The notes beneath the pieces were generated by a model that was not told where the DNA came from, did no database searches, and saw only the letters and a list, made by a program, of their open reading frames with translations. Of a stretch of DNA of 64,000 nt, positions 1-64,000 are shown piece after piece; the stretch's first letter is position 1; each line of letters begins with the position of its first letter. Both the position numbers and the translations under genes were made by a program. Source of the DNA: Deltaproteobacteria bacterium SG8_13 (GTDB taxonomy: Bacteria > Desulfobacterota > Desulfobacteria > Desulfobacterales > SG8-13); assembly GCA_001303025.1 (NCBI GenBank), contig LJNK01000004.1, forward strand, positions 1,516 through 65,515, in the 5' to 3' direction.

Positions 1-1232
1 GGGGCAAGATCATCTTTCTTGTCGGCGACGGTACCCCGGTTGCCAAAGGGGATGTCGTGGTCAGGCTCGACCCGGCACCCTTCGAAGAGGAGGTCCGGCG
101 ACTGGAAAGCGATGTCCAGGCACTGGAGGCGGCTGTGGAAGCCAACGGGCAGATGCTCGAATGGGAAAAAAGTCAGGTGGAGCGTGAAATCCGAAACGCC
201 GAATACAACCTGCAGGTTGCCGTGCTCGATCTGAAACGGTTGCGGGAAGGTGACGGCCCGTTGAAGCTGGCCGGCTTGAAGTCTGAAATGACCAAGCTGG
301 AGGAAGAATACCGGCGCTACTTGTCTTATATCCGCGATCTGGAAGAGCTGTCGCAGAAAGGGTTCGGCAATGAGCGGGAAATTTCCACCGCCCGGGAGAA
401 GTGCGCCGAGCTGAAAGAGCAGTTCGGCGCTGCGGAGCAAAATTTTTCATCCTACCGCAACCACGTTCTGCCCTCGCTGATCAAGACCGGCGAGGCCAAG
501 GTCCAGCAGGCCGAGATGGAGCTCGGCCAGTTGAAAAAAGGCGGGGTGTTCCGAATCGCAAAGGCCAAAGCGAGCTACGACGAGGTTGGCGGCAAGCTCA
601 AGACCGTAAAAGCGTATCTGGCCGCGGCACGCCTGGAGCTGGAAAAAACCATCATCCGGGCGCCGTCGGACGGCATCGCCATCCATTTTGAAGCCTATCG
701 CGAGGGCAGCAAACGCAAACCCCGGGAAGGCGACTCGGTGCTGCCCAACCAGCCGCTGGTGTACCTGCCGGACATCTCTTCGATGGTAGTCAAAACCCAG
801 GTGCGCGAAATCGACCTGCACAAAATTGTCGTCGGTCAAAATTGTCGGGTGCAGGTGGACGCCTATCCCGAATCGGTGTTTGCCGGTGAAATCTCTTTTG
901 TGGGCGCGCTGGCATCCGAGTTTCAGCGGCTCGGCCGGGGCGAGAAGTATTTCGAATTGACCATCGCCTTGAAGGATCAAAACGATCGGCTGCGGCCGGG
1001 CATGACCGCACGGGTCACGATACTCTCTGCCACTGTGAAGGAGCAGCTGGTTATCCCGGTTCAAGCCGTCTTCCAGGAGGGCGGGGCCACTTACTGCTAC
1101 CGGCACAGCGGAGCTGGATTTGAAAAAGTCGGCGTGATCACCGGAAGGCAAAACGAGGATCTGGTGGTCATCCGCTCCGGGCTGAATCCGGGTGATCGGA
1201 TCAGCCTGGTGAAACCGGATATGGACGGGTAG
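1..1232 (+). CDS. HlyD/MacA-family periplasmic adaptor subunit, 5' end cut by window edge
   Basis: The frame of ORF 57..1232 stays open back to nt 3 (GKIIFLVGDGTPVAKGDVVVRLD, a typical adaptor lipoyl-hairpin motif). It has a long coiled-coil segment and a C-terminal beta-barrel region. An ABC ATPase and FtsX-type permease follow directly. Confidence 0.8.
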   Translation, partial: GKIIFLVGDGTPVAKGDVVVRLDPAPFEEEVRRLESDVQALEAAVEANGQMLEWEKSQVEREIRNAEYNLQVAVLDLKRLREGDGPLKLAGLKSEMTKLEEEYRRYLSYIRDLEELSQKGFGNEREISTAREKCAELKEQFGAAEQNFSSYRNHVLPSLIKTGEAKVQQAEMELGQLKKGGVFRIAKAKASYDEVGGKLKTVKAYLAAARLELEKTIIRAPSDGIAIHFEAYREGSKRKPREGDSVLPNQPLVYLPDISSMVVKTQVREIDLHKIVVGQNCRVQVDAYPESVFAGEISFVGALASEFQRLGRGEKYFELTIALKDQNDRLRPGMTARVTILSATVKEQLVIPVQAVFQEGGATYCYRHSGAGFEKVGVITGRQNEDLVVIRSGLNPGDRISLVKPDMDG

Positions 1233-1233
1233 C

Positions 1234-1905
1234 ATGCCACCGCACCTGGTTGAAATGACTGCTATAACCAAGTCGTATACCGTCGGATACGGCAGGCTGC
1301 CGGTGTTGCGAAAAGTCAATCTGACGATACGGCAGGGCGAGTTCGTTGCGGTCATGGGTCCTTCCGGTTCGGGCAAGTCGACAATGCTGCACATCCTCGG
1401 TTGCCTCGACCGGCCCGATTCCGGCAGCTATCTGCTGGACGGACGGGACATCTTGGCGGCCACCGATTCCGAGCTGTCGCAAACCAGGGCACGGCGGATC
1501 GGTTTTGTCTTCCAGACCTTCAACCTGATTCACAACCTCTCCGTGAAGGAAAACGTCGAGCTGCCGTTTCTTTATCATGCCGCGCAAAACGGCGACGGCG
1601 AAACCCGGATCCTTTCGGCCATCGAACAGGTGGGGCTCGCCGGCCGGATCGCACACAAACCCTACCAGCTATCGGGCGGCGAGATGCAGCGTGCAGCCAT
1701 CGCCAGGGCCATTGCCACAGATCCCCGGTTACTCCTGGCAGATGAGCCCACGGGCAATCTCGATTCGAGCACCGGGCGCGAAATTCTTGATCTGTTTGAA
1801 ACCCTTAATGATGCCGGCGCCACCATCGTTATGGTAACCCACAACCAGGATGTTGCGGGCCGTGCCGGCCGAGTGATGACGCTAAATGACGGCAGATTTG
1901 CATAA
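1234..1905 (+). CDS. ABC transporter ATP-binding protein, MacB/LolD type
   Basis: Walker A GPSGSGKST, signature LSGGEMQR, Walker B LLLADEPT. The ATG lies 1 nt after the adaptor stop codon. Confidence 0.9.
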   Translation: MPPHLVEMTAITKSYTVGYGRLPVLRKVNLTIRQGEFVAVMGPSGSGKSTMLHILGCLDRPDSGSYLLDGRDILAATDSELSQTRARRIGFVFQTFNLIHNLSVKENVELPFLYHAAQNGDGETRILSAIEQVGLAGRIAHKPYQLSGGEMQRAAIARAIATDPRLLLADEPTGNLDSSTGREILDLFETLNDAGATIVMVTHNQDVAGRAGRVMTLNDGRFA

Positions 1906-3157
1906 TCGCCTTTACCGGCTGTACGGCATATTTCGTACGGCGGCTCGCGCGCTGATGGACCACAAGCTGCGCTCGGCCTTGAGCGTGGTGGGAATCGTGT
2001 GCGGGGTGATGGCCGTATTGTCGATGATATCGATCGGCGAAGGTGCCCGCGAACAGGCCCTGCGCCAGATCGAGCAGCTGGGGACCCGCAACATCTATCT
2101 GAAACCGATCCGGCTGACAGGCGAGCAAGCATACCGGGCCCGCAGGAAACTTTCTCCCGGGCTGCGCGCCGATGATGCGGCCATGCTCAAAAGAAACTGT
2201 GAGCTGCTGTCACAGGCAGCCTGTTTGAAGGAGTTTTCGGCTTCCATCTCTGGAACCGGCCGGCAGATTACCCCTCAGTTTGTCGCCTGTTCGGCGAATC
2301 TGGCCGAAATACAGGATCTTGCGATCCACCGTGGCCGGTTCATCCGCAATGGCGATGTCGACAGAAAAAACAAGGTCTGTGTGCTCGGCAGCGCTGTCGC
2401 TGCAAGCCTGGGGCCGAATATGCGGATCGGCAGTGACCTGAGAATCGAAGATCACCTTTTCAAGATCGTCGGCGCACTCAAACGCCGCGAGGATCGGGCA
2501 AAAAAAACTTCGGCGGTCTCTGCAAGAAATGTCAACGAGATGGTTTTCGTTCCCCTGGGTGTTGAACGCATCATCGCCCAAACCCCACACGGGCAAGCGC
2601 CCCCGCCATCCGAAGTGACGGAGATCATACTGCAGGTAGAGGACACCGATCAGGTGGCCGAAGCCGCGCGGATCGTGCAACGGCTGATGGAAGTTGCGCA
2701 TCACGGCGTGCAGGATTTCCAGATGGTGGTTCCGCGGGAGCTGTTGAAACAATCGGAGAAAACCAGACGGATGTTCAACACCATTCTCGGGGCCATAGCC
2801 GGAATTTCTCTGCTGGTGGGCGGTATCGGGATCATGAACATCATGCTGGCAACCGTTTCGGAGAGAACGCGCGAGATCGGCATCCGGCGGGCGGTCGGTG
2901 CCACCCGCACTCACATCGTCCTGCAGTTTCTGGCCGAGTCGATCATTTTGACGGCCGCGGGCGGCGTTGCCGGCATTGCCGCCGGCGTCGGAGCCGTCTG
3001 GCTGATCACGACCGTGGCCGGCTGGCAAACGGTCGTAACCGTCGTTGCGGTCTGTCTGCCGCTGCTGATGTCCATACTGGTAGGGATTTTCTTCGGGCTG
3101 TATCCGGCCTGCCGGGCGGCATCCATGAATCCGATCGCCGCCCTGCGCCACGAATAA
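1886..3157 (+). CDS. ABC transporter permease, FtsX/MacB family
   Basis: N-terminal TM helix, large periplasmic domain and a C-terminal 3-TM FtsX-like region (EIGIRRAVGA motif). Overlaps the ATPase gene by 20 nt. Confidence 0.85.
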   Translation: MTADLHNRLYRLYGIFRTAARALMDHKLRSALSVVGIVCGVMAVLSMISIGEGAREQALRQIEQLGTRNIYLKPIRLTGEQAYRARRKLSPGLRADDAAMLKRNCELLSQAACLKEFSASISGTGRQITPQFVACSANLAEIQDLAIHRGRFIRNGDVDRKNKVCVLGSAVAASLGPNMRIGSDLRIEDHLFKIVGALKRREDRAKKTSAVSARNVNEMVFVPLGVERIIAQTPHGQAPPPSEVTEIILQVEDTDQVAEAARIVQRLMEVAHHGVQDFQMVVPRELLKQSEKTRRMFNTILGAIAGISLLVGGIGIMNIMLATVSERTREIGIRRAVGATRTHIVLQFLAESIILTAAGGVAGIAAGVGAVWLITTVAGWQTVVTVVAVCLPLLMSILVGIFFGLYPACRAASMNPIAALRHE

Positions 3158-3240
3158 GCGGAGTCGCGGTTTAGCGTGCCGGCGGTGAGCCGCTGCAGCG
3201 CTGCCCTTTTCGTAAAGACCCCTGTTATCTTCCTGTTTTT

Positions 3241-3483
3241 TCAGCCGACGATCCGCAAAGACAGATATGGAACCAGGTTGAAGAGCAAAATCGCCATTTT
3301 AAAGAACGCAATCCCGGCATAGTGGATGGCATCGAATTTTTCCACCGGTATGTGAAACCACTTGCTGTGCATCCGGTATGTCCAATCATGCGCAAAGAAA
3401 AAAAATACCGCCCACCAGGCCAGCAATATGATGTTGATGAGCGAACACCAGGCCAATGTGCTACGTACGACTTCCAACGTCAT
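3241..3483 (-). CDS. small integral membrane protein, unknown function
   Basis: Internal start MTLEVVRST is preceded by AAAGGAG. Two or three hydrophobic helices. The longer ORF (to 3582) has an Arg-rich, unlikely N-terminal extension. Confidence 0.45.
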   Translation of the reverse strand: MTLEVVRSTLAWCSLINIILLAWWAVFFFFAHDWTYRMHSKWFHIPVEKFDAIHYAGIAFFKMAILLFNLVPYLSLRIVG

Positions 3484-3631
3484 CCTTACGCTCCTTTCCT
3501 CTCTGGTGGCAGCTGCAGGGTAGCTGCGGCGCGTCCGCATAGGGTTGCAGCAACGATCTGATTGCCCGCTACCGCCGCGCAACCATCCACCTGATGGGCC
3601 GGCCGCCGGCCTGGCCCTGCTACGAACATCC

Positions 3632-4789
3632 TCATGTCGGACCGCAGTTGTCCGGGGGGTTGCCAGAAGGCGGTAAATCCGTCAGCGTCGATCGCGAAGA
3701 TGCTTTGCGGTATTTGAAGACCCTTCGCTGCAACGCGCTTGCCTTGTGAAACAACGGCTTGACGGACAGGCCCAGCAACACAGCGGCTGCGGCCAGCTCC
3801 AGCCAGGCCGGCATGCTTTCGGCTGCCTGGCCAATGGAGGCCCGGGCGGAAACACCTGCCAATGCATACACCTGGTCGACCAGCAGGCCGAATGCAACCG
3901 CCGAACCGGCTATGACCGTCAGGTAGATCCCGGTGGCGCGCTTGCCCAACACACCGCTCAAGACTGTCAGCGATGCCACGTTGGTTGCCGGTCCTGCCAG
4001 CAAAAACACCAGCGCAGCCCCCGGGCTGACGCCTTTTAAAATCAGGGCCGCTGCAATCGGAGTGGAAGCGGTGGCGCAGATGTAAAGCGGAATCCCCACC
4101 GCCAACATCAGCAGCATGGCCGGCAGGCCGCTTCCCAGGTGGCGGCTGAAGATGTCGTCGGGAATCAGCGCCGTTATGACACCGGCAATCATCAGACCGA
4201 CGAAAAACCAGCCGGCCAGATCGTCCCAGAATTCCGTGAAAGCGTATCGCAGCCCTACGTATGTTTTTTCTGACACCGAGTGATGCAGCCGGTGCTGCCT
4301 CGGGTCGCAGCTTACGCCGTCACAGCAACCATCCACAGGGCAGGAGAGGTCTGGAATGACTTCGTCGGCATCCTTTTTCGTGTCGAAAATCGTTTCGGCA
4401 ATGCCGGCCGAAGCAGCCGTGAAGAATGCGGCAACGGGTCGGGCGATCGTCATGATTGGATCGAGCAGGGCGTAGGTGATAAAAATCGAGTCGACACCGG
4501 ATTCCGGCGTGGAAATCAGAAAGGATGTGACCGCCCCCTTGCCGGCCCCTTGTTTCCGCAGCGACACGGCTGCAGGCAGCACCCCGCAGGATCACAACGG
4601 AATGGGAATGCCGAGCAGCGCGGCCTTGAACACCGATGAAAAACGGCCGCCTCCCAGGTGTCGCGCGACCGCATGCGGATGCAGAAAGGCGCGCAGCAGG
4701 CCGCTGATCAGCAGTCCGAAGAGAATATAGATCGAAGATTCCAGCAGCAGCTGCCAGGAAGCCGATATGGAGTCAAAGACGAGGTTCAT
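3632..4789 (-). CDS. DUF318 / ArsP / SO_0444-type metal(loid) efflux permease, read through an in-frame TGA at 4592-4594 (candidate selenocysteine; otherwise a pseudogene)
   Basis: ORFs 4592..4861 and 3632..4582 are in the same frame and separated only by the TGA. Read-through gives GIPIPL-[TGA]-SCGVLPAAVSLRKQGAGKGAVTSFLISTPESGVDSI plus a Cys/His-rich loop (SCPVDGCCDGVSCDPRQHRLHH). The probable start MNLVFDS at 4789 follows GGAAGGG. Confidence 0.6.
4556..4575 (-). promoter_or_regulatory. candidate SECIS-like hairpin downstream of the in-frame TGA
   Basis: The mRNA reads CUGCAGC-CGUGUC-GCUGCGG: a 7-bp stem with a 6-nt G/U-containing loop. The stem begins 19 nt after the U of the UGA. Confidence 0.35.
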
Positions 4790-4903
4790 GGGCCCTTCCG
4801 ATATCAGGGTATAAATTAAGACGTCGGCTGGAAAACGCAACAAAAAAGGGGGCGCCTTCAATCAAGCGACCCCTTTTGTTTTCAGCAGTGATGCGGGTTT
4901 CGG

Positions 4904-6067
4904 CTACGCTCTGGTTTCCTCCTTGACGGACACGGCAATTTTATAAAGAGCCGAAAGCACCAGGAACCCAACACACCAGACCGCCAAGGAGATGATCAGC
5001 TCCGGCACGGACGGTATGTACTCGCTGACCTCGTGCAGGGGGTTGGGAACAAATCCACCGGAGATCATTCCCATTCCCTTGTCGATCCACGTTCCGGCAA
5101 ATATCACGACACAGGCCACGGCCAGAACCCCTTCATTTTTGCGGGTAAGCGGGTTTACCAGCAGGATGATTCCCAGCACCATCAGCGCAAGGGAGGTCCA
5201 CATCCAGGGCACATAGGCCCCGTGTCCGTGCAGCCCGACAAACAGGTATTTGAAGTGATCCATGTGCTCGGGGATCTGGCTGTAAAAGACGGTGAAAATT
5301 TCGCACAGAAAGAAGAACACGTTCAGGCAGATGGCGTAGGCCACGGTTTTTGCCAAGGTCTGGATCGCTTCGCGCCCGGGATCGAAGTTGGTCGTCTTGC
5401 GGATGAACAAACACAGCAGAATCAACAGGGCCGGACCGGAAGCAAACGCCGAAGACAGAAACCGCGGTGCCAGGATGGCCGTAAGCCAGAAGCCTCTGCC
5501 CGGCAGGCCGGCGTACAGGTATGCGGTCACGGTGTGGATGCTGATCGCCCAGGGGATGGAAAGATAGATAAAGGGCTTGACCCAGGCCTGGTAGTGAACA
5601 CCGTTGCGCTCGGCCTCCAGAACGTTCCAGCCGACGATAATGTTCAAAAACAGGTATCCGTTGAGAACGATCATATCCCAGAAGAGCACGGAGTTCGGCG
5701 TGGGATACAACGGAACGTTGAACAATCGCATTGGCTGACCAAGATCGACGATGATAAACAGCAGGCACATCACCACGGCCGCAATGGCCAGAAACTCTCC
5801 GAGAATCGTCACCCGGCCGTAGACCTTGTAATCGTGCAGGTAGTAGGGCAGCACCACCATGACGCCTCCGGCAGCCACTCCGACCAGAAAGGTAAACTGG
5901 GCGATGTAAAACCCCCATGAAACATCGCGGCTCATCCCGGTGATCCCGAGGCCGAAATCCAGCTGCTTCAGGTAGAAAAGAAAACCCACCCCGATGATGC
6001 CCAGCAGCAGCAGCATCCAGCCATAGTATTTTTTACTTCCTCTGATCGCTAATTCAAGCATAGTCAC
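4904..6067 (-). CDS. dsrP: DsrP, NrfD/PsrC-family integral membrane quinone-interacting subunit
   Basis: About 10 TM helices of the NrfD type. It is the last gene of the M-K-J-O-P order, 1 nt after the dsrO stop. Confidence 0.85.
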   Translation of the reverse strand: MTMLELAIRGSKKYYGWMLLLLGIIGVGFLFYLKQLDFGLGITGMSRDVSWGFYIAQFTFLVGVAAGGVMVVLPYYLHDYKVYGRVTILGEFLAIAAVVMCLLFIIVDLGQPMRLFNVPLYPTPNSVLFWDMIVLNGYLFLNIIVGWNVLEAERNGVHYQAWVKPFIYLSIPWAISIHTVTAYLYAGLPGRGFWLTAILAPRFLSSAFASGPALLILLCLFIRKTTNFDPGREAIQTLAKTVAYAICLNVFFFLCEIFTVFYSQIPEHMDHFKYLFVGLHGHGAYVPWMWTSLALMVLGIILLVNPLTRKNEGVLAVACVVIFAGTWIDKGMGMISGGFVPNPLHEVSEYIPSVPELIISLAVWCVGFLVLSALYKIAVSVKEETRA

Positions 6068-6068
6068 C

Positions 6069-6866
6069 TCACACGATATAGTAAATCGCCGGCTCCGTCC
6101 CCAGAGACTGCTTGCGGCGGATGGTGTAATTGGTTTTGATCAGTTCTCTCACCTTCGATTCGGGGTCGTAGAGATCACCGAAAGTAATTTTGTCCTCGGA
6201 TGCTTCCACACAGGCCGGCTGCTGACCGACGGCCAGACGTTCGGCGCAAAAGTTGCATTTCTCCACAACACCCTTTGCGCGGGTGGGAAACTGCTTGTTG
6301 GTCTCGGCGATAAACGGTCGCGGGTCACGGAAGTTGAAGCTGCGGGCCCCGAAGGGGCAGGCGGCCATACAGAACCGGCAGCCGATGCAGCGGTGGAAGT
6401 CCATCAGTACGATTCCATCGCTTTCGCGTTTGAAGGTCGCCTGGGTCGGGCAGGCTCTGCAGCAGGGCGGATTTTCGCAGTGGTTGCACAAAACCAGGAT
6501 CGGCCGGTGCTGCAAATCTTCTGCCATGAACCGGGCGCCTTTCATCGGAAAGGCATGTTTGTACTCGGTTTCCCAAATCCATTTGATTTCGTGCCGCTTT
6601 ACCGGCAGATGCGGAACGTTGTGGATTTTGTGGCAAGCTTCGATCAACGGCTCCACGTCCTCCAGAGAGTGAAACTCGCGGGTGTCAATGACCATGGCCC
6701 ACTGCCGGGCCTTGAGGGCATCCGGGCCGGACTGGGTGTGCTCATTCGCTTCAGCATCCCCGGCCGCCTGACCGGCGGCAAAGGCATCGAGTACCGGCTT
6801 GGTGCTCATCGCCAGCGCCGAAATACCGAAAAATTTCAGAATCTGTCTTCGACTGCTATCCATCAC
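6069..6866 (-). CDS. dsrO: DsrO, periplasmic 4Fe-4S ferredoxin-like subunit with Tat signal
   Basis: Twin-arginine signal SRRQILKF. Several CxxCxxCxxxCP-type cluster motifs (CNHCENPPCCRACP, CIGCRFCMAACP, CNFCAERL). Confidence 0.85.
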   Translation of the reverse strand: MMDSSRRQILKFFGISALAMSTKPVLDAFAAGQAAGDAEANEHTQSGPDALKARQWAMVIDTREFHSLEDVEPLIEACHKIHNVPHLPVKRHEIKWIWETEYKHAFPMKGARFMAEDLQHRPILVLCNHCENPPCCRACPTQATFKRESDGIVLMDFHRCIGCRFCMAACPFGARSFNFRDPRPFIAETNKQFPTRAKGVVEKCNFCAERLAVGQQPACVEASEDKITFGDLYDPESKVRELIKTNYTIRRKQSLGTEPAIYYIV

Positions 6867-7252
6867 TTGCTCTCCTTCGGGTTATCAATGTGACAATCCC
6901 AGCAATATGGCCGCACCGATGCGTAATCGTGGCACCGGTCGCAGAATTCGGCTTTGTTCGAGTGGCAATCCAGGCAGGTGTTGGAAAGACTCATGTTGAA
7001 CTCTTTTCCCTGGGGGTTGACGTACACCCGTTCACCGCTGCGGACAACAGTGTGCCGCCACAGATCCAGAATCTTCATATGTTCCCGCTGCATGTAGTCC
7101 TTGGACCGCACGCACTGCTGGGCAGCCTTGGCTGTCTCGGTCAGCACCAGCTCGGGGACCGGCGCCGCCTTTCCCCTGTTGTAAAGAAAGGGGAAGGTCA
7201 CGACAGCGAGAAAGATAATGATTCCGATTATGACACCTTTACTTTTCTTCAT
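6863..7252 (-). CDS. dsrJ: DsrJ, membrane-anchored triheme cytochrome c
   Basis: N-terminal anchor helix and three CxxCH motifs (CLDCH, CDRCH, CWDCH). Confidence 0.85.
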   Translation of the reverse strand: MKKSKGVIIGIIIFLAVVTFPFLYNRGKAAPVPELVLTETAKAAQQCVRSKDYMQREHMKILDLWRHTVVRSGERVYVNPQGKEFNMSLSNTCLDCHSNKAEFCDRCHDYASVRPYCWDCHIDNPKESK

Positions 7253-8897
7253 CAGTTTCGTCCTCCGTATCTTCCGCGGTGCCCTGCAGGTCGGCCAGCT
7301 CCTCGCTTCGCAGGTTCATGGTTCTGTCACTCTGGCCCGGCAGGTTCAAGGCATTGCCCACCAGTTCATGGACCCCGGTGACATCTACATCCGGTACCCA
7401 GTAAGACATCAGGTCCGGCAGCACCGCCCGGTCGATGGCACACACGCAGGCCAGCATGTTCACCCCGTGTTTGTCGTGCACATGCTTTACGGCATTGGCC
7501 CGGGGCAACCCCCCGGCCATTCTCAATTCCATGTCTTCGCCGGCATTGAGGCCCGAACCGCTGCCGCAGCAAAAGGTTTGTTCGCGGATGGCGTTGGCCG
7601 GCATGTCGTAAAAGTGCTTGCAGGTTTGTTTGATCACGTAGCGGGGCTCGTCAAATAGCCCCATTCCCCGGGCCGGGTTGCACGAATCGTGGAAGGTAAC
7701 CTTGAGGTGATCGTTGCGGCTGGGGTCCAGGTCGAGTTTGCCGTGTTTGATCAGGTCGGCCGTAAATTCGGTGATGTGCACCATCTTGGTGGAAGCAGCA
7801 TTTTTGAATGCCGTGCCGGTAATGGGATTGACCGGCATCTGCAGGAAATCGGCCGGGCCGTTCATGGTATCCATGTACTGGTGAATCACCCGCCACATGT
7901 GACCGCACTCTCCACCGAGAATCCACTTGACACCCAGGCGCCGGGCTTCGGCATACATCTTGGCATTCAACCGTTTCATGGTTTCATGGGACGTGAAAAG
8001 ACCGAAATTGCCGCCCTCGGACGCATAGGTACTCCAGGTAACGTCCAGGCCGTATTTTTCCTGCAAAAAATGAAACAGCATCAAATACCCCATGGCGGTG
8101 AAGGTGCCTGGATCGGCGAATACGTCACCGGAAGGGGTAACAAACAAGATGTCTGCGCCTTTTTTGTTGAACTGCGGGTCGGGACGGATGCCGGTAATCT
8201 CCTCGATATCGTCACAGAAAAAATCGAGCATGTCCTTGAAGGCATGAGGCTGGATGCCGAGGTGGTTGCCGGTCCGATAGCAGTTGGCCACCGGTGTAAT
8301 GATCCAGTCGATGTTCAAACCGAGCAGGTTGAGCAACTCGCGACCCATTATCGTAATTTCGGCGGTATCGATTCCGTAGGGGCAATAAAGCGAACACCGA
8401 CGGCATTCCGAGCACTGAAACAGATACGACCACCACTCTTTGAGAACCTCGTAGTTCATCGGACGCGCACCGTTGATTTTCCCCAGCAGTTTGCCCACCC
8501 GGGTAAAATCATTGCGATAGACCGAACGCAGCAGCTCTGCCCTGAGAACCGGCATGTTCTTCGGATCCCCGGTTCCGATGAAATAGTGGCATTTGTCCGC
8601 ACAGGCGCCGCAGCGGACACAGATGTCCATAAACACCTTAAAAGACCGGAATTTTTCCAATCGTTCCTTGAAGCCCTCATGGATAATTTCCTGCCAGTTT
8701 TCCGGCAGCTGCCAGTCGTCGTCGAAGCAGCTCCAGGTCCGCGGATTCGGAAATCCGAGCACTTCAAGGCTCTTTGGATTGCCGGCATAACAGGCGATGC
8801 CTTTGCGGATTTCTGCCGGAACATCCATCCAATCGGTGGATGGCGGGCGATACTTCAAACCGGAAAGCATTTCTTCTGCAGTTGGAAGATCAGACAT
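7239..8897 (-). CDS. dsrK: DsrK, HdrD-like Fe-S / CCG-domain catalytic subunit
   Basis: Cluster motifs CVRCGACADKC and CSECRRCSLYCP, plus a CCG-domain motif FCCGSGSG. Confidence 0.85.
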   Translation of the reverse strand: MSDLPTAEEMLSGLKYRPPSTDWMDVPAEIRKGIACYAGNPKSLEVLGFPNPRTWSCFDDDWQLPENWQEIIHEGFKERLEKFRSFKVFMDICVRCGACADKCHYFIGTGDPKNMPVLRAELLRSVYRNDFTRVGKLLGKINGARPMNYEVLKEWWSYLFQCSECRRCSLYCPYGIDTAEITIMGRELLNLLGLNIDWIITPVANCYRTGNHLGIQPHAFKDMLDFFCDDIEEITGIRPDPQFNKKGADILFVTPSGDVFADPGTFTAMGYLMLFHFLQEKYGLDVTWSTYASEGGNFGLFTSHETMKRLNAKMYAEARRLGVKWILGGECGHMWRVIHQYMDTMNGPADFLQMPVNPITGTAFKNAASTKMVHITEFTADLIKHGKLDLDPSRNDHLKVTFHDSCNPARGMGLFDEPRYVIKQTCKHFYDMPANAIREQTFCCGSGSGLNAGEDMELRMAGGLPRANAVKHVHDKHGVNMLACVCAIDRAVLPDLMSYWVPDVDVTGVHELVGNALNLPGQSDRTMNLRSEELADLQGTAEDTEDETDEEK

Positions 8898-8900
8898 GTG

Positions 8901-10034
8901 TTACTCCTTTTCCTCTGGTTCAGCCGCGGCATCTGCTGCGTCTGCTGGCGGCTCTTGCGGCGGAGCGGCAGGTTCTTCCTCTTCTTCGGCGGCTGCCTCC
9001 TGGGGCTCCGGCATCTTGTCCACCGGCAGGCCGGCTTCGATCATCTTGTCTCTGAAATCATCTTCGTATTCTTCGTAGGTATGCACTTTCACAGGGTAGT
9101 TCCATGGATTTACATGGCGTACCGCCCGGGTATCCGCCCTCATGTTGCGGGTGGGGCTGAAAAAGATGCCGCCCAAATGCATCAGCTTGCTAAACGGGAA
9201 ATATGCCAGCAGGATGCTGACAAAAAAGAGGTGAACAAAGAAAATGCTGCTCACGTTTTGCGGAATGTTCGGGCGAAATGTCACCAGGCCCATGGCAAGC
9301 TGTTTTGCGGCCGTCACGTCGATTTTGAGCACGTACCGCATCATGATTCCGGTGAAAGCGATCCCGAAAATCAAAAAAAGCGGGAAGTAATCTGAAGCCA
9401 GGGATATATAATTTACGTTGCGAATGAAAATTCTTCTCAGAAAAAGGTAGGTCACGGCTGCCAGCAGGACCAGGCCGGAAAGGTAAACCCCCGGAACACC
9501 GATTTGAATGAAGTCCTGCAAAATTTCCATCCGGAAAAAGCTGTCAAGGTCTTCCACCAGCCGCACCGGCAACGGAATCGGATCGGTGAAAAATCGCAGG
9601 TGCCGGAACAGCACCGTAAAAAAAGCATAATGGAAAGCAAGCGCTCCCACCCACAGGAAAATTTCCAGTTGGTAGGAAATTTTGCCTTCCCTCAGCTTCA
9701 TCCGCGAATTTCTGAAAAGGGACCGAAAGGTAACGATTTCCAGCAGCATGCGAACGAAAACCGCGCCCTTCGAACTTGGATTGTCGATAGCGTTCGGCTT
9801 GATCCAGCTCAACGTTTTCTGCTGGCCTCCTGTTGTGGGGATGGCAAACGGCACCGCTGATCGTGACCAGGTGAGCAGTCGCCGGATGAAACCGGCGACA
9901 AAAACGATCAAAGCGGCATAGGGAATGACAATACCGAATAGCCATTTGGAGCCCGGCACTGCTTCCACTCCCAGATAGGAGATGAGAAACAAAACGATAA
10001 CCGCAATGAGGGACAATAAGTACCTTTTATTCAT
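8901..10034 (-). CDS. dsrM: DsrM, NarI-like dihaem b membrane subunit with acidic C-terminal tail
   Basis: Polytopic NarI-like membrane protein upstream of dsrK. The start MNKRYLL at 10034 follows GAGGAG at 7 nt. The C-terminus is EPQEAAAEEEEEPAAPPQEPPADAADAAAEPEEKE. Confidence 0.8.
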   Translation of the reverse strand: MNKRYLLSLIAVIVLFLISYLGVEAVPGSKWLFGIVIPYAALIVFVAGFIRRLLTWSRSAVPFAIPTTGGQQKTLSWIKPNAIDNPSSKGAVFVRMLLEIVTFRSLFRNSRMKLREGKISYQLEIFLWVGALAFHYAFFTVLFRHLRFFTDPIPLPVRLVEDLDSFFRMEILQDFIQIGVPGVYLSGLVLLAAVTYLFLRRIFIRNVNYISLASDYFPLFLIFGIAFTGIMMRYVLKIDVTAAKQLAMGLVTFRPNIPQNVSSIFFVHLFFVSILLAYFPFSKLMHLGGIFFSPTRNMRADTRAVRHVNPWNYPVKVHTYEEYEDDFRDKMIEAGLPVDKMPEPQEAAAEEEEEPAAPPQEPPADAADAAAEPEEKE

Positions 10035-10112
10035 TGAACAGCTCCTCAATCACAGCCCGCCCCCGGCTGCCGGTTTCCCGGCAGGGGTGCAACGCTTTGG
10101 GAAATGAATATA

Positions 10113-10793
10113 TTAGAGACCCGGGACGTCTTCCGATGTCTCGACGATTAAACCCGCACGCTTGAATGCCTTGTATACTTTGCTTCGTTCGACATTGGAC
10201 TTCAGGTCGTATATTTTTTCACGGCATTCCATATAGATGTCAAACGCATATAGGCTCAATGAGTCGATCTTCGATTCAAAGGCAAACAGCGACTGCACCG
10301 TGCGGATGTCGCTGAGTTCTTTTTTCAGATGGTCTCTGATGACGGTTTTCAAGATGAGAATAAAGGCGGTGGCCTGGGAAGGGGTGAAATCTTGAACGGC
10401 CCGAATCCGGACGATCGGGTCCAGGTATGTTTTGACAGTCTCTTTGTCCGGCCCGGCAAGCAGCTGGTCGAACAAGCCGGCCAGCCCAACGCTGAGGCTC
10501 TGGCCGACGGGGTTGGAGATGGGGTCCTGAACGCTCTTCAGAAACTGTGCGGTATCCGGGGCATATGTTCGGGACACCCTTTCGAACCAATCCTTGACAA
10601 TGGCATCCTTTTTCTTCGCTAACTGTTTTTCAAGCCCCATCTCGGATCGCTTCCCGCTTGCCAGCTGTCCGGGGGAATGATTGGTTGCTGTAACCAGCTG
10701 AAATTCTACGAAATAGATGCTTTCAGCCGACCCCAGACGGTCAGTTGACTTAAAGAGAAGCCTATAATCAACTTCCAAAATCATGTCAAGCAT
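10113..10793 (-). CDS. hypothetical protein, RsbRD_N-like helical domain; start uncertain (possibly 10640)
   Basis: The segment KDAIVKDWFERVSRTYAPDTAQFLKSVQDPISNPVG recalls the RsbRD N-terminal domain. Lies directly upstream of dsrM on the same strand. Confidence 0.4.
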   Translation of the reverse strand: MLDMILEVDYRLLFKSTDRLGSAESIYFVEFQLVTATNHSPGQLASGKRSEMGLEKQLAKKKDAIVKDWFERVSRTYAPDTAQFLKSVQDPISNPVGQSLSVGLAGLFDQLLAGPDKETVKTYLDPIVRIRAVQDFTPSQATAFILILKTVIRDHLKKELSDIRTVQSLFAFESKIDSLSLYAFDIYMECREKIYDLKSNVERSKVYKAFKRAGLIVETSEDVPGL

Positions 10794-11167
10794 AAAACTC
10801 CTGCCACCGCAGTGCCGACGGCGGTGTCAGCCGGCGGTATTCAGCAGGAAACCGTCTTTCAGTTTTTTCTGGCTTTTGTAGATGGTCTCATGTACAATTT
10901 CCTGTAAATTGAGCCTTTTCAACTATCGATCGGATTGGCATCAAAAGTTGTACCAACCGGGTTGGCGTTGCTGGTATGGTATCGATCCCGAGCACATGTT
11001 GTGCCGTCATTCCACGATCGACCTTTCTATCTTTTCGGTGTATTGCCCACGTCTGCCCAAAATCGAATCAGTACTGTGAAACGGACAATGGAGGATTCTC
11101 TGCGCTATCCATCCAGACGAAACACCGTTTTCTTGTACAAGGATGTTTTTAATCAGGAGGCCGCCAA

Positions 11168-11782
11168 ATGATGAAACGCGGGGTAAAAACGTTTTGCCGG
11201 ATACTGATTGCCGCCTTGATCGCCAGCGGCTGTGCTTCCGGTCCCAAGGTCGAGAGAAAGGAAGTCGATACCACCATCGATCTGAGTGGTCGATGGAACG
11301 ATACGGATTCGCGCCTGGTGTCGGAAGAGATGATCGATGACTGTCTCAAGCGTCCCTGGCTGAAGCGATATGAAGACCGTCACGCAGGCAAGCCGCCCAC
11401 GGTGACTGTGGGGCAGGTTAAAAACCGCAGTCATGAGCACATCAATGTGCAGACCTTCGTCAAGGATCTGGAAAGAGCCCTGATCAATTCCGGGCAGGTG
11501 CAGTTTGTCGCCTCCAAAGGTGAACGCGAAGGTGTCCGCGAAGAGCGGTTGGACATGGCACAGCACGCCACAGACGAAACGATGAAAGAAGCCGGTCGGG
11601 AAATCGGCGCCGATTTCATGCTGATCGGCACGATCAACACGATCCGGGACGATATCGGCAGCGAGGCGGTAATGTATTATCAGGTCGACCTGGAACTGAT
11701 CTCCATGGAAAACAACCTGAAAGTCTGGATCGGAGACAAAAAAATCAAAAAGCTGATTAAAAAACCGAAAGTAAAATGGTAG
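11168..11782 (+). CDS. LpoB-like (COG3417) outer-membrane lipoprotein
   Basis: Lipobox LIASGC, RBS AGGAGG, and a conserved core GKPPTVTVGQVKNRSHEHINVQTF...ADFMLIGTI typical of LpoB/YcfM. Confidence 0.7.
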   Translation: MMKRGVKTFCRILIAALIASGCASGPKVERKEVDTTIDLSGRWNDTDSRLVSEEMIDDCLKRPWLKRYEDRHAGKPPTVTVGQVKNRSHEHINVQTFVKDLERALINSGQVQFVASKGEREGVREERLDMAQHATDETMKEAGREIGADFMLIGTINTIRDDIGSEAVMYYQVDLELISMENNLKVWIGDKKIKKLIKKPKVKW

Positions 11783-13170
11783 CTGCTGCGCCCTTTCGTG
11801 CTGTGGACCGATCGGCATGGACCGCCTCCACAGCCTTCATATGCCTTCACGGACTGATTGCATTCTGGATCTGGGGCTGCGGTCCCAAGATGGACCACTA
11901 CCAGCAGTTGGACCAGCATGTGTACCACCATCAATACGATGCGGCCCTGCAATTGATGCAGGCAAGCCGGGAAGGATATCAGGGGCGCAATGAAGCCCTG
12001 TTTTACATGGAGGAAGGCCTGCTGGCGCACTTTGCCGGCCGCTATAGGGAAAGCATTGACAGCCTGCTGAAAGCCGAGTCGATCCTCGATGAGCTCTACA
12101 CCCGCTCCATTTCGAAACAGGCCGCCTCTTTTGTGTTCAACGACAACACGATTCCCTACCGCGGAGAGGACTTCGAGGATGCCATGGTCAACCTCTACCT
12201 GGCATTGAACTTTGCCGCTCTGGGAGCCACCGAAGATGCGCTGGTGGAGGCCCGGCAGGTGGACAACGAATTGAACCTGATCAACTCTCGATACGATGAA
12301 GACCAGAAGAACGTATACCGTGAAGACGCCTTCATCCGGTTTTTGATGGGGGTGCTCTACGAATCGGGCAAAGAGATCAACGATGCGTTCATTTCTTACC
12401 GAAAATCGGAGGAAATCTATCGCAATGACTATGCCACTCACTATCGCGTCAGCGCACCGCGATTTCTGATCGAAAATCTGTTGGCCAGTGCCAGCGCACT
12501 CGGCTTTGACGCCGAAATAAAGCAGATTCGCCAACGCTATCCAGATGTCGAATTCCCGCGGCTCGAAGAAAAAAACGATCGTGCAGAAATCTTCATCATT
12601 CACTACAACGGCATCGGACCGAGCAAGATGGAACGGCAATGGCTCATTCCCATGCCTGACGGGTACATGGCCAGCATCGCGTATCCGGTTTTCGAGGAAA
12701 AGCCCTACCGGATTTCCAGCGGTATCGTCCATTTGCAGAACGTGGACGGCAACCGCCGGTTTGGGGGTCAGACGGAATTGATGGAAGACATCGGCTTTAT
12801 CGCGGTGCAAAATCTGGAAAACCGTATAAGCCGGATCAAGGCAAAGGCCATCACTCGCGCCACCAGCAAGTATATGGCCACCAAGGCGGCATCCAAGGCA
12901 GCCAATGACCAGGCCGGAGAACTGGCCGGTTTGCTGGTTCAGGTTGCCGGCAACATCGCTGCGGCAGCCACCGAACGAGCCGATGTTCGTCACTGGCGCA
13001 TGCTGCCAGATGAAATCAGGGTAGCCCGGATGCTGATTCCACCGGGCCTGTACGACGGGCAGATCGATTTCGTCGACGCCACCGGCAAGATCGTTCAGTC
13101 GACAACCCTGTCTGCCTTTGCAGTCAGCAGTGGTGAAAAAAAGTTTCTCTTCCAGCGGACGATGCAATAA
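11776..13170 (+). CDS. COG3014-like helical-repeat lipoprotein
   Basis: Lipobox-like WIWGC. TPR-like helical N-terminal half. 7-nt overlap with the lpoB-like gene. LpoB/COG3014 pairing is recalled from other Proteobacteria. Confidence 0.5.
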   Translation: MVAAAPFRAVDRSAWTASTAFICLHGLIAFWIWGCGPKMDHYQQLDQHVYHHQYDAALQLMQASREGYQGRNEALFYMEEGLLAHFAGRYRESIDSLLKAESILDELYTRSISKQAASFVFNDNTIPYRGEDFEDAMVNLYLALNFAALGATEDALVEARQVDNELNLINSRYDEDQKNVYREDAFIRFLMGVLYESGKEINDAFISYRKSEEIYRNDYATHYRVSAPRFLIENLLASASALGFDAEIKQIRQRYPDVEFPRLEEKNDRAEIFIIHYNGIGPSKMERQWLIPMPDGYMASIAYPVFEEKPYRISSGIVHLQNVDGNRRFGGQTELMEDIGFIAVQNLENRISRIKAKAITRATSKYMATKAASKAANDQAGELAGLLVQVAGNIAAAATERADVRHWRMLPDEIRVARMLIPPGLYDGQIDFVDATGKIVQSTTLSAFAVSSGEKKFLFQRTMQ

Positions 13171-13329
13171 GGCGATGGCTACCCGAACCGATGCCGGTTG
13201 TCATGCGCCTCGTAATCTGAAAAAACCATTTATCCGCGGAGGTCAAGAGAACGCCGGTTGGACCCTACGCGCTGCAGGTCGGCGCAGTCGCCGGCATTGT
13301 TTTCGAAAGACCCGGAAAAGGTGACACCC

Positions 13330-14556
13330 GTGCAGCACTATCGCAGCTTTATCCATTGCCTCTCCATCCTGGCGGCCGCAGCCCTTCTGTCTTGGTCGGG
13401 TTGCGCCGGCAAAGCGTCGCAACCGGTCCCCGAGGACGACATCCGCTCCCGCTCCGATCGCGCATTTGACGACCTGCAGGCGCAGGAGCAGGGGCGCCCC
13501 GCGGAGCCCGATTCGGCCCGGACACCGCCTCCCAGCGCCCCCCCTGCGCCTGGTTCCACCGTGGCCGAGGAGGCGGTACCAATTGACACCGGTGGCACGC
13601 CCGCGTGGATTGACGGACAAAGCAGACAATTCCCACCCGGCAGGTACCTCACCGGGGTCGGCTATGGAAACGAACGGCCGGCGGCGGAAGACAAAGCCAG
13701 GGCCGAAATCGCCAAAATATTTACCAGTCATATCGACTCGAGCAACCGCACCTACCAGGAGATTTTCGAAAGCCGCACCGGCGGCAAGTCCCGCAGCGCC
13801 GAAAGCATTAACTTCGAGGAGATCACCCGTGTGTCGACCCAGAAGGTGCTGTCCGGCGTTCGCATCGGCCGGGTGTACCGGGATCCATCCGCTTCCCCCG
13901 AATATTACGCCCTGGCGGTTCTCGATCGAATCCAGGCCGCAGAAATCCTTCGTAGCAGGATCGTGGAACTCGACCGGCAGATCGAGCAACTGTTAAGCGA
14001 CAGTCGCAATCAGACCGACAAGCTCACCCGGATCAAATTGATGCGGAGCTGCATCGAGCAGCATGCGCTGCGACAGGCATATAACGCCGAGTTGCGAATC
14101 GTAGAGCGCAGCGGAAGGGGGATACCCCCCCCGGTCAACATTGCCGAAATTAAAACCCAGTTCGCCGGTGCGCTGCTGAAAGATTTCCTGATAGCCCTGT
14201 CGGTGCAAGGTTCGCGGGCGGACGAGGTGCGCCGCGCTCTGGTGGAAGCGCTCAACAGCAAGGGTTTTTCCGTCTCCGAACAAATCAGCAGTGCCAGTGT
14301 TTTGGCCAGAGGCCGGGTTGAAATCAAACCGATTCCCCAGAGTGACGCCGATTGGAAATTCGTGCGCTGGAGTGCCTATTTCGATCTGGTCGATCAAAAT
14401 GGTGGTGCGGTTTTCGGCAGTGTACATAAATCCGGCAAGTCCGGTCACCTGACCACCGCCCAGGCCGAAGATCGGGCGGTGAGAAGCATCCGCCAGAGCC
14501 TGGCAGCGGAAATATCCGAGGATTTGAGCAATTATATCTTACGCCAGAGCCGTTAG
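13330..14556 (+). CDS. LPP20/FlgP-like domain lipoprotein with Pro/Ala-rich linker
   Basis: GTG at 13330 follows AAGGTG. Lipobox LSWSGC. LPP20-type motif YLTGVGYGNERPAAEDKARAEIAKIF, and a second similar helix near the C-terminus (AQAEDRAVRSIRQSLAAEI). Confidence 0.6.
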   Translation: MQHYRSFIHCLSILAAAALLSWSGCAGKASQPVPEDDIRSRSDRAFDDLQAQEQGRPAEPDSARTPPPSAPPAPGSTVAEEAVPIDTGGTPAWIDGQSRQFPPGRYLTGVGYGNERPAAEDKARAEIAKIFTSHIDSSNRTYQEIFESRTGGKSRSAESINFEEITRVSTQKVLSGVRIGRVYRDPSASPEYYALAVLDRIQAAEILRSRIVELDRQIEQLLSDSRNQTDKLTRIKLMRSCIEQHALRQAYNAELRIVERSGRGIPPPVNIAEIKTQFAGALLKDFLIALSVQGSRADEVRRALVEALNSKGFSVSEQISSASVLARGRVEIKPIPQSDADWKFVRWSAYFDLVDQNGGAVFGSVHKSGKSGHLTTAQAEDRAVRSIRQSLAAEISEDLSNYILRQSR

Positions 14557-14597
14557 CCGCTGCATGTGCGGCCCGGAATGAAAGGAGGTGAAATGCA

Positions 14598-15779
14598 GTG
14601 AAGAAGAAAATGCTAACTGCATGGATTGCCGGTATGCAGGTTATCTGCCTGACCGTGGGCCTGTCCGTTGCACCGGCAGCAACACCGAAGGAGATCTACC
14701 AGCAAGCCGGTCCGGCTGTCGTGTTCATCCTGGCGGCTGATAATTCGCAAACCGGCAGCGTGGGAACCGGCTCCATAATTCGCAATGACGGACTGGTGAT
14801 CACAAATGCCCATGTCTTTATTAAACCTGGTACAACACGGCTGAAAAAAGACGTGTCGGTGTATTTGAAGCCACGCAGAGTCACCGGCAATCACAAGACC
14901 GATTTGTCGAACCGATACCGGGGCAGAATCCTGGCGTACGACATCCCCCTGGACCTGGCCCTGCTGCAAATCGAGGGAGTAGACCGACCACTGAGTCGAA
15001 TTGAATTTGCCGACTCGACCGATGTGGTTGTCGGAGACCAGGTCTATGCCATCGGACATCCCGAACAGGGCGGCCTCTGGAGCCTGACGACGGGCGTCAT
15101 CAGTGCTTTTCGGCAGAATTACGGTGGTGTCCATGGGAAAAACCTGTTCCAGACCGATGCCAGCATCAACCGCGGAAATTCGGGCGGCCCATTGCTGGAC
15201 ACACAGGGGAACATGGTCGGCATCAATTCCCTGATCGCCAGAAAGGCTGCGGACGGCCTGACCATTACCGACGTAAACTATTCGATCATGTCCAGCGTGG
15301 CACTCAACTGGCTTGCAAGTATTGGATACCGCTTTGATACTTTTCGCACGGCCGCAGCCGCTCCGGCAGCACAGGGATCCGGCAGCCCCATGGACCAACA
15401 GCCGCTGAAAGCAGAACCGACACCGCAAACCGAACCTTCGCCGAACCCGCCCGAACAGCCTGTTGAGATTTTGCCAAAACCGTCAGAACCGGTTAAATCC
15501 GCTCCGGTTCCAGAATCCCCCCCGAAATTGGAAACCCCGCCGCCGCCGATAACACCGGAAAAGCAGCTGGATTCGCCTCCTGGGTCAGTACCGCAGCAAC
15601 CGACTCCTGAGATTTCGCCCCCGGCGGACAGGAAATCGAGCGAAGCACCTGGCGGTGGGAAAATTCTCACCCAGAAAAAGCCATACAAGATGAGCAAGCT
15701 TCTGCGGGAGATGCAGGAGATGGAAGATATGATGGAAGACATGAAAGGCAAAATACAGAGGTACAAAAAAAGCCAGTAA
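14598..15779 (+). CDS. secreted trypsin-like (S1C/HtrA-like, no PDZ) serine protease with Pro-rich tail
   Basis: Signal peptide. Catalytic triad contexts TNAHV, DLALL and GNSGGPL. The C-terminal 120 aa are Pro-rich (PSPNPPEQPVEILPKPSEPVKSAPVPESPP). Confidence 0.8.
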   Translation: MKKKMLTAWIAGMQVICLTVGLSVAPAATPKEIYQQAGPAVVFILAADNSQTGSVGTGSIIRNDGLVITNAHVFIKPGTTRLKKDVSVYLKPRRVTGNHKTDLSNRYRGRILAYDIPLDLALLQIEGVDRPLSRIEFADSTDVVVGDQVYAIGHPEQGGLWSLTTGVISAFRQNYGGVHGKNLFQTDASINRGNSGGPLLDTQGNMVGINSLIARKAADGLTITDVNYSIMSSVALNWLASIGYRFDTFRTAAAAPAAQGSGSPMDQQPLKAEPTPQTEPSPNPPEQPVEILPKPSEPVKSAPVPESPPKLETPPPPITPEKQLDSPPGSVPQQPTPEISPPADRKSSEAPGGGKILTQKKPYKMSKLLREMQEMEDMMEDMKGKIQRYKKSQ

Positions 15780-15795
15780 CAGCAAGGAGGAAATT

Positions 15796-16377
15796 ATGAA
15801 AGCAAAAAACTTGACGATTCTGGGGATCATGTTGTTGACAGCGGTCTTCATGGCCGTCGGATGTTCGTCGACGCCCGACACGGCCCCGAGCGCCGATACG
15901 GCCGCCCAAGGCCCTGAATGGGTAATGAAAGGAAGCGGTGCGTTCGATGTAGACGGAAGCAAGGTGTTTTACGGTGTCGGCGTGGCATCCGGAATTCGCA
16001 ACAAGGCGCTGCTGCGGGAAACATCCGACAACCGGGCCCGGGCGGAAATCGCCAAGACGATGGAAGTCTATGTCGCCAGCCTGAGCAAAGACTACATGGC
16101 TTCCACCACCGCCGGCGATATGTCCTCATCTTCGGAAGAACAACACGTGGAAAATGCCTTGAAAACATTTACCAAATCGACCCTGCACGGCGCCACCATC
16201 GTCGACCGCTGGATGGATCCGGCCGATGGCTCCATGTACTCTCTGTGTGAACTGGACCTGATCAGGTTCAAGGAAGCCCTGGATGACTACAAGGAGCTGG
16301 ATGCAAAGGTCAGGGATTACGTTCGCGAAAATGCAGATTCAATGCACGAAGAGCTGGAAGAAATGGAAAACCGATAG
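15796..16377 (+). CDS. LPP20-family lipoprotein
   Basis: RBS AAGGAGG, lipobox MAVGCS, motif FYGVGVASGIRNKALLRETSDNRARAEIAKTMEVYV. Confidence 0.7.
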   Translation: MKAKNLTILGIMLLTAVFMAVGCSSTPDTAPSADTAAQGPEWVMKGSGAFDVDGSKVFYGVGVASGIRNKALLRETSDNRARAEIAKTMEVYVASLSKDYMASTTAGDMSSSSEEQHVENALKTFTKSTLHGATIVDRWMDPADGSMYSLCELDLIRFKEALDDYKELDAKVRDYVRENADSMHEELEEMENR

Positions 16378-16482
16378 CCCGAATATTACCAACAGAATGG
16401 TACTCTCCGGTCAATATCATTGCGAAAGCGGCGACGGGCAATCGTCGCCGCTTTTTGCCCTTTGAACTGCAGCGTTGACGCG

Positions 16483-17427
16483 TTATGGACCGGAAATCGT
16501 CCGGATGAACTCTTCTGAAAGCTCGACCTCCATCTCGACCCTGACCGAACCGTCCGGCAGTTGCTCCCGGCTTACCACCCGCGCACCCTGAAGAGTGGTG
16601 TTTAGCTGCATGCGGATGCTGTCGTTCTGGGTCATCATCTGCTCGATGGTGGTGTCGGCAGCAACATGGGTACCCTTGATTTCTTCCACCAGGTTGCGCA
16701 TGGCATCGCCCTTGGCAGCCCGGAAGGCCATGCTTTTCGCCTGGGCGGGGTTCTGGAATTTGGCGGACGGAAAGCCGATCCCTTCGGCTCTGAATACCCG
16801 GGTCTGAATTTTCGGTTTGTTCAGATGGGGAATCTCGTCATCATACAGCGATATCCAATCGCTTCTTTTATCCAATTCGGCATCGGCGGAGCTCAACAGG
16901 CTGCCGGAAGTCACATCGATGACCCGAGTGCTCAGGTAAAAAACGCTCCCGAGATCCGAAAGTTTTCCGGTGACAATGGCCTCGGCACCTAAAATTTTAC
17001 CGAATTCGGCGGCACTGCTTTCATCGGCAAACGGTGACAGCTGAAATTTCTGCTCGGCAATCACCCGGTCGATGAGATCCCTTTCCAGAACGGAAAACCG
17101 GCCCGATCGTACCAACCCGGATATCAACTTGTCCGTGACCACTCGCCCGAGCCGCGTTATCTTCCCCTGATCGGTCACAAAATCCGCCACCGCCATCACG
17201 GCCGGCTTATCGGCAGTGATCGCACGGGTTTTGGTGAGATCGCCGACCACGGAGGCCGTCAAATAATTCACCGTCTCGTTCAATTCTGAAAATCGGGGCG
17301 TTTCAAATGCACCACCGGCGGCCTGGGATTGTCCCGCCGGCTGTTTCTTTAACGCCGCCGGCTTGGATGCACAGCCGATCAGGCCGATTATGGCCAAAAG
17401 AATGCATGCAGCGCTGAGGCTTTTCAC
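16483..17427 (-). CDS. lipoprotein with FlgO/LpoB-like N-terminal domain and LPP20/FlgP-like C-terminal domain
   Basis: GTG at 17427 follows AAGGAGAA. Lipobox LIGCAS. N-domain AVADFVTDQG...SVLERDLIDRVIAEQKFQ...AIVTGKL. C-domain AQAKSMAFRAAKGDAMRNLVEEIKG. Confidence 0.6.
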   Translation of the reverse strand: MKSLSAACILLAIIGLIGCASKPAALKKQPAGQSQAAGGAFETPRFSELNETVNYLTASVVGDLTKTRAITADKPAVMAVADFVTDQGKITRLGRVVTDKLISGLVRSGRFSVLERDLIDRVIAEQKFQLSPFADESSAAEFGKILGAEAIVTGKLSDLGSVFYLSTRVIDVTSGSLLSSADAELDKRSDWISLYDDEIPHLNKPKIQTRVFRAEGIGFPSAKFQNPAQAKSMAFRAAKGDAMRNLVEEIKGTHVAADTTIEQMMTQNDSIRMQLNTTLQGARVVSREQLPDGSVRVEMEVELSEEFIRTISGP

Positions 17428-17574
17428 GTTATTCTCCTTGGGAAGGGTAAATGAATGAAGGCGATTATAGCAAAACGGGGAAATCAGCGTCAACAGCGCC
17501 TCCAAGGCAGGGAGTCACGCGGATGGCATAAACGTCTTTCCGCACGGCTGTAAAAATCCGTTGACCCGGTCGGT

Positions 17575-18267
17575 CTATCTTCCGATCAGAAACTTCCTTG
17601 TCTTGCAGTAGCTTTCCTTAATCCAGCTGGCAGCATATTCAACAAAGGTCCGATGGTAATAGATCCGGTCTTCGGCAGTCATCATATCCATCTGGCGATT
17701 GTATTTTAATTTCGCCCAGGCGTTGGTATCGAATTTTCGGAACAGGTGAAACAGGTACCGGTTCAACGGTGCAATCCGTTTTTTCCGGATGACGGCAACA
17801 CCGAAATCCACCAGGCAAGGGTGTTTGCCCTCTACCACTAGCGTATTGTCTTTTTTCTTCAGGTCGCCATGGGCGACACCGGCAGCGTGCATGCGCTGGA
17901 TCAGCTGCAGCAGGGCGTTGAAGAAAAACTCCGGATCTTCGATCCGGGCATGCCGAATCGGCGTGCCCTCGACATACGCCAGAATCAGATACCTTTTTTG
18001 GAGGAATCCGTGGCATTGGGGGATCCCGTCGATGCCGGCAAGTGTCTGGTAGACCCGGTGTTCGTTTGCCAGCATCCACCTGCGAATGAACCACGCCACC
18101 CCGCGTCCCATGGGCGCCTTTATAACAAGGCGCTGGCCATTGCGGTGGAATATAAATGTTTGTCCTTGGTAGCCGTGGCTTAAGACATTTCTATTCTCGG
18201 AGACGCTGGTTCGGATCCATTCCAGCAATTCGTTTTCCGGAACACCGGCAATCCGGGCAGACTTCAT
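17575..18267 (-). CDS. protein-kinase-fold protein (RIO / Kdo-kinase / InaA-like)
   Basis: Catalytic loop HGDLKKKDN and DFG motif (LVDFGVAV). Small single-domain kinase fold. Confidence 0.6.
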   Translation of the reverse strand: MKSARIAGVPENELLEWIRTSVSENRNVLSHGYQGQTFIFHRNGQRLVIKAPMGRGVAWFIRRWMLANEHRVYQTLAGIDGIPQCHGFLQKRYLILAYVEGTPIRHARIEDPEFFFNALLQLIQRMHAAGVAHGDLKKKDNTLVVEGKHPCLVDFGVAVIRKKRIAPLNRYLFHLFRKFDTNAWAKLKYNRQMDMMTAEDRIYYHRTFVEYAASWIKESYCKTRKFLIGR

Positions 18268-18388
18268 CGACGGGAATCCCTTGCCACTGCGGCAGTGCGG
18301 TGTTTGCAGAAAAAAACCCTTCCCTGCAAAACGGTGGTTTTATTGTTCAGACATGCTGGGAGCAGTAGCTGTTCGGACGCGCACCCGA

Positions 18389-18961
18389 TTACAGTTTCAG
18401 GTACAGATAATAGAGACATGCCAGTAGAATCAGAGCGATGATCGGCTCACCGTTCTGTCGCAGGCTCTGGTAAAAAGACCAGCTGCCGCCCGGGCTTCCG
18501 ACGGTTTTGAAGCGCGGGATCAACGCCCGGGTGTGCATGCGCCAGTTTTCCCACTGCTCGGTGAAGAGCTGACGAAGTTTTTCATCTTCGCTTTTGATCG
18601 CCTGGGGATAAAATGCGATGAGAATGCCGACAAAGAGTGGAAATCCCCACCACAATCCGCACGCCAAGGAAAATCCGATCCCCAGCAAAATATTGCCGAC
18701 ATACAGCGGATGGCGCACATACGTGTAAGGCCCATCGGTTGCCAGCATCTTGTCTTTTTTGATGTGCCCGGAGGCCCACAACCGGACGGCAATACCGGCG
18801 ACGGCCAACAAAAATCCCGGCCAATACAGCAGCCCCTTGGGATTGCCTGCCGCTGTGACCAGCAGCAGAAACGATATGCCGATAAACTGCCGGTAACGGT
18901 CACGACGATGCCGGATGTCATGTAACAGTTTCTGAAAACCAAGACTTTTGATCATTGGCAT
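18389..18961 (-). CDS. isoprenylcysteine carboxyl methyltransferase (ICMT)-like membrane methyltransferase
   Basis: Motif GPYTYVRHPLYVGNILLGIGF and 4-5 TM helices. The start is taken at the internal MPMIKSLG. Confidence 0.7.
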   Translation of the reverse strand: MPMIKSLGFQKLLHDIRHRRDRYRQFIGISFLLLVTAAGNPKGLLYWPGFLLAVAGIAVRLWASGHIKKDKMLATDGPYTYVRHPLYVGNILLGIGFSLACGLWWGFPLFVGILIAFYPQAIKSEDEKLRQLFTEQWENWRMHTRALIPRFKTVGSPGGSWSFYQSLRQNGEPIIALILLACLYYLYLKL

Positions 18962-19215
18962 TCTCTCTTTTCTTTTTTGGAGGTGCCGCTGCAGACCATG
19001 CAACTCGAGATTAAAATAGAAAATATGCATAGCGGTGTCAACTTGGAATGAACTCTTCCATCGCCCCTGCAATATCGCGCACCGGCCATGGCGCGACGTG
19101 GTTCGGGAAAGGCCCTACAAGGTTTTTCACGGATCCTTCCGCCCCTTCAGCGACTCCGATCAGAAGATGTACCGCCGTATTTCTGCCGGAAACATGTTGT
19201 CCGGGTATAGATTAT

Positions 19216-19245
19216 AAAAAACGGCTAACCCGTTCGGGTTAGCCG
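19216..19245 (-). terminator. rho-independent terminator (minus-strand specific)
   Basis: On the minus strand, CGGCUAACCCG-AAC-GGGUUAGCCG (10-bp perfect stem) is followed by UUUUUU. No U-run follows it on the plus strand. Confidence 0.7.
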
Positions 19246-19277
19246 TGAAAGGAGGAAAACAGATGAAAGATTCATCT
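19216..19277 (-). ncRNA. candidate sRNA 3' module B: hairpin, single-stranded CCUCCUUUCA, terminator (5' end unknown)
   Basis: Minus-strand layout: hairpin AGAUGA-AUCUU-UCAUCU (19277-19261), GUUUU, CCUCCUUUCA (19255-19246), terminator hairpin, U6. Confidence 0.3.
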
Positions 19278-19442
19278 AAGGGGTGTTAAAAAAACAAGCA
19301 AACGTCATGCCAATATCAGCAAAACGCTGTCCGTTCGAATGATAATTTTCTCAACAAATTGATATTATGATACAATCGTTAGGTTTTCTCCTTTCCCCAA
19401 CGACAGCCGCTGGATTCGAACGTGTCCTGAAACGCCCCCGCG

Positions 19443-19607
19443 GTTCAAAATTTTGAACCCAAATGGCTGGCTCATCACAACTATCCGATATAAAAAGATA
19501 TTTTTCTATGCGCCAAGTTCAATTTTATAAACTTCAATGGCCGATCGTCGCTGCCATCTGGTAACCAGCCGAATACAATACGGTTTTTTTGTTCAACCTC
19601 TTAAACT
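19443..19607. repeat. three phased copies of GTTCAA-N5-TRAACY (starts 19443, 19517, 19591; 74-bp period)
   Basis: The copies are GTTCAAaatttTGAACC, GTTCAAttttaTAAACT and GTTCAAcctctTAAACT. The first is part of a perfect 18-bp palindrome GGTTCAAAATTTTGAACC. Copies 1 and 2 also share AATGGC at the same offset. Confidence 0.6.
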
Positions 19608-19677
19608 GTCGACAACCGGTTGGCCTGCAGCGACGCGGCCAGGCAGGGAAAAAGGAGTGGCCGACCTACAAAACGCG

Positions 19678-20703
19678 TCAGAGCCCGACCCCATCAATGG
19701 GCGCATGGCAGTATCGACAGCAACCGCTTTCGATTTTATAACCCCGGATTTGAAAGCCCTGGCGCTCCACCAGCATTTTGCCACAGCGGTAGCAGAATGT
19801 ATTCTCACTGTCCTGTCCCGGCACATTTCCGGTGTATACATATCGCAGACCGGCCTTCAAACCGATCTGCCTGGCGGTCAACAAGGTATCCACTGGTGTG
19901 GGGGGGCGATCCGTCAAGCGATAGGTGGGGTGAAAGCGGCTGATATGCCAAGGAGTTTCGGGGCCCAGGTCATTTACCAGGAATTCAGCCAGCTGCTCCA
20001 GCTCCTGCCGGCTGTCGTTTAAACCCGGCACGAGCAACGTGGTGACTTCCAAAAATATCCCCAGGGACCTCATCAACCGGAGGGTGTTTTTTACCGGCTC
20101 CAGCTTCGCACCGCAGAGATCTTTGTAATATCGCTCGTCAAACGCCTTCAGATCTACGTTAGCGGCATCCAGGTATGGCTGAATCATCTCAACGGCTTCA
20201 GGCGTCATGTAGCCGTTAGTGACAAAAACATTTCGGATGCCGGCAGCGCTAGCCCGTTTGGCCGTCTCATACGCGAATTCGAAAAAGACCGTCGGTTCGG
20301 TATAGGTATAGGAAATGCTTCGGCAGCTGCTCCGCTGGGCGGCCTCGACCACCTCCTCGGGTGTGGCCGGATCTCCGAGGATCATCCCCCGGCGATCTGC
20401 CGGCATTTGGGCGATATCCGCATTCTGGCAAAACCGGCACTTAAAATTGCATCCGACCGTAGCAATCGAATACGACAGCGTGCCGGGCAGAAAATGATAG
20501 AGCGGTTTTTTCTCAATCGGATCAATATTTCGCGCTATCAGCTTGCCGAAAACCTGCGTCTGCAGACTGCCCCCCTTGTTTTCCCGGACGCCGCAAATAC
20601 CGCGTCGGTTGTCCTTGATCACGCAGCGGTGGTGACACAATCGACAGCGGACCTTGTTCTGTTCCAGCGATTCGTAAAGAAAGGCTTCCATATTCTGCAA
20701 CAT
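19678..20703 (-). CDS. radical SAM enzyme, AmmeMemoRadiSam-system / PflA-like activase type
   Basis: CNFKCRFCQN radical-SAM cluster motif. N-terminal CRLCHHRC...GICGVR and C-terminal CYRCG...CCRYC Cys motifs are typical of this family. Confidence 0.85.
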   Translation of the reverse strand: MLQNMEAFLYESLEQNKVRCRLCHHRCVIKDNRRGICGVRENKGGSLQTQVFGKLIARNIDPIEKKPLYHFLPGTLSYSIATVGCNFKCRFCQNADIAQMPADRRGMILGDPATPEEVVEAAQRSSCRSISYTYTEPTVFFEFAYETAKRASAAGIRNVFVTNGYMTPEAVEMIQPYLDAANVDLKAFDERYYKDLCGAKLEPVKNTLRLMRSLGIFLEVTTLLVPGLNDSRQELEQLAEFLVNDLGPETPWHISRFHPTYRLTDRPPTPVDTLLTARQIGLKAGLRYVYTGNVPGQDSENTFCYRCGKMLVERQGFQIRGYKIESGCCRYCHAPIDGVGL

Positions 20704-20718
20704 TTCCGGCTGATCGGT

Positions 20719-21489
20719 TTAGCCCGGCACCGCGTCCGTGGACTGTTTCCGCCGATATCGCAGGGCCAGCGGTCGGGTGCGAAAGCGGGGCACCAATGAA
20801 AAGACCATGCCTGCAAACGCACCGAATGGACAGCGTTGAACAAATTTAAACTCCTCCAAATTCTGGGTGAAGCTGCCGCAGACGGCCGGCAGCTGATTCA
20901 CCGTTCGCCATGTCAGCGGCACCGGGCCAGCAATGGAGCGAACCATCCGTTTCAACTCCCAAATGCCATAGAATTTCGCTCGATTGAAAATGGATTGATT
21001 GAAGATCCCGGCAACGCGTAGGTGGATGCCTCTGATGGCAAACCGATTCAGGACCCCGATAAAGACTCTGTCTTTGGTCACTCGACAGGCTTCCTTCACA
21101 GCTTTGACCGGATCAGCGACAAATTCGAGGGTCGTCATGAAGCAGGAGTGGTTGAAGGAGTTGTCATCGAACGGCAGTTCTTCGGCAAATCCCCGATACA
21201 GTTCCGCCCGATTGCCCACCTGCTTGATGGCGAGATCGAGCATGTAGGGAGAAGGGTCGATTCCGGTGACGCCGAGACCCCGTTCGATCAGCGGCATCAG
21301 GGTCGATCCGGTGCCGCAACCGATCTCCAGCACACTCTCACCCCTCAGGGGCTGCAGCATATCGAGCAGCAGGCGATTTTCCTGCACGACCTCGACCTGG
21401 TTGCGGGGGTCCTCAACCCATTGCTGGTAGGACCTGGCATCTTGAAAGTTGAAAACGTACCCCATAGTATCCATCCGTATTAACAGCAC
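20719..21489 (-). CDS. class I SAM-dependent methyltransferase
   Basis: Motif I VLEIGCGTG and a Methyltransf_11-like core. Confidence 0.8.
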   Translation of the reverse strand: MLLIRMDTMGYVFNFQDARSYQQWVEDPRNQVEVVQENRLLLDMLQPLRGESVLEIGCGTGSTLMPLIERGLGVTGIDPSPYMLDLAIKQVGNRAELYRGFAEELPFDDNSFNHSCFMTTLEFVADPVKAVKEACRVTKDRVFIGVLNRFAIRGIHLRVAGIFNQSIFNRAKFYGIWELKRMVRSIAGPVPLTWRTVNQLPAVCGSFTQNLEEFKFVQRCPFGAFAGMVFSLVPRFRTRPLALRYRRKQSTDAVPG

Positions 21490-21601
21490 GGCGTGGGGAA
21501 ATTTCCGTATTTCAGTCCCTTCGGTCTGGCGGGGAGAACCATGTCTGGATAGTGGATATCAGATGTCGCGTGTCGCGGTAAGCCGTCATCCCGGCGGAAT
21601 T

Positions 21602-23083
21602 TCATTCGGCGGTTGATTCGGAGGTCGCGGCGCTGCCGGGACTTTTTTTTCTGCGACGGCGCTTTCTCTTCTTGCGGGGTGGTTTGGCCTGGTTCGGTTC
21701 CGGTTCATCCGTTTTCCCAGGTTCGGGCGGAAATCCGAAAAAGGCTCCCGGATATTTCTTCTTCCACGTTTTGTCTTCTTTTTTTTGACGGGCCAGACGT
21801 TTCTGCACCCTCCCACGCCCCTGCGCGGTTTTCCCGATCCTGCCACGCGTAACGGTTTTTACCGGACCACAACGGTCCTCAACCAACCACTCATCTTCAG
21901 GCCAAACCACCGGTATTTTATAGCCCAGCATTCCCTCCACGGCTTCCAGGTGGTACACATACTGTTCACAGGCCAGCGACAGGGCTCTTCCGGTTTTGCC
22001 CGCCCTGGCCGTCCGGCCGATTCGGTGAATATAGTTTTCGGCATCCTGGGGCAAGTCGTAGTTGATAACATGGCTGATGTCCTCAACGTGGATACCCCGG
22101 GAGGCCACGTCCGTGGCGACCAGGATTTTCGTTTTCCCGGTTTTGAATTTCTCCATCAGGCGAAATCGTTTTTTTTGCTGAAGATCGCCGGTGATTCCTT
22201 CGGCCGGCCAGTTGTTCCCCTGCAGCTTCAAGGTCAGCCATTCCACACCGGCCTTGGTATTGACGAATATCAGCACCCGGCTCCAGTCTTCACGGCCAAG
22301 CAAACCGAGCAATAGCGACAGCTTGTTCTCCAGGCCGATATGAAACAGCTCCTGCTCGATGCCTTCCACCGTAACCTCTTCCGGCGTCACGGAGATAAAT
22401 TCGGGCAGGTTCATATACTGGTAGGTCAGCTCCAGTACCCGGTAGGAAAGGGTGGCGGAAAAAAGCATCGACTGTCTTTTTTCGAAAGGCGGCAGCTTGC
22501 TCAGGATGTAGCGCATATCTTTGGCAAATCCGAGGTCAAACAGGCGGTCGGCTTCATCGATGACTACGATCTGGATTCCCGCCGTTTTGAAGATCCCCTG
22601 TTTCAGGTAATCAATTACCCTTCCCGGCGTGGCGATGACGATATCCACTCCCTGGCGCAAGGCATCGGCCTGCTTCTGGTAGTCGATGCCGCCGACCACC
22701 TGTACGACTCGCAAGCCGGTGTGCTTTCCGATGACGCGTGCTTCGTCCAGAATCTGATTGGCCAGCTCCCGCGTGGGGGCTGCAATCAGCGCCGCCGGCA
22801 GACCGGGTTTGCGATTCTTTGCGGCCAGCAACCGGGAGAATATCGTAATGAGAAATGCCGCTGTTTTACCGGTTCCGGTCTGGGCCTGCCCGGCCACATC
22901 ACGGCCAAGCAGAGCAACCGGCAATGTCTGGGCCTGGATGGGCGTGCAGTGGGAAAAACCGGCTTCGTTCACACCGGACAACACTTCCGGGGGCAGGTCG
23001 AATTCGGTAAACGTTGTGCGGGTTAAGAAATTTGGTTTCTCGGCTCGCGGCGGGGAACTGGAAACAGCGGGGTCCTCAGACAT
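21602..23083 (-). CDS. DEAD-box ATP-dependent RNA helicase (RhlE-like) with basic C-terminal tail
   Basis: Q-motif FTEFDL...GFSHCTPIQ, AQTGTGKT, DEAD (VIDEAD), SAT, HRIGRTARAG. Lys/Arg-rich C-terminus. Confidence 0.9.
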   Translation of the reverse strand: MSEDPAVSSSPPRAEKPNFLTRTTFTEFDLPPEVLSGVNEAGFSHCTPIQAQTLPVALLGRDVAGQAQTGTGKTAAFLITIFSRLLAAKNRKPGLPAALIAAPTRELANQILDEARVIGKHTGLRVVQVVGGIDYQKQADALRQGVDIVIATPGRVIDYLKQGIFKTAGIQIVVIDEADRLFDLGFAKDMRYILSKLPPFEKRQSMLFSATLSYRVLELTYQYMNLPEFISVTPEEVTVEGIEQELFHIGLENKLSLLLGLLGREDWSRVLIFVNTKAGVEWLTLKLQGNNWPAEGITGDLQQKKRFRLMEKFKTGKTKILVATDVASRGIHVEDISHVINYDLPQDAENYIHRIGRTARAGKTGRALSLACEQYVYHLEAVEGMLGYKIPVVWPEDEWLVEDRCGPVKTVTRGRIGKTAQGRGRVQKRLARQKKEDKTWKKKYPGAFFGFPPEPGKTDEPEPNQAKPPRKKRKRRRRKKSPGSAATSESTAE

Positions 23084-23316
23084 GATCTCCTCAATGGAAT
23101 ATGGAAAATTCTCTAGTTATCATTGGGCTGGAAGCGTAACCGTTTTTACGGGATTTTGCAAGCTCGGCGGTTTGCCGTCATCGTCAAGGCGAGTTGGCTG
23201 CCGTTTTCCGAATATAAGAGTGCGCCTTGAAGTTTGCCATCCTTATATGCTACTTGATATTGTTTTGGTCAATTGTTTGCCAATAAAAACAGACATCGGC
23301 TCTTCGAGACAAGACG

Positions 23317-24546
23317 ATGAAAGAATTTTTCAATGTCACAGGCCTGAAACAGGTGCTGGAGCTGGCTGCCGAATTCCCCCGCAGCCGTACCGAAGTCCTC
23401 CCGTTGGATCAGGTGCTCGGCAGGGTGCTGGCGGAGGATATCACCGCACCTCATGATCTGCCTGAATTCGCGCGGGCAACCATGGATGGATACGCCGTGC
23501 GGGCCGCATCCACTTTCGGTGCAAGCGAGAGCAGCCCGGCCTTTCTTGCGGTAAACCACAGCGTGGGGATGGGAGAGGCCCCGACGTTTGTCATCGACCC
23601 GCAAGATGCTTGCCGCATATCCACCGGCGGTATGCTGCCGGAAGGCACCGACAGCGTGGTGATGATCGAGCACACCGAAAAGATGGACGAAACCACCATC
23701 GAAGTCTATCGCAGCGTCGCTCCCGGACAGCATGTCCTGGAGAAAGGAGAAGATTTCAGCAAAGACGGGGTCGTTCTGCGCAAGGGACAAGTGATCCGAT
23801 CCCAGGAAATCGGGCTGCTGGCGGCATTTGGCAATGCAACGCTACCGGTTTTCGCCCGCCCAGTGGTCGGGATTCTTTCCACCGGCGATGAGATTGTTCC
23901 CATCGAGAACAAGCCGCTGCCCGGTCAGATACGCGATATCAACAGCTACAGCCTTGCAGGCCAGGTCGCAACCGCCGGGGGCATCCCGGTTGCCTACGGG
24001 ATTGTGCCTGATGACCGCGACATGCTGTATGACCGGTGCAGCCGGGCATTGGACTGCTCGGACATGCTGCTGATTTCCGGCGGCAGTTCGGTCGGCACGC
24101 GCGATTACACCATTGAAATCCTATCGGCGCTTCCCGAATCGATCATCCTGGTGCATGGCATATCCATCCGTCCCGGAAAGCCGACGATTCTGGCCCGGGT
24201 GCAAAATAAAGCCGTCTGGGGATTGCCGGGACACGTCACCTCCGCCATGGTGGTGTTCGACGTGGTGGTTCGACCGTTCCTGGAGCACGTCGGCGGCCGA
24301 CTGCCCGAAGCACACCGTAGATTGAGAATTCCGGCACGGCTGAACCGCAACATACCATCGGTCCAGGGACGAACCGATTTCATCCGGGTCCGCCTGATCC
24401 AAAAAAATGACGGTGTCTGGGCAGAGCCGGTGCTCGGAAAATCGGGTTTAATCAACACCATGGTCAAGGCAGACGGATTGATCAAAATCGACCGAGACAC
24501 CGAAGGCTTCGACGAGGGCGCACTTGTCGATGTCACCCCCATATAA
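23317..24546 (+). CDS. moeA: molybdopterin molybdotransferase MoeA
   Basis: Typical MoeA N-terminus (LPLDQVLGRVLAEDITAP...MDGYAV) and an MPT-binding domain (ISGGSSVG). Confidence 0.9.
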   Translation: MKEFFNVTGLKQVLELAAEFPRSRTEVLPLDQVLGRVLAEDITAPHDLPEFARATMDGYAVRAASTFGASESSPAFLAVNHSVGMGEAPTFVIDPQDACRISTGGMLPEGTDSVVMIEHTEKMDETTIEVYRSVAPGQHVLEKGEDFSKDGVVLRKGQVIRSQEIGLLAAFGNATLPVFARPVVGILSTGDEIVPIENKPLPGQIRDINSYSLAGQVATAGGIPVAYGIVPDDRDMLYDRCSRALDCSDMLLISGGSSVGTRDYTIEILSALPESIILVHGISIRPGKPTILARVQNKAVWGLPGHVTSAMVVFDVVVRPFLEHVGGRLPEAHRRLRIPARLNRNIPSVQGRTDFIRVRLIQKNDGVWAEPVLGKSGLINTMVKADGLIKIDRDTEGFDEGALVDVTPI

Positions 24547-24566
24547 ACAGCAACGAAGCGGACAAG

Positions 24567-26507
24567 ATGCCAATGCGGAGAAACATCTACCTTAAAATGA
24601 AAACCCTGGCGGAGGCCCGCCGGATTCTGTTCGAAGCATTTTCGAGTGACTCGACCATGCCCGGTGAAGAAGTGCCGGTTCCGGATGCCGTCGGACGGGT
24701 CCTTGCCGGCCCGGTCTCCGCCAAGCTGTCTTCGCCTAACTTCCATGCAGCGGCCATGGACGGTATTGCCGTAATGGCCGAAGATACCTTCGGCGCCACC
24801 GAAAACCGTCCCAAAGTACTGCAAGTGGGCGATCAGGCCCATTTTTTGAACACCGGAAATGTCATGCCGGAGGGCACCAACGCGGTCGTCATGATCGAAA
24901 ACGTTCACGTTCTGGACGAAAAGCAGGTGCAGATCGATGCGCCGGCCTTCCCTTGGCAAAACGTTCGAAAGATGGGGGAGGACATCGTCGCCACCGAATT
25001 GCTGTTTCCCCAGAATCATGTTGTCACGCCTTACTGTGTCGGGGCCCTGCTGTCCGCCGGGGTTGCGGCTGTGGCGGTCAGAAAAAAACCCCAGGTCCTT
25101 ATCCTGCCGACCGGATCTGAACTGGTCGATTGGCGCGACCTCGATCTGAAAACCCTGCAACCGGGACAGGTGCTGGAGACAAATTCGTATGTACTCGGTA
25201 AGCTGGTTGAATTGCACGGGGGTGCCTATACCAAGCACGAAAAAATTGCCGATGACCTGCAGGCCATCCAGAACGCAGTGCGCAAGGGGTTGGAGGACCG
25301 ATTCGACATGGTGCTGATCATCGGCGGTTCGTCCGCCGGATCCGAAGATTATGCCCGGTCCGTGATCACTGAATTGGGCACGGTTCACGTTCATGGTGTG
25401 ACAATGATGCCCGGCAAACCCGTTATCATCGGTGATGTCGGGGGAAAGCCGGTGTTTGGCATTCCCGGTTATCCGGTGTCTGCAATCATCGCCTATGAAC
25501 AGTTTGTAAGGCCGTTGATCCGCTGTCGACTGGGTCTGCCGGATCTCGAACCACAAACCGTTCAAGTGGAACCGACCCGCAAACTGGCGTCCAAACTGGG
25601 AGTGGAAGAATTCCTGCGCGTCAAACTCGGCGAGGTGTCCGGTCGCATTGTCGCCACGGCACTGCCCAGGGGCGCCGGCAGCATCACCTCCATTACCGAA
25701 GCCGACGGCATCATCCGCATACCCCATCACGTGGAAGGACTCAGCGACAAAGAGCCGGCAACCGCTGAGCTGCTGCGACCATTGTCGGCGATTTACAATA
25801 CCCTGGTCATTGTGGGAAGCCACGACAACTCTCTGGATGTTCTGGCCAACCAGCTGCGCGCCGGCAATTCGGGCCTTACACTTTCTTCGAGCCATGTCGG
25901 CAGCATGGGCGGTTTGATGGCCGTTAAAAAAGGAATGTGCCACCTGGCCGGATCGCATCTGCTCGACCCGAAAGACGGCTCCTACAACATCGCATACGTA
26001 AAAAAATACCTGCCGGATATGGTATCCGGCAACCAGGTACGAATCGTCCATCTGGTCTTTCGTGAACAAGGTTTGATCGTGCCGAGGAGCAATCCGAAAA
26101 ATATTAAGGGCATCGAAGATCTGCAGCGGGACGACATCACCCTGATCAATCGCCAGACAGGTTCCGGCACACGCATTTTGCTGGACTATCGCCTGCGGCA
26201 AATCGGAATGGATCCGGCCCGCATCAAGGGCTACCGGAATGAAGAGTTCACCCACATGTCGGTGGCCGTGGCCGTGCTGAGCCATACCGCCGACACCGGC
26301 CTGGGCATCTATGCCGCCGCCCGGGCCCTGGACTTAGATTTCATCCCGGTCGTCACCGAGCAATACGACCTGATCATACCGCAGATATTTTTCGAAAGCC
26401 CCAACGTGCAGACCCTGCTGGAGGTCATCCGCAGCACCGAGTTCCACAGGCAGGTTGAATCCCTCGGTGGTTACAGTACACAAAAAACCGGCGAAGTGCT
26501 TTTGTAG
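24567..26507 (+). CDS. MoeA fused to a C-terminal periplasmic-binding-protein-like (oxyanion-binding type) domain
   Basis: The N-terminal 400 aa are MoeA-like (MDGIAV, IIGGSSAGSEDY). The C-terminal 230 aa are PBP-like (VIVGSHD...INRQTGSGTR...). Confidence 0.8.
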   Translation: MPMRRNIYLKMKTLAEARRILFEAFSSDSTMPGEEVPVPDAVGRVLAGPVSAKLSSPNFHAAAMDGIAVMAEDTFGATENRPKVLQVGDQAHFLNTGNVMPEGTNAVVMIENVHVLDEKQVQIDAPAFPWQNVRKMGEDIVATELLFPQNHVVTPYCVGALLSAGVAAVAVRKKPQVLILPTGSELVDWRDLDLKTLQPGQVLETNSYVLGKLVELHGGAYTKHEKIADDLQAIQNAVRKGLEDRFDMVLIIGGSSAGSEDYARSVITELGTVHVHGVTMMPGKPVIIGDVGGKPVFGIPGYPVSAIIAYEQFVRPLIRCRLGLPDLEPQTVQVEPTRKLASKLGVEEFLRVKLGEVSGRIVATALPRGAGSITSITEADGIIRIPHHVEGLSDKEPATAELLRPLSAIYNTLVIVGSHDNSLDVLANQLRAGNSGLTLSSSHVGSMGGLMAVKKGMCHLAGSHLLDPKDGSYNIAYVKKYLPDMVSGNQVRIVHLVFREQGLIVPRSNPKNIKGIEDLQRDDITLINRQTGSGTRILLDYRLRQIGMDPARIKGYRNEEFTHMSVAVAVLSHTADTGLGIYAAARALDLDFIPVVTEQYDLIIPQIFFESPNVQTLLEVIRSTEFHRQVESLGGYSTQKTGEVLL

Positions 26508-26565
26508 TGTTGGATGTTCGGCCGCCTGCAGCCGAACGGATTGCGCTCCTGGTGCAGCAGAATCA

Positions 26566-26985
26566 ATGAGAAAGCCTTATGAAATCATCGACCACACCGC
26601 TGATATCGGCCTTCACGTTTATGGTGCCGACGCGGCCGAGCTGTTCAGCAATGCCGCCAGCGCACTAACCGACGTGATCACCGATCATCGTGGCGTGGTT
26701 GCCGCCGAGTCGCTGAACCTTTCGGTCACCGGCCTCGACTGGCCGGATTTGATGGTCAACTGGCTCCGGGAGCTGCTCTACCTGTGGTCGGGTAAAGACC
26801 TGCTGGTCGCTTCCGTTGAGATTGAACAGGTCAGTGAGCAGAAAATCGTCGCCGTCGCATCGGTAGAACCCTTTCGATCCGAGCGACACAGGATTCACAA
26901 CGAGATCAAGGCGGTTACCTATCACCAGATCGACGTTTCCGAAAGTTTGACAGGCTGGGAAGCAAAGATCATATTGGATGTATGA
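26566..26985 (+). CDS. archease
   Basis: N-terminus MRKPYEIIDHTADIGLHVYG and C-terminal IKAVTYHQ are archease hallmarks. Overlaps rtcB by 4 nt. Confidence 0.8.
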   Translation: MRKPYEIIDHTADIGLHVYGADAAELFSNAASALTDVITDHRGVVAAESLNLSVTGLDWPDLMVNWLRELLYLWSGKDLLVASVEIEQVSEQKIVAVASVEPFRSERHRIHNEIKAVTYHQIDVSESLTGWEAKIILDV

Positions 26986-28418
26986 TGGAACTTAGAAAAA
27001 TCGACCGGTACCACTGGGAAGTTCCCAAGACCGGCCGGATGCATGTGCCCGGAATGGTCTACGCCACTGCAGCCATGTTGAAAGAATCCGACCAGAAGGA
27101 ACCGCTTCAGCAGGTGGCAAATGTAGCGACGTTGCCGGGCATCCTCAAGGCTTCCCTGGCAATGCCGGACATGCACTGGGGGTACGGCTTTCCCATCGGA
27201 GGCGTGGCCGCATTCGACTGGCACACCGGGGTGGTTTCCCCCGGCGGCGTCGGATACGACATCAATTGCGGCGTGCGCCTGGCATCAACCCATCTGACGG
27301 AAAAAGAAGTCCGGCCACACCTGGAAAATCTGGTCAACACGCTCTTTCAGAACATTCCCACCGGTGTCGGCGCAAGAGGCCCCTTGAAGCTGTCCAACCA
27401 GGAGGAATTGCAGGTTCTGCGCGAAGGAAGCCGCTGGGCCTTGCGCCATGGCTACGCATCGGATGAGGATGTGCAGCACACCGAAGACGGCGGATGCCTG
27501 CCGGAGGCCGATCCGCAGCTGCTCAGCGATCGTGCCATGGAAAGGGGCAAAAAGCAGCTGGGGACGCTTGGATCCGGCAATCATTTCCTCGAAGTCGGCG
27601 TGGTGGATACGGTATTTGATCCCTCAGTCGCCGGCGTGTTCGGCCTGAGCGAGGGACAGATCACCGTCATGCTGCACTGCGGCTCGCGCGGCCTGGGGTA
27701 CCAGGTCTGCGATGACTTTTTGGCCAGGATGAACAAACAGATCCACCAACTGGGCATTGATCTTCCGGACCGCCAGCTGGTGTGTGCTCCGATTGAATCT
27801 GAAACAGGGCAGGCATACCTCCACGCCATGGCCTGTGCTGCCAACTATGCCTGGGCCAACCGCCAGGTTTTGCTGCACCGAGCCCGAGAAGTATTTCAGC
27901 GCGTTTTCGATATCGGCCCCCGTGATCTTGGGATGCGGCTGATTTACGACGTTTGCCACAACATCGCCAAAAAAGAAGATCATCTCGTCGAAGGCAGACA
28001 ACGAGCGGTTTGCGTGCACCGTAAAGGAGCCACCCGCGCTTTCGCACCAGGCCACCCGGCAGTCTGTGAAACCTACCGATTGGTAGGACAGCCTGTAATC
28101 ATCCCCGGTGATATGGGCAGAGCGTCCTACGTTCTGGTCGGAACCGCTAAGGCCATGGAAGAGACCTTCGGCTCCACCTGCCACGGAGCCGGCCGCCGGC
28201 TGAGCCGTAAAGCGGCCAAACGCGCCAGCAAGGGGCGGGCCATTCACCGTGAATTGGCAGACAAGGGGATACTGGTGCGCTGGACCGGGCGGGGAACCCT
28301 GGCCGAAGAGATGCCCGAAGCCTACAAAGACGTCTCCGAGGTGGTGGACGTAGTCCACGGGGCCGGAATTTCCCGCAAGGTCGCCAGATTGCGGCCCATG
28401 TGTGTCATCAAGGGGTAG
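26982..28418 (+). CDS. rtcB: RNA-splicing ligase RtcB
   Basis: Motifs MPDMHWGYGFPIGGVAA, GYDINCGVR, GSGNHFLE, HCGSRGLG, GSTCHGAGR. Confidence 0.9.
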   Translation: MMELRKIDRYHWEVPKTGRMHVPGMVYATAAMLKESDQKEPLQQVANVATLPGILKASLAMPDMHWGYGFPIGGVAAFDWHTGVVSPGGVGYDINCGVRLASTHLTEKEVRPHLENLVNTLFQNIPTGVGARGPLKLSNQEELQVLREGSRWALRHGYASDEDVQHTEDGGCLPEADPQLLSDRAMERGKKQLGTLGSGNHFLEVGVVDTVFDPSVAGVFGLSEGQITVMLHCGSRGLGYQVCDDFLARMNKQIHQLGIDLPDRQLVCAPIESETGQAYLHAMACAANYAWANRQVLLHRAREVFQRVFDIGPRDLGMRLIYDVCHNIAKKEDHLVEGRQRAVCVHRKGATRAFAPGHPAVCETYRLVGQPVIIPGDMGRASYVLVGTAKAMEETFGSTCHGAGRRLSRKAAKRASKGRAIHRELADKGILVRWTGRGTLAEEMPEAYKDVSEVVDVVHGAGISRKVARLRPMCVIKG

Positions 28419-28433
28419 AAGCCGGGAGGTGGG

Positions 28434-29258
28434 GTGAGTCCATTCGAGGCGATACTGCTGGGAATAGTCCAGGGATTGACCGAGTTCCTGCCGATCAGCA
28501 GTTCCGGTCATCTGGTGCTCTTTCAGCATCTGCTCGGTTTCCGGCAGCCGGAAATCCTTTTCGATGTCTGCCTACACGTGGGGACCCTGGCAGCTGTATG
28601 TGCGGTATTTTTCAAAGATATCCTTCAAATTACCACCACCATACTCCGCCTGCCGGCAAAGTCCCGTGCGGCAGGCGGACTGAAAAACCTGTACCGGGCT
28701 GACGAAGCCGTGCGGATGGCAGCCCTCATTGTTCTGGGCTCAGTGCCCACCGGGTTGCTGGGATTGCTCTTTCACCAGTATGCCGAGCGGATTTTTACTT
28801 CGGTGGCGCTGGTGGGTGTCATGCTGCTGGTGACCGGCTGCATGCTCTGGTTCACCCGTCGGGTCACGGATAGAGGTCGTCCGGCGTTGGGGTTGACCGC
28901 AAAAGATGCCCTGCTGGTCGGCCTGGCCCAGGGGATGGCGATCTTGCCCGGGATATCCCGTTCGGGAGCGACCATTTCTGCGGCACTGGTTGTCGGTGTC
29001 GATCGCAAGACGGCAGGCCGCTATTCGTTTCTACTGTCGATTCCGGCCATACTTGGCGCTTTGCTGCTGGAGGCGGATGCTTCCATGTCGCAGACATCCA
29101 TCCCTGTGAGCACCATGTTGATCGGTGCCGTCGCCGCCGCAGGAGTCGGTTATGCGGCACTGAAAATTCTTCTGTTTGTCGTACATCGGGGCAAAATTTA
29201 CCGTTTTGCCCCATACTGCTGGCTGGTCGGCACGACGGCGCTGCTGCTCGGCTTGTGA
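28434..29258 (+). CDS. uppP: undecaprenyl-diphosphate phosphatase
   Basis: Motifs GIVQGLTEFLPISSSGH and PGISRSGATI. GTG start after GGAGGTG. Confidence 0.9.
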   Translation: MSPFEAILLGIVQGLTEFLPISSSGHLVLFQHLLGFRQPEILFDVCLHVGTLAAVCAVFFKDILQITTTILRLPAKSRAAGGLKNLYRADEAVRMAALIVLGSVPTGLLGLLFHQYAERIFTSVALVGVMLLVTGCMLWFTRRVTDRGRPALGLTAKDALLVGLAQGMAILPGISRSGATISAALVVGVDRKTAGRYSFLLSIPAILGALLLEADASMSQTSIPVSTMLIGAVAAAGVGYAALKILLFVVHRGKIYRFAPYCWLVGTTALLLGL

Positions 29259-29274
29259 TAGAAAGGAGAACCTG

Positions 29275-30627
29275 ATGAATCCGGAAATGTTCAGGGAATA
29301 CGACATCCGTGGGGTTGCCGGAAAAGACATGAACGAAGAAGACGTTATGCTTATCGGCAGGGGCGTCGGCTCCTACCTGCGCCGGCACGGGGCCCGGCAG
29401 ATCAGTGTCGGGCGAGACTGCCGGTTGACCTCCGACAGCTATTCGGAAAGACTGATTGAAGGCTTGCGCTCAACTGGTTGTGAAGTGATCGACATCGGCG
29501 TGTGCCCCACCCCGGTATTTTATTTTTCCATCGTCCACTTGAAAACCGACGGCGGCGTAATGATCACCGCCAGCCACAACCCGCCCGAATACAACGGATT
29601 CAAGCTCTGTCTCGGGCTCGATTCGATACACGGGGAAGAAATTCAGCAGATCCGCGAGCTGATAGACAATCAACAGTTCGAAGCGGGCGACGGCAGTCTC
29701 GGCAGTGCCGCGGTCATCCAGGCTTACCTGGATCATGTGACCACCAACATCAACTTGACCAAAACGCTGCGTGTCGGCGTGGACGGCGGAAACGGAACGG
29801 CTGGACCGGTTGCGGTGCCGGCCATGCAGCGGCTCGGCTGTGAAGTACACGACATTTACTGCGACATGGACGGCACATTTCCTAACCACGAAGCCGATCC
29901 GACCGTACTGAAAAACATGCAGGATTTAATCGTTCTGGTTCGGGAAAAACACCTCGACCTGGGGATTGGTTTTGACGGCGACGGCGACCGCATCGGCGTT
30001 GTGGACGAGCAAGGCAACATCATCTTCGGCGACAAACTGATGATCATCTACGCTCGTGAAATCCTCTCCCGCAAACCCGGTTCTACTTTTATCTCAGAAG
30101 TGAAGTGTTCCCAAACGATGTACGACGATATCATCAAAAATGGGGGGCGGGCCATTATGTGGAAAACCGGCCACTCTCTGATCAAGAAAAAAATGAAAGA
30201 GGAAAACGCCGAGCTGGCCGGAGAAATGAGCGGCCACATATTTTTTAAAGATCGCTACTTCGGCTTCGACGATGCCACTTACGCCGCCTGTCGCCTGCTG
30301 GAGATTCTTTCAAACAGCGAACAGCGACTTTCCCAACTCCTTACAGACGTCCCGACCACTTACACCACGCCGGAAATTCGCGTGGACTGCCCCGATAACG
30401 TCAAATTCACGCTGGTTGAGCGGGTTACCGAGCACTTCAGACAGCGCTACGAGGTCATCGATATTGACGGTGTGCGGGTGCTCTTCGAAGACGGGTGGGG
30501 GCTGGTTCGTGCATCCAACACCCAGCCTGCGCTGGTTCTGCGATTCGAAGCCCTGTCGCAAAACCGCTTGGAAGAAATCCGGGTCTTGGTGGAATCGACC
30601 CTGGAGAAAATCAAGCAGACCCTGTGA
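29275..30627 (+). CDS. phosphomannomutase/phosphoglucomutase
   Basis: FREYDIRG, active-site TASHNPPEYNG, metal site GFDGDGDR, GEMSGH. ATG at 29275 follows AAAGGAGAA. Confidence 0.9.
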   Translation: MNPEMFREYDIRGVAGKDMNEEDVMLIGRGVGSYLRRHGARQISVGRDCRLTSDSYSERLIEGLRSTGCEVIDIGVCPTPVFYFSIVHLKTDGGVMITASHNPPEYNGFKLCLGLDSIHGEEIQQIRELIDNQQFEAGDGSLGSAAVIQAYLDHVTTNINLTKTLRVGVDGGNGTAGPVAVPAMQRLGCEVHDIYCDMDGTFPNHEADPTVLKNMQDLIVLVREKHLDLGIGFDGDGDRIGVVDEQGNIIFGDKLMIIYAREILSRKPGSTFISEVKCSQTMYDDIIKNGGRAIMWKTGHSLIKKKMKEENAELAGEMSGHIFFKDRYFGFDDATYAACRLLEILSNSEQRLSQLLTDVPTTYTTPEIRVDCPDNVKFTLVERVTEHFRQRYEVIDIDGVRVLFEDGWGLVRASNTQPALVLRFEALSQNRLEEIRVLVESTLEKIKQTL

Positions 30628-30705
30628 ACCGCCTTTTGCCGTAAAGGTTACGCCCTGGCAGGGGAACATGCCGTTTATGTTAATCGAGGAGAAACGGCAC
30701 CATGA

Positions 30706-31086
30706 TCACTGCGAAAGTATGTTTTCCAGCTCTTCCGACGAGATGCGTGAAATGGCAACCGGTGGGTATGTAAAGAATCCCGTGTGGACAAACCTGCGCA
30801 ATACGTCGATAAAATGATTCCGGTTTTTGAAATCTGCTTTCAAGTACTGCTGCAGTGCTTTGTATTTTCCGCGAGCAAAGTGAAAAAACTCGTAATGATC
30901 GGGGGTTTCGATACAGCCGGTAAATCCGTGGGCATATTTCTTCAGGCCGATGATGTTCAGATCGCTCTTCATTGAATTGAAATGATAATGATCCGGTATC
31001 GGCACGGATTTGACTCCAGGTAACAGGCTGGTTTTCACGACAAAAACAGCCGTAAACGATTCCCCATCCGGCGGGAGAAAAGGCAA
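30706..31086 (-). CDS. hypothetical protein
   Basis: ORF only, with no motif recognised. Lower GC than its neighbours. Confidence 0.35.
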   Translation of the reverse strand: MPFLPPDGESFTAVFVVKTSLLPGVKSVPIPDHYHFNSMKSDLNIIGLKKYAHGFTGCIETPDHYEFFHFARGKYKALQQYLKADFKNRNHFIDVLRRFVHTGFFTYPPVAISRISSEELENILSQ

Positions 31087-31197
31087 GGGCCTGCGGCCTT
31101 TTTGCTTTTCATTGCCATTGACTTTTTAGCATCTCATTGCCCTTTAGAGAAGGATTTTATACCGTACTGCTAATTTTCTCATCCTCGAGGCCGACGA

Positions 31198-32361
31198 ATG
31201 AATCGAACCGCACGGAAGATTTTTCGCTGGATCCTGCCGATTGTCATCATTGCCGCTATTGGATTCGCTATCTGGCATTACACCCGTCCCGACCCGATTG
31301 AAGTGGTGGTTCGACCGGTTCAAAACGGGCAGGTGGAAAAAATCGTTGCCAATACCCGGGCGGGAACCGTTGAAGCCTGCCGCCGGGCCAAGCTGTCGCC
31401 CAGCATCGGCGGGCAAATTGCCCGTTTGCCGGTGAAGAAGGGCGACCGCGTCGCCGCCGGGCAACTGCTGCTGGAGCTGTGGAACGAGGACCTGGCGGCA
31501 AACGCGGCCCTGGCGGAAAGCGAAGCGGCGGTCGCCAAATCCCGGGCCAACGCGTCGTGCCTGGAGGCCGAGGTCGCCCAACGGGAGGCGAAACGCCTGC
31601 TGGCGTTGCGCAAGAGCGGAGCAGCTTCCGAAGATCAGACCGACCGGGCGGTGACACAGGCCAAGGCGCTTGCTGCGGGCTGCAGCGCAGCCAAGGCGAC
31701 GGTCAAAACCAGCCGCGAACAGGTCGGTGTCGCCCAGGCCAATCTGGCACGAACTCGCTTAATCGCCCCTTTTGACGGTGTGATTGCCGAAATCAACGGC
31801 GAACTCAGTGAATATGTCACCCCTTCGCCCATCGGCATTGCCACCCCACCGGCTGTGGATCTGATCGACACGTCCTGCTTTTACGTCAAAGCCCCGATCG
31901 ATGAGGTCGATGCTGCCGCGGTGCAGGTTGACCTGCCGTCACGCATTACCCTGGACGCTTTCAGAGAGCGCTCCTTCTCCGGACGAGTCCGCCGAATTGC
32001 CGACTATGTGCTCGATCGCGAAAAGCAGGCCAGAACCGTAGATGTGGAAGTCGAATTCACCCGGCCGGAGGATTTCCGGCATCTGCTGGCCGGATATAGT
32101 GCGGACGTCGAAGTCATTCTGGACGCCCGGGCAGATACCCTGCGGATACCCACACAGGCGGTGTTGGACGGCCGGCGTGTGTTTGTCTTCCTTCCCGATC
32201 AGAACAGGATCCAGCAGCGAAACATTCAGACCGGTCTGTCCAACTGGGAATTTACGGAAGTGACAACCGGCCTGCAGGCCGGAGAGCTCGTTGTGGTCAA
32301 CGTGGACCGAGCCGGTATTGCAGATAACGCCCATGCCGTCGTCATGAAGGAGACCCGTTGA
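31198..32361 (+). CDS. efflux transporter periplasmic adaptor (HlyD/MacA family)
   Basis: N-terminal TM anchor, lipoyl-hairpin motifs (GQIARLPVKKGDRVAAGQLLLEL; APFDGVIAEI), coiled coil. Confidence 0.8.
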   Translation: MNRTARKIFRWILPIVIIAAIGFAIWHYTRPDPIEVVVRPVQNGQVEKIVANTRAGTVEACRRAKLSPSIGGQIARLPVKKGDRVAAGQLLLELWNEDLAANAALAESEAAVAKSRANASCLEAEVAQREAKRLLALRKSGAASEDQTDRAVTQAKALAAGCSAAKATVKTSREQVGVAQANLARTRLIAPFDGVIAEINGELSEYVTPSPIGIATPPAVDLIDTSCFYVKAPIDEVDAAAVQVDLPSRITLDAFRERSFSGRVRRIADYVLDREKQARTVDVEVEFTRPEDFRHLLAGYSADVEVILDARADTLRIPTQAVLDGRRVFVFLPDQNRIQQRNIQTGLSNWEFTEVTTGLQAGELVVVNVDRAGIADNAHAVVMKETR

Positions 32362-33047
32362 TTGAACTGCAAGGCATCAGCCGCAAATTTCAAGTCGGCA
32401 ACGAGGCGGTTCACGCCCTGCGGAGCGTCAGTCTTGGCGTGAAACCCGGTGGATACCTGGCTGTGATGGGTCCGTCCGGTTCCGGCAAATCGACCCTGCT
32501 GAACATTATCGGTCTGCTGGATCGCCCGGACCAAGGCGTCTATTTGCTCGATGAGCAAAACACCACCGATCTGAACGACAGGCAGCAGGCCGCGGTGCGC
32601 CGCCATAAAATCGGTTTTGTCTTTCAATTCTTCCACCTGGTGCCCCGGTTGACAGCTGCCGAGAACGTCGAACTGCCTCTGATTCTGGCCGGGTTCGATG
32701 CCGATGAACGCAAACAGCGCGTGCAAAACGCCCTTTCCGCGCTGGGGATTGCCGACCGGTCCCGTCACCGCCCGGACCAGCTTTCCGGCGGGCAACGCCA
32801 GCGGGTTGCCATCGCCCGCGCTACCATTATGCGGCCGGGGATCATCCTTGCCGACGAGCCGACGGGAAACCTGGACCGGGCCTCCGGAAGGGAGGTCATC
32901 GACATTCTCGAAAACCTTAACAAGCAGGGTATGACCCTGATCATGGTCACCCACGATCCGGAACTCGGCCGGCGGGCGTCCCGTCGAATACAAATGATAG
33001 ACGGACGCATCCAATCCGATAAGGCCCAGACACATGAGGACATTTGA
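32358..33047 (+). CDS. ABC transporter ATP-binding protein, MacB/LolD type
   Basis: GPSGSGKST, LSGGQRQR, ILADEPT. TTG start 7 nt after GAAGGAGA, overlapping the adaptor stop codon. Confidence 0.9.
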   Translation: MIELQGISRKFQVGNEAVHALRSVSLGVKPGGYLAVMGPSGSGKSTLLNIIGLLDRPDQGVYLLDEQNTTDLNDRQQAAVRRHKIGFVFQFFHLVPRLTAAENVELPLILAGFDADERKQRVQNALSALGIADRSRHRPDQLSGGQRQRVAIARATIMRPGIILADEPTGNLDRASGREVIDILENLNKQGMTLIMVTHDPELGRRASRRIQMIDGRIQSDKAQTHEDI

Positions 33048-34239
33048 CGTCGTCCGGTTCAGCTTTCGGTCCGCCACCGGATTTCGGACCCGAACGCTGC
33101 TGATTCTGCTGGCAATGGCAATCGGCGTCGGCGCGGTGATTATGCTGACCGCACTGGGTGAAGGCGCGCGCCTTTACGTCACCCGGGAATTCACGTCCCT
33201 TGGCACCCACTTGCTGATCGTCCTTCCGGGACGATCGGAGACCACCGGCGGACCGCCCCCCCTGCTGGGAGAGACGCCGCGAGACCTTACCCTCGATGAC
33301 GCCCTGTCGCTGAAACACAGCTCGGCGATCCGGCGGGTGGCGCCGATCGCCATCGGCAGCGCTCCGGTATCGTGGCAGCAACGCAGCCGGGAGGTAACGA
33401 TCATGGGCTCCACGGCCGAGCTGTTTGACATCCGGCAGTTGTCGATGGCCCAGGGACGATTTCTGCCGGCCGGCAAACCGACCCTTCAAACTGCGGTGTG
33501 CGTACTCGGATATAAGGTAAAAAACGAACTTTTCGGCAACGCCTCTCCCCTGGGGAAATGGTTGCGCATCGGAGGAAGACGATTTCGGGTCATCGGCGTG
33601 CTGACCCCAAAGGGGCAGTCTTTAGGAACAGACATGGGAGACATCGCCATCATCCCGGTTGCATCGGCGCAGGCACTTTTCAACACGTCTTCGCTGTTTC
33701 GGGTCATTATCCAGGCTTCCGGGCGTGATTCGGTGGCTCGCGCCAAAAAGGCCGTTCTGGACACCATACGGGACCGCCACGAAGGGGAGGACGATGTGAC
33801 GGTGATCACCCAGGATGCATTGCTGTCGACTTTTGACCGGATCTTTACGGCGCTGACGTTGACAGTGGCCGGTATCGCCGCCATCAGTCTGGCTGTCGCC
33901 GGCATCCTGATCATGAACGTGATGATGATCTCCGTTTCCCAGCGGACCACCGAGATCGGACTGATGAAAGCCATCGGCGCTTCGGGTGGACAGGTCTTGC
34001 GCCTGTTTCTATCCGAATCGGCGGTGCTGTCTGCCATTGGAGCCCTGCTGGGAGTAATGCTGGCGCTGATCGGCACCTGGACCAGCTTGCGTCTGTACCC
34101 GGATTTCCCCGTAACGATTCCGTGGTGGTCTTTGATCGCCGCAATCGGTGTCGGCATGCTCACAGGGCTGATCTTCGGTGTTCTACCTGCCCGCAGGGCC
34201 GCCGGCCTGGAGCCGGTTGAGGCGCTGTCGCGCAGGTAG
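33034..34239 (+). CDS. ABC transporter permease, FtsX/MacB family (permease 1)
   Basis: MacB-type topology with the EIGLMKAIGA motif. Confidence 0.85.
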   Translation: MRTFDVVRFSFRSATGFRTRTLLILLAMAIGVGAVIMLTALGEGARLYVTREFTSLGTHLLIVLPGRSETTGGPPPLLGETPRDLTLDDALSLKHSSAIRRVAPIAIGSAPVSWQQRSREVTIMGSTAELFDIRQLSMAQGRFLPAGKPTLQTAVCVLGYKVKNELFGNASPLGKWLRIGGRRFRVIGVLTPKGQSLGTDMGDIAIIPVASAQALFNTSSLFRVIIQASGRDSVARAKKAVLDTIRDRHEGEDDVTVITQDALLSTFDRIFTALTLTVAGIAAISLAVAGILIMNVMMISVSQRTTEIGLMKAIGASGGQVLRLFLSESAVLSAIGALLGVMLALIGTWTSLRLYPDFPVTIPWWSLIAAIGVGMLTGLIFGVLPARRAAGLEPVEALSRR

Positions 34240-34357
34240 AGCTTTTTGGAGAACGTCGTGCCGGCACAAGAGATCTGCCGCTGTCGGGGAGAATCTTCGC
34301 AAAACCCGGGCCGTACCATATCGAGTTCGCGCCGCAAGCCGACAGGATCTGACAATC

Positions 34358-35557
34358 ATGGGGTTTAAAGAACTGCTCAAACTTTCGCTGGGAGCCGTGT
34401 TCAGCTACCGCATGCGCAGCTTCCTGACCGCACTGGGGATCACCGTCGGCATCACCGCAGTGGTCCTGCTCACATCCCTAGGCGAAGGTGTACACCGGTT
34501 CGTGCTGGCGGAGTTCACTCAGTTCGGAACCAACCTGATCGGCATCGCTCCCGGAAAATCCACAACGGCCGGCATATCAGGGGCGATCATCAGCAACATC
34601 CGTCCCATGACGTTAGACGACGCGGAGGCCTTGAAGCGCATTCCGGCAGTCATTGCGTCCGTGCCGGTGGTGCAGGGAAACGCGCCGGTGAAATTTGGCG
34701 GCAGAAGCCGCCGCACATATATCTTCGGCGTCGGACCGGAGGCACCCAGCGTATGGCAATTTAAAGTGGCCAAAGGAAGATTTCTGCCGGAGGACGACCC
34801 CCGCTCTCCGAGGGCCCTGGCGGTGTTGGGCAGCAAGGTCCAGGACGAGCTGTTCGGCAGCCGCACTCCGCTGGGCCAACGGGTGCGTATCGGCGGTGAG
34901 CGCTACCGGGTGGTCGGCGTAATGGAATCCAAAGGCCAAATGCTCGGTTTCGATCTGGATGATGCGGTATACATCCCGGCCACCCGGGCGCTTTCCCTGT
35001 TCAACCGAGAAAGCCTGATGGAAATCGATCTGCTCTACGCCGCCGGTGCCAGCGGGGAAGAGGTGGCCAAAAAAGCCCGCAACCTGCTCATTTCCCGCCA
35101 CGGATCAGAGGACTTTACCATCACCACCCAGGAACAGATGCTGGAAGTGCTCGGATCCGTGCTGAACATTCTGACGCTGGCGGTGGGCGCGGTGGGGGGG
35201 ATTTCTCTGCTGGTGGGCGGTGTCGGCATACTGACCATCATGATCATCGCCGTGAACGAACGCACAGGAGAAATCGGTCTGCTGCGGGCCATCGGCGCCG
35301 GTCGCCGCCAGATCCTGGCGATGTTTATCGGTGAGGCCGTTGTGCTGGCCAGTGTCGGCGGAATGGCGGGGCTGGCGATCGGAACCGGCGGTGCCTGGCT
35401 GCTCGGCGTTGCGGTGCCGGCTCTTCCCACCCACACTCCCTGGTCATATGTGGTGCTGGCCGAACTGCTGGCTGCCGTCATCGGCCTGGCAGCCGGGGTG
35501 CTGCCCGCTGTCCGGGCGGCCAACCTGGATCCCATCGAAGCCCTGCGGGCGGAGTGA
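34358..35557 (+). CDS. ABC transporter permease, FtsX/MacB family (permease 2)
   Basis: Paralogue of the preceding gene (EIGLLRAIGA). Start taken at MGFKELLKL, because the longer ORF has an Arg-rich unlikely extension. Confidence 0.85.
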   Translation: MGFKELLKLSLGAVFSYRMRSFLTALGITVGITAVVLLTSLGEGVHRFVLAEFTQFGTNLIGIAPGKSTTAGISGAIISNIRPMTLDDAEALKRIPAVIASVPVVQGNAPVKFGGRSRRTYIFGVGPEAPSVWQFKVAKGRFLPEDDPRSPRALAVLGSKVQDELFGSRTPLGQRVRIGGERYRVVGVMESKGQMLGFDLDDAVYIPATRALSLFNRESLMEIDLLYAAGASGEEVAKKARNLLISRHGSEDFTITTQEQMLEVLGSVLNILTLAVGAVGGISLLVGGVGILTIMIIAVNERTGEIGLLRAIGAGRRQILAMFIGEAVVLASVGGMAGLAIGTGGAWLLGVAVPALPTHTPWSYVVLAELLAAVIGLAAGVLPAVRAANLDPIEALRAE

Positions 35558-35659
35558 AGCACGCCCTATGGCCCCGGGTATTTGTCGCCGAACAGGGCAG
35601 CGTCCTCTAAGAAGTTCCGTTGCCGATTGGCACCGCCGGGTGGCCGCGCCGCCGCCGGC

Positions 35660-38491
35660 TTATTCCATGATCCGGTCGGCAAGGATTTCGATGGGATGCC
35701 GCACCGCTTTGTTGGACAGCTGCTCCATCTGCATCCGACAGGTGGGACAGTCGGTGACGCCGTAAGCCGCGCCGGACGTGTTGAGCTGTCCGATCAAATC
35801 TCCTGATATGGCCTCACTTAAATCAAAATGTCGTGCTGCCATCCCCCAGCTGCCGGCCATTCCGCAACAGTGAGTATGCAGGGCGTCAACGCGCAGCCCC
35901 CCGATTTCGGACAGCATCTGTACGGAACAGTCGGCATCCGGCTGCACTCTCAGGTGGCAGGGATAGTGATAGGCCAGGTGGATATCTGTGGACCGGCAGG
36001 TCGGTTTCGGCGCATGTCGCAAAACCAAACGGCTTATGTGGATGACCTTTTCCCGGACTCTGGCAGCGGTGTCGGCATCCACCAGGTAGGCCCACTCCTG
36101 CATCAGTGCCAGACCACAGGAGGAGCAGGTAACCACTATCTGATCGGCACGTGCCAGCATCTCCCCCCATTTTCCCAGGTTGGCCGCGACCCTGTCTGCA
36201 GCCCGATCGGCCATTCCCTTGGAGATCATCGGCAGACCGCAGCAGTGCTGGGGCGGCGTGAAAACCGTCAGCCCGAGGTGGTTGAGCACCTTTACGGCTG
36301 CCTCGCCGATTTCTGGGCGGATATATCCTGCGTAACAGCCGGCAAAGTAGATCACCTGCCCGGCGCCGGCCGGTGATGTGGCCGGGACGCGCTCAAACAG
36401 CGAACGGAATGGAAAGATGACCGGATCCCGTCGGGCAGAAATGCCGGTAGTCTTCTCCAGAATCCGCCGGGCGGTTTGCGATCGGGCAACCGGCGCAAGC
36501 AATCCGGCGAATTTGCGGGTGCCGCGTCCGGCCAGCTCCACATTGGCCAGCAGGTGGTCTTCGATGGAAGATCCGAACCGAGCGACATACCGGGCCCGTG
36601 CCTCGAGCGCCATCTTGGGGATATTTACGTTGGAGGGGCACTCGGTGTAACAGCTACCGCAGTTGACACAGTGGGTGATCACCTGCTGAAACAGCTTTTC
36701 GTAAAGCGCACGCCCTTCGATCGACCCGCTGATCAGGGCCCGCAGCACGTTGGCCTTGGCCTTGGGCGAGGCCGTCTCGTCGCGGGTAAACTTGAAGATG
36801 GGGCACATCCGGGTCGCCAGGGTGACGGTGGTGCACTTTGAGCAGCCGTGACAGCGTTCCACTTCGTCTGCAAAGCCTTCCGGCCAGCGAAGCCGATTGG
36901 GACCGATTTCCGCCTGCCGGTAGTCGGCACCGAAGCGCAGGTGCCGCTGCATCTGGTGCGGGTCGTCAGCGGCGATGATCTCCGGGTTGAGAATCCCGTC
37001 GGGATCGAACAGCTGCCGTGTCCGGGTGAAAAGCGCGTAGATGTCCGGATACTGCCGCCGGAGGTAAGCACTGCGAATCCGGCCGTCTCCGTGCTCTCCG
37101 GAGATCGCCCCGCCCAGGGAGTGCACCAGCTCGAAAACCTGATCCGTCAGGATTTTCAGCTTTTCAAGGTCGGCGGGATCTTTGAGATCCAGCAGTGGTC
37201 GGGTGTGCAACAAACCCTTGGCGATGTGGCCGAACAAAACGAAATCGACGCGGTTGCGTTCCAGGATCTGATAGAGCCGGTCCACGTAAGTGTGAAGGTG
37301 CTCGATGGGAACGGCGGCATCTTCGATCAGCGCCAAAATTCGTTTGCGCCCCTTGAGCTTGTAAAGCGTCGGGACGGCAGCCTTGCGCAGTTCCCAGAAT
37401 TTTGCCTTTTCCCCGGCCGATACCGCCAGGTGGGCCTGGTCGGTAAATCCCTCCCGCAACAGCATGTCGCGGACTGTTTCGGCCAGCTGCCGGCATGCCG
37501 CAGATTCGAAAGCGTCAAACTCGATCAACAGGACATTGTCGATGCCCGCCGGCAGCTTTTCCGACATCCTGGCGAAAGTCAGCAGGGATTTGTCCATGAT
37601 CTCTATGCCGGAGGGGTCCATGGGCAGTACCTGCTGGACCGCCAGGCTCGCCGTTCGGATGTCTTTGAAAAAAGCCACCACGAGACTGTCGTGGGTCGGC
37701 TTGTCGATCAGCCGGAACTTCAGCCGTGTGGTGATCCCCAGCGTGCCTTCCGATCCGGCGAACAGGCGGCGCAGGTCCAGCTGGTCATCGTGCACCAACC
37801 CCCTGAGGTTGTACCCGCTCGAGTTGTAGCGTATCGGAGGGTATGCGTTTTCGATCTGTTCACGGTGGTCGTGATACAACCGAGACAACTGCTGCAGGTA
37901 GGCAGGCAGCCTGGACGGCGAGCAGGACCGAATCTCGGAAAGACGGATGGTTTCGGCGCTGCCGGTTACCACATCAGCATCCAGGACATAATCTGCCGTG
38001 TTACCATATTTTACAGAATGCGCCCCGCTGGCATTTGTGCCGAACATCCCGCCGAAGGTCGCATACTCGCCGCTGGAGGGATCGGGTGGGAAAAACAGCC
38101 CCGATCCCCCGAGTTTGGCTTCCAGTTCACCGAAGCGGTATCCCGGTTCACATTCGAACGTTCTTTCATCGGGGTCCAGATGAACCAAACGGTTCATGAA
38201 GCGGGTGAAATCGAGGACAATGCCGGCCCCCAGCGCTGCCCCGCACAGACCGCTGCCGGCGCCCCGGCCGTGAACGGTTATGCCCTGCCGGCATGCAAAA
38301 TCAATAGTGGCGGACACATCTTCGCCGGTTTTCGGATACACAACGGCCACCGGCTGCACCTGAAAGATGCTGCCGTCGGTGGACAGCAGATAGCGGTACA
38401 GCGGCTCCGTGTGAACCGTCCCGTCGATTCGCTGATTCAGCTCATCGAAAGGGGTCGCATGAATCGAATCATTTGGTTTTGATATTTTCAT
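35660..38491 (-). CDS. fused FAD-binding (GlcD-like) / 4Fe-4S / CCG-domain (GlpC-like) oxidoreductase
   Basis: PCMH-type FAD domain (GRGAGSGLCG), ferredoxin motifs CHGCSKC...CP and CVNCGSCYTECP, two CCG motifs (HCCGLPM, HCCGMAGSWG). Confidence 0.85.
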   Translation of the reverse strand: MKISKPNDSIHATPFDELNQRIDGTVHTEPLYRYLLSTDGSIFQVQPVAVVYPKTGEDVSATIDFACRQGITVHGRGAGSGLCGAALGAGIVLDFTRFMNRLVHLDPDERTFECEPGYRFGELEAKLGGSGLFFPPDPSSGEYATFGGMFGTNASGAHSVKYGNTADYVLDADVVTGSAETIRLSEIRSCSPSRLPAYLQQLSRLYHDHREQIENAYPPIRYNSSGYNLRGLVHDDQLDLRRLFAGSEGTLGITTRLKFRLIDKPTHDSLVVAFFKDIRTASLAVQQVLPMDPSGIEIMDKSLLTFARMSEKLPAGIDNVLLIEFDAFESAACRQLAETVRDMLLREGFTDQAHLAVSAGEKAKFWELRKAAVPTLYKLKGRKRILALIEDAAVPIEHLHTYVDRLYQILERNRVDFVLFGHIAKGLLHTRPLLDLKDPADLEKLKILTDQVFELVHSLGGAISGEHGDGRIRSAYLRRQYPDIYALFTRTRQLFDPDGILNPEIIAADDPHQMQRHLRFGADYRQAEIGPNRLRWPEGFADEVERCHGCSKCTTVTLATRMCPIFKFTRDETASPKAKANVLRALISGSIEGRALYEKLFQQVITHCVNCGSCYTECPSNVNIPKMALEARARYVARFGSSIEDHLLANVELAGRGTRKFAGLLAPVARSQTARRILEKTTGISARRDPVIFPFRSLFERVPATSPAGAGQVIYFAGCYAGYIRPEIGEAAVKVLNHLGLTVFTPPQHCCGLPMISKGMADRAADRVAANLGKWGEMLARADQIVVTCSSCGLALMQEWAYLVDADTAARVREKVIHISRLVLRHAPKPTCRSTDIHLAYHYPCHLRVQPDADCSVQMLSEIGGLRVDALHTHCCGMAGSWGMAARHFDLSEAISGDLIGQLNTSGAAYGVTDCPTCRMQMEQLSNKAVRHPIEILADRIME

Positions 38492-38656
38492 CAGCGTGAA
38501 TCGAATTGGCTTGATTCTTCAATCTTAATCCGGCCATGTCAACCTCACACCCGAAGCTGCTTACGATTCGCTTGTGCCGCAGTTGACAGATCGCCCGAAT
38601 GAGGTTATCCGGAACTTATCCGAACGAATCGTTACCATAACGGCTGCTGAAATACC

Positions 38657-39097
38657 ATGGAGGAGAGAAGAAAAGAGCAGCGATTGCGATACCAGGCGCC
38701 GGTGCTGATTCAACCGCAGCGGGGCAAGAGATGGTACAACGGCAGTATATTCAACTTCAGCCGCAGGGGGATGTACATCGAAACCGAATTCAACGGCCGG
38801 TCCGGCCAGAAGCTCTCGATCCTGGTGCAAAAACCTCCATACGGCAGCGGCCCGTATCTGCATCGCGCCCGCATCCGATGGGCCAAAGAACTGCCCGACG
38901 CGGTGGTGCTTTATCGCTACGGCTGCGGCGTGGACTACTACATGACCGTCGACTACTCTCTGGACTCTTCATCGCTGCCGATCCAACCCCGTTCGGGTGA
39001 AGACCGCCGCAGCGGCCGCGACCGCCGCAAAGCAGAGGAGTCCCGGCGGCGGGACGTTTTCACCGACGGCCGCGAATATACTGAGGAAAGAGGCTGA
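38657..39097 (+). CDS. PilZ-domain protein with C-terminal DRR-repeat tail
   Basis: RRKEQR (RxxxR) and NFSRRG (D/NxSxxG). Tail SGEDRRSGRDRRKAEESRRRD. Confidence 0.7.
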   Translation: MEERRKEQRLRYQAPVLIQPQRGKRWYNGSIFNFSRRGMYIETEFNGRSGQKLSILVQKPPYGSGPYLHRARIRWAKELPDAVVLYRYGCGVDYYMTVDYSLDSSSLPIQPRSGEDRRSGRDRRKAEESRRRDVFTDGREYTEERG

Positions 39098-39529
39098 CAG
39101 TAAAATTGAAAGATTCCAACATATCGATGAGTTCCTGCTAACCGCATCACCGTTGCTCGGCCCAAGCTCGCCCCGAGAAAACCATACCTCCACGTACTTT
39201 GGTTCGAGGGGCTTGTTTTCAAAATTTCCTTCTATTGACCCTTCTGCTATGTAACGGTCAACTCCCTGACGAGTGGATCAACACCGCTCAAGGCAGAGCG
39301 TAGACGGGCTTTTTATGAGTTCGATTGCGGATGTTCTGATGTTCTGGAGACGGGCGCTCACACCGAAGGCAGCGCTGTCGGTCTTGAAACAAATGTCCAA
39401 AAGCTGTGTAATAAACCCCACAATTGCTAGGAAAAATATGGGCATTCGCGGAAAATCCGTTACATTCGTATTGACATAAGCATCTAATACCCATAGAAAA
39501 AAATAAAACTTACCGTTTGTGCACGATTT

Positions 39530-39937
39530 TTGCTATACATGCTATACAATCGAGTCAGCGGCACCTGCGGGTGGCCCGCGCTGAATTCATCTCGAAGGTA
39601 CTACACGGTGGAAACGGGTTTGCAAAACAATCGCAGAACATACCGCAAGGCGTGCAGTTTGGCGGTCGATTACTCTCTGGGGGGGCGATTTTTCAGCGGA
39701 TGGGCGAAAGATATCAGCTCGGAGGGGGTGTTCATCGAAAACCGTCATCCCGGGACAGTCGGCGATCCGGTCCATCTGACCTTGACCTCGCCGGAATTGC
39801 CTAAACCGCTCAAACTGGATGGCGCCATCGTACGCATCACAACGGATGGATTCGGCGTGCGCTTCAACAAGCATCATGCCACTCGAAACGAGATGCTTCA
39901 GGCTCTGGTGGATCGCATTAAAGGAGGCTGGTTGTAA
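39530..39937 (+). CDS. PilZ-domain protein (start uncertain; GTG 39608 possible)
   Basis: RRTYR and DISSEG motifs. C-terminal GFGVRFN is typical of PilZ. Confidence 0.65.
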   Translation: MLYMLYNRVSGTCGWPALNSSRRYYTVETGLQNNRRTYRKACSLAVDYSLGGRFFSGWAKDISSEGVFIENRHPGTVGDPVHLTLTSPELPKPLKLDGAIVRITTDGFGVRFNKHHATRNEMLQALVDRIKGGWL

Positions 39938-39995
39938 AGCGTCTCCCAACAACCCATTGGCGGTAACGGTAGCAACCGCAGACATAAAAGGAAAA

Positions 39996-40029
39996 GGCAG
40001 GGATTTCGGCAGCATCCCTGCCTTTTCTT
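39996..40029 (+). terminator. rho-independent terminator
   Basis: GGCAGGGAT-N9-ATCCCTGCC (9-bp stem) followed by TTTTCTT, 59 nt after the PilZ stop codon. Confidence 0.7.
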
Positions 40030-40108
40030 ATGCTCTTTGCCTGCCGTGGCGAAGCGCGGAAGTGAAAAAGGGTTGACATCCCACAATGTGGTATGCTAGA
40101 CAGGATCC

Positions 40109-40186
40109 GTTCAGTTAGTCCTATGTGCCTAACTAAACCTCCTTTCATCAGGGCAGGCCGTATCCCCAGCGGCCTGCCCTTTTTTT
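40109..40186 (+). ncRNA. candidate sRNA A: hairpin, single-stranded CCUCCUUUCA, terminator
   Basis: Upstream TTGACA (40073-40078), then an 18-nt spacer, then TGc-TAGACA. Hairpin AGUUAG-N10-CUAACU (40113-40134). CCUCCUUUCA at 40138-40147. Terminator GGGCAGGCCG-N9-CGGCCUGCCC plus U7 (40151-40186). Confidence 0.35.
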
Positions 40187-40230
40187 CATGCGACGGAAGC
40201 CAGTGGCCAGAGATGACGGAAAGCAGGATG

Positions 40231-40261
40231 CACAAAGGGGGCGGCCGTTTCGGCCGCCCCC
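40231..40261 (-). terminator. probable terminator of the small-ORF transcript
   Basis: 11-bp GC stem GGGGGCGGCCG / CGGCCGCCCCC with a 3-nt loop, followed on the minus strand by UUUGUG. Confidence 0.45.
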
Positions 40262-40336
40262 TTCGGCAAGGGGACCAATCATACAGTGGAGGAAAACGTC
40301 ACGGCCTGTCTTCTGACGGCCGGTGGCAGAAGCACA

Positions 40337-40486
40337 TCAGTATTCGCTAACACCCATTCGGTATTCTTCGGGCTTGGCATCGCTGTTTTTTCTCATCAAC
40401 CAGAGGCGTTCATAGGCCAGAATCCCGAAAATCACAGCCAGAACGCTGCAGGTCAGCAACAAGGCAAAGGCGACGGGATCAGACAT
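40337..40486 (-). CDS. 49-aa single-TM small protein (below the ORF-track cutoff)
   Basis: My own translation: MSDPVAFALLLTCSVLAVIFGILAYERLWLMRKNSDAKPEEYRMGVSEY. One TM helix plus a charged tail. Weak RBS GGAAGUG. Has its own downstream hairpin. Confidence 0.4.
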   Translation of the reverse strand: MSDPVAFALLLTCSVLAVIFGILAYERLWLMRKNSDAKPEEYRMGVSEY

Positions 40487-40516
40487 CGGTTCACTTCCAT
40501 TCCGGTAAGAAGGTTT

Positions 40517-40629
40517 GGGCGGCCTCGAGCCGAGAGCCGCCCCGATGCGAAAGAAAACCTCTCAGTGTGCTCCGGCACACTACCGATGATGGTAGCAATC
40601 TCCGTGCCACCACATCGCTGTTTTTTTTT
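40517..40629 (+). ncRNA. three consecutive stable hairpins ending in U9: candidate plus-strand sRNA D antisense to the small-ORF leader, or the structured leader itself
   Basis: Hairpin 40517-40542 (GGGCGGC...GCCGCCC with an inner CUCG/CGAG). Linker CGAUGCGAAAGAAAACCUCUC. Hairpin AGUGUGC-UCCG-GCACACU (40564-40581). Hairpin CGAUG(A)UGGU...ACCACAUCG (40584-40617), then CUG and U9. I found no convincing promoter. Confidence 0.3.
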
Positions 40630-40918
40630 ACATGCGAAATCAAAAAGTTAGCAGCATTTCGTCATATTTCTGCAGAAATCGTTCATCGGGTTTGGGAAAA
40701 CCATTGCCGGTAATTGTGTAGTTGACTGCCCAGGAAGGCCGAACGGAATCCGACCCGCGCACGGTTGAAAGCGATCCGGTTGACAGCCGTGCAGGGCAGC
40801 AGCTAAAATAGGAAACGTCACAGGTAAAATGTTACTGGCCCGCTGGTGGGAACAAGCTGCAGCCCTGGGAACCTGTGCGCCTGCAACGTTTTTTACATTC
40901 AAATAAGGACACGTAAAA

Positions 40919-42010
40919 ATGAAAATCGCTGTTCTGGGCGCCGGCAAGGTCGGCACCACCATCGCCATTATGCTGCAGTCCTGCGATTTCTGCACCGAAA
41001 TCCTTCTCAGTGATGCCGCCGAGGGGCCGGCGCTGAAAAACAAAGACAAGATCGACTTTCGCAGCGTTGATTTTAATAACAAGGAAGAGGTCACCCGGCT
41101 CATCAGCGGTCAAGAAGCCGTGGTAAGTGCCGCCCCCTTTTATCTGAACCGGTTGATTGCCGAATGCTGCGCGGAAGCAGGCACGGCATATTTCGATCTG
41201 ACCGAAGACATTGCCACCACCACCCACATTCGCAATATGGCGCAGCAACATCCGGCGGTCTTCATGCCCCAATGCGGGCTGGCCCCCGGGGCAATCAATA
41301 TTATCGCCGGCAGCTATGCCCGCATGTTCAGCCACGTCCGCAGCCTGGAGTTGCGCGTGGGTGCCCTGCCGCTGTATGCAAGCAATTCCATGAAATACTA
41401 TCTCAGCTGGAGCACGGCTGGCTTGATCAACGAGTACTGCCAGCTGGCCGAAGCGCTCTACGAAGGACGTCGGATTCAAACCATTCCGCTGGAAGGTCTG
41501 GAAAGGTTGACCATCGACGGAACCGAATATGAAGCCTTCAACACCTCCGGTGGTGTGGCGACCATGTGCGAAACGTTCGAAGGTAAGATCGGGGATTTGA
41601 ATTACAAGACCATTCGCTATCCCGGGCATCGCGATTTGATGGTATTTCTGCTGCAGGATTTGAACCTGAGCCGCAATCGATCGGTTCTGACACAGATTCT
41701 TGACCAGGAAGTCCCACTCACCGACCAGGACGTTGTCATCCTCTACGTAAATGTAGTGGGCAGCGACCAAGACCAGATCATGCAGCGCAGTTTTGTCAAA
41801 AAGATTTACGGCCAGATGATCGACAATACCCATGTATCGGCAATCCAGCTGTCAACGGCCGCCGGGTTAGTGGCCATTCTCGAAATTTTCGCCGATGGCG
41901 GCCTCCAGCCAGGCTTTGTCAGGCAGGAGGACATCTCCCTGGACGCCTTCTTTGCCACCCGTTGGGGAGGGCGAGTGTATGATCCCGATTATGATCCGTC
42001 TGCCCAATAA
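40919..42010 (+). CDS. saccharopine dehydrogenase family NAD(P)-binding protein
   Basis: Rossmann N-terminus MKIAVLGAGKVGTTIA and a Sacchrp_dh-like C-terminal domain. Substrate not assignable. Confidence 0.75.
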   Translation: MKIAVLGAGKVGTTIAIMLQSCDFCTEILLSDAAEGPALKNKDKIDFRSVDFNNKEEVTRLISGQEAVVSAAPFYLNRLIAECCAEAGTAYFDLTEDIATTTHIRNMAQQHPAVFMPQCGLAPGAINIIAGSYARMFSHVRSLELRVGALPLYASNSMKYYLSWSTAGLINEYCQLAEALYEGRRIQTIPLEGLERLTIDGTEYEAFNTSGGVATMCETFEGKIGDLNYKTIRYPGHRDLMVFLLQDLNLSRNRSVLTQILDQEVPLTDQDVVILYVNVVGSDQDQIMQRSFVKKIYGQMIDNTHVSAIQLSTAAGLVAILEIFADGGLQPGFVRQEDISLDAFFATRWGGRVYDPDYDPSAQ

Positions 42011-42191
42011 TCCCGGATTATTGAAAACCCCGCCTTTGGGCAGGCCGCGACCCCACCGTTGTACCTGTTTGTCCCCTTGCTGTCCCTCGAAATCGATTCT
42101 CCGCACTGCATCCGTATTACAGTGCAGTTCGCCACCGCATCATCATATCTCTCATGATTACAGCTGGTTATAGAATTTTCTCAAATAACAG

Positions 42192-42219
42192 TTGACAAGC
42201 TTTCCGGGAGTGATATGAT
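42192..42219 (+). promoter_or_regulatory. strong sigma70-type promoter (TTGACA, 16-nt spacer, TGa-TATGAT)
   Basis: Perfect -35 hexamer, extended -10 TG, and a 5/6 match at the -10 hexamer. Confidence 0.55.
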
Positions 42220-42225
42220 ATTTCC

Positions 42226-42363
42226 CACGTTTGATAGTGCCCCCGCCAGGGAGCATAGCTGGAGAGGGTTTGATTTGACAAGCAGCTTGCATTCCCTCTA
42301 GAATAAAAAATCGCTAAAGCGCTCTTTAGAACCCTGCCGCCGCCTGCGGCCGGGTTTTTTTTT
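42226..42363 (+). ncRNA. candidate sRNA C (~138 nt) bounded by a strong promoter and a strong terminator
   Basis: Internal stem AGAGGG...CCCUCU. Terminator CCC(U)GCCGC-CGCCU-GCGGC(C)GGG plus U9 (42332-42363). No credible ORF, and the next gene starts 410 nt downstream. Confidence 0.45.
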
Positions 42364-42774
42364 GCTGCCGAACATCTTGCTGTGGTTCCCGCAGGACCGT
42401 TTCGGCAGGCCGGGCGTCCATCACGCGCTGCTTTTGGCCCGACCGGCACCCTACAGCCGTTCGCTGATCCAACCCCTTCTGAAAAACCAACATTCCCGCG
42501 AATGGGCAATTAATTGCCCAGTAATGTGAAGCCGGATTCTCAAAAGTATGAAAATCCTCCTCCGGATCTCCAGCTATCACCACGACCTGCCGGGCCACTG
42601 CAACAGCCATCTCTGCAACCAACGAACGCACGTCCCTGCTCAGAAAATCCGCTCCGCAATGGTGCCGGAAACCAGGCATACAATTTGCTACTTCCAGCAT
42701 GCACCGTACCAGGTGCGTGTTCGCCAACTAGTTGCATACCCAACCCATTTAATCCGATCAGCCGAGAGGTTCAC

Positions 42775-43146
42775 ATGCATCCACGCCTGGAAAAAGGAGA
42801 CCATGCCCGGAGCACCCGCCAGACCCCGATTATCATTGAAAACGAAAAGAGCGGCCGAGTGTTTCGCGGGATGATTTTTAAGTACAGTCGACAAGGCCTC
42901 TATTTTGAATCGGATTATCCCCTTCAAACAGGAGCTGTCATCAAATTACGTTCGACCTATTTGAGGGCATCTTCCAGCGGTTTTTTTCTGGCTGAAGTGA
43001 AAACTTGCGAAAAGATCAACGATCCGCTCGTGTTGTTGCAATACGGTATCAGCGCCCGTTTCTGCGATGATGCAGACTATAAAAAATTCGTACGCCGGGG
43101 GCTCCGTGTGATCCAGGGCGGGAAAAAGTATGTTGACTTTCGCTGA
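42775..43146 (+). CDS. degenerate PilZ-like protein
   Basis: Similar to the other PilZ proteins across GMIFKYSRQGLYFESDYPLQTGAVIKL, but with KYSRQG in place of D/NxSxxG and no clean RxxxR. Start MHPRLEKG follows GAGAGG. Confidence 0.5.
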   Translation: MHPRLEKGDHARSTRQTPIIIENEKSGRVFRGMIFKYSRQGLYFESDYPLQTGAVIKLRSTYLRASSSGFFLAEVKTCEKINDPLVLLQYGISARFCDDADYKKFVRRGLRVIQGGKKYVDFR

Positions 43147-43282
43147 CGTTTGGTATTCTCAATACGGTAATCTCAGCTTCCGACCCTTATCGCGATTTCA
43201 GTCCGATGGGCTCACAAGCACGGGGAGACATCCCGCAACGATCATCTGCCCGGGATAGCGAACATTTTCCAGGGAGGAATGT

Positions 43283-43645
43283 ATGCCGAAAAAAGCCGAA
43301 ACCTACACCACCTGGCTCGGAGACGAGCTGCGCATGGCTTTGAAACCGCTGAAATCGTTTGTGGCGATTGTCGAACAATTCGACGGCGAGAACGTTGACC
43401 CGGCCCTGGTGAAAAAAGTGGGAACCGTGCTGCTTACCCTGTATGACAAAACGGAAAGCCGGATGGAGGAGATCCTGTCATTCACAGAGAGAAGACTGGG
43501 ACATATCCGCCTGATTGCTGCGCGGCCGTCTTACCCCGATTACCGGGGCGGAGAGTTGTTAAGTGCCGAATTGATCGCGGAATACGAAGATGAGGAGGCG
43601 GAGGATCTGCCCCAAATCCTTGATTTTAAAGACAGTGAATTCTGA
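43283..43645 (+). CDS. hypothetical protein with acidic C-terminus
   Basis: Good RBS GGGAGGA. No motif recognised. Confidence 0.5.
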   Translation: MPKKAETYTTWLGDELRMALKPLKSFVAIVEQFDGENVDPALVKKVGTVLLTLYDKTESRMEEILSFTERRLGHIRLIAARPSYPDYRGGELLSAELIAEYEDEEAEDLPQILDFKDSEF

Positions 43646-43772
43646 TGTGCCCGTTCCGGGCACCTGATATCCCCATAAACCCTCCCAGACCGTCTACTGC
43701 CCGTCCAGACAACCGACCGACCTGCTTCTGCCGGTCTCTTGGCATACGGCCCCTCTGCCGGAGCGCCAATCC

Positions 43773-44435
43773 CTAGCTTTTGGGACGTCTTTTTTGTTTG
43801 ACCAGTCCGGTGAACTTGACGCCGACCCCTTTGGGAGTCAATCGGACAACCTTGCCCCTGATCATGACATTCTTGTCAAATTTCGTGTGCGGAATCACGA
43901 GGTGAATTTCGCGGCCCAGCGAGATTGAATCAGAAGTTTGAATGAACAGCCCTCCCCGGCTGATGTCTCTGATCAATCCCTGGTAATACCGATTGTGGGC
44001 AGAAAAGTAGACCGGCTTGGAGAAAGACCTTCGTGGGTGTTTTCGCAGTTCCATTTCCGATTCCTTTACTTTCTGCAGGTGGTTATCTTCATCTTGCTCG
44101 GTCACGATGATGTCCGTTGCCGAGCATTCCACCGAATCGCGATGCTCTACACCGTAACCATACCGATAAGGAGAATTGTACAGCTCTTTAAGCCACTTTA
44201 CCTGTACCCGGTGACACTCATAGGTGTTGGATTCAGAGGCGTAGGGAGATCCTGAAATGCCGATGAAGATTTCCTTGCCAGGAGAAATGAAAGTGTCCGA
44301 TTCGAAGTAGAAGCCGCCCCTGCTGTAATTGAACATGGTCGCCACCATGGATGTGCCGGGATCGAGGCTTTCCAGTGCAATGCTGGATTTGTGCTCGGCT
44401 CGTCTGTTTTTTCTACGCTCGCTGATAACCGTCAC
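43773..44435 (-). CDS. tandem PilZ-domain protein
   Basis: Domain 1 has RRKNRR and NYSRGG. Domain 2 has RKHPRR and DISRGG, ending GVGVKFTG. Confidence 0.7.
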   Translation of the reverse strand: MTVISERRKNRRAEHKSSIALESLDPGTSMVATMFNYSRGGFYFESDTFISPGKEIFIGISGSPYASESNTYECHRVQVKWLKELYNSPYRYGYGVEHRDSVECSATDIIVTEQDEDNHLQKVKESEMELRKHPRRSFSKPVYFSAHNRYYQGLIRDISRGGLFIQTSDSISLGREIHLVIPHTKFDKNVMIRGKVVRLTPKGVGVKFTGLVKQKRRPKS

Positions 44436-44702
44436 GGCAGGCCTCGGTAATCACTGAATGAATCCGACACATGAAGCTTGGGCCGGCAAGTGCCGGGCAG
44501 TCGCTGGTCTACGACAACATTATTATAACCGCAGAATTCAATTTTTTCAACAATATCTCCAGCTTGCTGTCTCTTGTTCAACCAGAAACGACCGGTCGAC
44601 CGCTGCCGACCGACAACCCCTTGCTTGTCCAAAGCCCTGTTTGCAGCCAGCCCCGCTCGCCCGGATACCGAAGCGCATCCGTCAATTTGCGCTGTGCAGG
44701 AT

Positions 44703-44732
44703 TTGACCCTTCCACCGCGTACTTGATATAAT
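44703..44732 (+). promoter_or_regulatory. sigma70-type promoter (TTGACC, 18-nt spacer, TATAAT)
   Basis: Perfect -10 hexamer at 44727-44732, 57 nt upstream of the small ORF. Confidence 0.5.
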
Positions 44733-44789
44733 GGGAATCAGCAGAACGGCTTTATTATCCAACAACTTCATAAACAGCGGGGAAACCTT

Positions 44790-44990
44790 ATGCGGGGAGC
44801 ATTAATGATCGTGGTCGTCATCACACTGCTGATCGTCGGTGTGCTGGTGATGAAGAATATGGGAGCAGGACCGACCGGTAGCATGACCCCGAGTCAGGCA
44901 AAGCAAACGATTGATCGGGCGCAGGGTGCGGCCGAAAAGGCCGCTGGGAAAATGGGATTGACCCAACAACAGCTCGACAGAAGCGAATGA
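44790..44990 (+). CDS. 66-aa single-TM small protein
   Basis: N-terminal TM helix LMIVVVITLLIVGVLVM and a hydrophilic tail. Own promoter. Confidence 0.45.
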   Translation: MRGALMIVVVITLLIVGVLVMKNMGAGPTGSMTPSQAKQTIDRAQGAAEKAAGKMGLTQQQLDRSE

Positions 44991-45122
44991 TCGGAGTGAA
45001 TGCGGCGGTTTATATCGACATCGCGCTGCAGTAGTTGACCCGCACCCCCGACCAAAAGGCAGCCGCGGCGCATTCAGCAGGACCGCAGCTGCGAAGATCT
45101 TTCCGGTTCATGTCGAATCGAT

Positions 45123-45542
45123 TCATGGAAACTCCGGTATACGGGTTGTCAGATACCACTGCCGGTCCCCGGAGTCGAATACCCATGTCTGCGCATCGCG
45201 CAGTGTCTTCAAAATCATCTTGTCCCGGTGAAAATAAGTGATTTCGGCTTCCTGGTCGATACGCAAACCATCGTCGGACACCTTCATATCCTTGATGTCG
45301 TACTGGGCCACTTTGATGTTTTTCAATTTCTCAAAGTTCGGCTTTTCTTTCTCGGCGAGCGCCGGTTGACGATAGAGATTGGCGGCCTCGAAATGGCCCC
45401 AGAGAAGCGCCTCCCCATAACTCCTGGATGTGTCAGCAAACTTGCCCATCTTTACTTTGTCTGTGATGGACGCACACCCGACGACCAGAAACATGGCAAC
45501 CAGCACCTGACATACCAGACTATGAGGATTTTCTGTTCTCAT
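45123..45542 (-). CDS. hypothetical lipoprotein
   Basis: Lipobox LVVGCAS. No domain recognised. Confidence 0.55.
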   Translation of the reverse strand: MRTENPHSLVCQVLVAMFLVVGCASITDKVKMGKFADTSRSYGEALLWGHFEAANLYRQPALAEKEKPNFEKLKNIKVAQYDIKDMKVSDDGLRIDQEAEITYFHRDKMILKTLRDAQTWVFDSGDRQWYLTTRIPEFP

Positions 45543-45619
45543 TGCGTCTTTCCATACTCAATCGATTATCGAATTCCAGGCACCCGGTTGGAGATTTCGG
45601 CATCCCCTGCAACAACGGG

Positions 45620-45889
45620 TCAGATCGAAAGTGTCCGAAATGCTTTGCGACGGTCAAATCGTCCGCGAAGGGTACAATCGAGAATGCCCCTGCGGTCAAA
45701 ACCGCTTCTCCGGTCTTCCCGGATTCTTCTTTCGGGGATACGACCTGCGGGCGTCACCCTGCGCCTGTCTGCACCCCGGCGCCGCCCCCCCATGTCCTTC
45801 AATGCCAGCAAACCGTCCAACGGGATCATCTTCATCGGAATCCGGTCTTTTTCTTCTGCAGCGGAATTTGACCAGGCTACCGCTGGCAA
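45620..45889 (-). CDS. small Arg-rich DRR-repeat protein (uncertain gene; start possibly 45835)
   Basis: Contains GADRRR, REDRRSGFDRR and FDRRK. Same motif as the tail of the PilZ protein at 38657. Confidence 0.3.
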   Translation of the reverse strand: MPAVAWSNSAAEEKDRIPMKMIPLDGLLALKDMGGRRRGADRRRVTPAGRIPERRIREDRRSGFDRRGILDCTLRGRFDRRKAFRTLSI

Positions 45890-46110
45890 GCATCAACGGC
45901 TTATATAGTGTAAATTGAATCGTTGCACAAGGCTTAGGTTGCGGCTGTCGATGGATCGGCTGGCAGGCTTTTCATTGTTCTTCCAATTCGCGGGAGGTCG
46001 TGTTACATTGGCAAAATGGCCGTTCGACTGGCCGGCGGCCGTTTGCCTGACGGTCAACAAACCCTGTGATGGAGATAACGTGGGGTCACCGTTGCCCCTG
46101 GAGTACTTCG

Positions 46111-47706
46111 ATGCGCCGTTGGAACGGGTGGGGAGACGAATCAATACATGTTGCCCTGCCGGAAGAGGGAGCCCGACTGCTGCGCCGCTCGCTCGGTGAG
46201 GGCCGCCCACAGACCGACTGTACATTCGAATCGCTGCTGCATCGCATCCCTGCCTGCCGGATTCCCCCGCATCCCTGCATTCAAACCGATGCTCCCACTC
46301 GCCTGATTCATTCACACGGACAAAGCCTGCCGGACTGGGTTGGACTGCGCGCCGGCTCGCTGGAGCGCTTCCCAGACGGTGTCGCTTTTCCGGAAAACAG
46401 CGAGCAGGTCGAGGACTTGTTTCAGTTTTGCCGTGCGCAGCATGTCATCGTCATTCCGCATGGCGGCGGAACCAGCGTTGTCGGTCACCTGCAGATCCCT
46501 GCAAAAGACCTGCCGGTTCTCAGTCTTTCTATGAAACGGATGAATCAAATGATGGCCCTGAACGCAACCGACCAGCTGGCCACCTTCGGTGCCGGAATTT
46601 CAGGTCTGCAACTCGAAGGCACCCTCCAGCCGAAAGGCTTTACGCTCGGCCACTTTCCTCAGTCTTTCGAATACTCCTCACTCGGCGGCTGGGTGGCAAC
46701 CCGTTCCTGCGGTCAGCAGTCATCGTATTACGGGCGGATCGAGGACCTGTATGCCGGCGGAGAGCTCATTTCTCCCATTGGCCGGCTGGTGTTGCCGAAC
46801 TTCCCGGCATCGGCTGCCGGCCCGGACCTCCGGCAGCTGGTGTTGGGCTCGGAAGGCCGTATGGGGGTTTTGACTCGGGTGACCGTCCGCTTAAGCCGCA
46901 TTCCGGAAAAAGATGATGTTTACACGTTCTTTTTCCCTACGTGGCAAAGCGGGATATCGGCTGTTCGCACCATCGCCAGAGCAGGAATATCCTTCTCGAT
47001 GATGCGGCTGAGCAATCCGGCAGAAACCCGCACGCTGCTGTCGCTTGCCGGCAACAAGGGTAAGGTCGACTGGTTGGAGCGCTATCTGCGCTGGAGGGGA
47101 CTGCCGCGCGACCATGCTTGCATATGCCTGATCGGTTTCACGGGCACACGGCGCCAGGTTCGAACTGCACGTTGCGAATCACTCGCCGTCATCCGCCGCA
47201 ACAACGGCATCGCATTGGGAAAATTGCTGGGAAAGCAATGGAAGAAAAACCGATTCCGAACGCCCTACCTGCGCAATACCCTCTGGAACTGCGGATATGC
47301 CGTTGACACATTCGAAACCGCCGTAAACTGGGACGGCGTCACCGCGACCCTTACAGCAATTGAAACAGCTGTTGGCGACAGCCTGGCCGCATGGAAGGAG
47401 AATGTTCACGCCTTCTCGCATCTTTCCCATGTTTATCCGACCGGTTCCAGTCTCTACACCACCGTCGTCTTCCGGCTGGCAGACGCTGCAGAAGAAATCC
47501 TGGCCCGCTGGCGGGCGATCAAAGCCGCCGCCTGTCGAACGATTACCGCTGGCGGGGGAACCATCAGCCACCAGCACGGCGTCGGTACAGATCATCGCGG
47601 CTATCTTGAAAAAGAAAAAGGCTCTCTGGGCATCGGCCTGCTGAAACAGGTGTACCGGCACATCGACCCGGAAGGGCTGATGAATCCAGAAAAGCTGATC
47701 GAATAA
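46111..47706 (+). CDS. FAD-binding oxidoreductase of the alkyl-dihydroxyacetonephosphate synthase (AGPS)-like family
   Basis: N-terminal MRRWNGWGDE, a hallmark of AGPS-like proteins. PCMH FAD domain (VIVIPHGGGTSVVGH). C-terminal HQHGVGTDH. Confidence 0.75.
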   Translation: MRRWNGWGDESIHVALPEEGARLLRRSLGEGRPQTDCTFESLLHRIPACRIPPHPCIQTDAPTRLIHSHGQSLPDWVGLRAGSLERFPDGVAFPENSEQVEDLFQFCRAQHVIVIPHGGGTSVVGHLQIPAKDLPVLSLSMKRMNQMMALNATDQLATFGAGISGLQLEGTLQPKGFTLGHFPQSFEYSSLGGWVATRSCGQQSSYYGRIEDLYAGGELISPIGRLVLPNFPASAAGPDLRQLVLGSEGRMGVLTRVTVRLSRIPEKDDVYTFFFPTWQSGISAVRTIARAGISFSMMRLSNPAETRTLLSLAGNKGKVDWLERYLRWRGLPRDHACICLIGFTGTRRQVRTARCESLAVIRRNNGIALGKLLGKQWKKNRFRTPYLRNTLWNCGYAVDTFETAVNWDGVTATLTAIETAVGDSLAAWKENVHAFSHLSHVYPTGSSLYTTVVFRLADAAEEILARWRAIKAAACRTITAGGGTISHQHGVGTDHRGYLEKEKGSLGIGLLKQVYRHIDPEGLMNPEKLIE

Positions 47707-47752
47707 CCTGCCGGCCCGAACCAGCTTACCGGGCGGTAAACACGATTGTACC

Positions 47753-49417
47753 ATGCAGCTTGCGCAATTATCGACATCCTGGGACCTGATTATTATCGGG
47801 GGAGGGGTCACCGGTGCCGGCGTGTTTCGAGAGGCGGCACGGATGAAATTGCAGGTGCTGCTGATCGAACAGCGGGATTTCGCATGGGGAACCTCGAGCC
47901 GATCGTCAAAGCTGATCCATGGTGGACTGCGCTACCTGCGCGAAGGTCAACTTCTGCTCACCCGCGAAGCCGTTCAGGAACGGGAGCGATTGTTACGGGA
48001 GGCCCCGGGTCTGGTGGAACCCCTGGAGTTCCTGGTGCCGGTCTACAAAGACAGGGGCCCCGGCAAATGGATACTGGAGGCCGGGCTTTCCCTGTACGAT
48101 CTGATTGCCGCAAAACGTCAGCACCGATTCTATCCCGCCGAGGAGTTTTTTCATCTGGCCCCTCACCTCGATCAGAAGCTTCTGGAAGGGGGATTTCTTT
48201 TCCACGATGCCCAGGTGGACGATGCCCGGCTGGTTCTGCGGCTGATCCAGGAAGGAATCAGCAGCGGGGGCGTGGCATTGAATTACACGGTTGCCGACAA
48301 GCTTTTGCACAGCGCCGACGGTAGCGTGATCGGTATCCGGACGGCGGATTCGGAAACCGGATACCGGCGGGATTTGAACTGCCGGCTGGTTGTCAACGCG
48401 ACCGGCATCTGGGCAGAACGCTTCCAGCCGTCACCGGACCCGCAACGTCATCTTCGACCTTTACGGGGCAGCCACCTGGTCTACTCGCCCCGGTCACTGC
48501 CATTTAACCGCGCGGTCAGTTTCCTGCATCCCGACGATGGCCGGGCGCTGTTCATCATTCCCTGGGAGAGTGTCGTGCTGGTGGGCACTACCGATCTGGA
48601 CCACCAACAGGACCTGGCCGTCGAACCGCATGCCACGGAAGAAGAGGTCATCTATCTGGTCAAAGCCCTGGCAAAACTGCTGCCGGCACTCGATTTTTCC
48701 CTGCAAAACTGTCGTTCGGCCTGGGCAGGAATCCGTCCCGTTCTCAGCAAAGGCGGCGTGTCACCTTCTGCAGAATCTCGACAGCATATCCTCTGGGAGC
48801 AAAAAGGTCTGGTAACGGTAACCGGCGGCAAGTTGACGATATTTCGTAAAATGGCCCGGGATGTGCTCAAAAAGATGAAACCGTACTTTCCGGAAAATCC
48901 CCTGCCCGGTGATAACGACCCCGTGCTTTTTCCGATTCCCGATATCCCGTCAACCGATGTCGGCCTGCCGGAGAAACCCTGGCGCATTCTTTGCGGGCGC
49001 TACGGGTCCCGGGCTCTGGAGCTGGTTGGCGAAGCCCGACCGGAGAGCCTGATGCCGATTCCCGGCACCCGAACACTCTGGGCAGAGCTGCCCTTTGCGG
49101 CCCGCCACGAACAGGTCAGACACCTCGATGACCTGCTGCTGCGCCGCGTGCGTATCGGGATGCAGTCTCTTAGGGGCGGCATGCCCCATATAAAGCGCAT
49201 CCAGAAGCTGTGCCGTCCATACCTGGGTTGGGACGGCACGCGCTGGAAGCAAGAGATCAGTCGCTATAAGCAAATCTGGGAATCTTACTATGCACTGCCG
49301 CCGGGCCTGGCCAAACATCTCCCCGGACATAAGCCGGACATGATTTCGCGAATCCGGCAGCTGTGGGAAGCCATGACCCATAGCACCCGAGGAGGAAATG
49401 GCCTGCTGTCGTTGTAG
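47753..49417 (+). CDS. glpD: FAD-dependent glycerol-3-phosphate dehydrogenase/oxidase
   Basis: DLIIIGGGVTGAGVFREAA dinucleotide fold, WGTSSRSSKLIHGGLRYL, C-terminal GlpD-type domain. Confidence 0.85.
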   Translation: MQLAQLSTSWDLIIIGGGVTGAGVFREAARMKLQVLLIEQRDFAWGTSSRSSKLIHGGLRYLREGQLLLTREAVQERERLLREAPGLVEPLEFLVPVYKDRGPGKWILEAGLSLYDLIAAKRQHRFYPAEEFFHLAPHLDQKLLEGGFLFHDAQVDDARLVLRLIQEGISSGGVALNYTVADKLLHSADGSVIGIRTADSETGYRRDLNCRLVVNATGIWAERFQPSPDPQRHLRPLRGSHLVYSPRSLPFNRAVSFLHPDDGRALFIIPWESVVLVGTTDLDHQQDLAVEPHATEEEVIYLVKALAKLLPALDFSLQNCRSAWAGIRPVLSKGGVSPSAESRQHILWEQKGLVTVTGGKLTIFRKMARDVLKKMKPYFPENPLPGDNDPVLFPIPDIPSTDVGLPEKPWRILCGRYGSRALELVGEARPESLMPIPGTRTLWAELPFAARHEQVRHLDDLLLRRVRIGMQSLRGGMPHIKRIQKLCRPYLGWDGTRWKQEISRYKQIWESYYALPPGLAKHLPGHKPDMISRIRQLWEAMTHSTRGGNGLLSL

Positions 49418-49435
49418 ATCGGTCGGATATTTCCC

Positions 49436-50728
49436 ATGCAGAAATCGGACAAACTGATTTTCATTACTTTGTTTTTCTCCATATTCGCCACCATCACCGG
49501 CGTGGGGATCGTGGTACCCTTGCTGCCTGTCTACGCCCATGCTTTGGGAGCCGGTGGTCTGACCATCGGCCTGATCTTCGGCGCCTTTTCGATCTCCCGG
49601 GTTTTTTTCCTGCCCTATTTCGGAAGACTGTCGGACAGAAAAGGCCGCAAGCCGTTGATCGTCCCCGGCTTGCTAGCCTACACGCTGGTTTCCATCGCCT
49701 TTCTATTCTCAGATGACGTAACCTACCTCATTGCGGTCCGGTTCGTGCAGGGGATTGCCTCTGCGATGCTGCTGCCGGTCATTCAGGCCTACGTGGGCGA
49801 CATCACGCCGAACGGCAAAGAGGGAATCACCATGGGCCTGTTCAACATGTCCGTGTTTATCGGGCTCAGTCTGGGGCCGGTTCTCGGTGGCGCCATCAAT
49901 GACCGATTCGGCCTGGACACCGCCTTTCTGAGTATGGGCGGGCTGTCATTCTTCGGTTTCCTGCTGAGCCTGGCGCTGCTGCCGCCGGTGGCCGATGAAC
50001 ACGTAATCCGAAGGGGCAGGCCGCCGGTCCGGTGGAAACAGCTCGTGATGGACCGGGAGGTCACCGGGTTGTTTTTCTTCCGGTTCGCCTACACCCTCTG
50101 TATTGGTGTTATCTGGGGATTTCTGCCCGTTCTGGCAGATGCCGAGCTGTCTCTGTCGAGTGCGGCCATCGGATTTCTGGTGATGCTCGGCATATTGATC
50201 AGCGGCATTCTTCACATTCCAATGGGTTGGGTGGCAGACCGGATGGACAAAAAGATGCTGGTCATCGCCGGTGGCCTGCTGGTCAGCTACGCCGTCTGGT
50301 CGTATACCGATGCAAGCGGTTTGCGTGACATGATTCTGGCCAGCGCCCTTTTCGGCATTGGCGGAGGGATCTGCATGCCGGCCTTGATGGCCACCGCCGT
50401 GGTTGCAGGCGAGAAAAACCAGGCGATGGGATCAGTGATGGCATTGCTGACCATGGCACACAGTATGGGTATGTTGTCCGGATCGATGGCTGCCGGAATG
50501 ATGATGGAGCTGTTTGAGCTCCGAACGGCCTTCCCGCTGGGAGCCGGGTTCATGGTCTTGGGCACTCTGGTCTTTTTGGGCTGTGCCACGCGGCGCCGGG
50601 CAGCCGTTGCCCCCCAGCCATCACCAAAACTCCCCCGAAAACCTTACACTGTCTATGAAGAAGCACTCGGTCTGCACCCGGTTTCCGGTAAAACGGAGAA
50701 TCCGAATGAGGCGGCCAAAACGCCTTGA
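49436..50728 (+). CDS. MFS transporter
   Basis: 12 TM helices and the MFS loop motif GRLSDRKGRKP. Confidence 0.85.
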   Translation: MQKSDKLIFITLFFSIFATITGVGIVVPLLPVYAHALGAGGLTIGLIFGAFSISRVFFLPYFGRLSDRKGRKPLIVPGLLAYTLVSIAFLFSDDVTYLIAVRFVQGIASAMLLPVIQAYVGDITPNGKEGITMGLFNMSVFIGLSLGPVLGGAINDRFGLDTAFLSMGGLSFFGFLLSLALLPPVADEHVIRRGRPPVRWKQLVMDREVTGLFFFRFAYTLCIGVIWGFLPVLADAELSLSSAAIGFLVMLGILISGILHIPMGWVADRMDKKMLVIAGGLLVSYAVWSYTDASGLRDMILASALFGIGGGICMPALMATAVVAGEKNQAMGSVMALLTMAHSMGMLSGSMAAGMMMELFELRTAFPLGAGFMVLGTLVFLGCATRRRAAVAPQPSPKLPRKPYTVYEEALGLHPVSGKTENPNEAAKTP

Positions 50729-50862
50729 CCGATTGACAATCGACCTTCTTGCATTAACCTTTATTTCAGCTCAACCGGACCGCAGCCCGCCGGTAATTTT
50801 TCCGGTTGACGGATTGACATCATCTTGATCTTCGGTTTGCAGACGAATCGGCAGGAAATCGT

Positions 50863-51975
50863 ATGACGTACAAACGGGATTATTACGAAGTGCTCGGAGT
50901 TGGTCGCAACGCCGATGACGCTGAAATCAAAACTGCTTATCGCAAACAAGCCCTCCAGTACCATCCGGATCGCAACCCAGGCGACAAAGAGGCCGAAGAA
51001 AAGTTCAAGGAAGCTGCAGAGGCGTATGAGGTTCTGCGGGATCCGAACAAACGAAACATCTACAACCAGTTCGGCCACCAGGGTCTCGAGGGTAGCGGTT
51101 TTTCCGGGTTTGGCGGATTTGAGGACATTTTTGCCAGTTTCGGCGACATCTTCGAGGATTTTTTCGGATTCGGCCGCAGCCGCCAATCCGGGAGCCGGAC
51201 CCGACGGGGTTCGGATCTGCGCTACGACATGACCCTCAGTTTCATGGAGGCCGCTTTTGGTACGGAAACGGCCATCGAAGTAACCAAGTCCGATGTCTGC
51301 CCGGAATGCGGTGGAAGTGGGTGCGCACCCGACACCCAACCGGAAACCTGCAGCCAGTGCAGGGGAACAGGGCAACTGTCGCGCACCCAGGGATTTTTCA
51401 CCGTCAGAACGACTTGCCATGCATGCAACGGCAGCGGGCAGATGATCGTCCATCCCTGCAACCGGTGCAACGCTGTGGGTCGAGTAGCGGTCAACAAAAA
51501 GGTCTCCGTCAAGATTCCGGCCGGTGTGGACAGCGGCTCGCGGCTGCGGTTAACCGCTGAAGGGGAAGCCGGTCTCTACGGTGGCCCCAGCGGAGATTTG
51601 TATGTATTTATTCACGTGGAACCGCATGATTTTTTTGAACGCAACAACACCGATGTCATCTGCCGAATCCCCGTCAGCTTTGTGCAGGCAGCGCTGGGGG
51701 GCAAAATAAAAGTGCCCACCCTGACCGGCGAAAGGTCGGTTGAAATCAAGAAGGGCATTCAGCCCGGCGACATGATCCGGCTGCGCGGAGAGGGCATACC
51801 GTCACTGCGACACGGAAACCGCGGCGATCAGATCATCCAGTGGGACATTCGGACCCCTACCCACTTGAACAAAAAACAGGAGCAGCTGCTGCGGGAATTC
51901 GCCAAGCTGGAAACCCGAAAGCTGTCGACAAAAATCAAAAACATCCTCAAAGGAGAAAACCTGGAAGCCATCTGA
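50863..51975 (+). CDS. dnaJ: molecular chaperone DnaJ
   Basis: J-domain with HPD (YHPDRNPGD), G/F region, four CxxCxGxG zinc-finger repeats. Confidence 0.95.
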
Positions 51976-52063
51976 GACCGGCCGCCAGGACCTTTCGAGC
52001 GCAGCACGTTATTTTAAAATTTCGGACAATTCGATCCGCGCGCGATGTCGAGGTCACAGGGAT

Positions 52064-52438
52064 ATGTTTGAGCTGAAAGTCGTTACGCACTTCGCCGCTG
52101 CCCATCAGTTAAAAATGGTGGCGGAAAAATGCGAAAACCTTCACGGACACAATTGGAAGATCGAAGTCTGCTTGATCGGCGAGAAGCTCGATTCGGCGGG
52201 AATCTTGATCGATTTCGGCGAGATCAAACAGCACGTAGCCCGCATTATGAAACGATTGGATCACCGGTTCCTGAACGAAACCCCGCCGTTTAACGATGGA
52301 ACCCCGCCCTCCTCGGAAAATATTGCTCAATTTGTCGCCACCGAGCTTCAGGCCGCACTCCGGAAGCCGGCCGTAAAGGTCAGCCGCGTTTCAGCCTGGG
52401 AGTCCGACAATGCATGCGCCACTTACATACCGGCCTGA
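52064..52438 (+). CDS. queD: 6-carboxy-5,6,7,8-tetrahydropterin synthase
   Basis: FAAAHQL...CENLHGHNW motif, about 120 aa. Confidence 0.9.
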   Translation: MFELKVVTHFAAAHQLKMVAEKCENLHGHNWKIEVCLIGEKLDSAGILIDFGEIKQHVARIMKRLDHRFLNETPPFNDGTPPSSENIAQFVATELQAALRKPAVKVSRVSAWESDNACATYIPA

Positions 52439-52587
52439 TAAGCCTGCGGCCTTTCCCCGGTCTTCATAGACGCATACCCGAACCGGCTGACCACCCGGGG
52501 CAACACGCGTTGCGCTCCGGCAGCCCGGTACCCCTTCATTGCCGCAGCTGTATCAAATCCGTCCAGCAAGGCCCCGGTTTCAGGACC

Positions 52588-53163
52588 CTATTTCATTTCT
52601 TTGTACCGCTGCAACAAGTCGTCGCGGGTGACAATCGCGGATACGGCGGCCACGTGCTGGCGGATGTTCTCCAGACCGCCTTCCTGCCGATCGACCAGAA
52701 TCACCGCTTTAACGACTTCCAATCCTTCCAGCCGGGCCCTTTCAATGGCCTTTATCGTCGATCCGCCGGTGGTGGCCACATCATCGATGATGGCCACCCG
52801 TTGCCCGGGCTGGATGTCCCCTTCTACCCACTTGACAATGCCGTGATCTTTTTGCCTCTTGCGAATCGAAAAGGCATCGACGGGAGCCCCTTTGAGTGCT
52901 GAGGCAAACGCAGCGGCCACGGCAATCGGGTCGGCACCGAAAGTAAGACCCCCTACCGCCTCAATCTTTTCATTACAAACGGCATCGAAGACCAGGTTGC
53001 CGACAAGAACCATCCCTCTTGCACTCAGAGTCGTCGGTTTGCAATTGACATAAAACCGGCTCATATTCCCGGAAACAAGCTTGAATACGGGCTCTTCGCT
53101 GTACTGGAAAGATTTTCTGCACAGCATTTCAATCAATTCCTGCTTCATCTGAAACGCCTCCAT
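52588..53163 (-). CDS. pyrE: orotate phosphoribosyltransferase
   Basis: PRPP-binding motif [13 protein letters not shown] and the N-terminal [15 protein letters not shown]. Confidence 0.9.
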
Positions 53164-53436
53164 CTGTGTCGAACGAGCTCCCGGACCGAAACGATCCTGT
53201 CATACGGCCGAGATCGGCAGCCCGGCAGTTACCCCTTCAAACCGGCAATTCTGGAAGTAACGGTTGATTTTGAACGGCCGATTGGATATAAAAAGCCTCC
53301 ACCAAAATGGAAGAAGCCGGTTCATGGGATTCAGTGGAGGCTTTGAGCAAGGAAAACCGGATACGGCACTCCTTGAACTCAGCGTTTCCATATCAACTAA
53401 CACATAACAGGTCAATCCGAAACCCCGGAGATCGCC

Positions 53437-54792
53437 ATGCACCGAGTGCCGAGTAGCAGAAATTTTTTTCTTTCCGTCCGCCTGGCAGGGCTGGCTGTTT
53501 TGTTGGTATGCGGGCAGTGGCACCTGCCAGCCGCCCGGGCCCAGGCGTCAGGGCAAACCATGACCCTGCTGGAAGCGGTCGACACTGCGCTGACTGCCAA
53601 TCTCGAACTGCAAAAATCAAACAAAGAGATTGAGGCCGCCGAAGCCAGGAAAAAAGCCCAGCGCACCTTTTTCTTTCCAACCCTCAATGCCACCTATCAG
53701 GCCATCCGTGTTGATCAGGGAGCCCAGCTCGGCGGTGCCGTCAGCGGCCTTTCTCAACTTCGGAGCGAATACAACATGACCGCCGGCTTTTCCCAGCCGA
53801 TCTTTACGGGATTCGCCCTGCTCAATCAATACCAGATCGCAGACCTCGGGCTGGACGTGGCGCAGCTAAATCGAAAGCTCAACCGTCTGGAGGTGATCTT
53901 TCTGGCCAAGCAAGCCTATTTCCAGGTGCTGAAAACCGAAAAGCTCAGAGAAGTGGCCGCCAATTCGGTCAAGGTGCTCGAATCCCAGGTAGAGGTGGCG
54001 CGCAACTTTTATGAGGTGGGGATGACGCCCCTCAACGATCTGCTGCAAACTCAGGTGGAGCTGGCCAACTCCAAGCAGGAGCAGATCGTAGCCCAGAACA
54101 ACCTCGATCTGGCCGAGTCCCAGTTCAACATCGTCCTGCAACGGCCGGTCAATGCACCGGTCAATTTGGCCGACATTCAAATCTTCGCCCCCCTGCCGAA
54201 CGAACTCGATTATTATCTGGCGGAAGCGGAAAAGAGCCGGCTCGAAATCTCGGTGGCCGATCTGCAGATCCAGATTGCCGAAAAAGAGCTGGGGGTAGCC
54301 CGCAAAGAGTTTTACCCCACCATTTCGCTGGAGGGCAATTATTTCAAGCGCAGCACCAAGTGGAACCTGGAAGCCGAAGAGGACCTGCTCGATCCGGACG
54401 GCTGGTCGATCACCGGCGTTGCCACCTGGGATTTCTGGCAGTGGGGCCGCAGCTCCTTTGGGGAAAGGGAAAAGCGCAGCCGTCTGTCTCAGGCCAAAAT
54501 CAGCCGGGATCAGGCCCTGTTTCAAATCCGGCTTGAAGTGGAACGATCCTATCTCAAGGCTCGGGAGTCGGAGCGAAACATCGTCACCATCGAGACGGCC
54601 ATCGAACAGGCCAAGGAAAACATGCGCATCACCGAAGAACGCTACAAGGAGCAGGCCGCCACTTCGACCGACATACTGATCGCCCAGAACCTGTTGTTTC
54701 GGACGCAGACGAATTTTTTCAATGCGCTCTACGATTTCAAAATCGCGAAGGCATTTCTGGAAAAAGCCATCGGGCTGGAAATTCTGGAATGA
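53437..54792 (+). CDS. TolC-family outer-membrane channel protein
   Basis: Signal peptide and two OEP repeats (LTLLEAVDTALTANLELQ...). Its stop codon overlaps the ftsE ATG (ATGA). Confidence 0.85.
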   Translation: MHRVPSSRNFFLSVRLAGLAVLLVCGQWHLPAARAQASGQTMTLLEAVDTALTANLELQKSNKEIEAAEARKKAQRTFFFPTLNATYQAIRVDQGAQLGGAVSGLSQLRSEYNMTAGFSQPIFTGFALLNQYQIADLGLDVAQLNRKLNRLEVIFLAKQAYFQVLKTEKLREVAANSVKVLESQVEVARNFYEVGMTPLNDLLQTQVELANSKQEQIVAQNNLDLAESQFNIVLQRPVNAPVNLADIQIFAPLPNELDYYLAEAEKSRLEISVADLQIQIAEKELGVARKEFYPTISLEGNYFKRSTKWNLEAEEDLLDPDGWSITGVATWDFWQWGRSSFGEREKRSRLSQAKISRDQALFQIRLEVERSYLKARESERNIVTIETAIEQAKENMRITEERYKEQAATSTDILIAQNLLFRTQTNFFNALYDFKIAKAFLEKAIGLEILE

Positions 54793-55478
54793 CGGAAAGT
54801 GAAGCCAAAAACGCCATCATTCGACTGTTTCATGTTTACCGGAATTATGGCACTAAGAACGCGCTGGTGGACGTTACCCTCGACATCTACAAAAACGAGT
54901 TTCTGTTTATCAGCGGTCCGAGCGGCGCCGGAAAAACCACCCTATTGAAGCTGCTCTATTTTGCCGAACCCGCCTCCGACGGTCAGATCCTGGTGGACGG
55001 GATGAATCTGTCCCGAATTCCCCGCAAAAACGTTCCCTTCTTGCGCAGAATATTCGGCATTGTCTTTCAGGACTACAAGCTGATTTCCACTAAAACCGTG
55101 TATGATAACGTAGCACTGGTTCTGGAAGCGGCCGGACAGAACCGGCGCTTCATCCAGAAGAAGGTCAAAAGCGTGCTGCGAACCGTTGGAATGGAGCAGC
55201 GGCTGCATGCCCTGCCTCCGAGCCTTTCCGGGGGCGAGCAGCAACGGGTGGCCATCGCCCGGGCAGTCGTCGGTGACCCCAAAATCATTCTGGCGGACGA
55301 ACCCACCGGCAGCCTTGACGCCGATGCTGCGGGATTTGTGTTCGGCCTGCTGAAAAGCTTTCATACCCGTGGCGCCACCGTGGTGATCGCCACCCACGAC
55401 CGGCAGCTGATCCAAAGAAGCGGCGGCCGCGTCGTTCACCTTAACGGCGGGCGCCTGGTGGAAACTCCGGCCATTTAA
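54789..55478 (+). CDS. ftsE: cell-division ABC ATPase FtsE
   Basis: [38 protein letters not shown]. FtsE-type rather than MacB-type sequence. Confidence 0.85.
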
Positions 55479-55618
55479 AACGAGGCCGATGGCCGCGGCC
55501 TGCAATAAGCCGATGGTTGATGCTACCGGTTGCACCCGGCAGATGACATGGCTCTGTTTTCCTTCAGACAACGCCTGCCGGAAAGGGGCTTAACAAAACA
55601 GCATCGGACGGAAACCGG

Positions 55619-56494
55619 ATGTCTTTATACCTGAAACGCGCCATTGACGATATTCGCCAGAACCGGTTTTTGAACCTGGTCACCATCGTTACCATTGCCC
55701 TGTCCATTTTGATCGTCAGTGCATTTGTTCTTTTTTTCATCAATACCAGCGATCTGATGTCGGCCTGGAAAAAAGGCGTGCGGATCATGGTGTACCTGAA
55801 ATCCAGCACGCCGGCATCGGAAATTCCGGCCCTGCAGCAGCAGCTGGCCGGCATGTACGGAATAGAGCAGGTAAACTACATCCCCAAAGAAGAAGCCCTG
55901 AATTTGATGAAAAACCAGATGAAGCGGCAATCATCGCTGTTGGAAAACTTGAAGGAGAATCCGCTTCCGGATGCATTTGAAATCCGTATGACCTCCGCCA
56001 CCCAGGGATGGGATCGTCTGGAAAAAATCGCTCTTCAAATCGAAAACCTGCCGAACGTTGACGAGGTCGAGTACGGCCGACGGTGGATCGGAAGATTCAC
56101 CAACGTCATCAACCTCTTCACGCTGGCCGGCTACGCCCTGGGCACGCTATTTTTCATGGCGGCAGTGTTTTTCGTCGCCAACACGATTCGGCTGGTCCTT
56201 TACTCCCGAAGGGACGAAATAGAAATCATGCGACTGGTGGGTGCAGAAGACCAGTTCATCAAGGCGCCTTTCTACATCGAGGGGATCATTCAGGGTGCTC
56301 TGGGTGGTGCCATCGGCCTGGTTGCATTGTTTATCGCGTTTTTGTTCATCTCTTCGAGCGTGCAACCGGTCTCCGGTGCGCAAATGCTGCAGGTTCGATT
56401 TCTGCCGTTGCCGCTGCTGGCAGGCATTCTGGTAAGCGGCATGATCGTAGGCTGGCTGGGCTGTTTTGTCTCTCTCAAGCAGTTCTTCAAATAG
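55619..56494 (+). CDS. ftsX: cell-division permease FtsX
   Basis: FtsX N-terminus (AIDDIRQNRFLNLVTIVTIAL), periplasmic domain, C-terminal 3 TM helices with EIEIMRLVGA. Confidence 0.85.
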   Translation: MSLYLKRAIDDIRQNRFLNLVTIVTIALSILIVSAFVLFFINTSDLMSAWKKGVRIMVYLKSSTPASEIPALQQQLAGMYGIEQVNYIPKEEALNLMKNQMKRQSSLLENLKENPLPDAFEIRMTSATQGWDRLEKIALQIENLPNVDEVEYGRRWIGRFTNVINLFTLAGYALGTLFFMAAVFFVANTIRLVLYSRRDEIEIMRLVGAEDQFIKAPFYIEGIIQGALGGAIGLVALFIAFLFISSSVQPVSGAQMLQVRFLPLPLLAGILVSGMIVGWLGCFVSLKQFFK

Positions 56495-56750
56495 GATCGC
56501 ACCGCAATAGCATGAAATGACGACAAGGCCTGCAGGAGGAAAGGTTTACAGGTGCGCATCACCAACGCTATGCACCCCATCGGGGATGTGCTTGACCCGG
56601 CGGTATTATTGCCTGCTTTAAATTGTCTGCATGACGGTTGCGAGCCTTGGTCGCTTGCGTCCGCTGACCGCAAACAACCACCGTGGTGTCGCAAAACCCT
56701 GGCAACCCCATCGCGAAGTGCAACCGCCGGATACGGGAAGAAGGCAACCG

Positions 56751-58217
56751 ATGCCCGATCATAAGCGCAGCATAAAATGGATTGGCCGATTTGCCCGCCC
56801 CGGATCGCAGTCGCGCAGGCGGCGATTGCGGTTGCCGTTGGCAGTGATATTGGCTGCACTCACCCTGGCCGTTTCATGGGCTCAGGACCAGGAGACGGGC
56901 ATCATACTCGTCGACCGGCTCAACCTGCGGCCGGAACCCGGCACCCACTTACCGCCGATCACAACCCTGAAAAAGGGGGAAGAGGTGCAAATTATAAAGC
57001 GTGAAAACGGATGGTTGCACGTTCTTCACGCAGACGGCGAAGGGTATATCCAGCATCGCGATAGCTACGTTCACATCGTCGGCGGGGCACCGGAAAAAGC
57101 CGGCAGCAAGTCGGTGGCAGAAACGGACAGCCGCCTTGAGCGCTACCGGCAGGAAGCCGAAAAACTCGACGAGGAAATCGAACAAACCCGCGAGCAGGTG
57201 CGCCAGGCCACGGATCAAGAGGTCGATATCCTCACCAATCTGAACCGTATCGACGTTAGAATCAACAAAGCCAACCGGCGCATCACATCGCACCGCTCGC
57301 GCCTCAAAGCCCTGGAGAAGAAGATCCAGGCCAACCGCGAAGCTCACAAAGAGCTGGTGAAAGAAATCGACGTCAACGAAGCATACGCCGCCAGACGCCT
57401 GGTTGCCCTCTACAAAATGAGCCAGCTGGGGACCATTCAGTTTCTGGCCTCATCTGATTCCATCTATGAAATGCTTCAGCGCAAAGCATACCTGGAAAAG
57501 CTGCTCGCTCACGATGAAGCCATCCGAAAAGAACTGGCCGAGGATCGCTCCCGGCTCAAACAGGTCTTGGACAACCTGAACGAACAAAAAGTAGACCAGC
57601 GCAAGATTGAAACCGATATCGAAGGAGAGCTTCGCACGCTGTCGGACAGAAAAAGAGAACGCGTCGCGGTGTTGAGCAAAATCCGCACCACCAAGACCGC
57701 CCACCTGGAAGCTCTCGATTCGCTGCAAAAGGTTGCCGAAACCCTCCAGGAAACCATCGATACCCTGACCCGGGAGGCCGAGGCACTCCCGCAGAACGTT
57801 TCGATCCATTCTTTTGAAGAACTCAAGGGCTTGCTTAAAATGCCCGTAAAGGGTAATATTATAAACTTATTCGGTCCGTATCAGGACACCCGTTTCGATG
57901 TCACGGTTTTTCGCAGCGGCATCGACATCAAAACCCGGCCCGGATCGACCATTCAGACCGTTTATACCGGACGCGTTCTTTACGCGGACTGGTTTAAGGG
58001 ATACGGTAACATGATGATCATCGATCACGGTGGCAATTACTACACCGTGTACGCTCACCTTCAGCAGATGTTCAAACGTAAAGGCGACCACGTCAATACC
58101 GGAGAAGATATCGCCACGGCGGGTGACACGGGATCGCTTATCGGACCGGCACTGCATTTCGAAATACGCCACCACGGAAAACCGCTGGACCCGATGCAGT
58201 GGATCGATGCCGGCTAA
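56751..58217 (+). CDS. EnvC-like murein hydrolase activator: SH3b domain, coiled coil, degenerate M23/LytM domain
   Basis: SH3b-like LVDRLNLRPEPG...GWLHVL. About 250 aa of coiled coil. The LytM domain lacks HxxxD (RSGIDI) and has LHFEIRHHG. Confidence 0.8.
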   Translation: MPDHKRSIKWIGRFARPGSQSRRRRLRLPLAVILAALTLAVSWAQDQETGIILVDRLNLRPEPGTHLPPITTLKKGEEVQIIKRENGWLHVLHADGEGYIQHRDSYVHIVGGAPEKAGSKSVAETDSRLERYRQEAEKLDEEIEQTREQVRQATDQEVDILTNLNRIDVRINKANRRITSHRSRLKALEKKIQANREAHKELVKEIDVNEAYAARRLVALYKMSQLGTIQFLASSDSIYEMLQRKAYLEKLLAHDEAIRKELAEDRSRLKQVLDNLNEQKVDQRKIETDIEGELRTLSDRKRERVAVLSKIRTTKTAHLEALDSLQKVAETLQETIDTLTREAEALPQNVSIHSFEELKGLLKMPVKGNIINLFGPYQDTRFDVTVFRSGIDIKTRPGSTIQTVYTGRVLYADWFKGYGNMMIIDHGGNYYTVYAHLQQMFKRKGDHVNTGEDIATAGDTGSLIGPALHFEIRHHGKPLDPMQWIDAG

Positions 58218-58250
58218 CACTATTACAGGTCGTACAAGGAGTCCCTATAC

Positions 58251-59612
58251 ATGTCAAAATTGAAAAAAAGCCCCGTCAAGCTGTGGCTGGTTGTAGCCGT
58301 ATCGGTGGCCTTCTGGACCTTAGGAGCCGGATTCAACCGGCAGCTGTCAGCAGACAGCGACGAGACCTACAAGGGGCTGAAGCTGTTTTCGGAGGTTATA
58401 GAGCTCGTTCAGAAAAACTACGTCGACGAAGTCGATTCCCAGGATCTCATAGAAAAAGCGATCCAGGGAATGGTCCGTGGTCTCGATCCGCACTCTTCGC
58501 TTCTGCCGCCAGAAGCATTTGAAGATTTGAGCATCGACACCAAGGGAGAATTCACCGGAATCGGTATCCACATCACCATGCGAGATGGGTTCGTAACGGT
58601 CATCTCTCCCATCGAGGGGACGCCGGCTTACAAGGCCGGTATCGAGGCCATGGACAAGATCATCAAGGTGGATGGAAAACCGGTGAACGAGCTTCGCGAA
58701 GCGGTCAACATGATGCGCGGGCCTAAAGGAACCGAGGTAACCGTTACCATCGTCCGCGAGGGGGCTGCCGACCCGATCGAGTTCAAGTTGATCCGTGACG
58801 TCATTCCCATTGAAAGCGTTCGGGCCAGCGTTCTCAAGCCCGGTTACGGATACATCCGGATCACGAATTTCAACAGCGGCACCACGGATGACCTGAAAAA
58901 GGAGTTGAAAACACTCGAGTCCGGCGACACACCCCTCAAGGGCCTCGTGCTCGACCTGCGCGACAACGGCGGGGGCCTGCTGGACCAGGCCATCAAGGTG
59001 ACCGACCTGTTTTTGGATGAAGGCCTGATACTTACCATAAAGGGGCGTTCGAAGAGAAACAGCAAGCAGTTCAAGGCCCAGCCGAATCAGATCGAGCGTA
59101 AATACCCCATCGTCGCCCTCATCAACGGTGGCAGTGCCAGTGCCTCTGAAATAGTGGTGGGCGCTTTGCAGGATCAGCGCCGAGCCCTCGTTCTGGGAAC
59201 CACCTCTTTTGGCAAAGGTTCGGTGCAGACGGTCGAAACCCTGCGCGACGGATACGGTCTGAAGCTAACCATCGCACGCTACTACACACCCAACGGCCGC
59301 AGCATTCAGGCCAAGGGAATTGAACCCGACGTGGTGGTGAAAAAACGATTTCTGGACGAAGAAGACCTGCAGGAAGGTGACGATGGCAGGCTGAAAGAAA
59401 AGGATCTCAAAAACCATCTGGAGGCGATGCCGGAAGACAAAACCGACGACAAGCAGCCAGAAAAAAAGAAGACGCCCAAAACCTCGCGGCAGAAAGAACT
59501 CGAACTGCGGCACGGGCCGCTGACCGCCGAAAAGCTCAAAATCGACTACCAGGTGCAGCGAGCGCTGGAAATTCTCGTCAGCTTCGACGTGTTCAAGAAT
59601 TTAAAAGGATAA
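58251..59612 (+). CDS. ctpA: S41-family carboxy-terminal processing peptidase
   Basis: PDZ domain followed by GLVLDLRDNGGGLL and SASASEIV motifs. Confidence 0.9.
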   Translation: MSKLKKSPVKLWLVVAVSVAFWTLGAGFNRQLSADSDETYKGLKLFSEVIELVQKNYVDEVDSQDLIEKAIQGMVRGLDPHSSLLPPEAFEDLSIDTKGEFTGIGIHITMRDGFVTVISPIEGTPAYKAGIEAMDKIIKVDGKPVNELREAVNMMRGPKGTEVTVTIVREGAADPIEFKLIRDVIPIESVRASVLKPGYGYIRITNFNSGTTDDLKKELKTLESGDTPLKGLVLDLRDNGGGLLDQAIKVTDLFLDEGLILTIKGRSKRNSKQFKAQPNQIERKYPIVALINGGSASASEIVVGALQDQRRALVLGTTSFGKGSVQTVETLRDGYGLKLTIARYYTPNGRSIQAKGIEPDVVVKKRFLDEEDLQEGDDGRLKEKDLKNHLEAMPEDKTDDKQPEKKKTPKTSRQKELELRHGPLTAEKLKIDYQVQRALEILVSFDVFKNLKG

Positions 59613-59646
59613 ATTTTTTCTGCGAAAAAATTTATAAAATGCTCCA

Positions 59647-60624
59647 TTGACGCGCAGAAAGACAAAACGGCGGAAAAAGAACAAGAGAAAATCCCGCAGA
59701 CGGAACCCGCTTGCCATTTCCGCAATGAAAATCGGCATCGGCCTGACCGCCCTGATCCTGCTGGTCGTCACGGCCGGTGTACTTACCCACCGGTACATGC
59801 TTCGCAGGCAACCGGTACCAGAGCCTTCCACCGCCGCACCGGACATCTTATCCCGGCAACCTTCTGAACCGACGCCACTTTACGAGGTTTTTCCAGAGGA
59901 GCCTGCGCCGGAACCGGAGTTGTCCCCACCGTCCCCGCCGACAGTGGTCGATCGCCAGCCCAGGGTGGCCATCATCATCGATGATCTTGGCTACGATCGG
60001 CGCATCGCCCGGCGATTCCTGGAACTCGACACCGAGTTTACCTTTTCGGTGCTTCCGCACACGCCATACACCCGCGCCATTTCCCGGGAGGTGCAGGAAA
60101 AGGGGCGCGAGCTGATCCTTCACCTGCCCATGGAACCGAACGAGTACCCCCGCATCAATCCCGGCCCCGGCGCGCTGCTGACCTCTATGGCCCCGGACGA
60201 GCTCATCGAGCAGCTGCGCGACAATCTGGCGTCTGTGCCGGGAATCAAAGGGGTTAACAGCCACATGGGATCGCGGTTGACCGCGAAAACGGACCAGATG
60301 AACCAGATCTTTTCGATCCTCAAGCAGCAGAATCTCTATTTTGTGGACAGCCGCTCCACTTCCCGGACCCGCAGCCGGTCATCTGCAAAATTGCTGCAGG
60401 TCCCCTTTGCCGAACGGGATGTTTTTATCGACCACGTGCAGGATCCGGATTTCATCCGCAACCAGTGCCGCTTGCTGATTCGTATTGCCAGGAAAAAAGG
60501 GGTTGCCGTCGGAATCGCCCACCCGTACAAGACCACCTACCGGGTGCTGCTGGAGATGCTGCCCGAGCTGCAGAAAGAGGTCCGGTTGGTGCCGGCCTCG
60601 CAGATCGTCGGCGTGATCGGTTGA
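59647..60624 (+). CDS. divergent polysaccharide deacetylase family protein (YibQ-like)
   Basis: Basic N-terminus plus a TM helix. Motifs VAIIIDDLGY, HLPMEP, NSHMGS, IAHPY. Confidence 0.8.
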   Translation: MTRRKTKRRKKNKRKSRRRNPLAISAMKIGIGLTALILLVVTAGVLTHRYMLRRQPVPEPSTAAPDILSRQPSEPTPLYEVFPEEPAPEPELSPPSPPTVVDRQPRVAIIIDDLGYDRRIARRFLELDTEFTFSVLPHTPYTRAISREVQEKGRELILHLPMEPNEYPRINPGPGALLTSMAPDELIEQLRDNLASVPGIKGVNSHMGSRLTAKTDQMNQIFSILKQQNLYFVDSRSTSRTRSRSSAKLLQVPFAERDVFIDHVQDPDFIRNQCRLLIRIARKKGVAVGIAHPYKTTYRVLLEMLPELQKEVRLVPASQIVGVIG

Positions 60625-60682
60625 GGAAAACCATACAGCCGCACCGGTGCGTTTTCCGGATATTTGGCAGGAGAAAAGGAAA

Positions 60683-60711
60683 GGCAGGGGAACCGTGCAT
60701 CCCTGCCTTTT
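60683..60711 (+). terminator. rho-independent terminator, sequence-related to the one at 39996
   Basis: GGCAGGG-N11-CCCTGCC followed by TTTT. The flanks AAAAGGAAAGGCAGGG...GCATCCCTGCCTTTT are shared with 39986-40026. Confidence 0.65.
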
Positions 60712-60746
60712 GTCAATTTCTGTGCCGCGTTGAGGAAGACGACCAG

Positions 60747-61028
60747 TTATGGAGTTACCTGATAACGATTCGCCTGCTCGCCGAACAGGTCTGCAACGTC
60801 AACAAAACAACCTGAATCATCGGATGAGCACTCATACGATTGCGCACCGGCAGGGATACACCTCTTGTCATTCGGATCGCTGACATTAACGCCGCAGTTG
60901 TTGCTGTCACAGTCGGCATCCTGTGTACACGGCTCGCAGATACCGGCTGCTACTACCAGCGACGGCAAAAACAGTCCCAACGCCAATATACACACCAACC
61001 CACCGAAGATTTTACTAGCTGTTCCCAT
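60747..61028 (-). CDS. small secreted Cys-rich protein
   Basis: Signal peptide, then 7 Cys in about 45 aa (CEPCTQDADCDSNNCG...KRCIP...YECSSDDSGC). Confidence 0.45.
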   Translation of the reverse strand: MGTASKIFGGLVCILALGLFLPSLVVAAGICEPCTQDADCDSNNCGVNVSDPNDKRCIPAGAQSYECSSDDSGCFVDVADLFGEQANRYQVTP

Positions 61029-61404
61029 CCCCTTTCCTCCTCTCTGGTCTGGCGGGGCCCGTTTCAGATCCGGCAGGTTTGGACCCCGTGAGTGGCGATA
61101 TTCGGCAAGCGTCTGCTCAAATCTTGTTTCTGCGCGCAGTCAACTGCCTGCTATCACCGGAGTTGCTCCCCATTTTGCGCATGGCGCCACTTTAGCGAAT
61201 GCATACGTGGCAGGCCGTGTATGCCTGTGTGCATATAACAGCATACGAAACCGCAGGTTGTCAATAAGCCTCAAGAAATACCGGCAACTGTATCAATCGC
61301 GCAAGTGATGCGAAGGTGTGTCGGTGTATTGGAGAGGAGCAAAAGTGTTATCCCGGGGCAAACCGAGCAGCGCATGGTAGAACACCGTGCATGATAGGGG
61401 TGAC

Positions 61405-62028
61405 TCAGGATGCTGGGGTGCGGCCCCGGAGGTGCCCGGCAATCTCCTGGACGGTCTTTTCCACGGAAGACCGGCCCCTGTCGATGACCAGATCATAGAG
61501 CTGGGGGTCTTTCCAGTCGGCATTGAAAAATTGCCGGATATACTGCTCGGCGTTGCGTTCCTGCTCATCGACTGCTGCTCGGGCTGCCTGGAAATCGACA
61601 TGGAGCTGCTGCATGGCAGCCTCGATCTTCGCATTCCGGTCGAGCTGCAAAAAAACGTGCGTTGTGTTCGGCCGGTCTTTCAGAATGCATTGGGCGCCCC
61701 AGTCGTGAATCACCACGTTGCCGGCGGCATGCAGTTTTTCCACCAACGCGGTGGCAGTGTCGTGAAAATCCCTGTCATCGAGGCAGCCGTGTTCTCGGTC
61801 GACCACCTTTTGAACCAGCGAACAAGTATAGCGGTCCATCAACCGAATGAGCCGCGACTGCGAGGCCTTGCGGAACACCTCGACTTCGCTTTCAGACAAG
61901 TGCAACTGCGCGGCGATCTCGCGTTGCAACTCATCTCCAATGTGTTCATATTCCATCGTCTCGGCCAGCTGTCGGACCACATCGCCGGCCGCGGTACCAT
62001 ATTCGCCGGTGACGGTAATCGTTTCCAT
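61405..62028 (-). CDS. cytidylate-kinase-like family protein (degenerate P-loop)
   Basis: ITVTGEYGTAAGDVVRQLAE occupies the P-loop position. Overall layout resembles the Cytidylate_kin2 family. Start METITV follows AAGGAGA. Confidence 0.55.
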   Translation of the reverse strand: METITVTGEYGTAAGDVVRQLAETMEYEHIGDELQREIAAQLHLSESEVEVFRKASQSRLIRLMDRYTCSLVQKVVDREHGCLDDRDFHDTATALVEKLHAAGNVVIHDWGAQCILKDRPNTTHVFLQLDRNAKIEAAMQQLHVDFQAARAAVDEQERNAEQYIRQFFNADWKDPQLYDLVIDRGRSSVEKTVQEIAGHLRGRTPAS

Positions 62029-62203
62029 AGGTGTCTCCTTGAATAACAACGTCGTTGCACGCCGACTGTGCGTCGCGATGCTCACGGACGATATAATAAT
62101 CACTTTCGTTCCAAACGCCAGCCGATAGTGATCGTTGACCGTCAAACCGGTTTCCAGTATGAAAGGTAGCCATCAGGCAACAACCGTCAGGTGAGGATCT
62201 CAC

Positions 62204-62779
62204 ATGAAAAAGAAGCTCGAGCCGATCAACGTTCTCTATCCCACGCCAGCGGTTCTGGTCGGGGCGGTGGTAAACGGTCGACCCAACATCATCACCATCG
62301 CCCACATCGGCATTGTCAACCACGCCCGCCCCTTTCTGATTTCCCTGAGCATGGGCAAGGCTCATTACACCAACGCCGGGATCAAAGAAAACAAAGCCTT
62401 CAGCGTCAACATCCCGTCGGAAAACCTGGTTGCCGAAACCGATTATGCCGGCCTGGTAACTGGAAAGAAAGTCGACAAGAGCAGGCTTTTTGAACTGTTC
62501 TACGGTGAACTGGAAAACGCGCCGATGATCTCCAGCTGCCCGGTCAACATGGCCTGCCGCCTCCACGACATTTACGACACGCAGACGCACGATCTGTTCA
62601 TCGGCGAAATCGTCGAAACCTATGCAGACGAATCGGTTCTTGCTCGAACGGTGGTAGACATATCCAGGGTCAAGCCGCTGCTGTTTGACATGAGCAGCAA
62701 GAAATACTGGTCCCTGGGACCGGCCCTTGCAGATTGCTGGCGGGTGGGGATGACTATCAAAAAGAAAAACCGGGGCTGA
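62204..62779 (+). CDS. flavin reductase-like FMN-binding protein
   Basis: N-terminus LYPTPAVLVGAVVNGRPNIITIAHIG is typical of the flavin-reductase-like fold. Confidence 0.8.
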   Translation: MKKKLEPINVLYPTPAVLVGAVVNGRPNIITIAHIGIVNHARPFLISLSMGKAHYTNAGIKENKAFSVNIPSENLVAETDYAGLVTGKKVDKSRLFELFYGELENAPMISSCPVNMACRLHDIYDTQTHDLFIGEIVETYADESVLARTVVDISRVKPLLFDMSSKKYWSLGPALADCWRVGMTIKKKNRG

Positions 62780-62782
62780 AAC

Positions 62783-64000
62783 ATGGCAGCGCGTATCCGT
62801 TGGGTGAAAACCCACTGCGGCCGCATGGATCACGGCGGTTGCGCTTTGATTGCAGGCGTGAAAGACAACCGGATCGTCCAGATCAAGGGGGATCCCCAAG
62901 GGAGACTCAACCGCGGCTACCTTTGCCCGAAAGCAGTGGCGTCGCCTGACCGCCTGAACCATCCCCTGCGCCTGAGAAAGCCCCTCCGCAGACGCGGCGA
63001 GCGGGGTGCGGGCAAATGGGACCCGATCACCTGGCCCCAGGCCATTTCCATCATCTCCGACAATCTGCTGCGGATTCGCTCCCGTGAAGGCGCACGGGCG
63101 GTGGCGTTCTGCCAAGGTATGCCCAAGGGGCTGGAGCATTTCGCCATGATCCGCCTGGCAAATCTGTTCGGTTCTCCCAACGTGGCCGCCGTTCAGGACG
63201 TCTGCCATGCCCCCCGGGAGATCAGCGGGGTTCACACCTGCGGATTTTACCCGGTCGCGGACTTTGATCATCAGTCCCAGCTGGTGATGCTGTGGGGCAG
63301 CAACAGCACCGATACCAACGAAGAGGGCCAGATCTGCAGCCGGTTGCTGAACCGCATCCAGCAGGGCAGCGAGCTGATCGTCGTCGATCCGCGCAAAACC
63401 GAGCTCGCCCGGCGGGCAACGCATTGGCTTCCTCTCAGGCCGGGTAGCGATATTGCTCTGGTGCTGGCATTTTTGCACGTCGTGATCATCGAAAACCTGT
63501 ATGACCACGATTTTGTAAAGCAGTGGACCTATGGATTCGAAACGCTGGCCGAGCAAATCGACGAATACGCGCCTGAAGTTGTGTCGGAGATCACCCGCAT
63601 CCCGGCACAGGATATCCGGGCAGCCGCCCGCGCCTATGCCAACGCCCGCCCGGCAACGATCGGCTGGGGCAATGCCCTGGAACAAAACCGGCACGCCTTT
63701 CACACGGCCCGAGCCCTGGTTTGCCTGATGGCGGTCTGCGGCAACCTGGACGTGCCCGGCGGAAACATCCAGGCTCTCGATCCACCGGTACAGGGTCTGC
63801 GTCAGTTTGTCCAGGCGGACCGACTTCCGGAAAAAAAGAAAGATATGATTCACGCCCGGCAGGGAACCCTGCGCGGCCTGATGACGGTTCCGCCCTCCCT
63901 GCTGAAACGGGCCATTCTGGATCACATCCCCTACGCGGTCAGCGGTGCGTACATGCAGGGTACCAATCCGCTGCTGACCTGGGCCGATAGCCGCCAGACC
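62783..64000 (+). CDS. molybdopterin (bis-MGD) oxidoreductase catalytic subunit, 3' end beyond the window (not in the ORF track)
   Basis: My own translation of frame 2 from ATG 62783 is open to the window end: MAARIRWVKTHCGRMDHGGCALIAGVKDNRIVQIKGDP...GYLCPKA...VQDVCHAPREISG...LIVVDPRKTELA...LPLRPGSDIAL. These are MopB-family motifs. Confidence 0.8.
   Translation, partial: MAARIRWVKTHCGRMDHGGCALIAGVKDNRIVQIKGDPQGRLNRGYLCPKAVASPDRLNHPLRLRKPLRRRGERGAGKWDPITWPQAISIISDNLLRIRSREGARAVAFCQGMPKGLEHFAMIRLANLFGSPNVAAVQDVCHAPREISGVHTCGFYPVADFDHQSQLVMLWGSNSTDTNEEGQICSRLLNRIQQGSELIVVDPRKTELARRATHWLPLRPGSDIALVLAFLHVVIIENLYDHDFVKQWTYGFETLAEQIDEYAPEVVSEITRIPAQDIRAAARAYANARPATIGWGNALEQNRHAFHTARALVCLMAVCGNLDVPGGNIQALDPPVQGLRQFVQADRLPEKKKDMIHARQGTLRGLMTVPPSLLKRAILDHIPYAVSGAYMQGTNPLLTWADSRQT

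Follow-up and report, generated by a model that had tools for sequence, protein, structure and literature searches.

The locus described here raises the question of whether a permease gene that is interrupted by a single in-frame TGA has been inactivated, has been split in two, or encodes a selenocysteine (Sec) residue. It is located on the minus strand of a 64-kb stretch of DNA, which was analysed as a whole and is referred to below as the window. Considering the sequence comparisons together, the locus very probably represents one functional gene that encodes Sec, its product being a permease in the SO_0444 Cu/Zn-efflux family and its UGA at codon 66 being recoded. The elements around which the argument is built are the following:

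3632-4789, minus strand: SO_0444-family permease gene of 385 codons with a putative Sec-UGA at codon 66 (translation; NF033936; PF03773)
4592-4594, minus strand: in-frame UGA, read as Sec (U66), where the CSC motif has its first Cys (TGA in 17 loci; Cys in 109/109 full-length homologs)
4586-4588, minus strand: TGC codon for Cys68, which provides the second thiol in U-S-C (C68 invariant in a 51-sequence alignment)

Gene structure and family membership

Translation of the window showed that the frame starts at an ATG (4789-4787), runs over 385 codons and ends at a true stop, TGA 3634-3632. The sole break is the TGA at 4594-4592, which constitutes codon 66. The original prediction that two ORFs in the same frame are parted by this one TGA was reproduced, as was the read-through: the mechanical ORF list contains two same-frame pieces (4592-4861 and 3632-4582, minus strand), and the stored gene calls on the same contig represent the permease locus by products of 65 and 311 amino acids. 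The translation across codon 66 reads ...FKAALLGIPIPL-*-SCGVLPAAVSLRKQGAGKGAVTSFLISTPESGVDSI..., that is ...LGIPIPL-*-SCGVLPAAVSLRKQGAGKGAVTSFLISTPESGVDSI..., so that the product around this codon is IPIPL-U-SCG when the TGA is read as Sec. A peptide across the recoded codon is thus predicted to read IPIPL-U-SCGVLPAAVSLR. TGA serves as the terminator of 19 of the 48 genes predicted in the window; a standard genetic code is therefore in use, without reassignment of this codon.

When U is treated as C, the product scores 420.6 bits with the NCBIfam equivalog NF033936 (SO_0444 family Cu/Zn efflux transporter), whose cutoff is 300; residues 11-344 cover model positions 1-349 of 351. The Pfam domain ArsP_1 (PF03773) was recovered at 4e-43 over residues 14-304, the stop again being read as Cys. 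The earlier assignment to an SO_0444-type family was therefore right, and can be placed within Pfam ArsP_1. The PLCSCG motif of the original prediction proved correct in an alignment of 51 sequences: C66-S67-C68 is invariant in the 50 homologs, and the window gene has U66-S67-C68.

Conservation of the in-frame TGA

A search among 5.8 billion proteins showed that the 11 closest proteins (78-100% identical) are all fragments of 299-319 amino acids that start just past the TGA position, and that the full-length matches (59-72% identical) have a Cys at residue 66 in 109 out of 109 cases. This corroborates the proposal that the stop sits at the first Cys of the permease motif. Additional loci were gathered from genome and metagenome collections and via look-ups of exact proteins. 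In this way, 17 distinct related loci with a TGA at precisely this codon were found; they are 56-88% identical and derive from independent metagenomes and MAGs, the latter labelled Desulfobacterales, Desulfoprunum or 'Deltaproteobacteria'. All 17 loci have around 65 open codons upstream of the TGA and around 319 downstream of it, and show no further lesion. In around 30 more distant loci the codon is TGT or TGC. The best match in a scan of GTDB genomes was 83% identical. The aligned column is thus either Cys or a TGA accompanied by a conserved hairpin (see below). What might have spoken against a Sec codon, namely TGC or TGT in the close relatives, or TGA-containing orthologs that are disrupted and lack a conserved structure, was not what the relatives revealed.

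The ratio dN/dS, determined against the relatives, amounted to 0.07-0.23 over the first 65 codons and to 0.13-0.22 over the remainder. Such low values on either side of the TGA indicate that the frame is translated before and after this codon, and with a frame that is open except at codon 66 they bear out the claim that both halves are intact. These data weigh directly on the most trivial explanation, a pseudogene or an assembly error, in which a mutation or a misreading turned a Cys codon (TGC/TGT) into TGA, with a dead permease as the outcome. The change from TGY to TGA takes only one step, the locus is called as two ORFs, and the window is without visible Sec machinery, all of which would fit. 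Nevertheless, the occurrence of the same TGA in the 17 loci, from independent assemblies and without any other damage, the strong purifying selection on both halves and the frozen synonymous sites of the downstream hairpin effectively refute this explanation, and we consider it extremely unlikely.

A second alternative is that the UGA acts as a true stop and that a peptide of 65 residues assembles with a separately initiated protein of around 316 residues, so that the first thiol is absent. Split membrane transporters do exist, and codon 70 is a GTG (4582), which the ORF-finder used as the start of the downstream 316-aa ORF. However, codon 70 is GTA or GTT, hence no start, in five relatives (L001, L005, L026, L050 and L051), which argues against a conserved internal start and consequently against a split gene. 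Moreover, the callers choose different starts in different relatives, the break coincides exactly with an invariant position that is a putative metal ligand, S67-C68 would be lost from both products, and the frozen codons of the hairpin would be left unexplained. A split gene is therefore very unlikely.

The inconsistent start choices are part of a wider annotation problem. The Sec permease is systematically mis-annotated throughout the public gene calls of close relatives, in the form of a separate 65-aa ORF and an N-terminally truncated permease of 299-319 amino acids (P0001, P0002, P0005, P0007, P0008, P0010, P0016, P0022, P0026, P0034 and P0038, including a call in the NCBI MAG GCA_975972305.1). 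Recognition of the Sec codon would restore both the full-length transporter and its putative key ligand.

A hairpin downstream of the UGA

The reading of the UGA as a Sec codon implies a signal in the mRNA, for which there is one candidate:

4556-4575, minus strand: SECIS-type hairpin CUGCAGC-CGUGUC-GCUGCGG (energy -10.2 kcal/mol; frozen synonymous sites; bSECIS constraints)

The hairpin is found where it had been predicted, at 4575-4556, with the stem CUGCAGC/GCUGCGG and a 6-nt loop. It is contained within the coding sequence, 17-36 nt downstream of the UGA: the stem begins 17 nt past the UGA, the invariant 5-bp core starts at +19, the distance given in the prediction, and the apical loop lies at 23 nt. 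The stem counts 7 bp, including one G-U pair, and the loop CGUGUC has GU at positions 2-3. The constraints for bacterial SECIS elements, as quoted in PMC13188914, comprise a stem of 4-16 bp, a loop of 3-9 nt, a G within the first two loop positions, a distance between UGA and loop of 16-37 nt and an energy of at most -7.5 kcal/mol. The hairpin of the window falls within all of these limits (7 bp, 6 nt, G at loop position 2, 23 nt, -10.2 kcal/mol), in agreement with the supposed compatibility with a bacterial SECIS.

The fold of region 4530-4600, which had been put forward as a check, lent no support, as the plain minimum free energy was no better than that of shuffled sequences (z = 0.03). Similarly, Rfam yielded no SECIS family or other relevant match, either at gathering thresholds over the whole window or in a permissive scan of 4480-4640. 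Given that the energy alone does not exceed chance in a GC-rich gene, the significance of the hairpin comes from comparative data. The core GCAGC-CGUGUC-GCUGC is invariant across 14 loci that belong to the main Sec clade. Within the codons GCA GCC GTG TCG CTG every third position is identical in these 14 loci, and the flanking codons vary freely. Because the sequence is invariant, no covariation was seen in the main hairpin, and as there was none to score, the suppression of synonymous variation was used instead. In nine full-length Sec genes, the codon was invariant in only 12 of the 124 conserved codon columns that are four-fold or more degenerate. Five of these 12 are the consecutive hairpin codons 73-77, which form the only such run in the gene (permutation P = 3.4e-4 for a run of at least five frozen synonymous codons). 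In the Cys-type homologs L003, L063 and L066 codons 73-77 vary and do not form such a hairpin. The best hairpins in Cys-type homologs of similar GC content are weaker (mean -6.8 versus -9.5 kcal/mol) and variably placed.

The insertion of Sec at a UGA, mediated by SelB and directed by a hairpin, is established bacterial biology. By analogy, the hairpin 17-36 nt downstream would recruit the complex of SelB, GTP and Sec-tRNA(Sec) to the ribosome at UGA66. Sec would then be inserted at residue 66, yielding a product with U66-S-C68 in place of C-S-C. Pfam scans and ARAGORN turned up no selA, selB, selD or tRNA-Sec within the 64 kb or the fetched loci, so that the decoding of Sec by the source organism is something we infer. 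Neither were other evident selenoproteins found in the window (Pfam scans of around 48 ORFs) or in the fetched loci; a list of all same-frame ORF pairs in the window that are parted by a TGA was too noisy for use.

The same lack of Sec machinery within the window and the fetched loci could be taken to favor a read-through of the UGA that does not involve selenium, by near-cognate insertion of Trp or Cys or by an alternative code. Low-level near-cognate read-through of UGA is indeed known in bacteria. Against this explanation, however, stand the standard code of the window, the fact that the aligned residue is always Cys, as in a classic Sec/Cys pair, the conservation of a position-fixed hairpin that obeys the bSECIS rules, and the presence of annotated Sec members in the SO_0444 family. 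We therefore judge selenium-free read-through to be highly improbable, and maintain that the UGA is very probably a Sec codon.

A second Sec lineage

Three of the loci with a Sec form represent a second lineage, in which the TGA is found at:

L002, position 5422: TGA at the permease codon
L027, position 3196: TGA at the permease codon
L028, position 1258: TGA at the permease codon

These loci possess a different hairpin, UGCUGCC-GGC-GGCAGCA, at the equivalent place, of which the loop starts 17 nt past the UGA. The hairpin of L002 contains one compensatory change, from C-G to U-A, and in L027 the stem extends to around 16 bp and begins right after the UGA. In a rough neighbor-joining tree, constructed with no support values, the second lineage was separated from the main Sec clade, and the Cys form P0021 was positioned beside the Sec form L026, inside the main Sec clade. 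The data hint at more than one switch between Sec and Cys within the SO_0444 family.

Genomic context

The window forms the end of a 236,656-nt metagenome contig in ENA. Within it, the immediate surroundings of the permease gene consist of:

4904-10034, minus strand: dsrMKJOP operon, immediately upstream of the permease gene (Pfam content of the called genes)
4853-4868, minus strand: terminator-like hairpin with T-run, between dsrP and the permease gene (consensus match; this class of element is not enriched over shuffles)
3241-3483, minus strand: small DUF6868 gene of 80 aa, immediately downstream of the permease gene (PF21742 at 1.5e-33)

The dsrMKJOP operon is complete, as concluded from DsrM (Nitrate_red_gam), DsrK (Fer4/CCG-type), DsrJ, DsrO (Fer4_11) and DsrP (NrfD). 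It is itself preceded by a gene with an RsbRD_N domain (10113-10793). Every relative of around 80% identity keeps the arrangement dsrMKJOP - permease - DUF6868, and the relatives that share this synteny are very close organisms, with DsrP sequences that are 90-98% identical. A DUF6868 gene follows the permease gene in L057, L058, L059, L060, L062, L024 and L004. More distant Sec forms lack the dsr synteny; in L001, on the 4.2-Mb Desulfobacterales MAG contig CAXXIG010000003.1, the gene is located directly behind a CsoR-type metal repressor (PF02583) and in L002 behind an ArsR-type regulator. The Cys forms are likewise found behind ArsR-type regulators. The presence of these regulators beside both the distant Sec forms and the Cys forms supports a role in metal efflux for the family. 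The association with dsr is, judging from its distribution, most likely lineage-specific. No metal-responsive regulator is adjacent to the permease gene of the window, its neighbors being dsrP and the DUF6868 gene; such a regulator is frequent beside SO_0444-family genes without strictly defining the family. The 64-kb window contains no ars genes and there are no SAO genes nearby.

Given the fixed synteny behind dsrMKJOP, the DUF6868 partner and the lack of an adjacent metal-sensing regulator, one could imagine that the Sec permease accompanies dissimilatory sulfite reduction as a constitutive partner and is not a stress-induced Cu/Zn pump. Its cargo might then be, for instance, a chalcophile metal, or else a species of sulfur or selenium that arises at the DsrMKJOP/DsrC step, and Sec might have been chosen for a chemistry beyond plain metal binding. 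As the support consists of a synteny that is restricted to one lineage, we consider such a partnership very unlikely, and keep to the reading as a Sec-containing member of a metal-efflux family.

Protein features and a putative metal site

Apart from the U-S-C motif, two elements of the protein stand out in the 51-sequence alignment:

4280-4342, minus strand: Cys/His-rich loop between the permease halves, C150-P-V-D-G-C-C-D-G-x-x-C...H166..H169-H170 (51-sequence alignment)
4076-4078, minus strand: Cys238 codon, pseudo-symmetric counterpart of U66 (invariance; helix break in the model)

Within the loop C150, D153, C155, C156, G158, C161, H166, H169 and H170 are invariant in the 51 sequences. 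The same is true for C238, which is part of the motif P-L-Y-I-C-A-T-A-S-T-P in the second half of the protein. Among solved structures no relative was identified, either by sequence or with Foldseek, whose best hit had an E-value of 0.066. As a structural proxy we used the AlphaFold model of P0004, a Cys homolog that is 72% identical (pLDDT 75.9, thus of medium confidence; pTM 0.75). In the model, residue 66 is situated at a break (61-66) between helices 51-60 and 67-79. A break at 236-238, between helices 222-235 and 239-251, mirrors that at 61-66 and contains C238. The segment that corresponds to the Cys/His-rich loop is non-helical. The model is compatible with an inverted-repeat transporter, in which two discontinuous helices would provide a site with soft ligands.

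On this basis, the pair formed by the U66 selenolate and the C68 thiolate, possibly together with C238, would most likely constitute a soft-metal site in the translocation path. Sec would make such a site bind thiophilic cations, for example Cu(I), Zn(II) or Cd(II), more tightly and react with them more readily. The Cys/His-rich loop is probably a cytoplasmic metal-binding loop that delivers the metal from the cytoplasm, the presumed direction of transport being outward.

Relation to described permeases

Selenoproteins of the SO_0444 family with a USC motif have been described before, for example WP_014809615.1 of Desulfomonile tiedjei, and the family is included in the reference set that the NCBI annotation pipeline employs to detect known selenoproteins (Haft & Gwadz 2022, bioRxiv 10.1101/2022.07.06.499078). 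In a 2026 review, the table of prokaryotic selenoproteins lists the 'SO_0444 family Cu/Zn efflux transporter, NF033936, UxC' (PMC13188914). Considering that USC forms of the family are thus on record, the finding of the window gene is a correct rediscovery. The window gene shares with the D. tiedjei protein the family NF033936, the (here predicted) exchange of the leading Cys in C-S-C for Sec and the kind of host, which is anaerobic and of the Desulfobacterota type, with dsrMKJOP next door in the case of the window. It concerns another organism and another sequence, the likeness being drawn here from the family description. In addition, the position behind dsrMKJOP is specific to the close clade of the window gene, and its relatives of 78-88% identity are annotated as fragments.

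The founding member, SO_0444 of Shewanella oneidensis MR-1, is a membrane permease that is needed under stress by ZnSO4 and CuCl2, as fitness and complementation data show (PMC3219624). It belongs to the same family and has its CSC at the equivalent position. However, SO_0444 is a Cys form that is co-transcribed with a ZntR-like regulator, whereas the window gene is predicted to encode Sec and has no regulator next to it.

Two other permeases were considered as possible identities and rejected. SaoE (NF040736) shares the CSC motif, but the match to this model was weak (176.3 bits, under the cutoff of 325 bits) and SAO genes were lacking nearby. The members of SaoE are never selenoproteins, and the CSC motif is common to related permeases (bioRxiv 10.1101/2022.07.06.499078).

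The other is ArsP in the strict sense, as exemplified by the organoarsenical efflux permease of Campylobacter jejuni, which belongs to the same Pfam superfamily (PF03773, ArsP_1) and to the TCDB ArsP family. Chen et al. reportedly found in 2015 that ArsP, too, relies on two cysteines that lie close together within a membrane helix. The window gene, however, is devoid of an ars operon context, with no ars genes in the window, and its best equivalog is SO_0444. Since it matches the SO_0444 equivalog and not ArsP proper, it probably transports a metal cation rather than methylarsenite, though this assignment is much less certain than the reading of the gene as Sec-encoding.

The small new details added here are the nucleotide-invariant hairpin with its frozen synonymous sites, the hairpin of the second lineage and the hint of repeated Sec/Cys switching; they leave the current understanding unchanged. 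The gene represents a well-supported case in which Sec would serve as a putative substrate-binding ligand in a membrane transporter and not as a redox catalytic residue, a use that is rare, yet was already recorded for the SO_0444 family.

Other features of the window

The 64 kb contain three gene sets for ABC systems of the MacB/FtsX type, all on the plus strand. In the first (57-3157), a membrane-fusion protein is encoded together with an ATPase and a MacB permease; the second (31198-35557) comprises an HlyD protein, an ATPase and two MacB-type permeases; and the third (53437-56494) has an OEP and FtsE/FtsX, after which M23 and S41 peptidases are encoded. A gene at 33.0-34.3 kb that was suspected to be broken turned out to be a normal FtsX-type permease of 401 amino acids. 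Two long ORFs on the minus strand, 24105-26285 (726 aa) and 61946-63925 (659 aa), have a coding-like GC3 and gave no Pfam match at E <= 1e-5. Finally, genes for an archease (26455-26985) and an RtcB RNA ligase (26982-28418) form a pair on the plus strand with overlapping stop and start, and region 11168-17505 harbors a predicted lipoprotein/envelope cluster, with an LpoB-like protein, three LPP20 proteins and a CsgG/FlgO-like protein, plus a trypsin-like protease.
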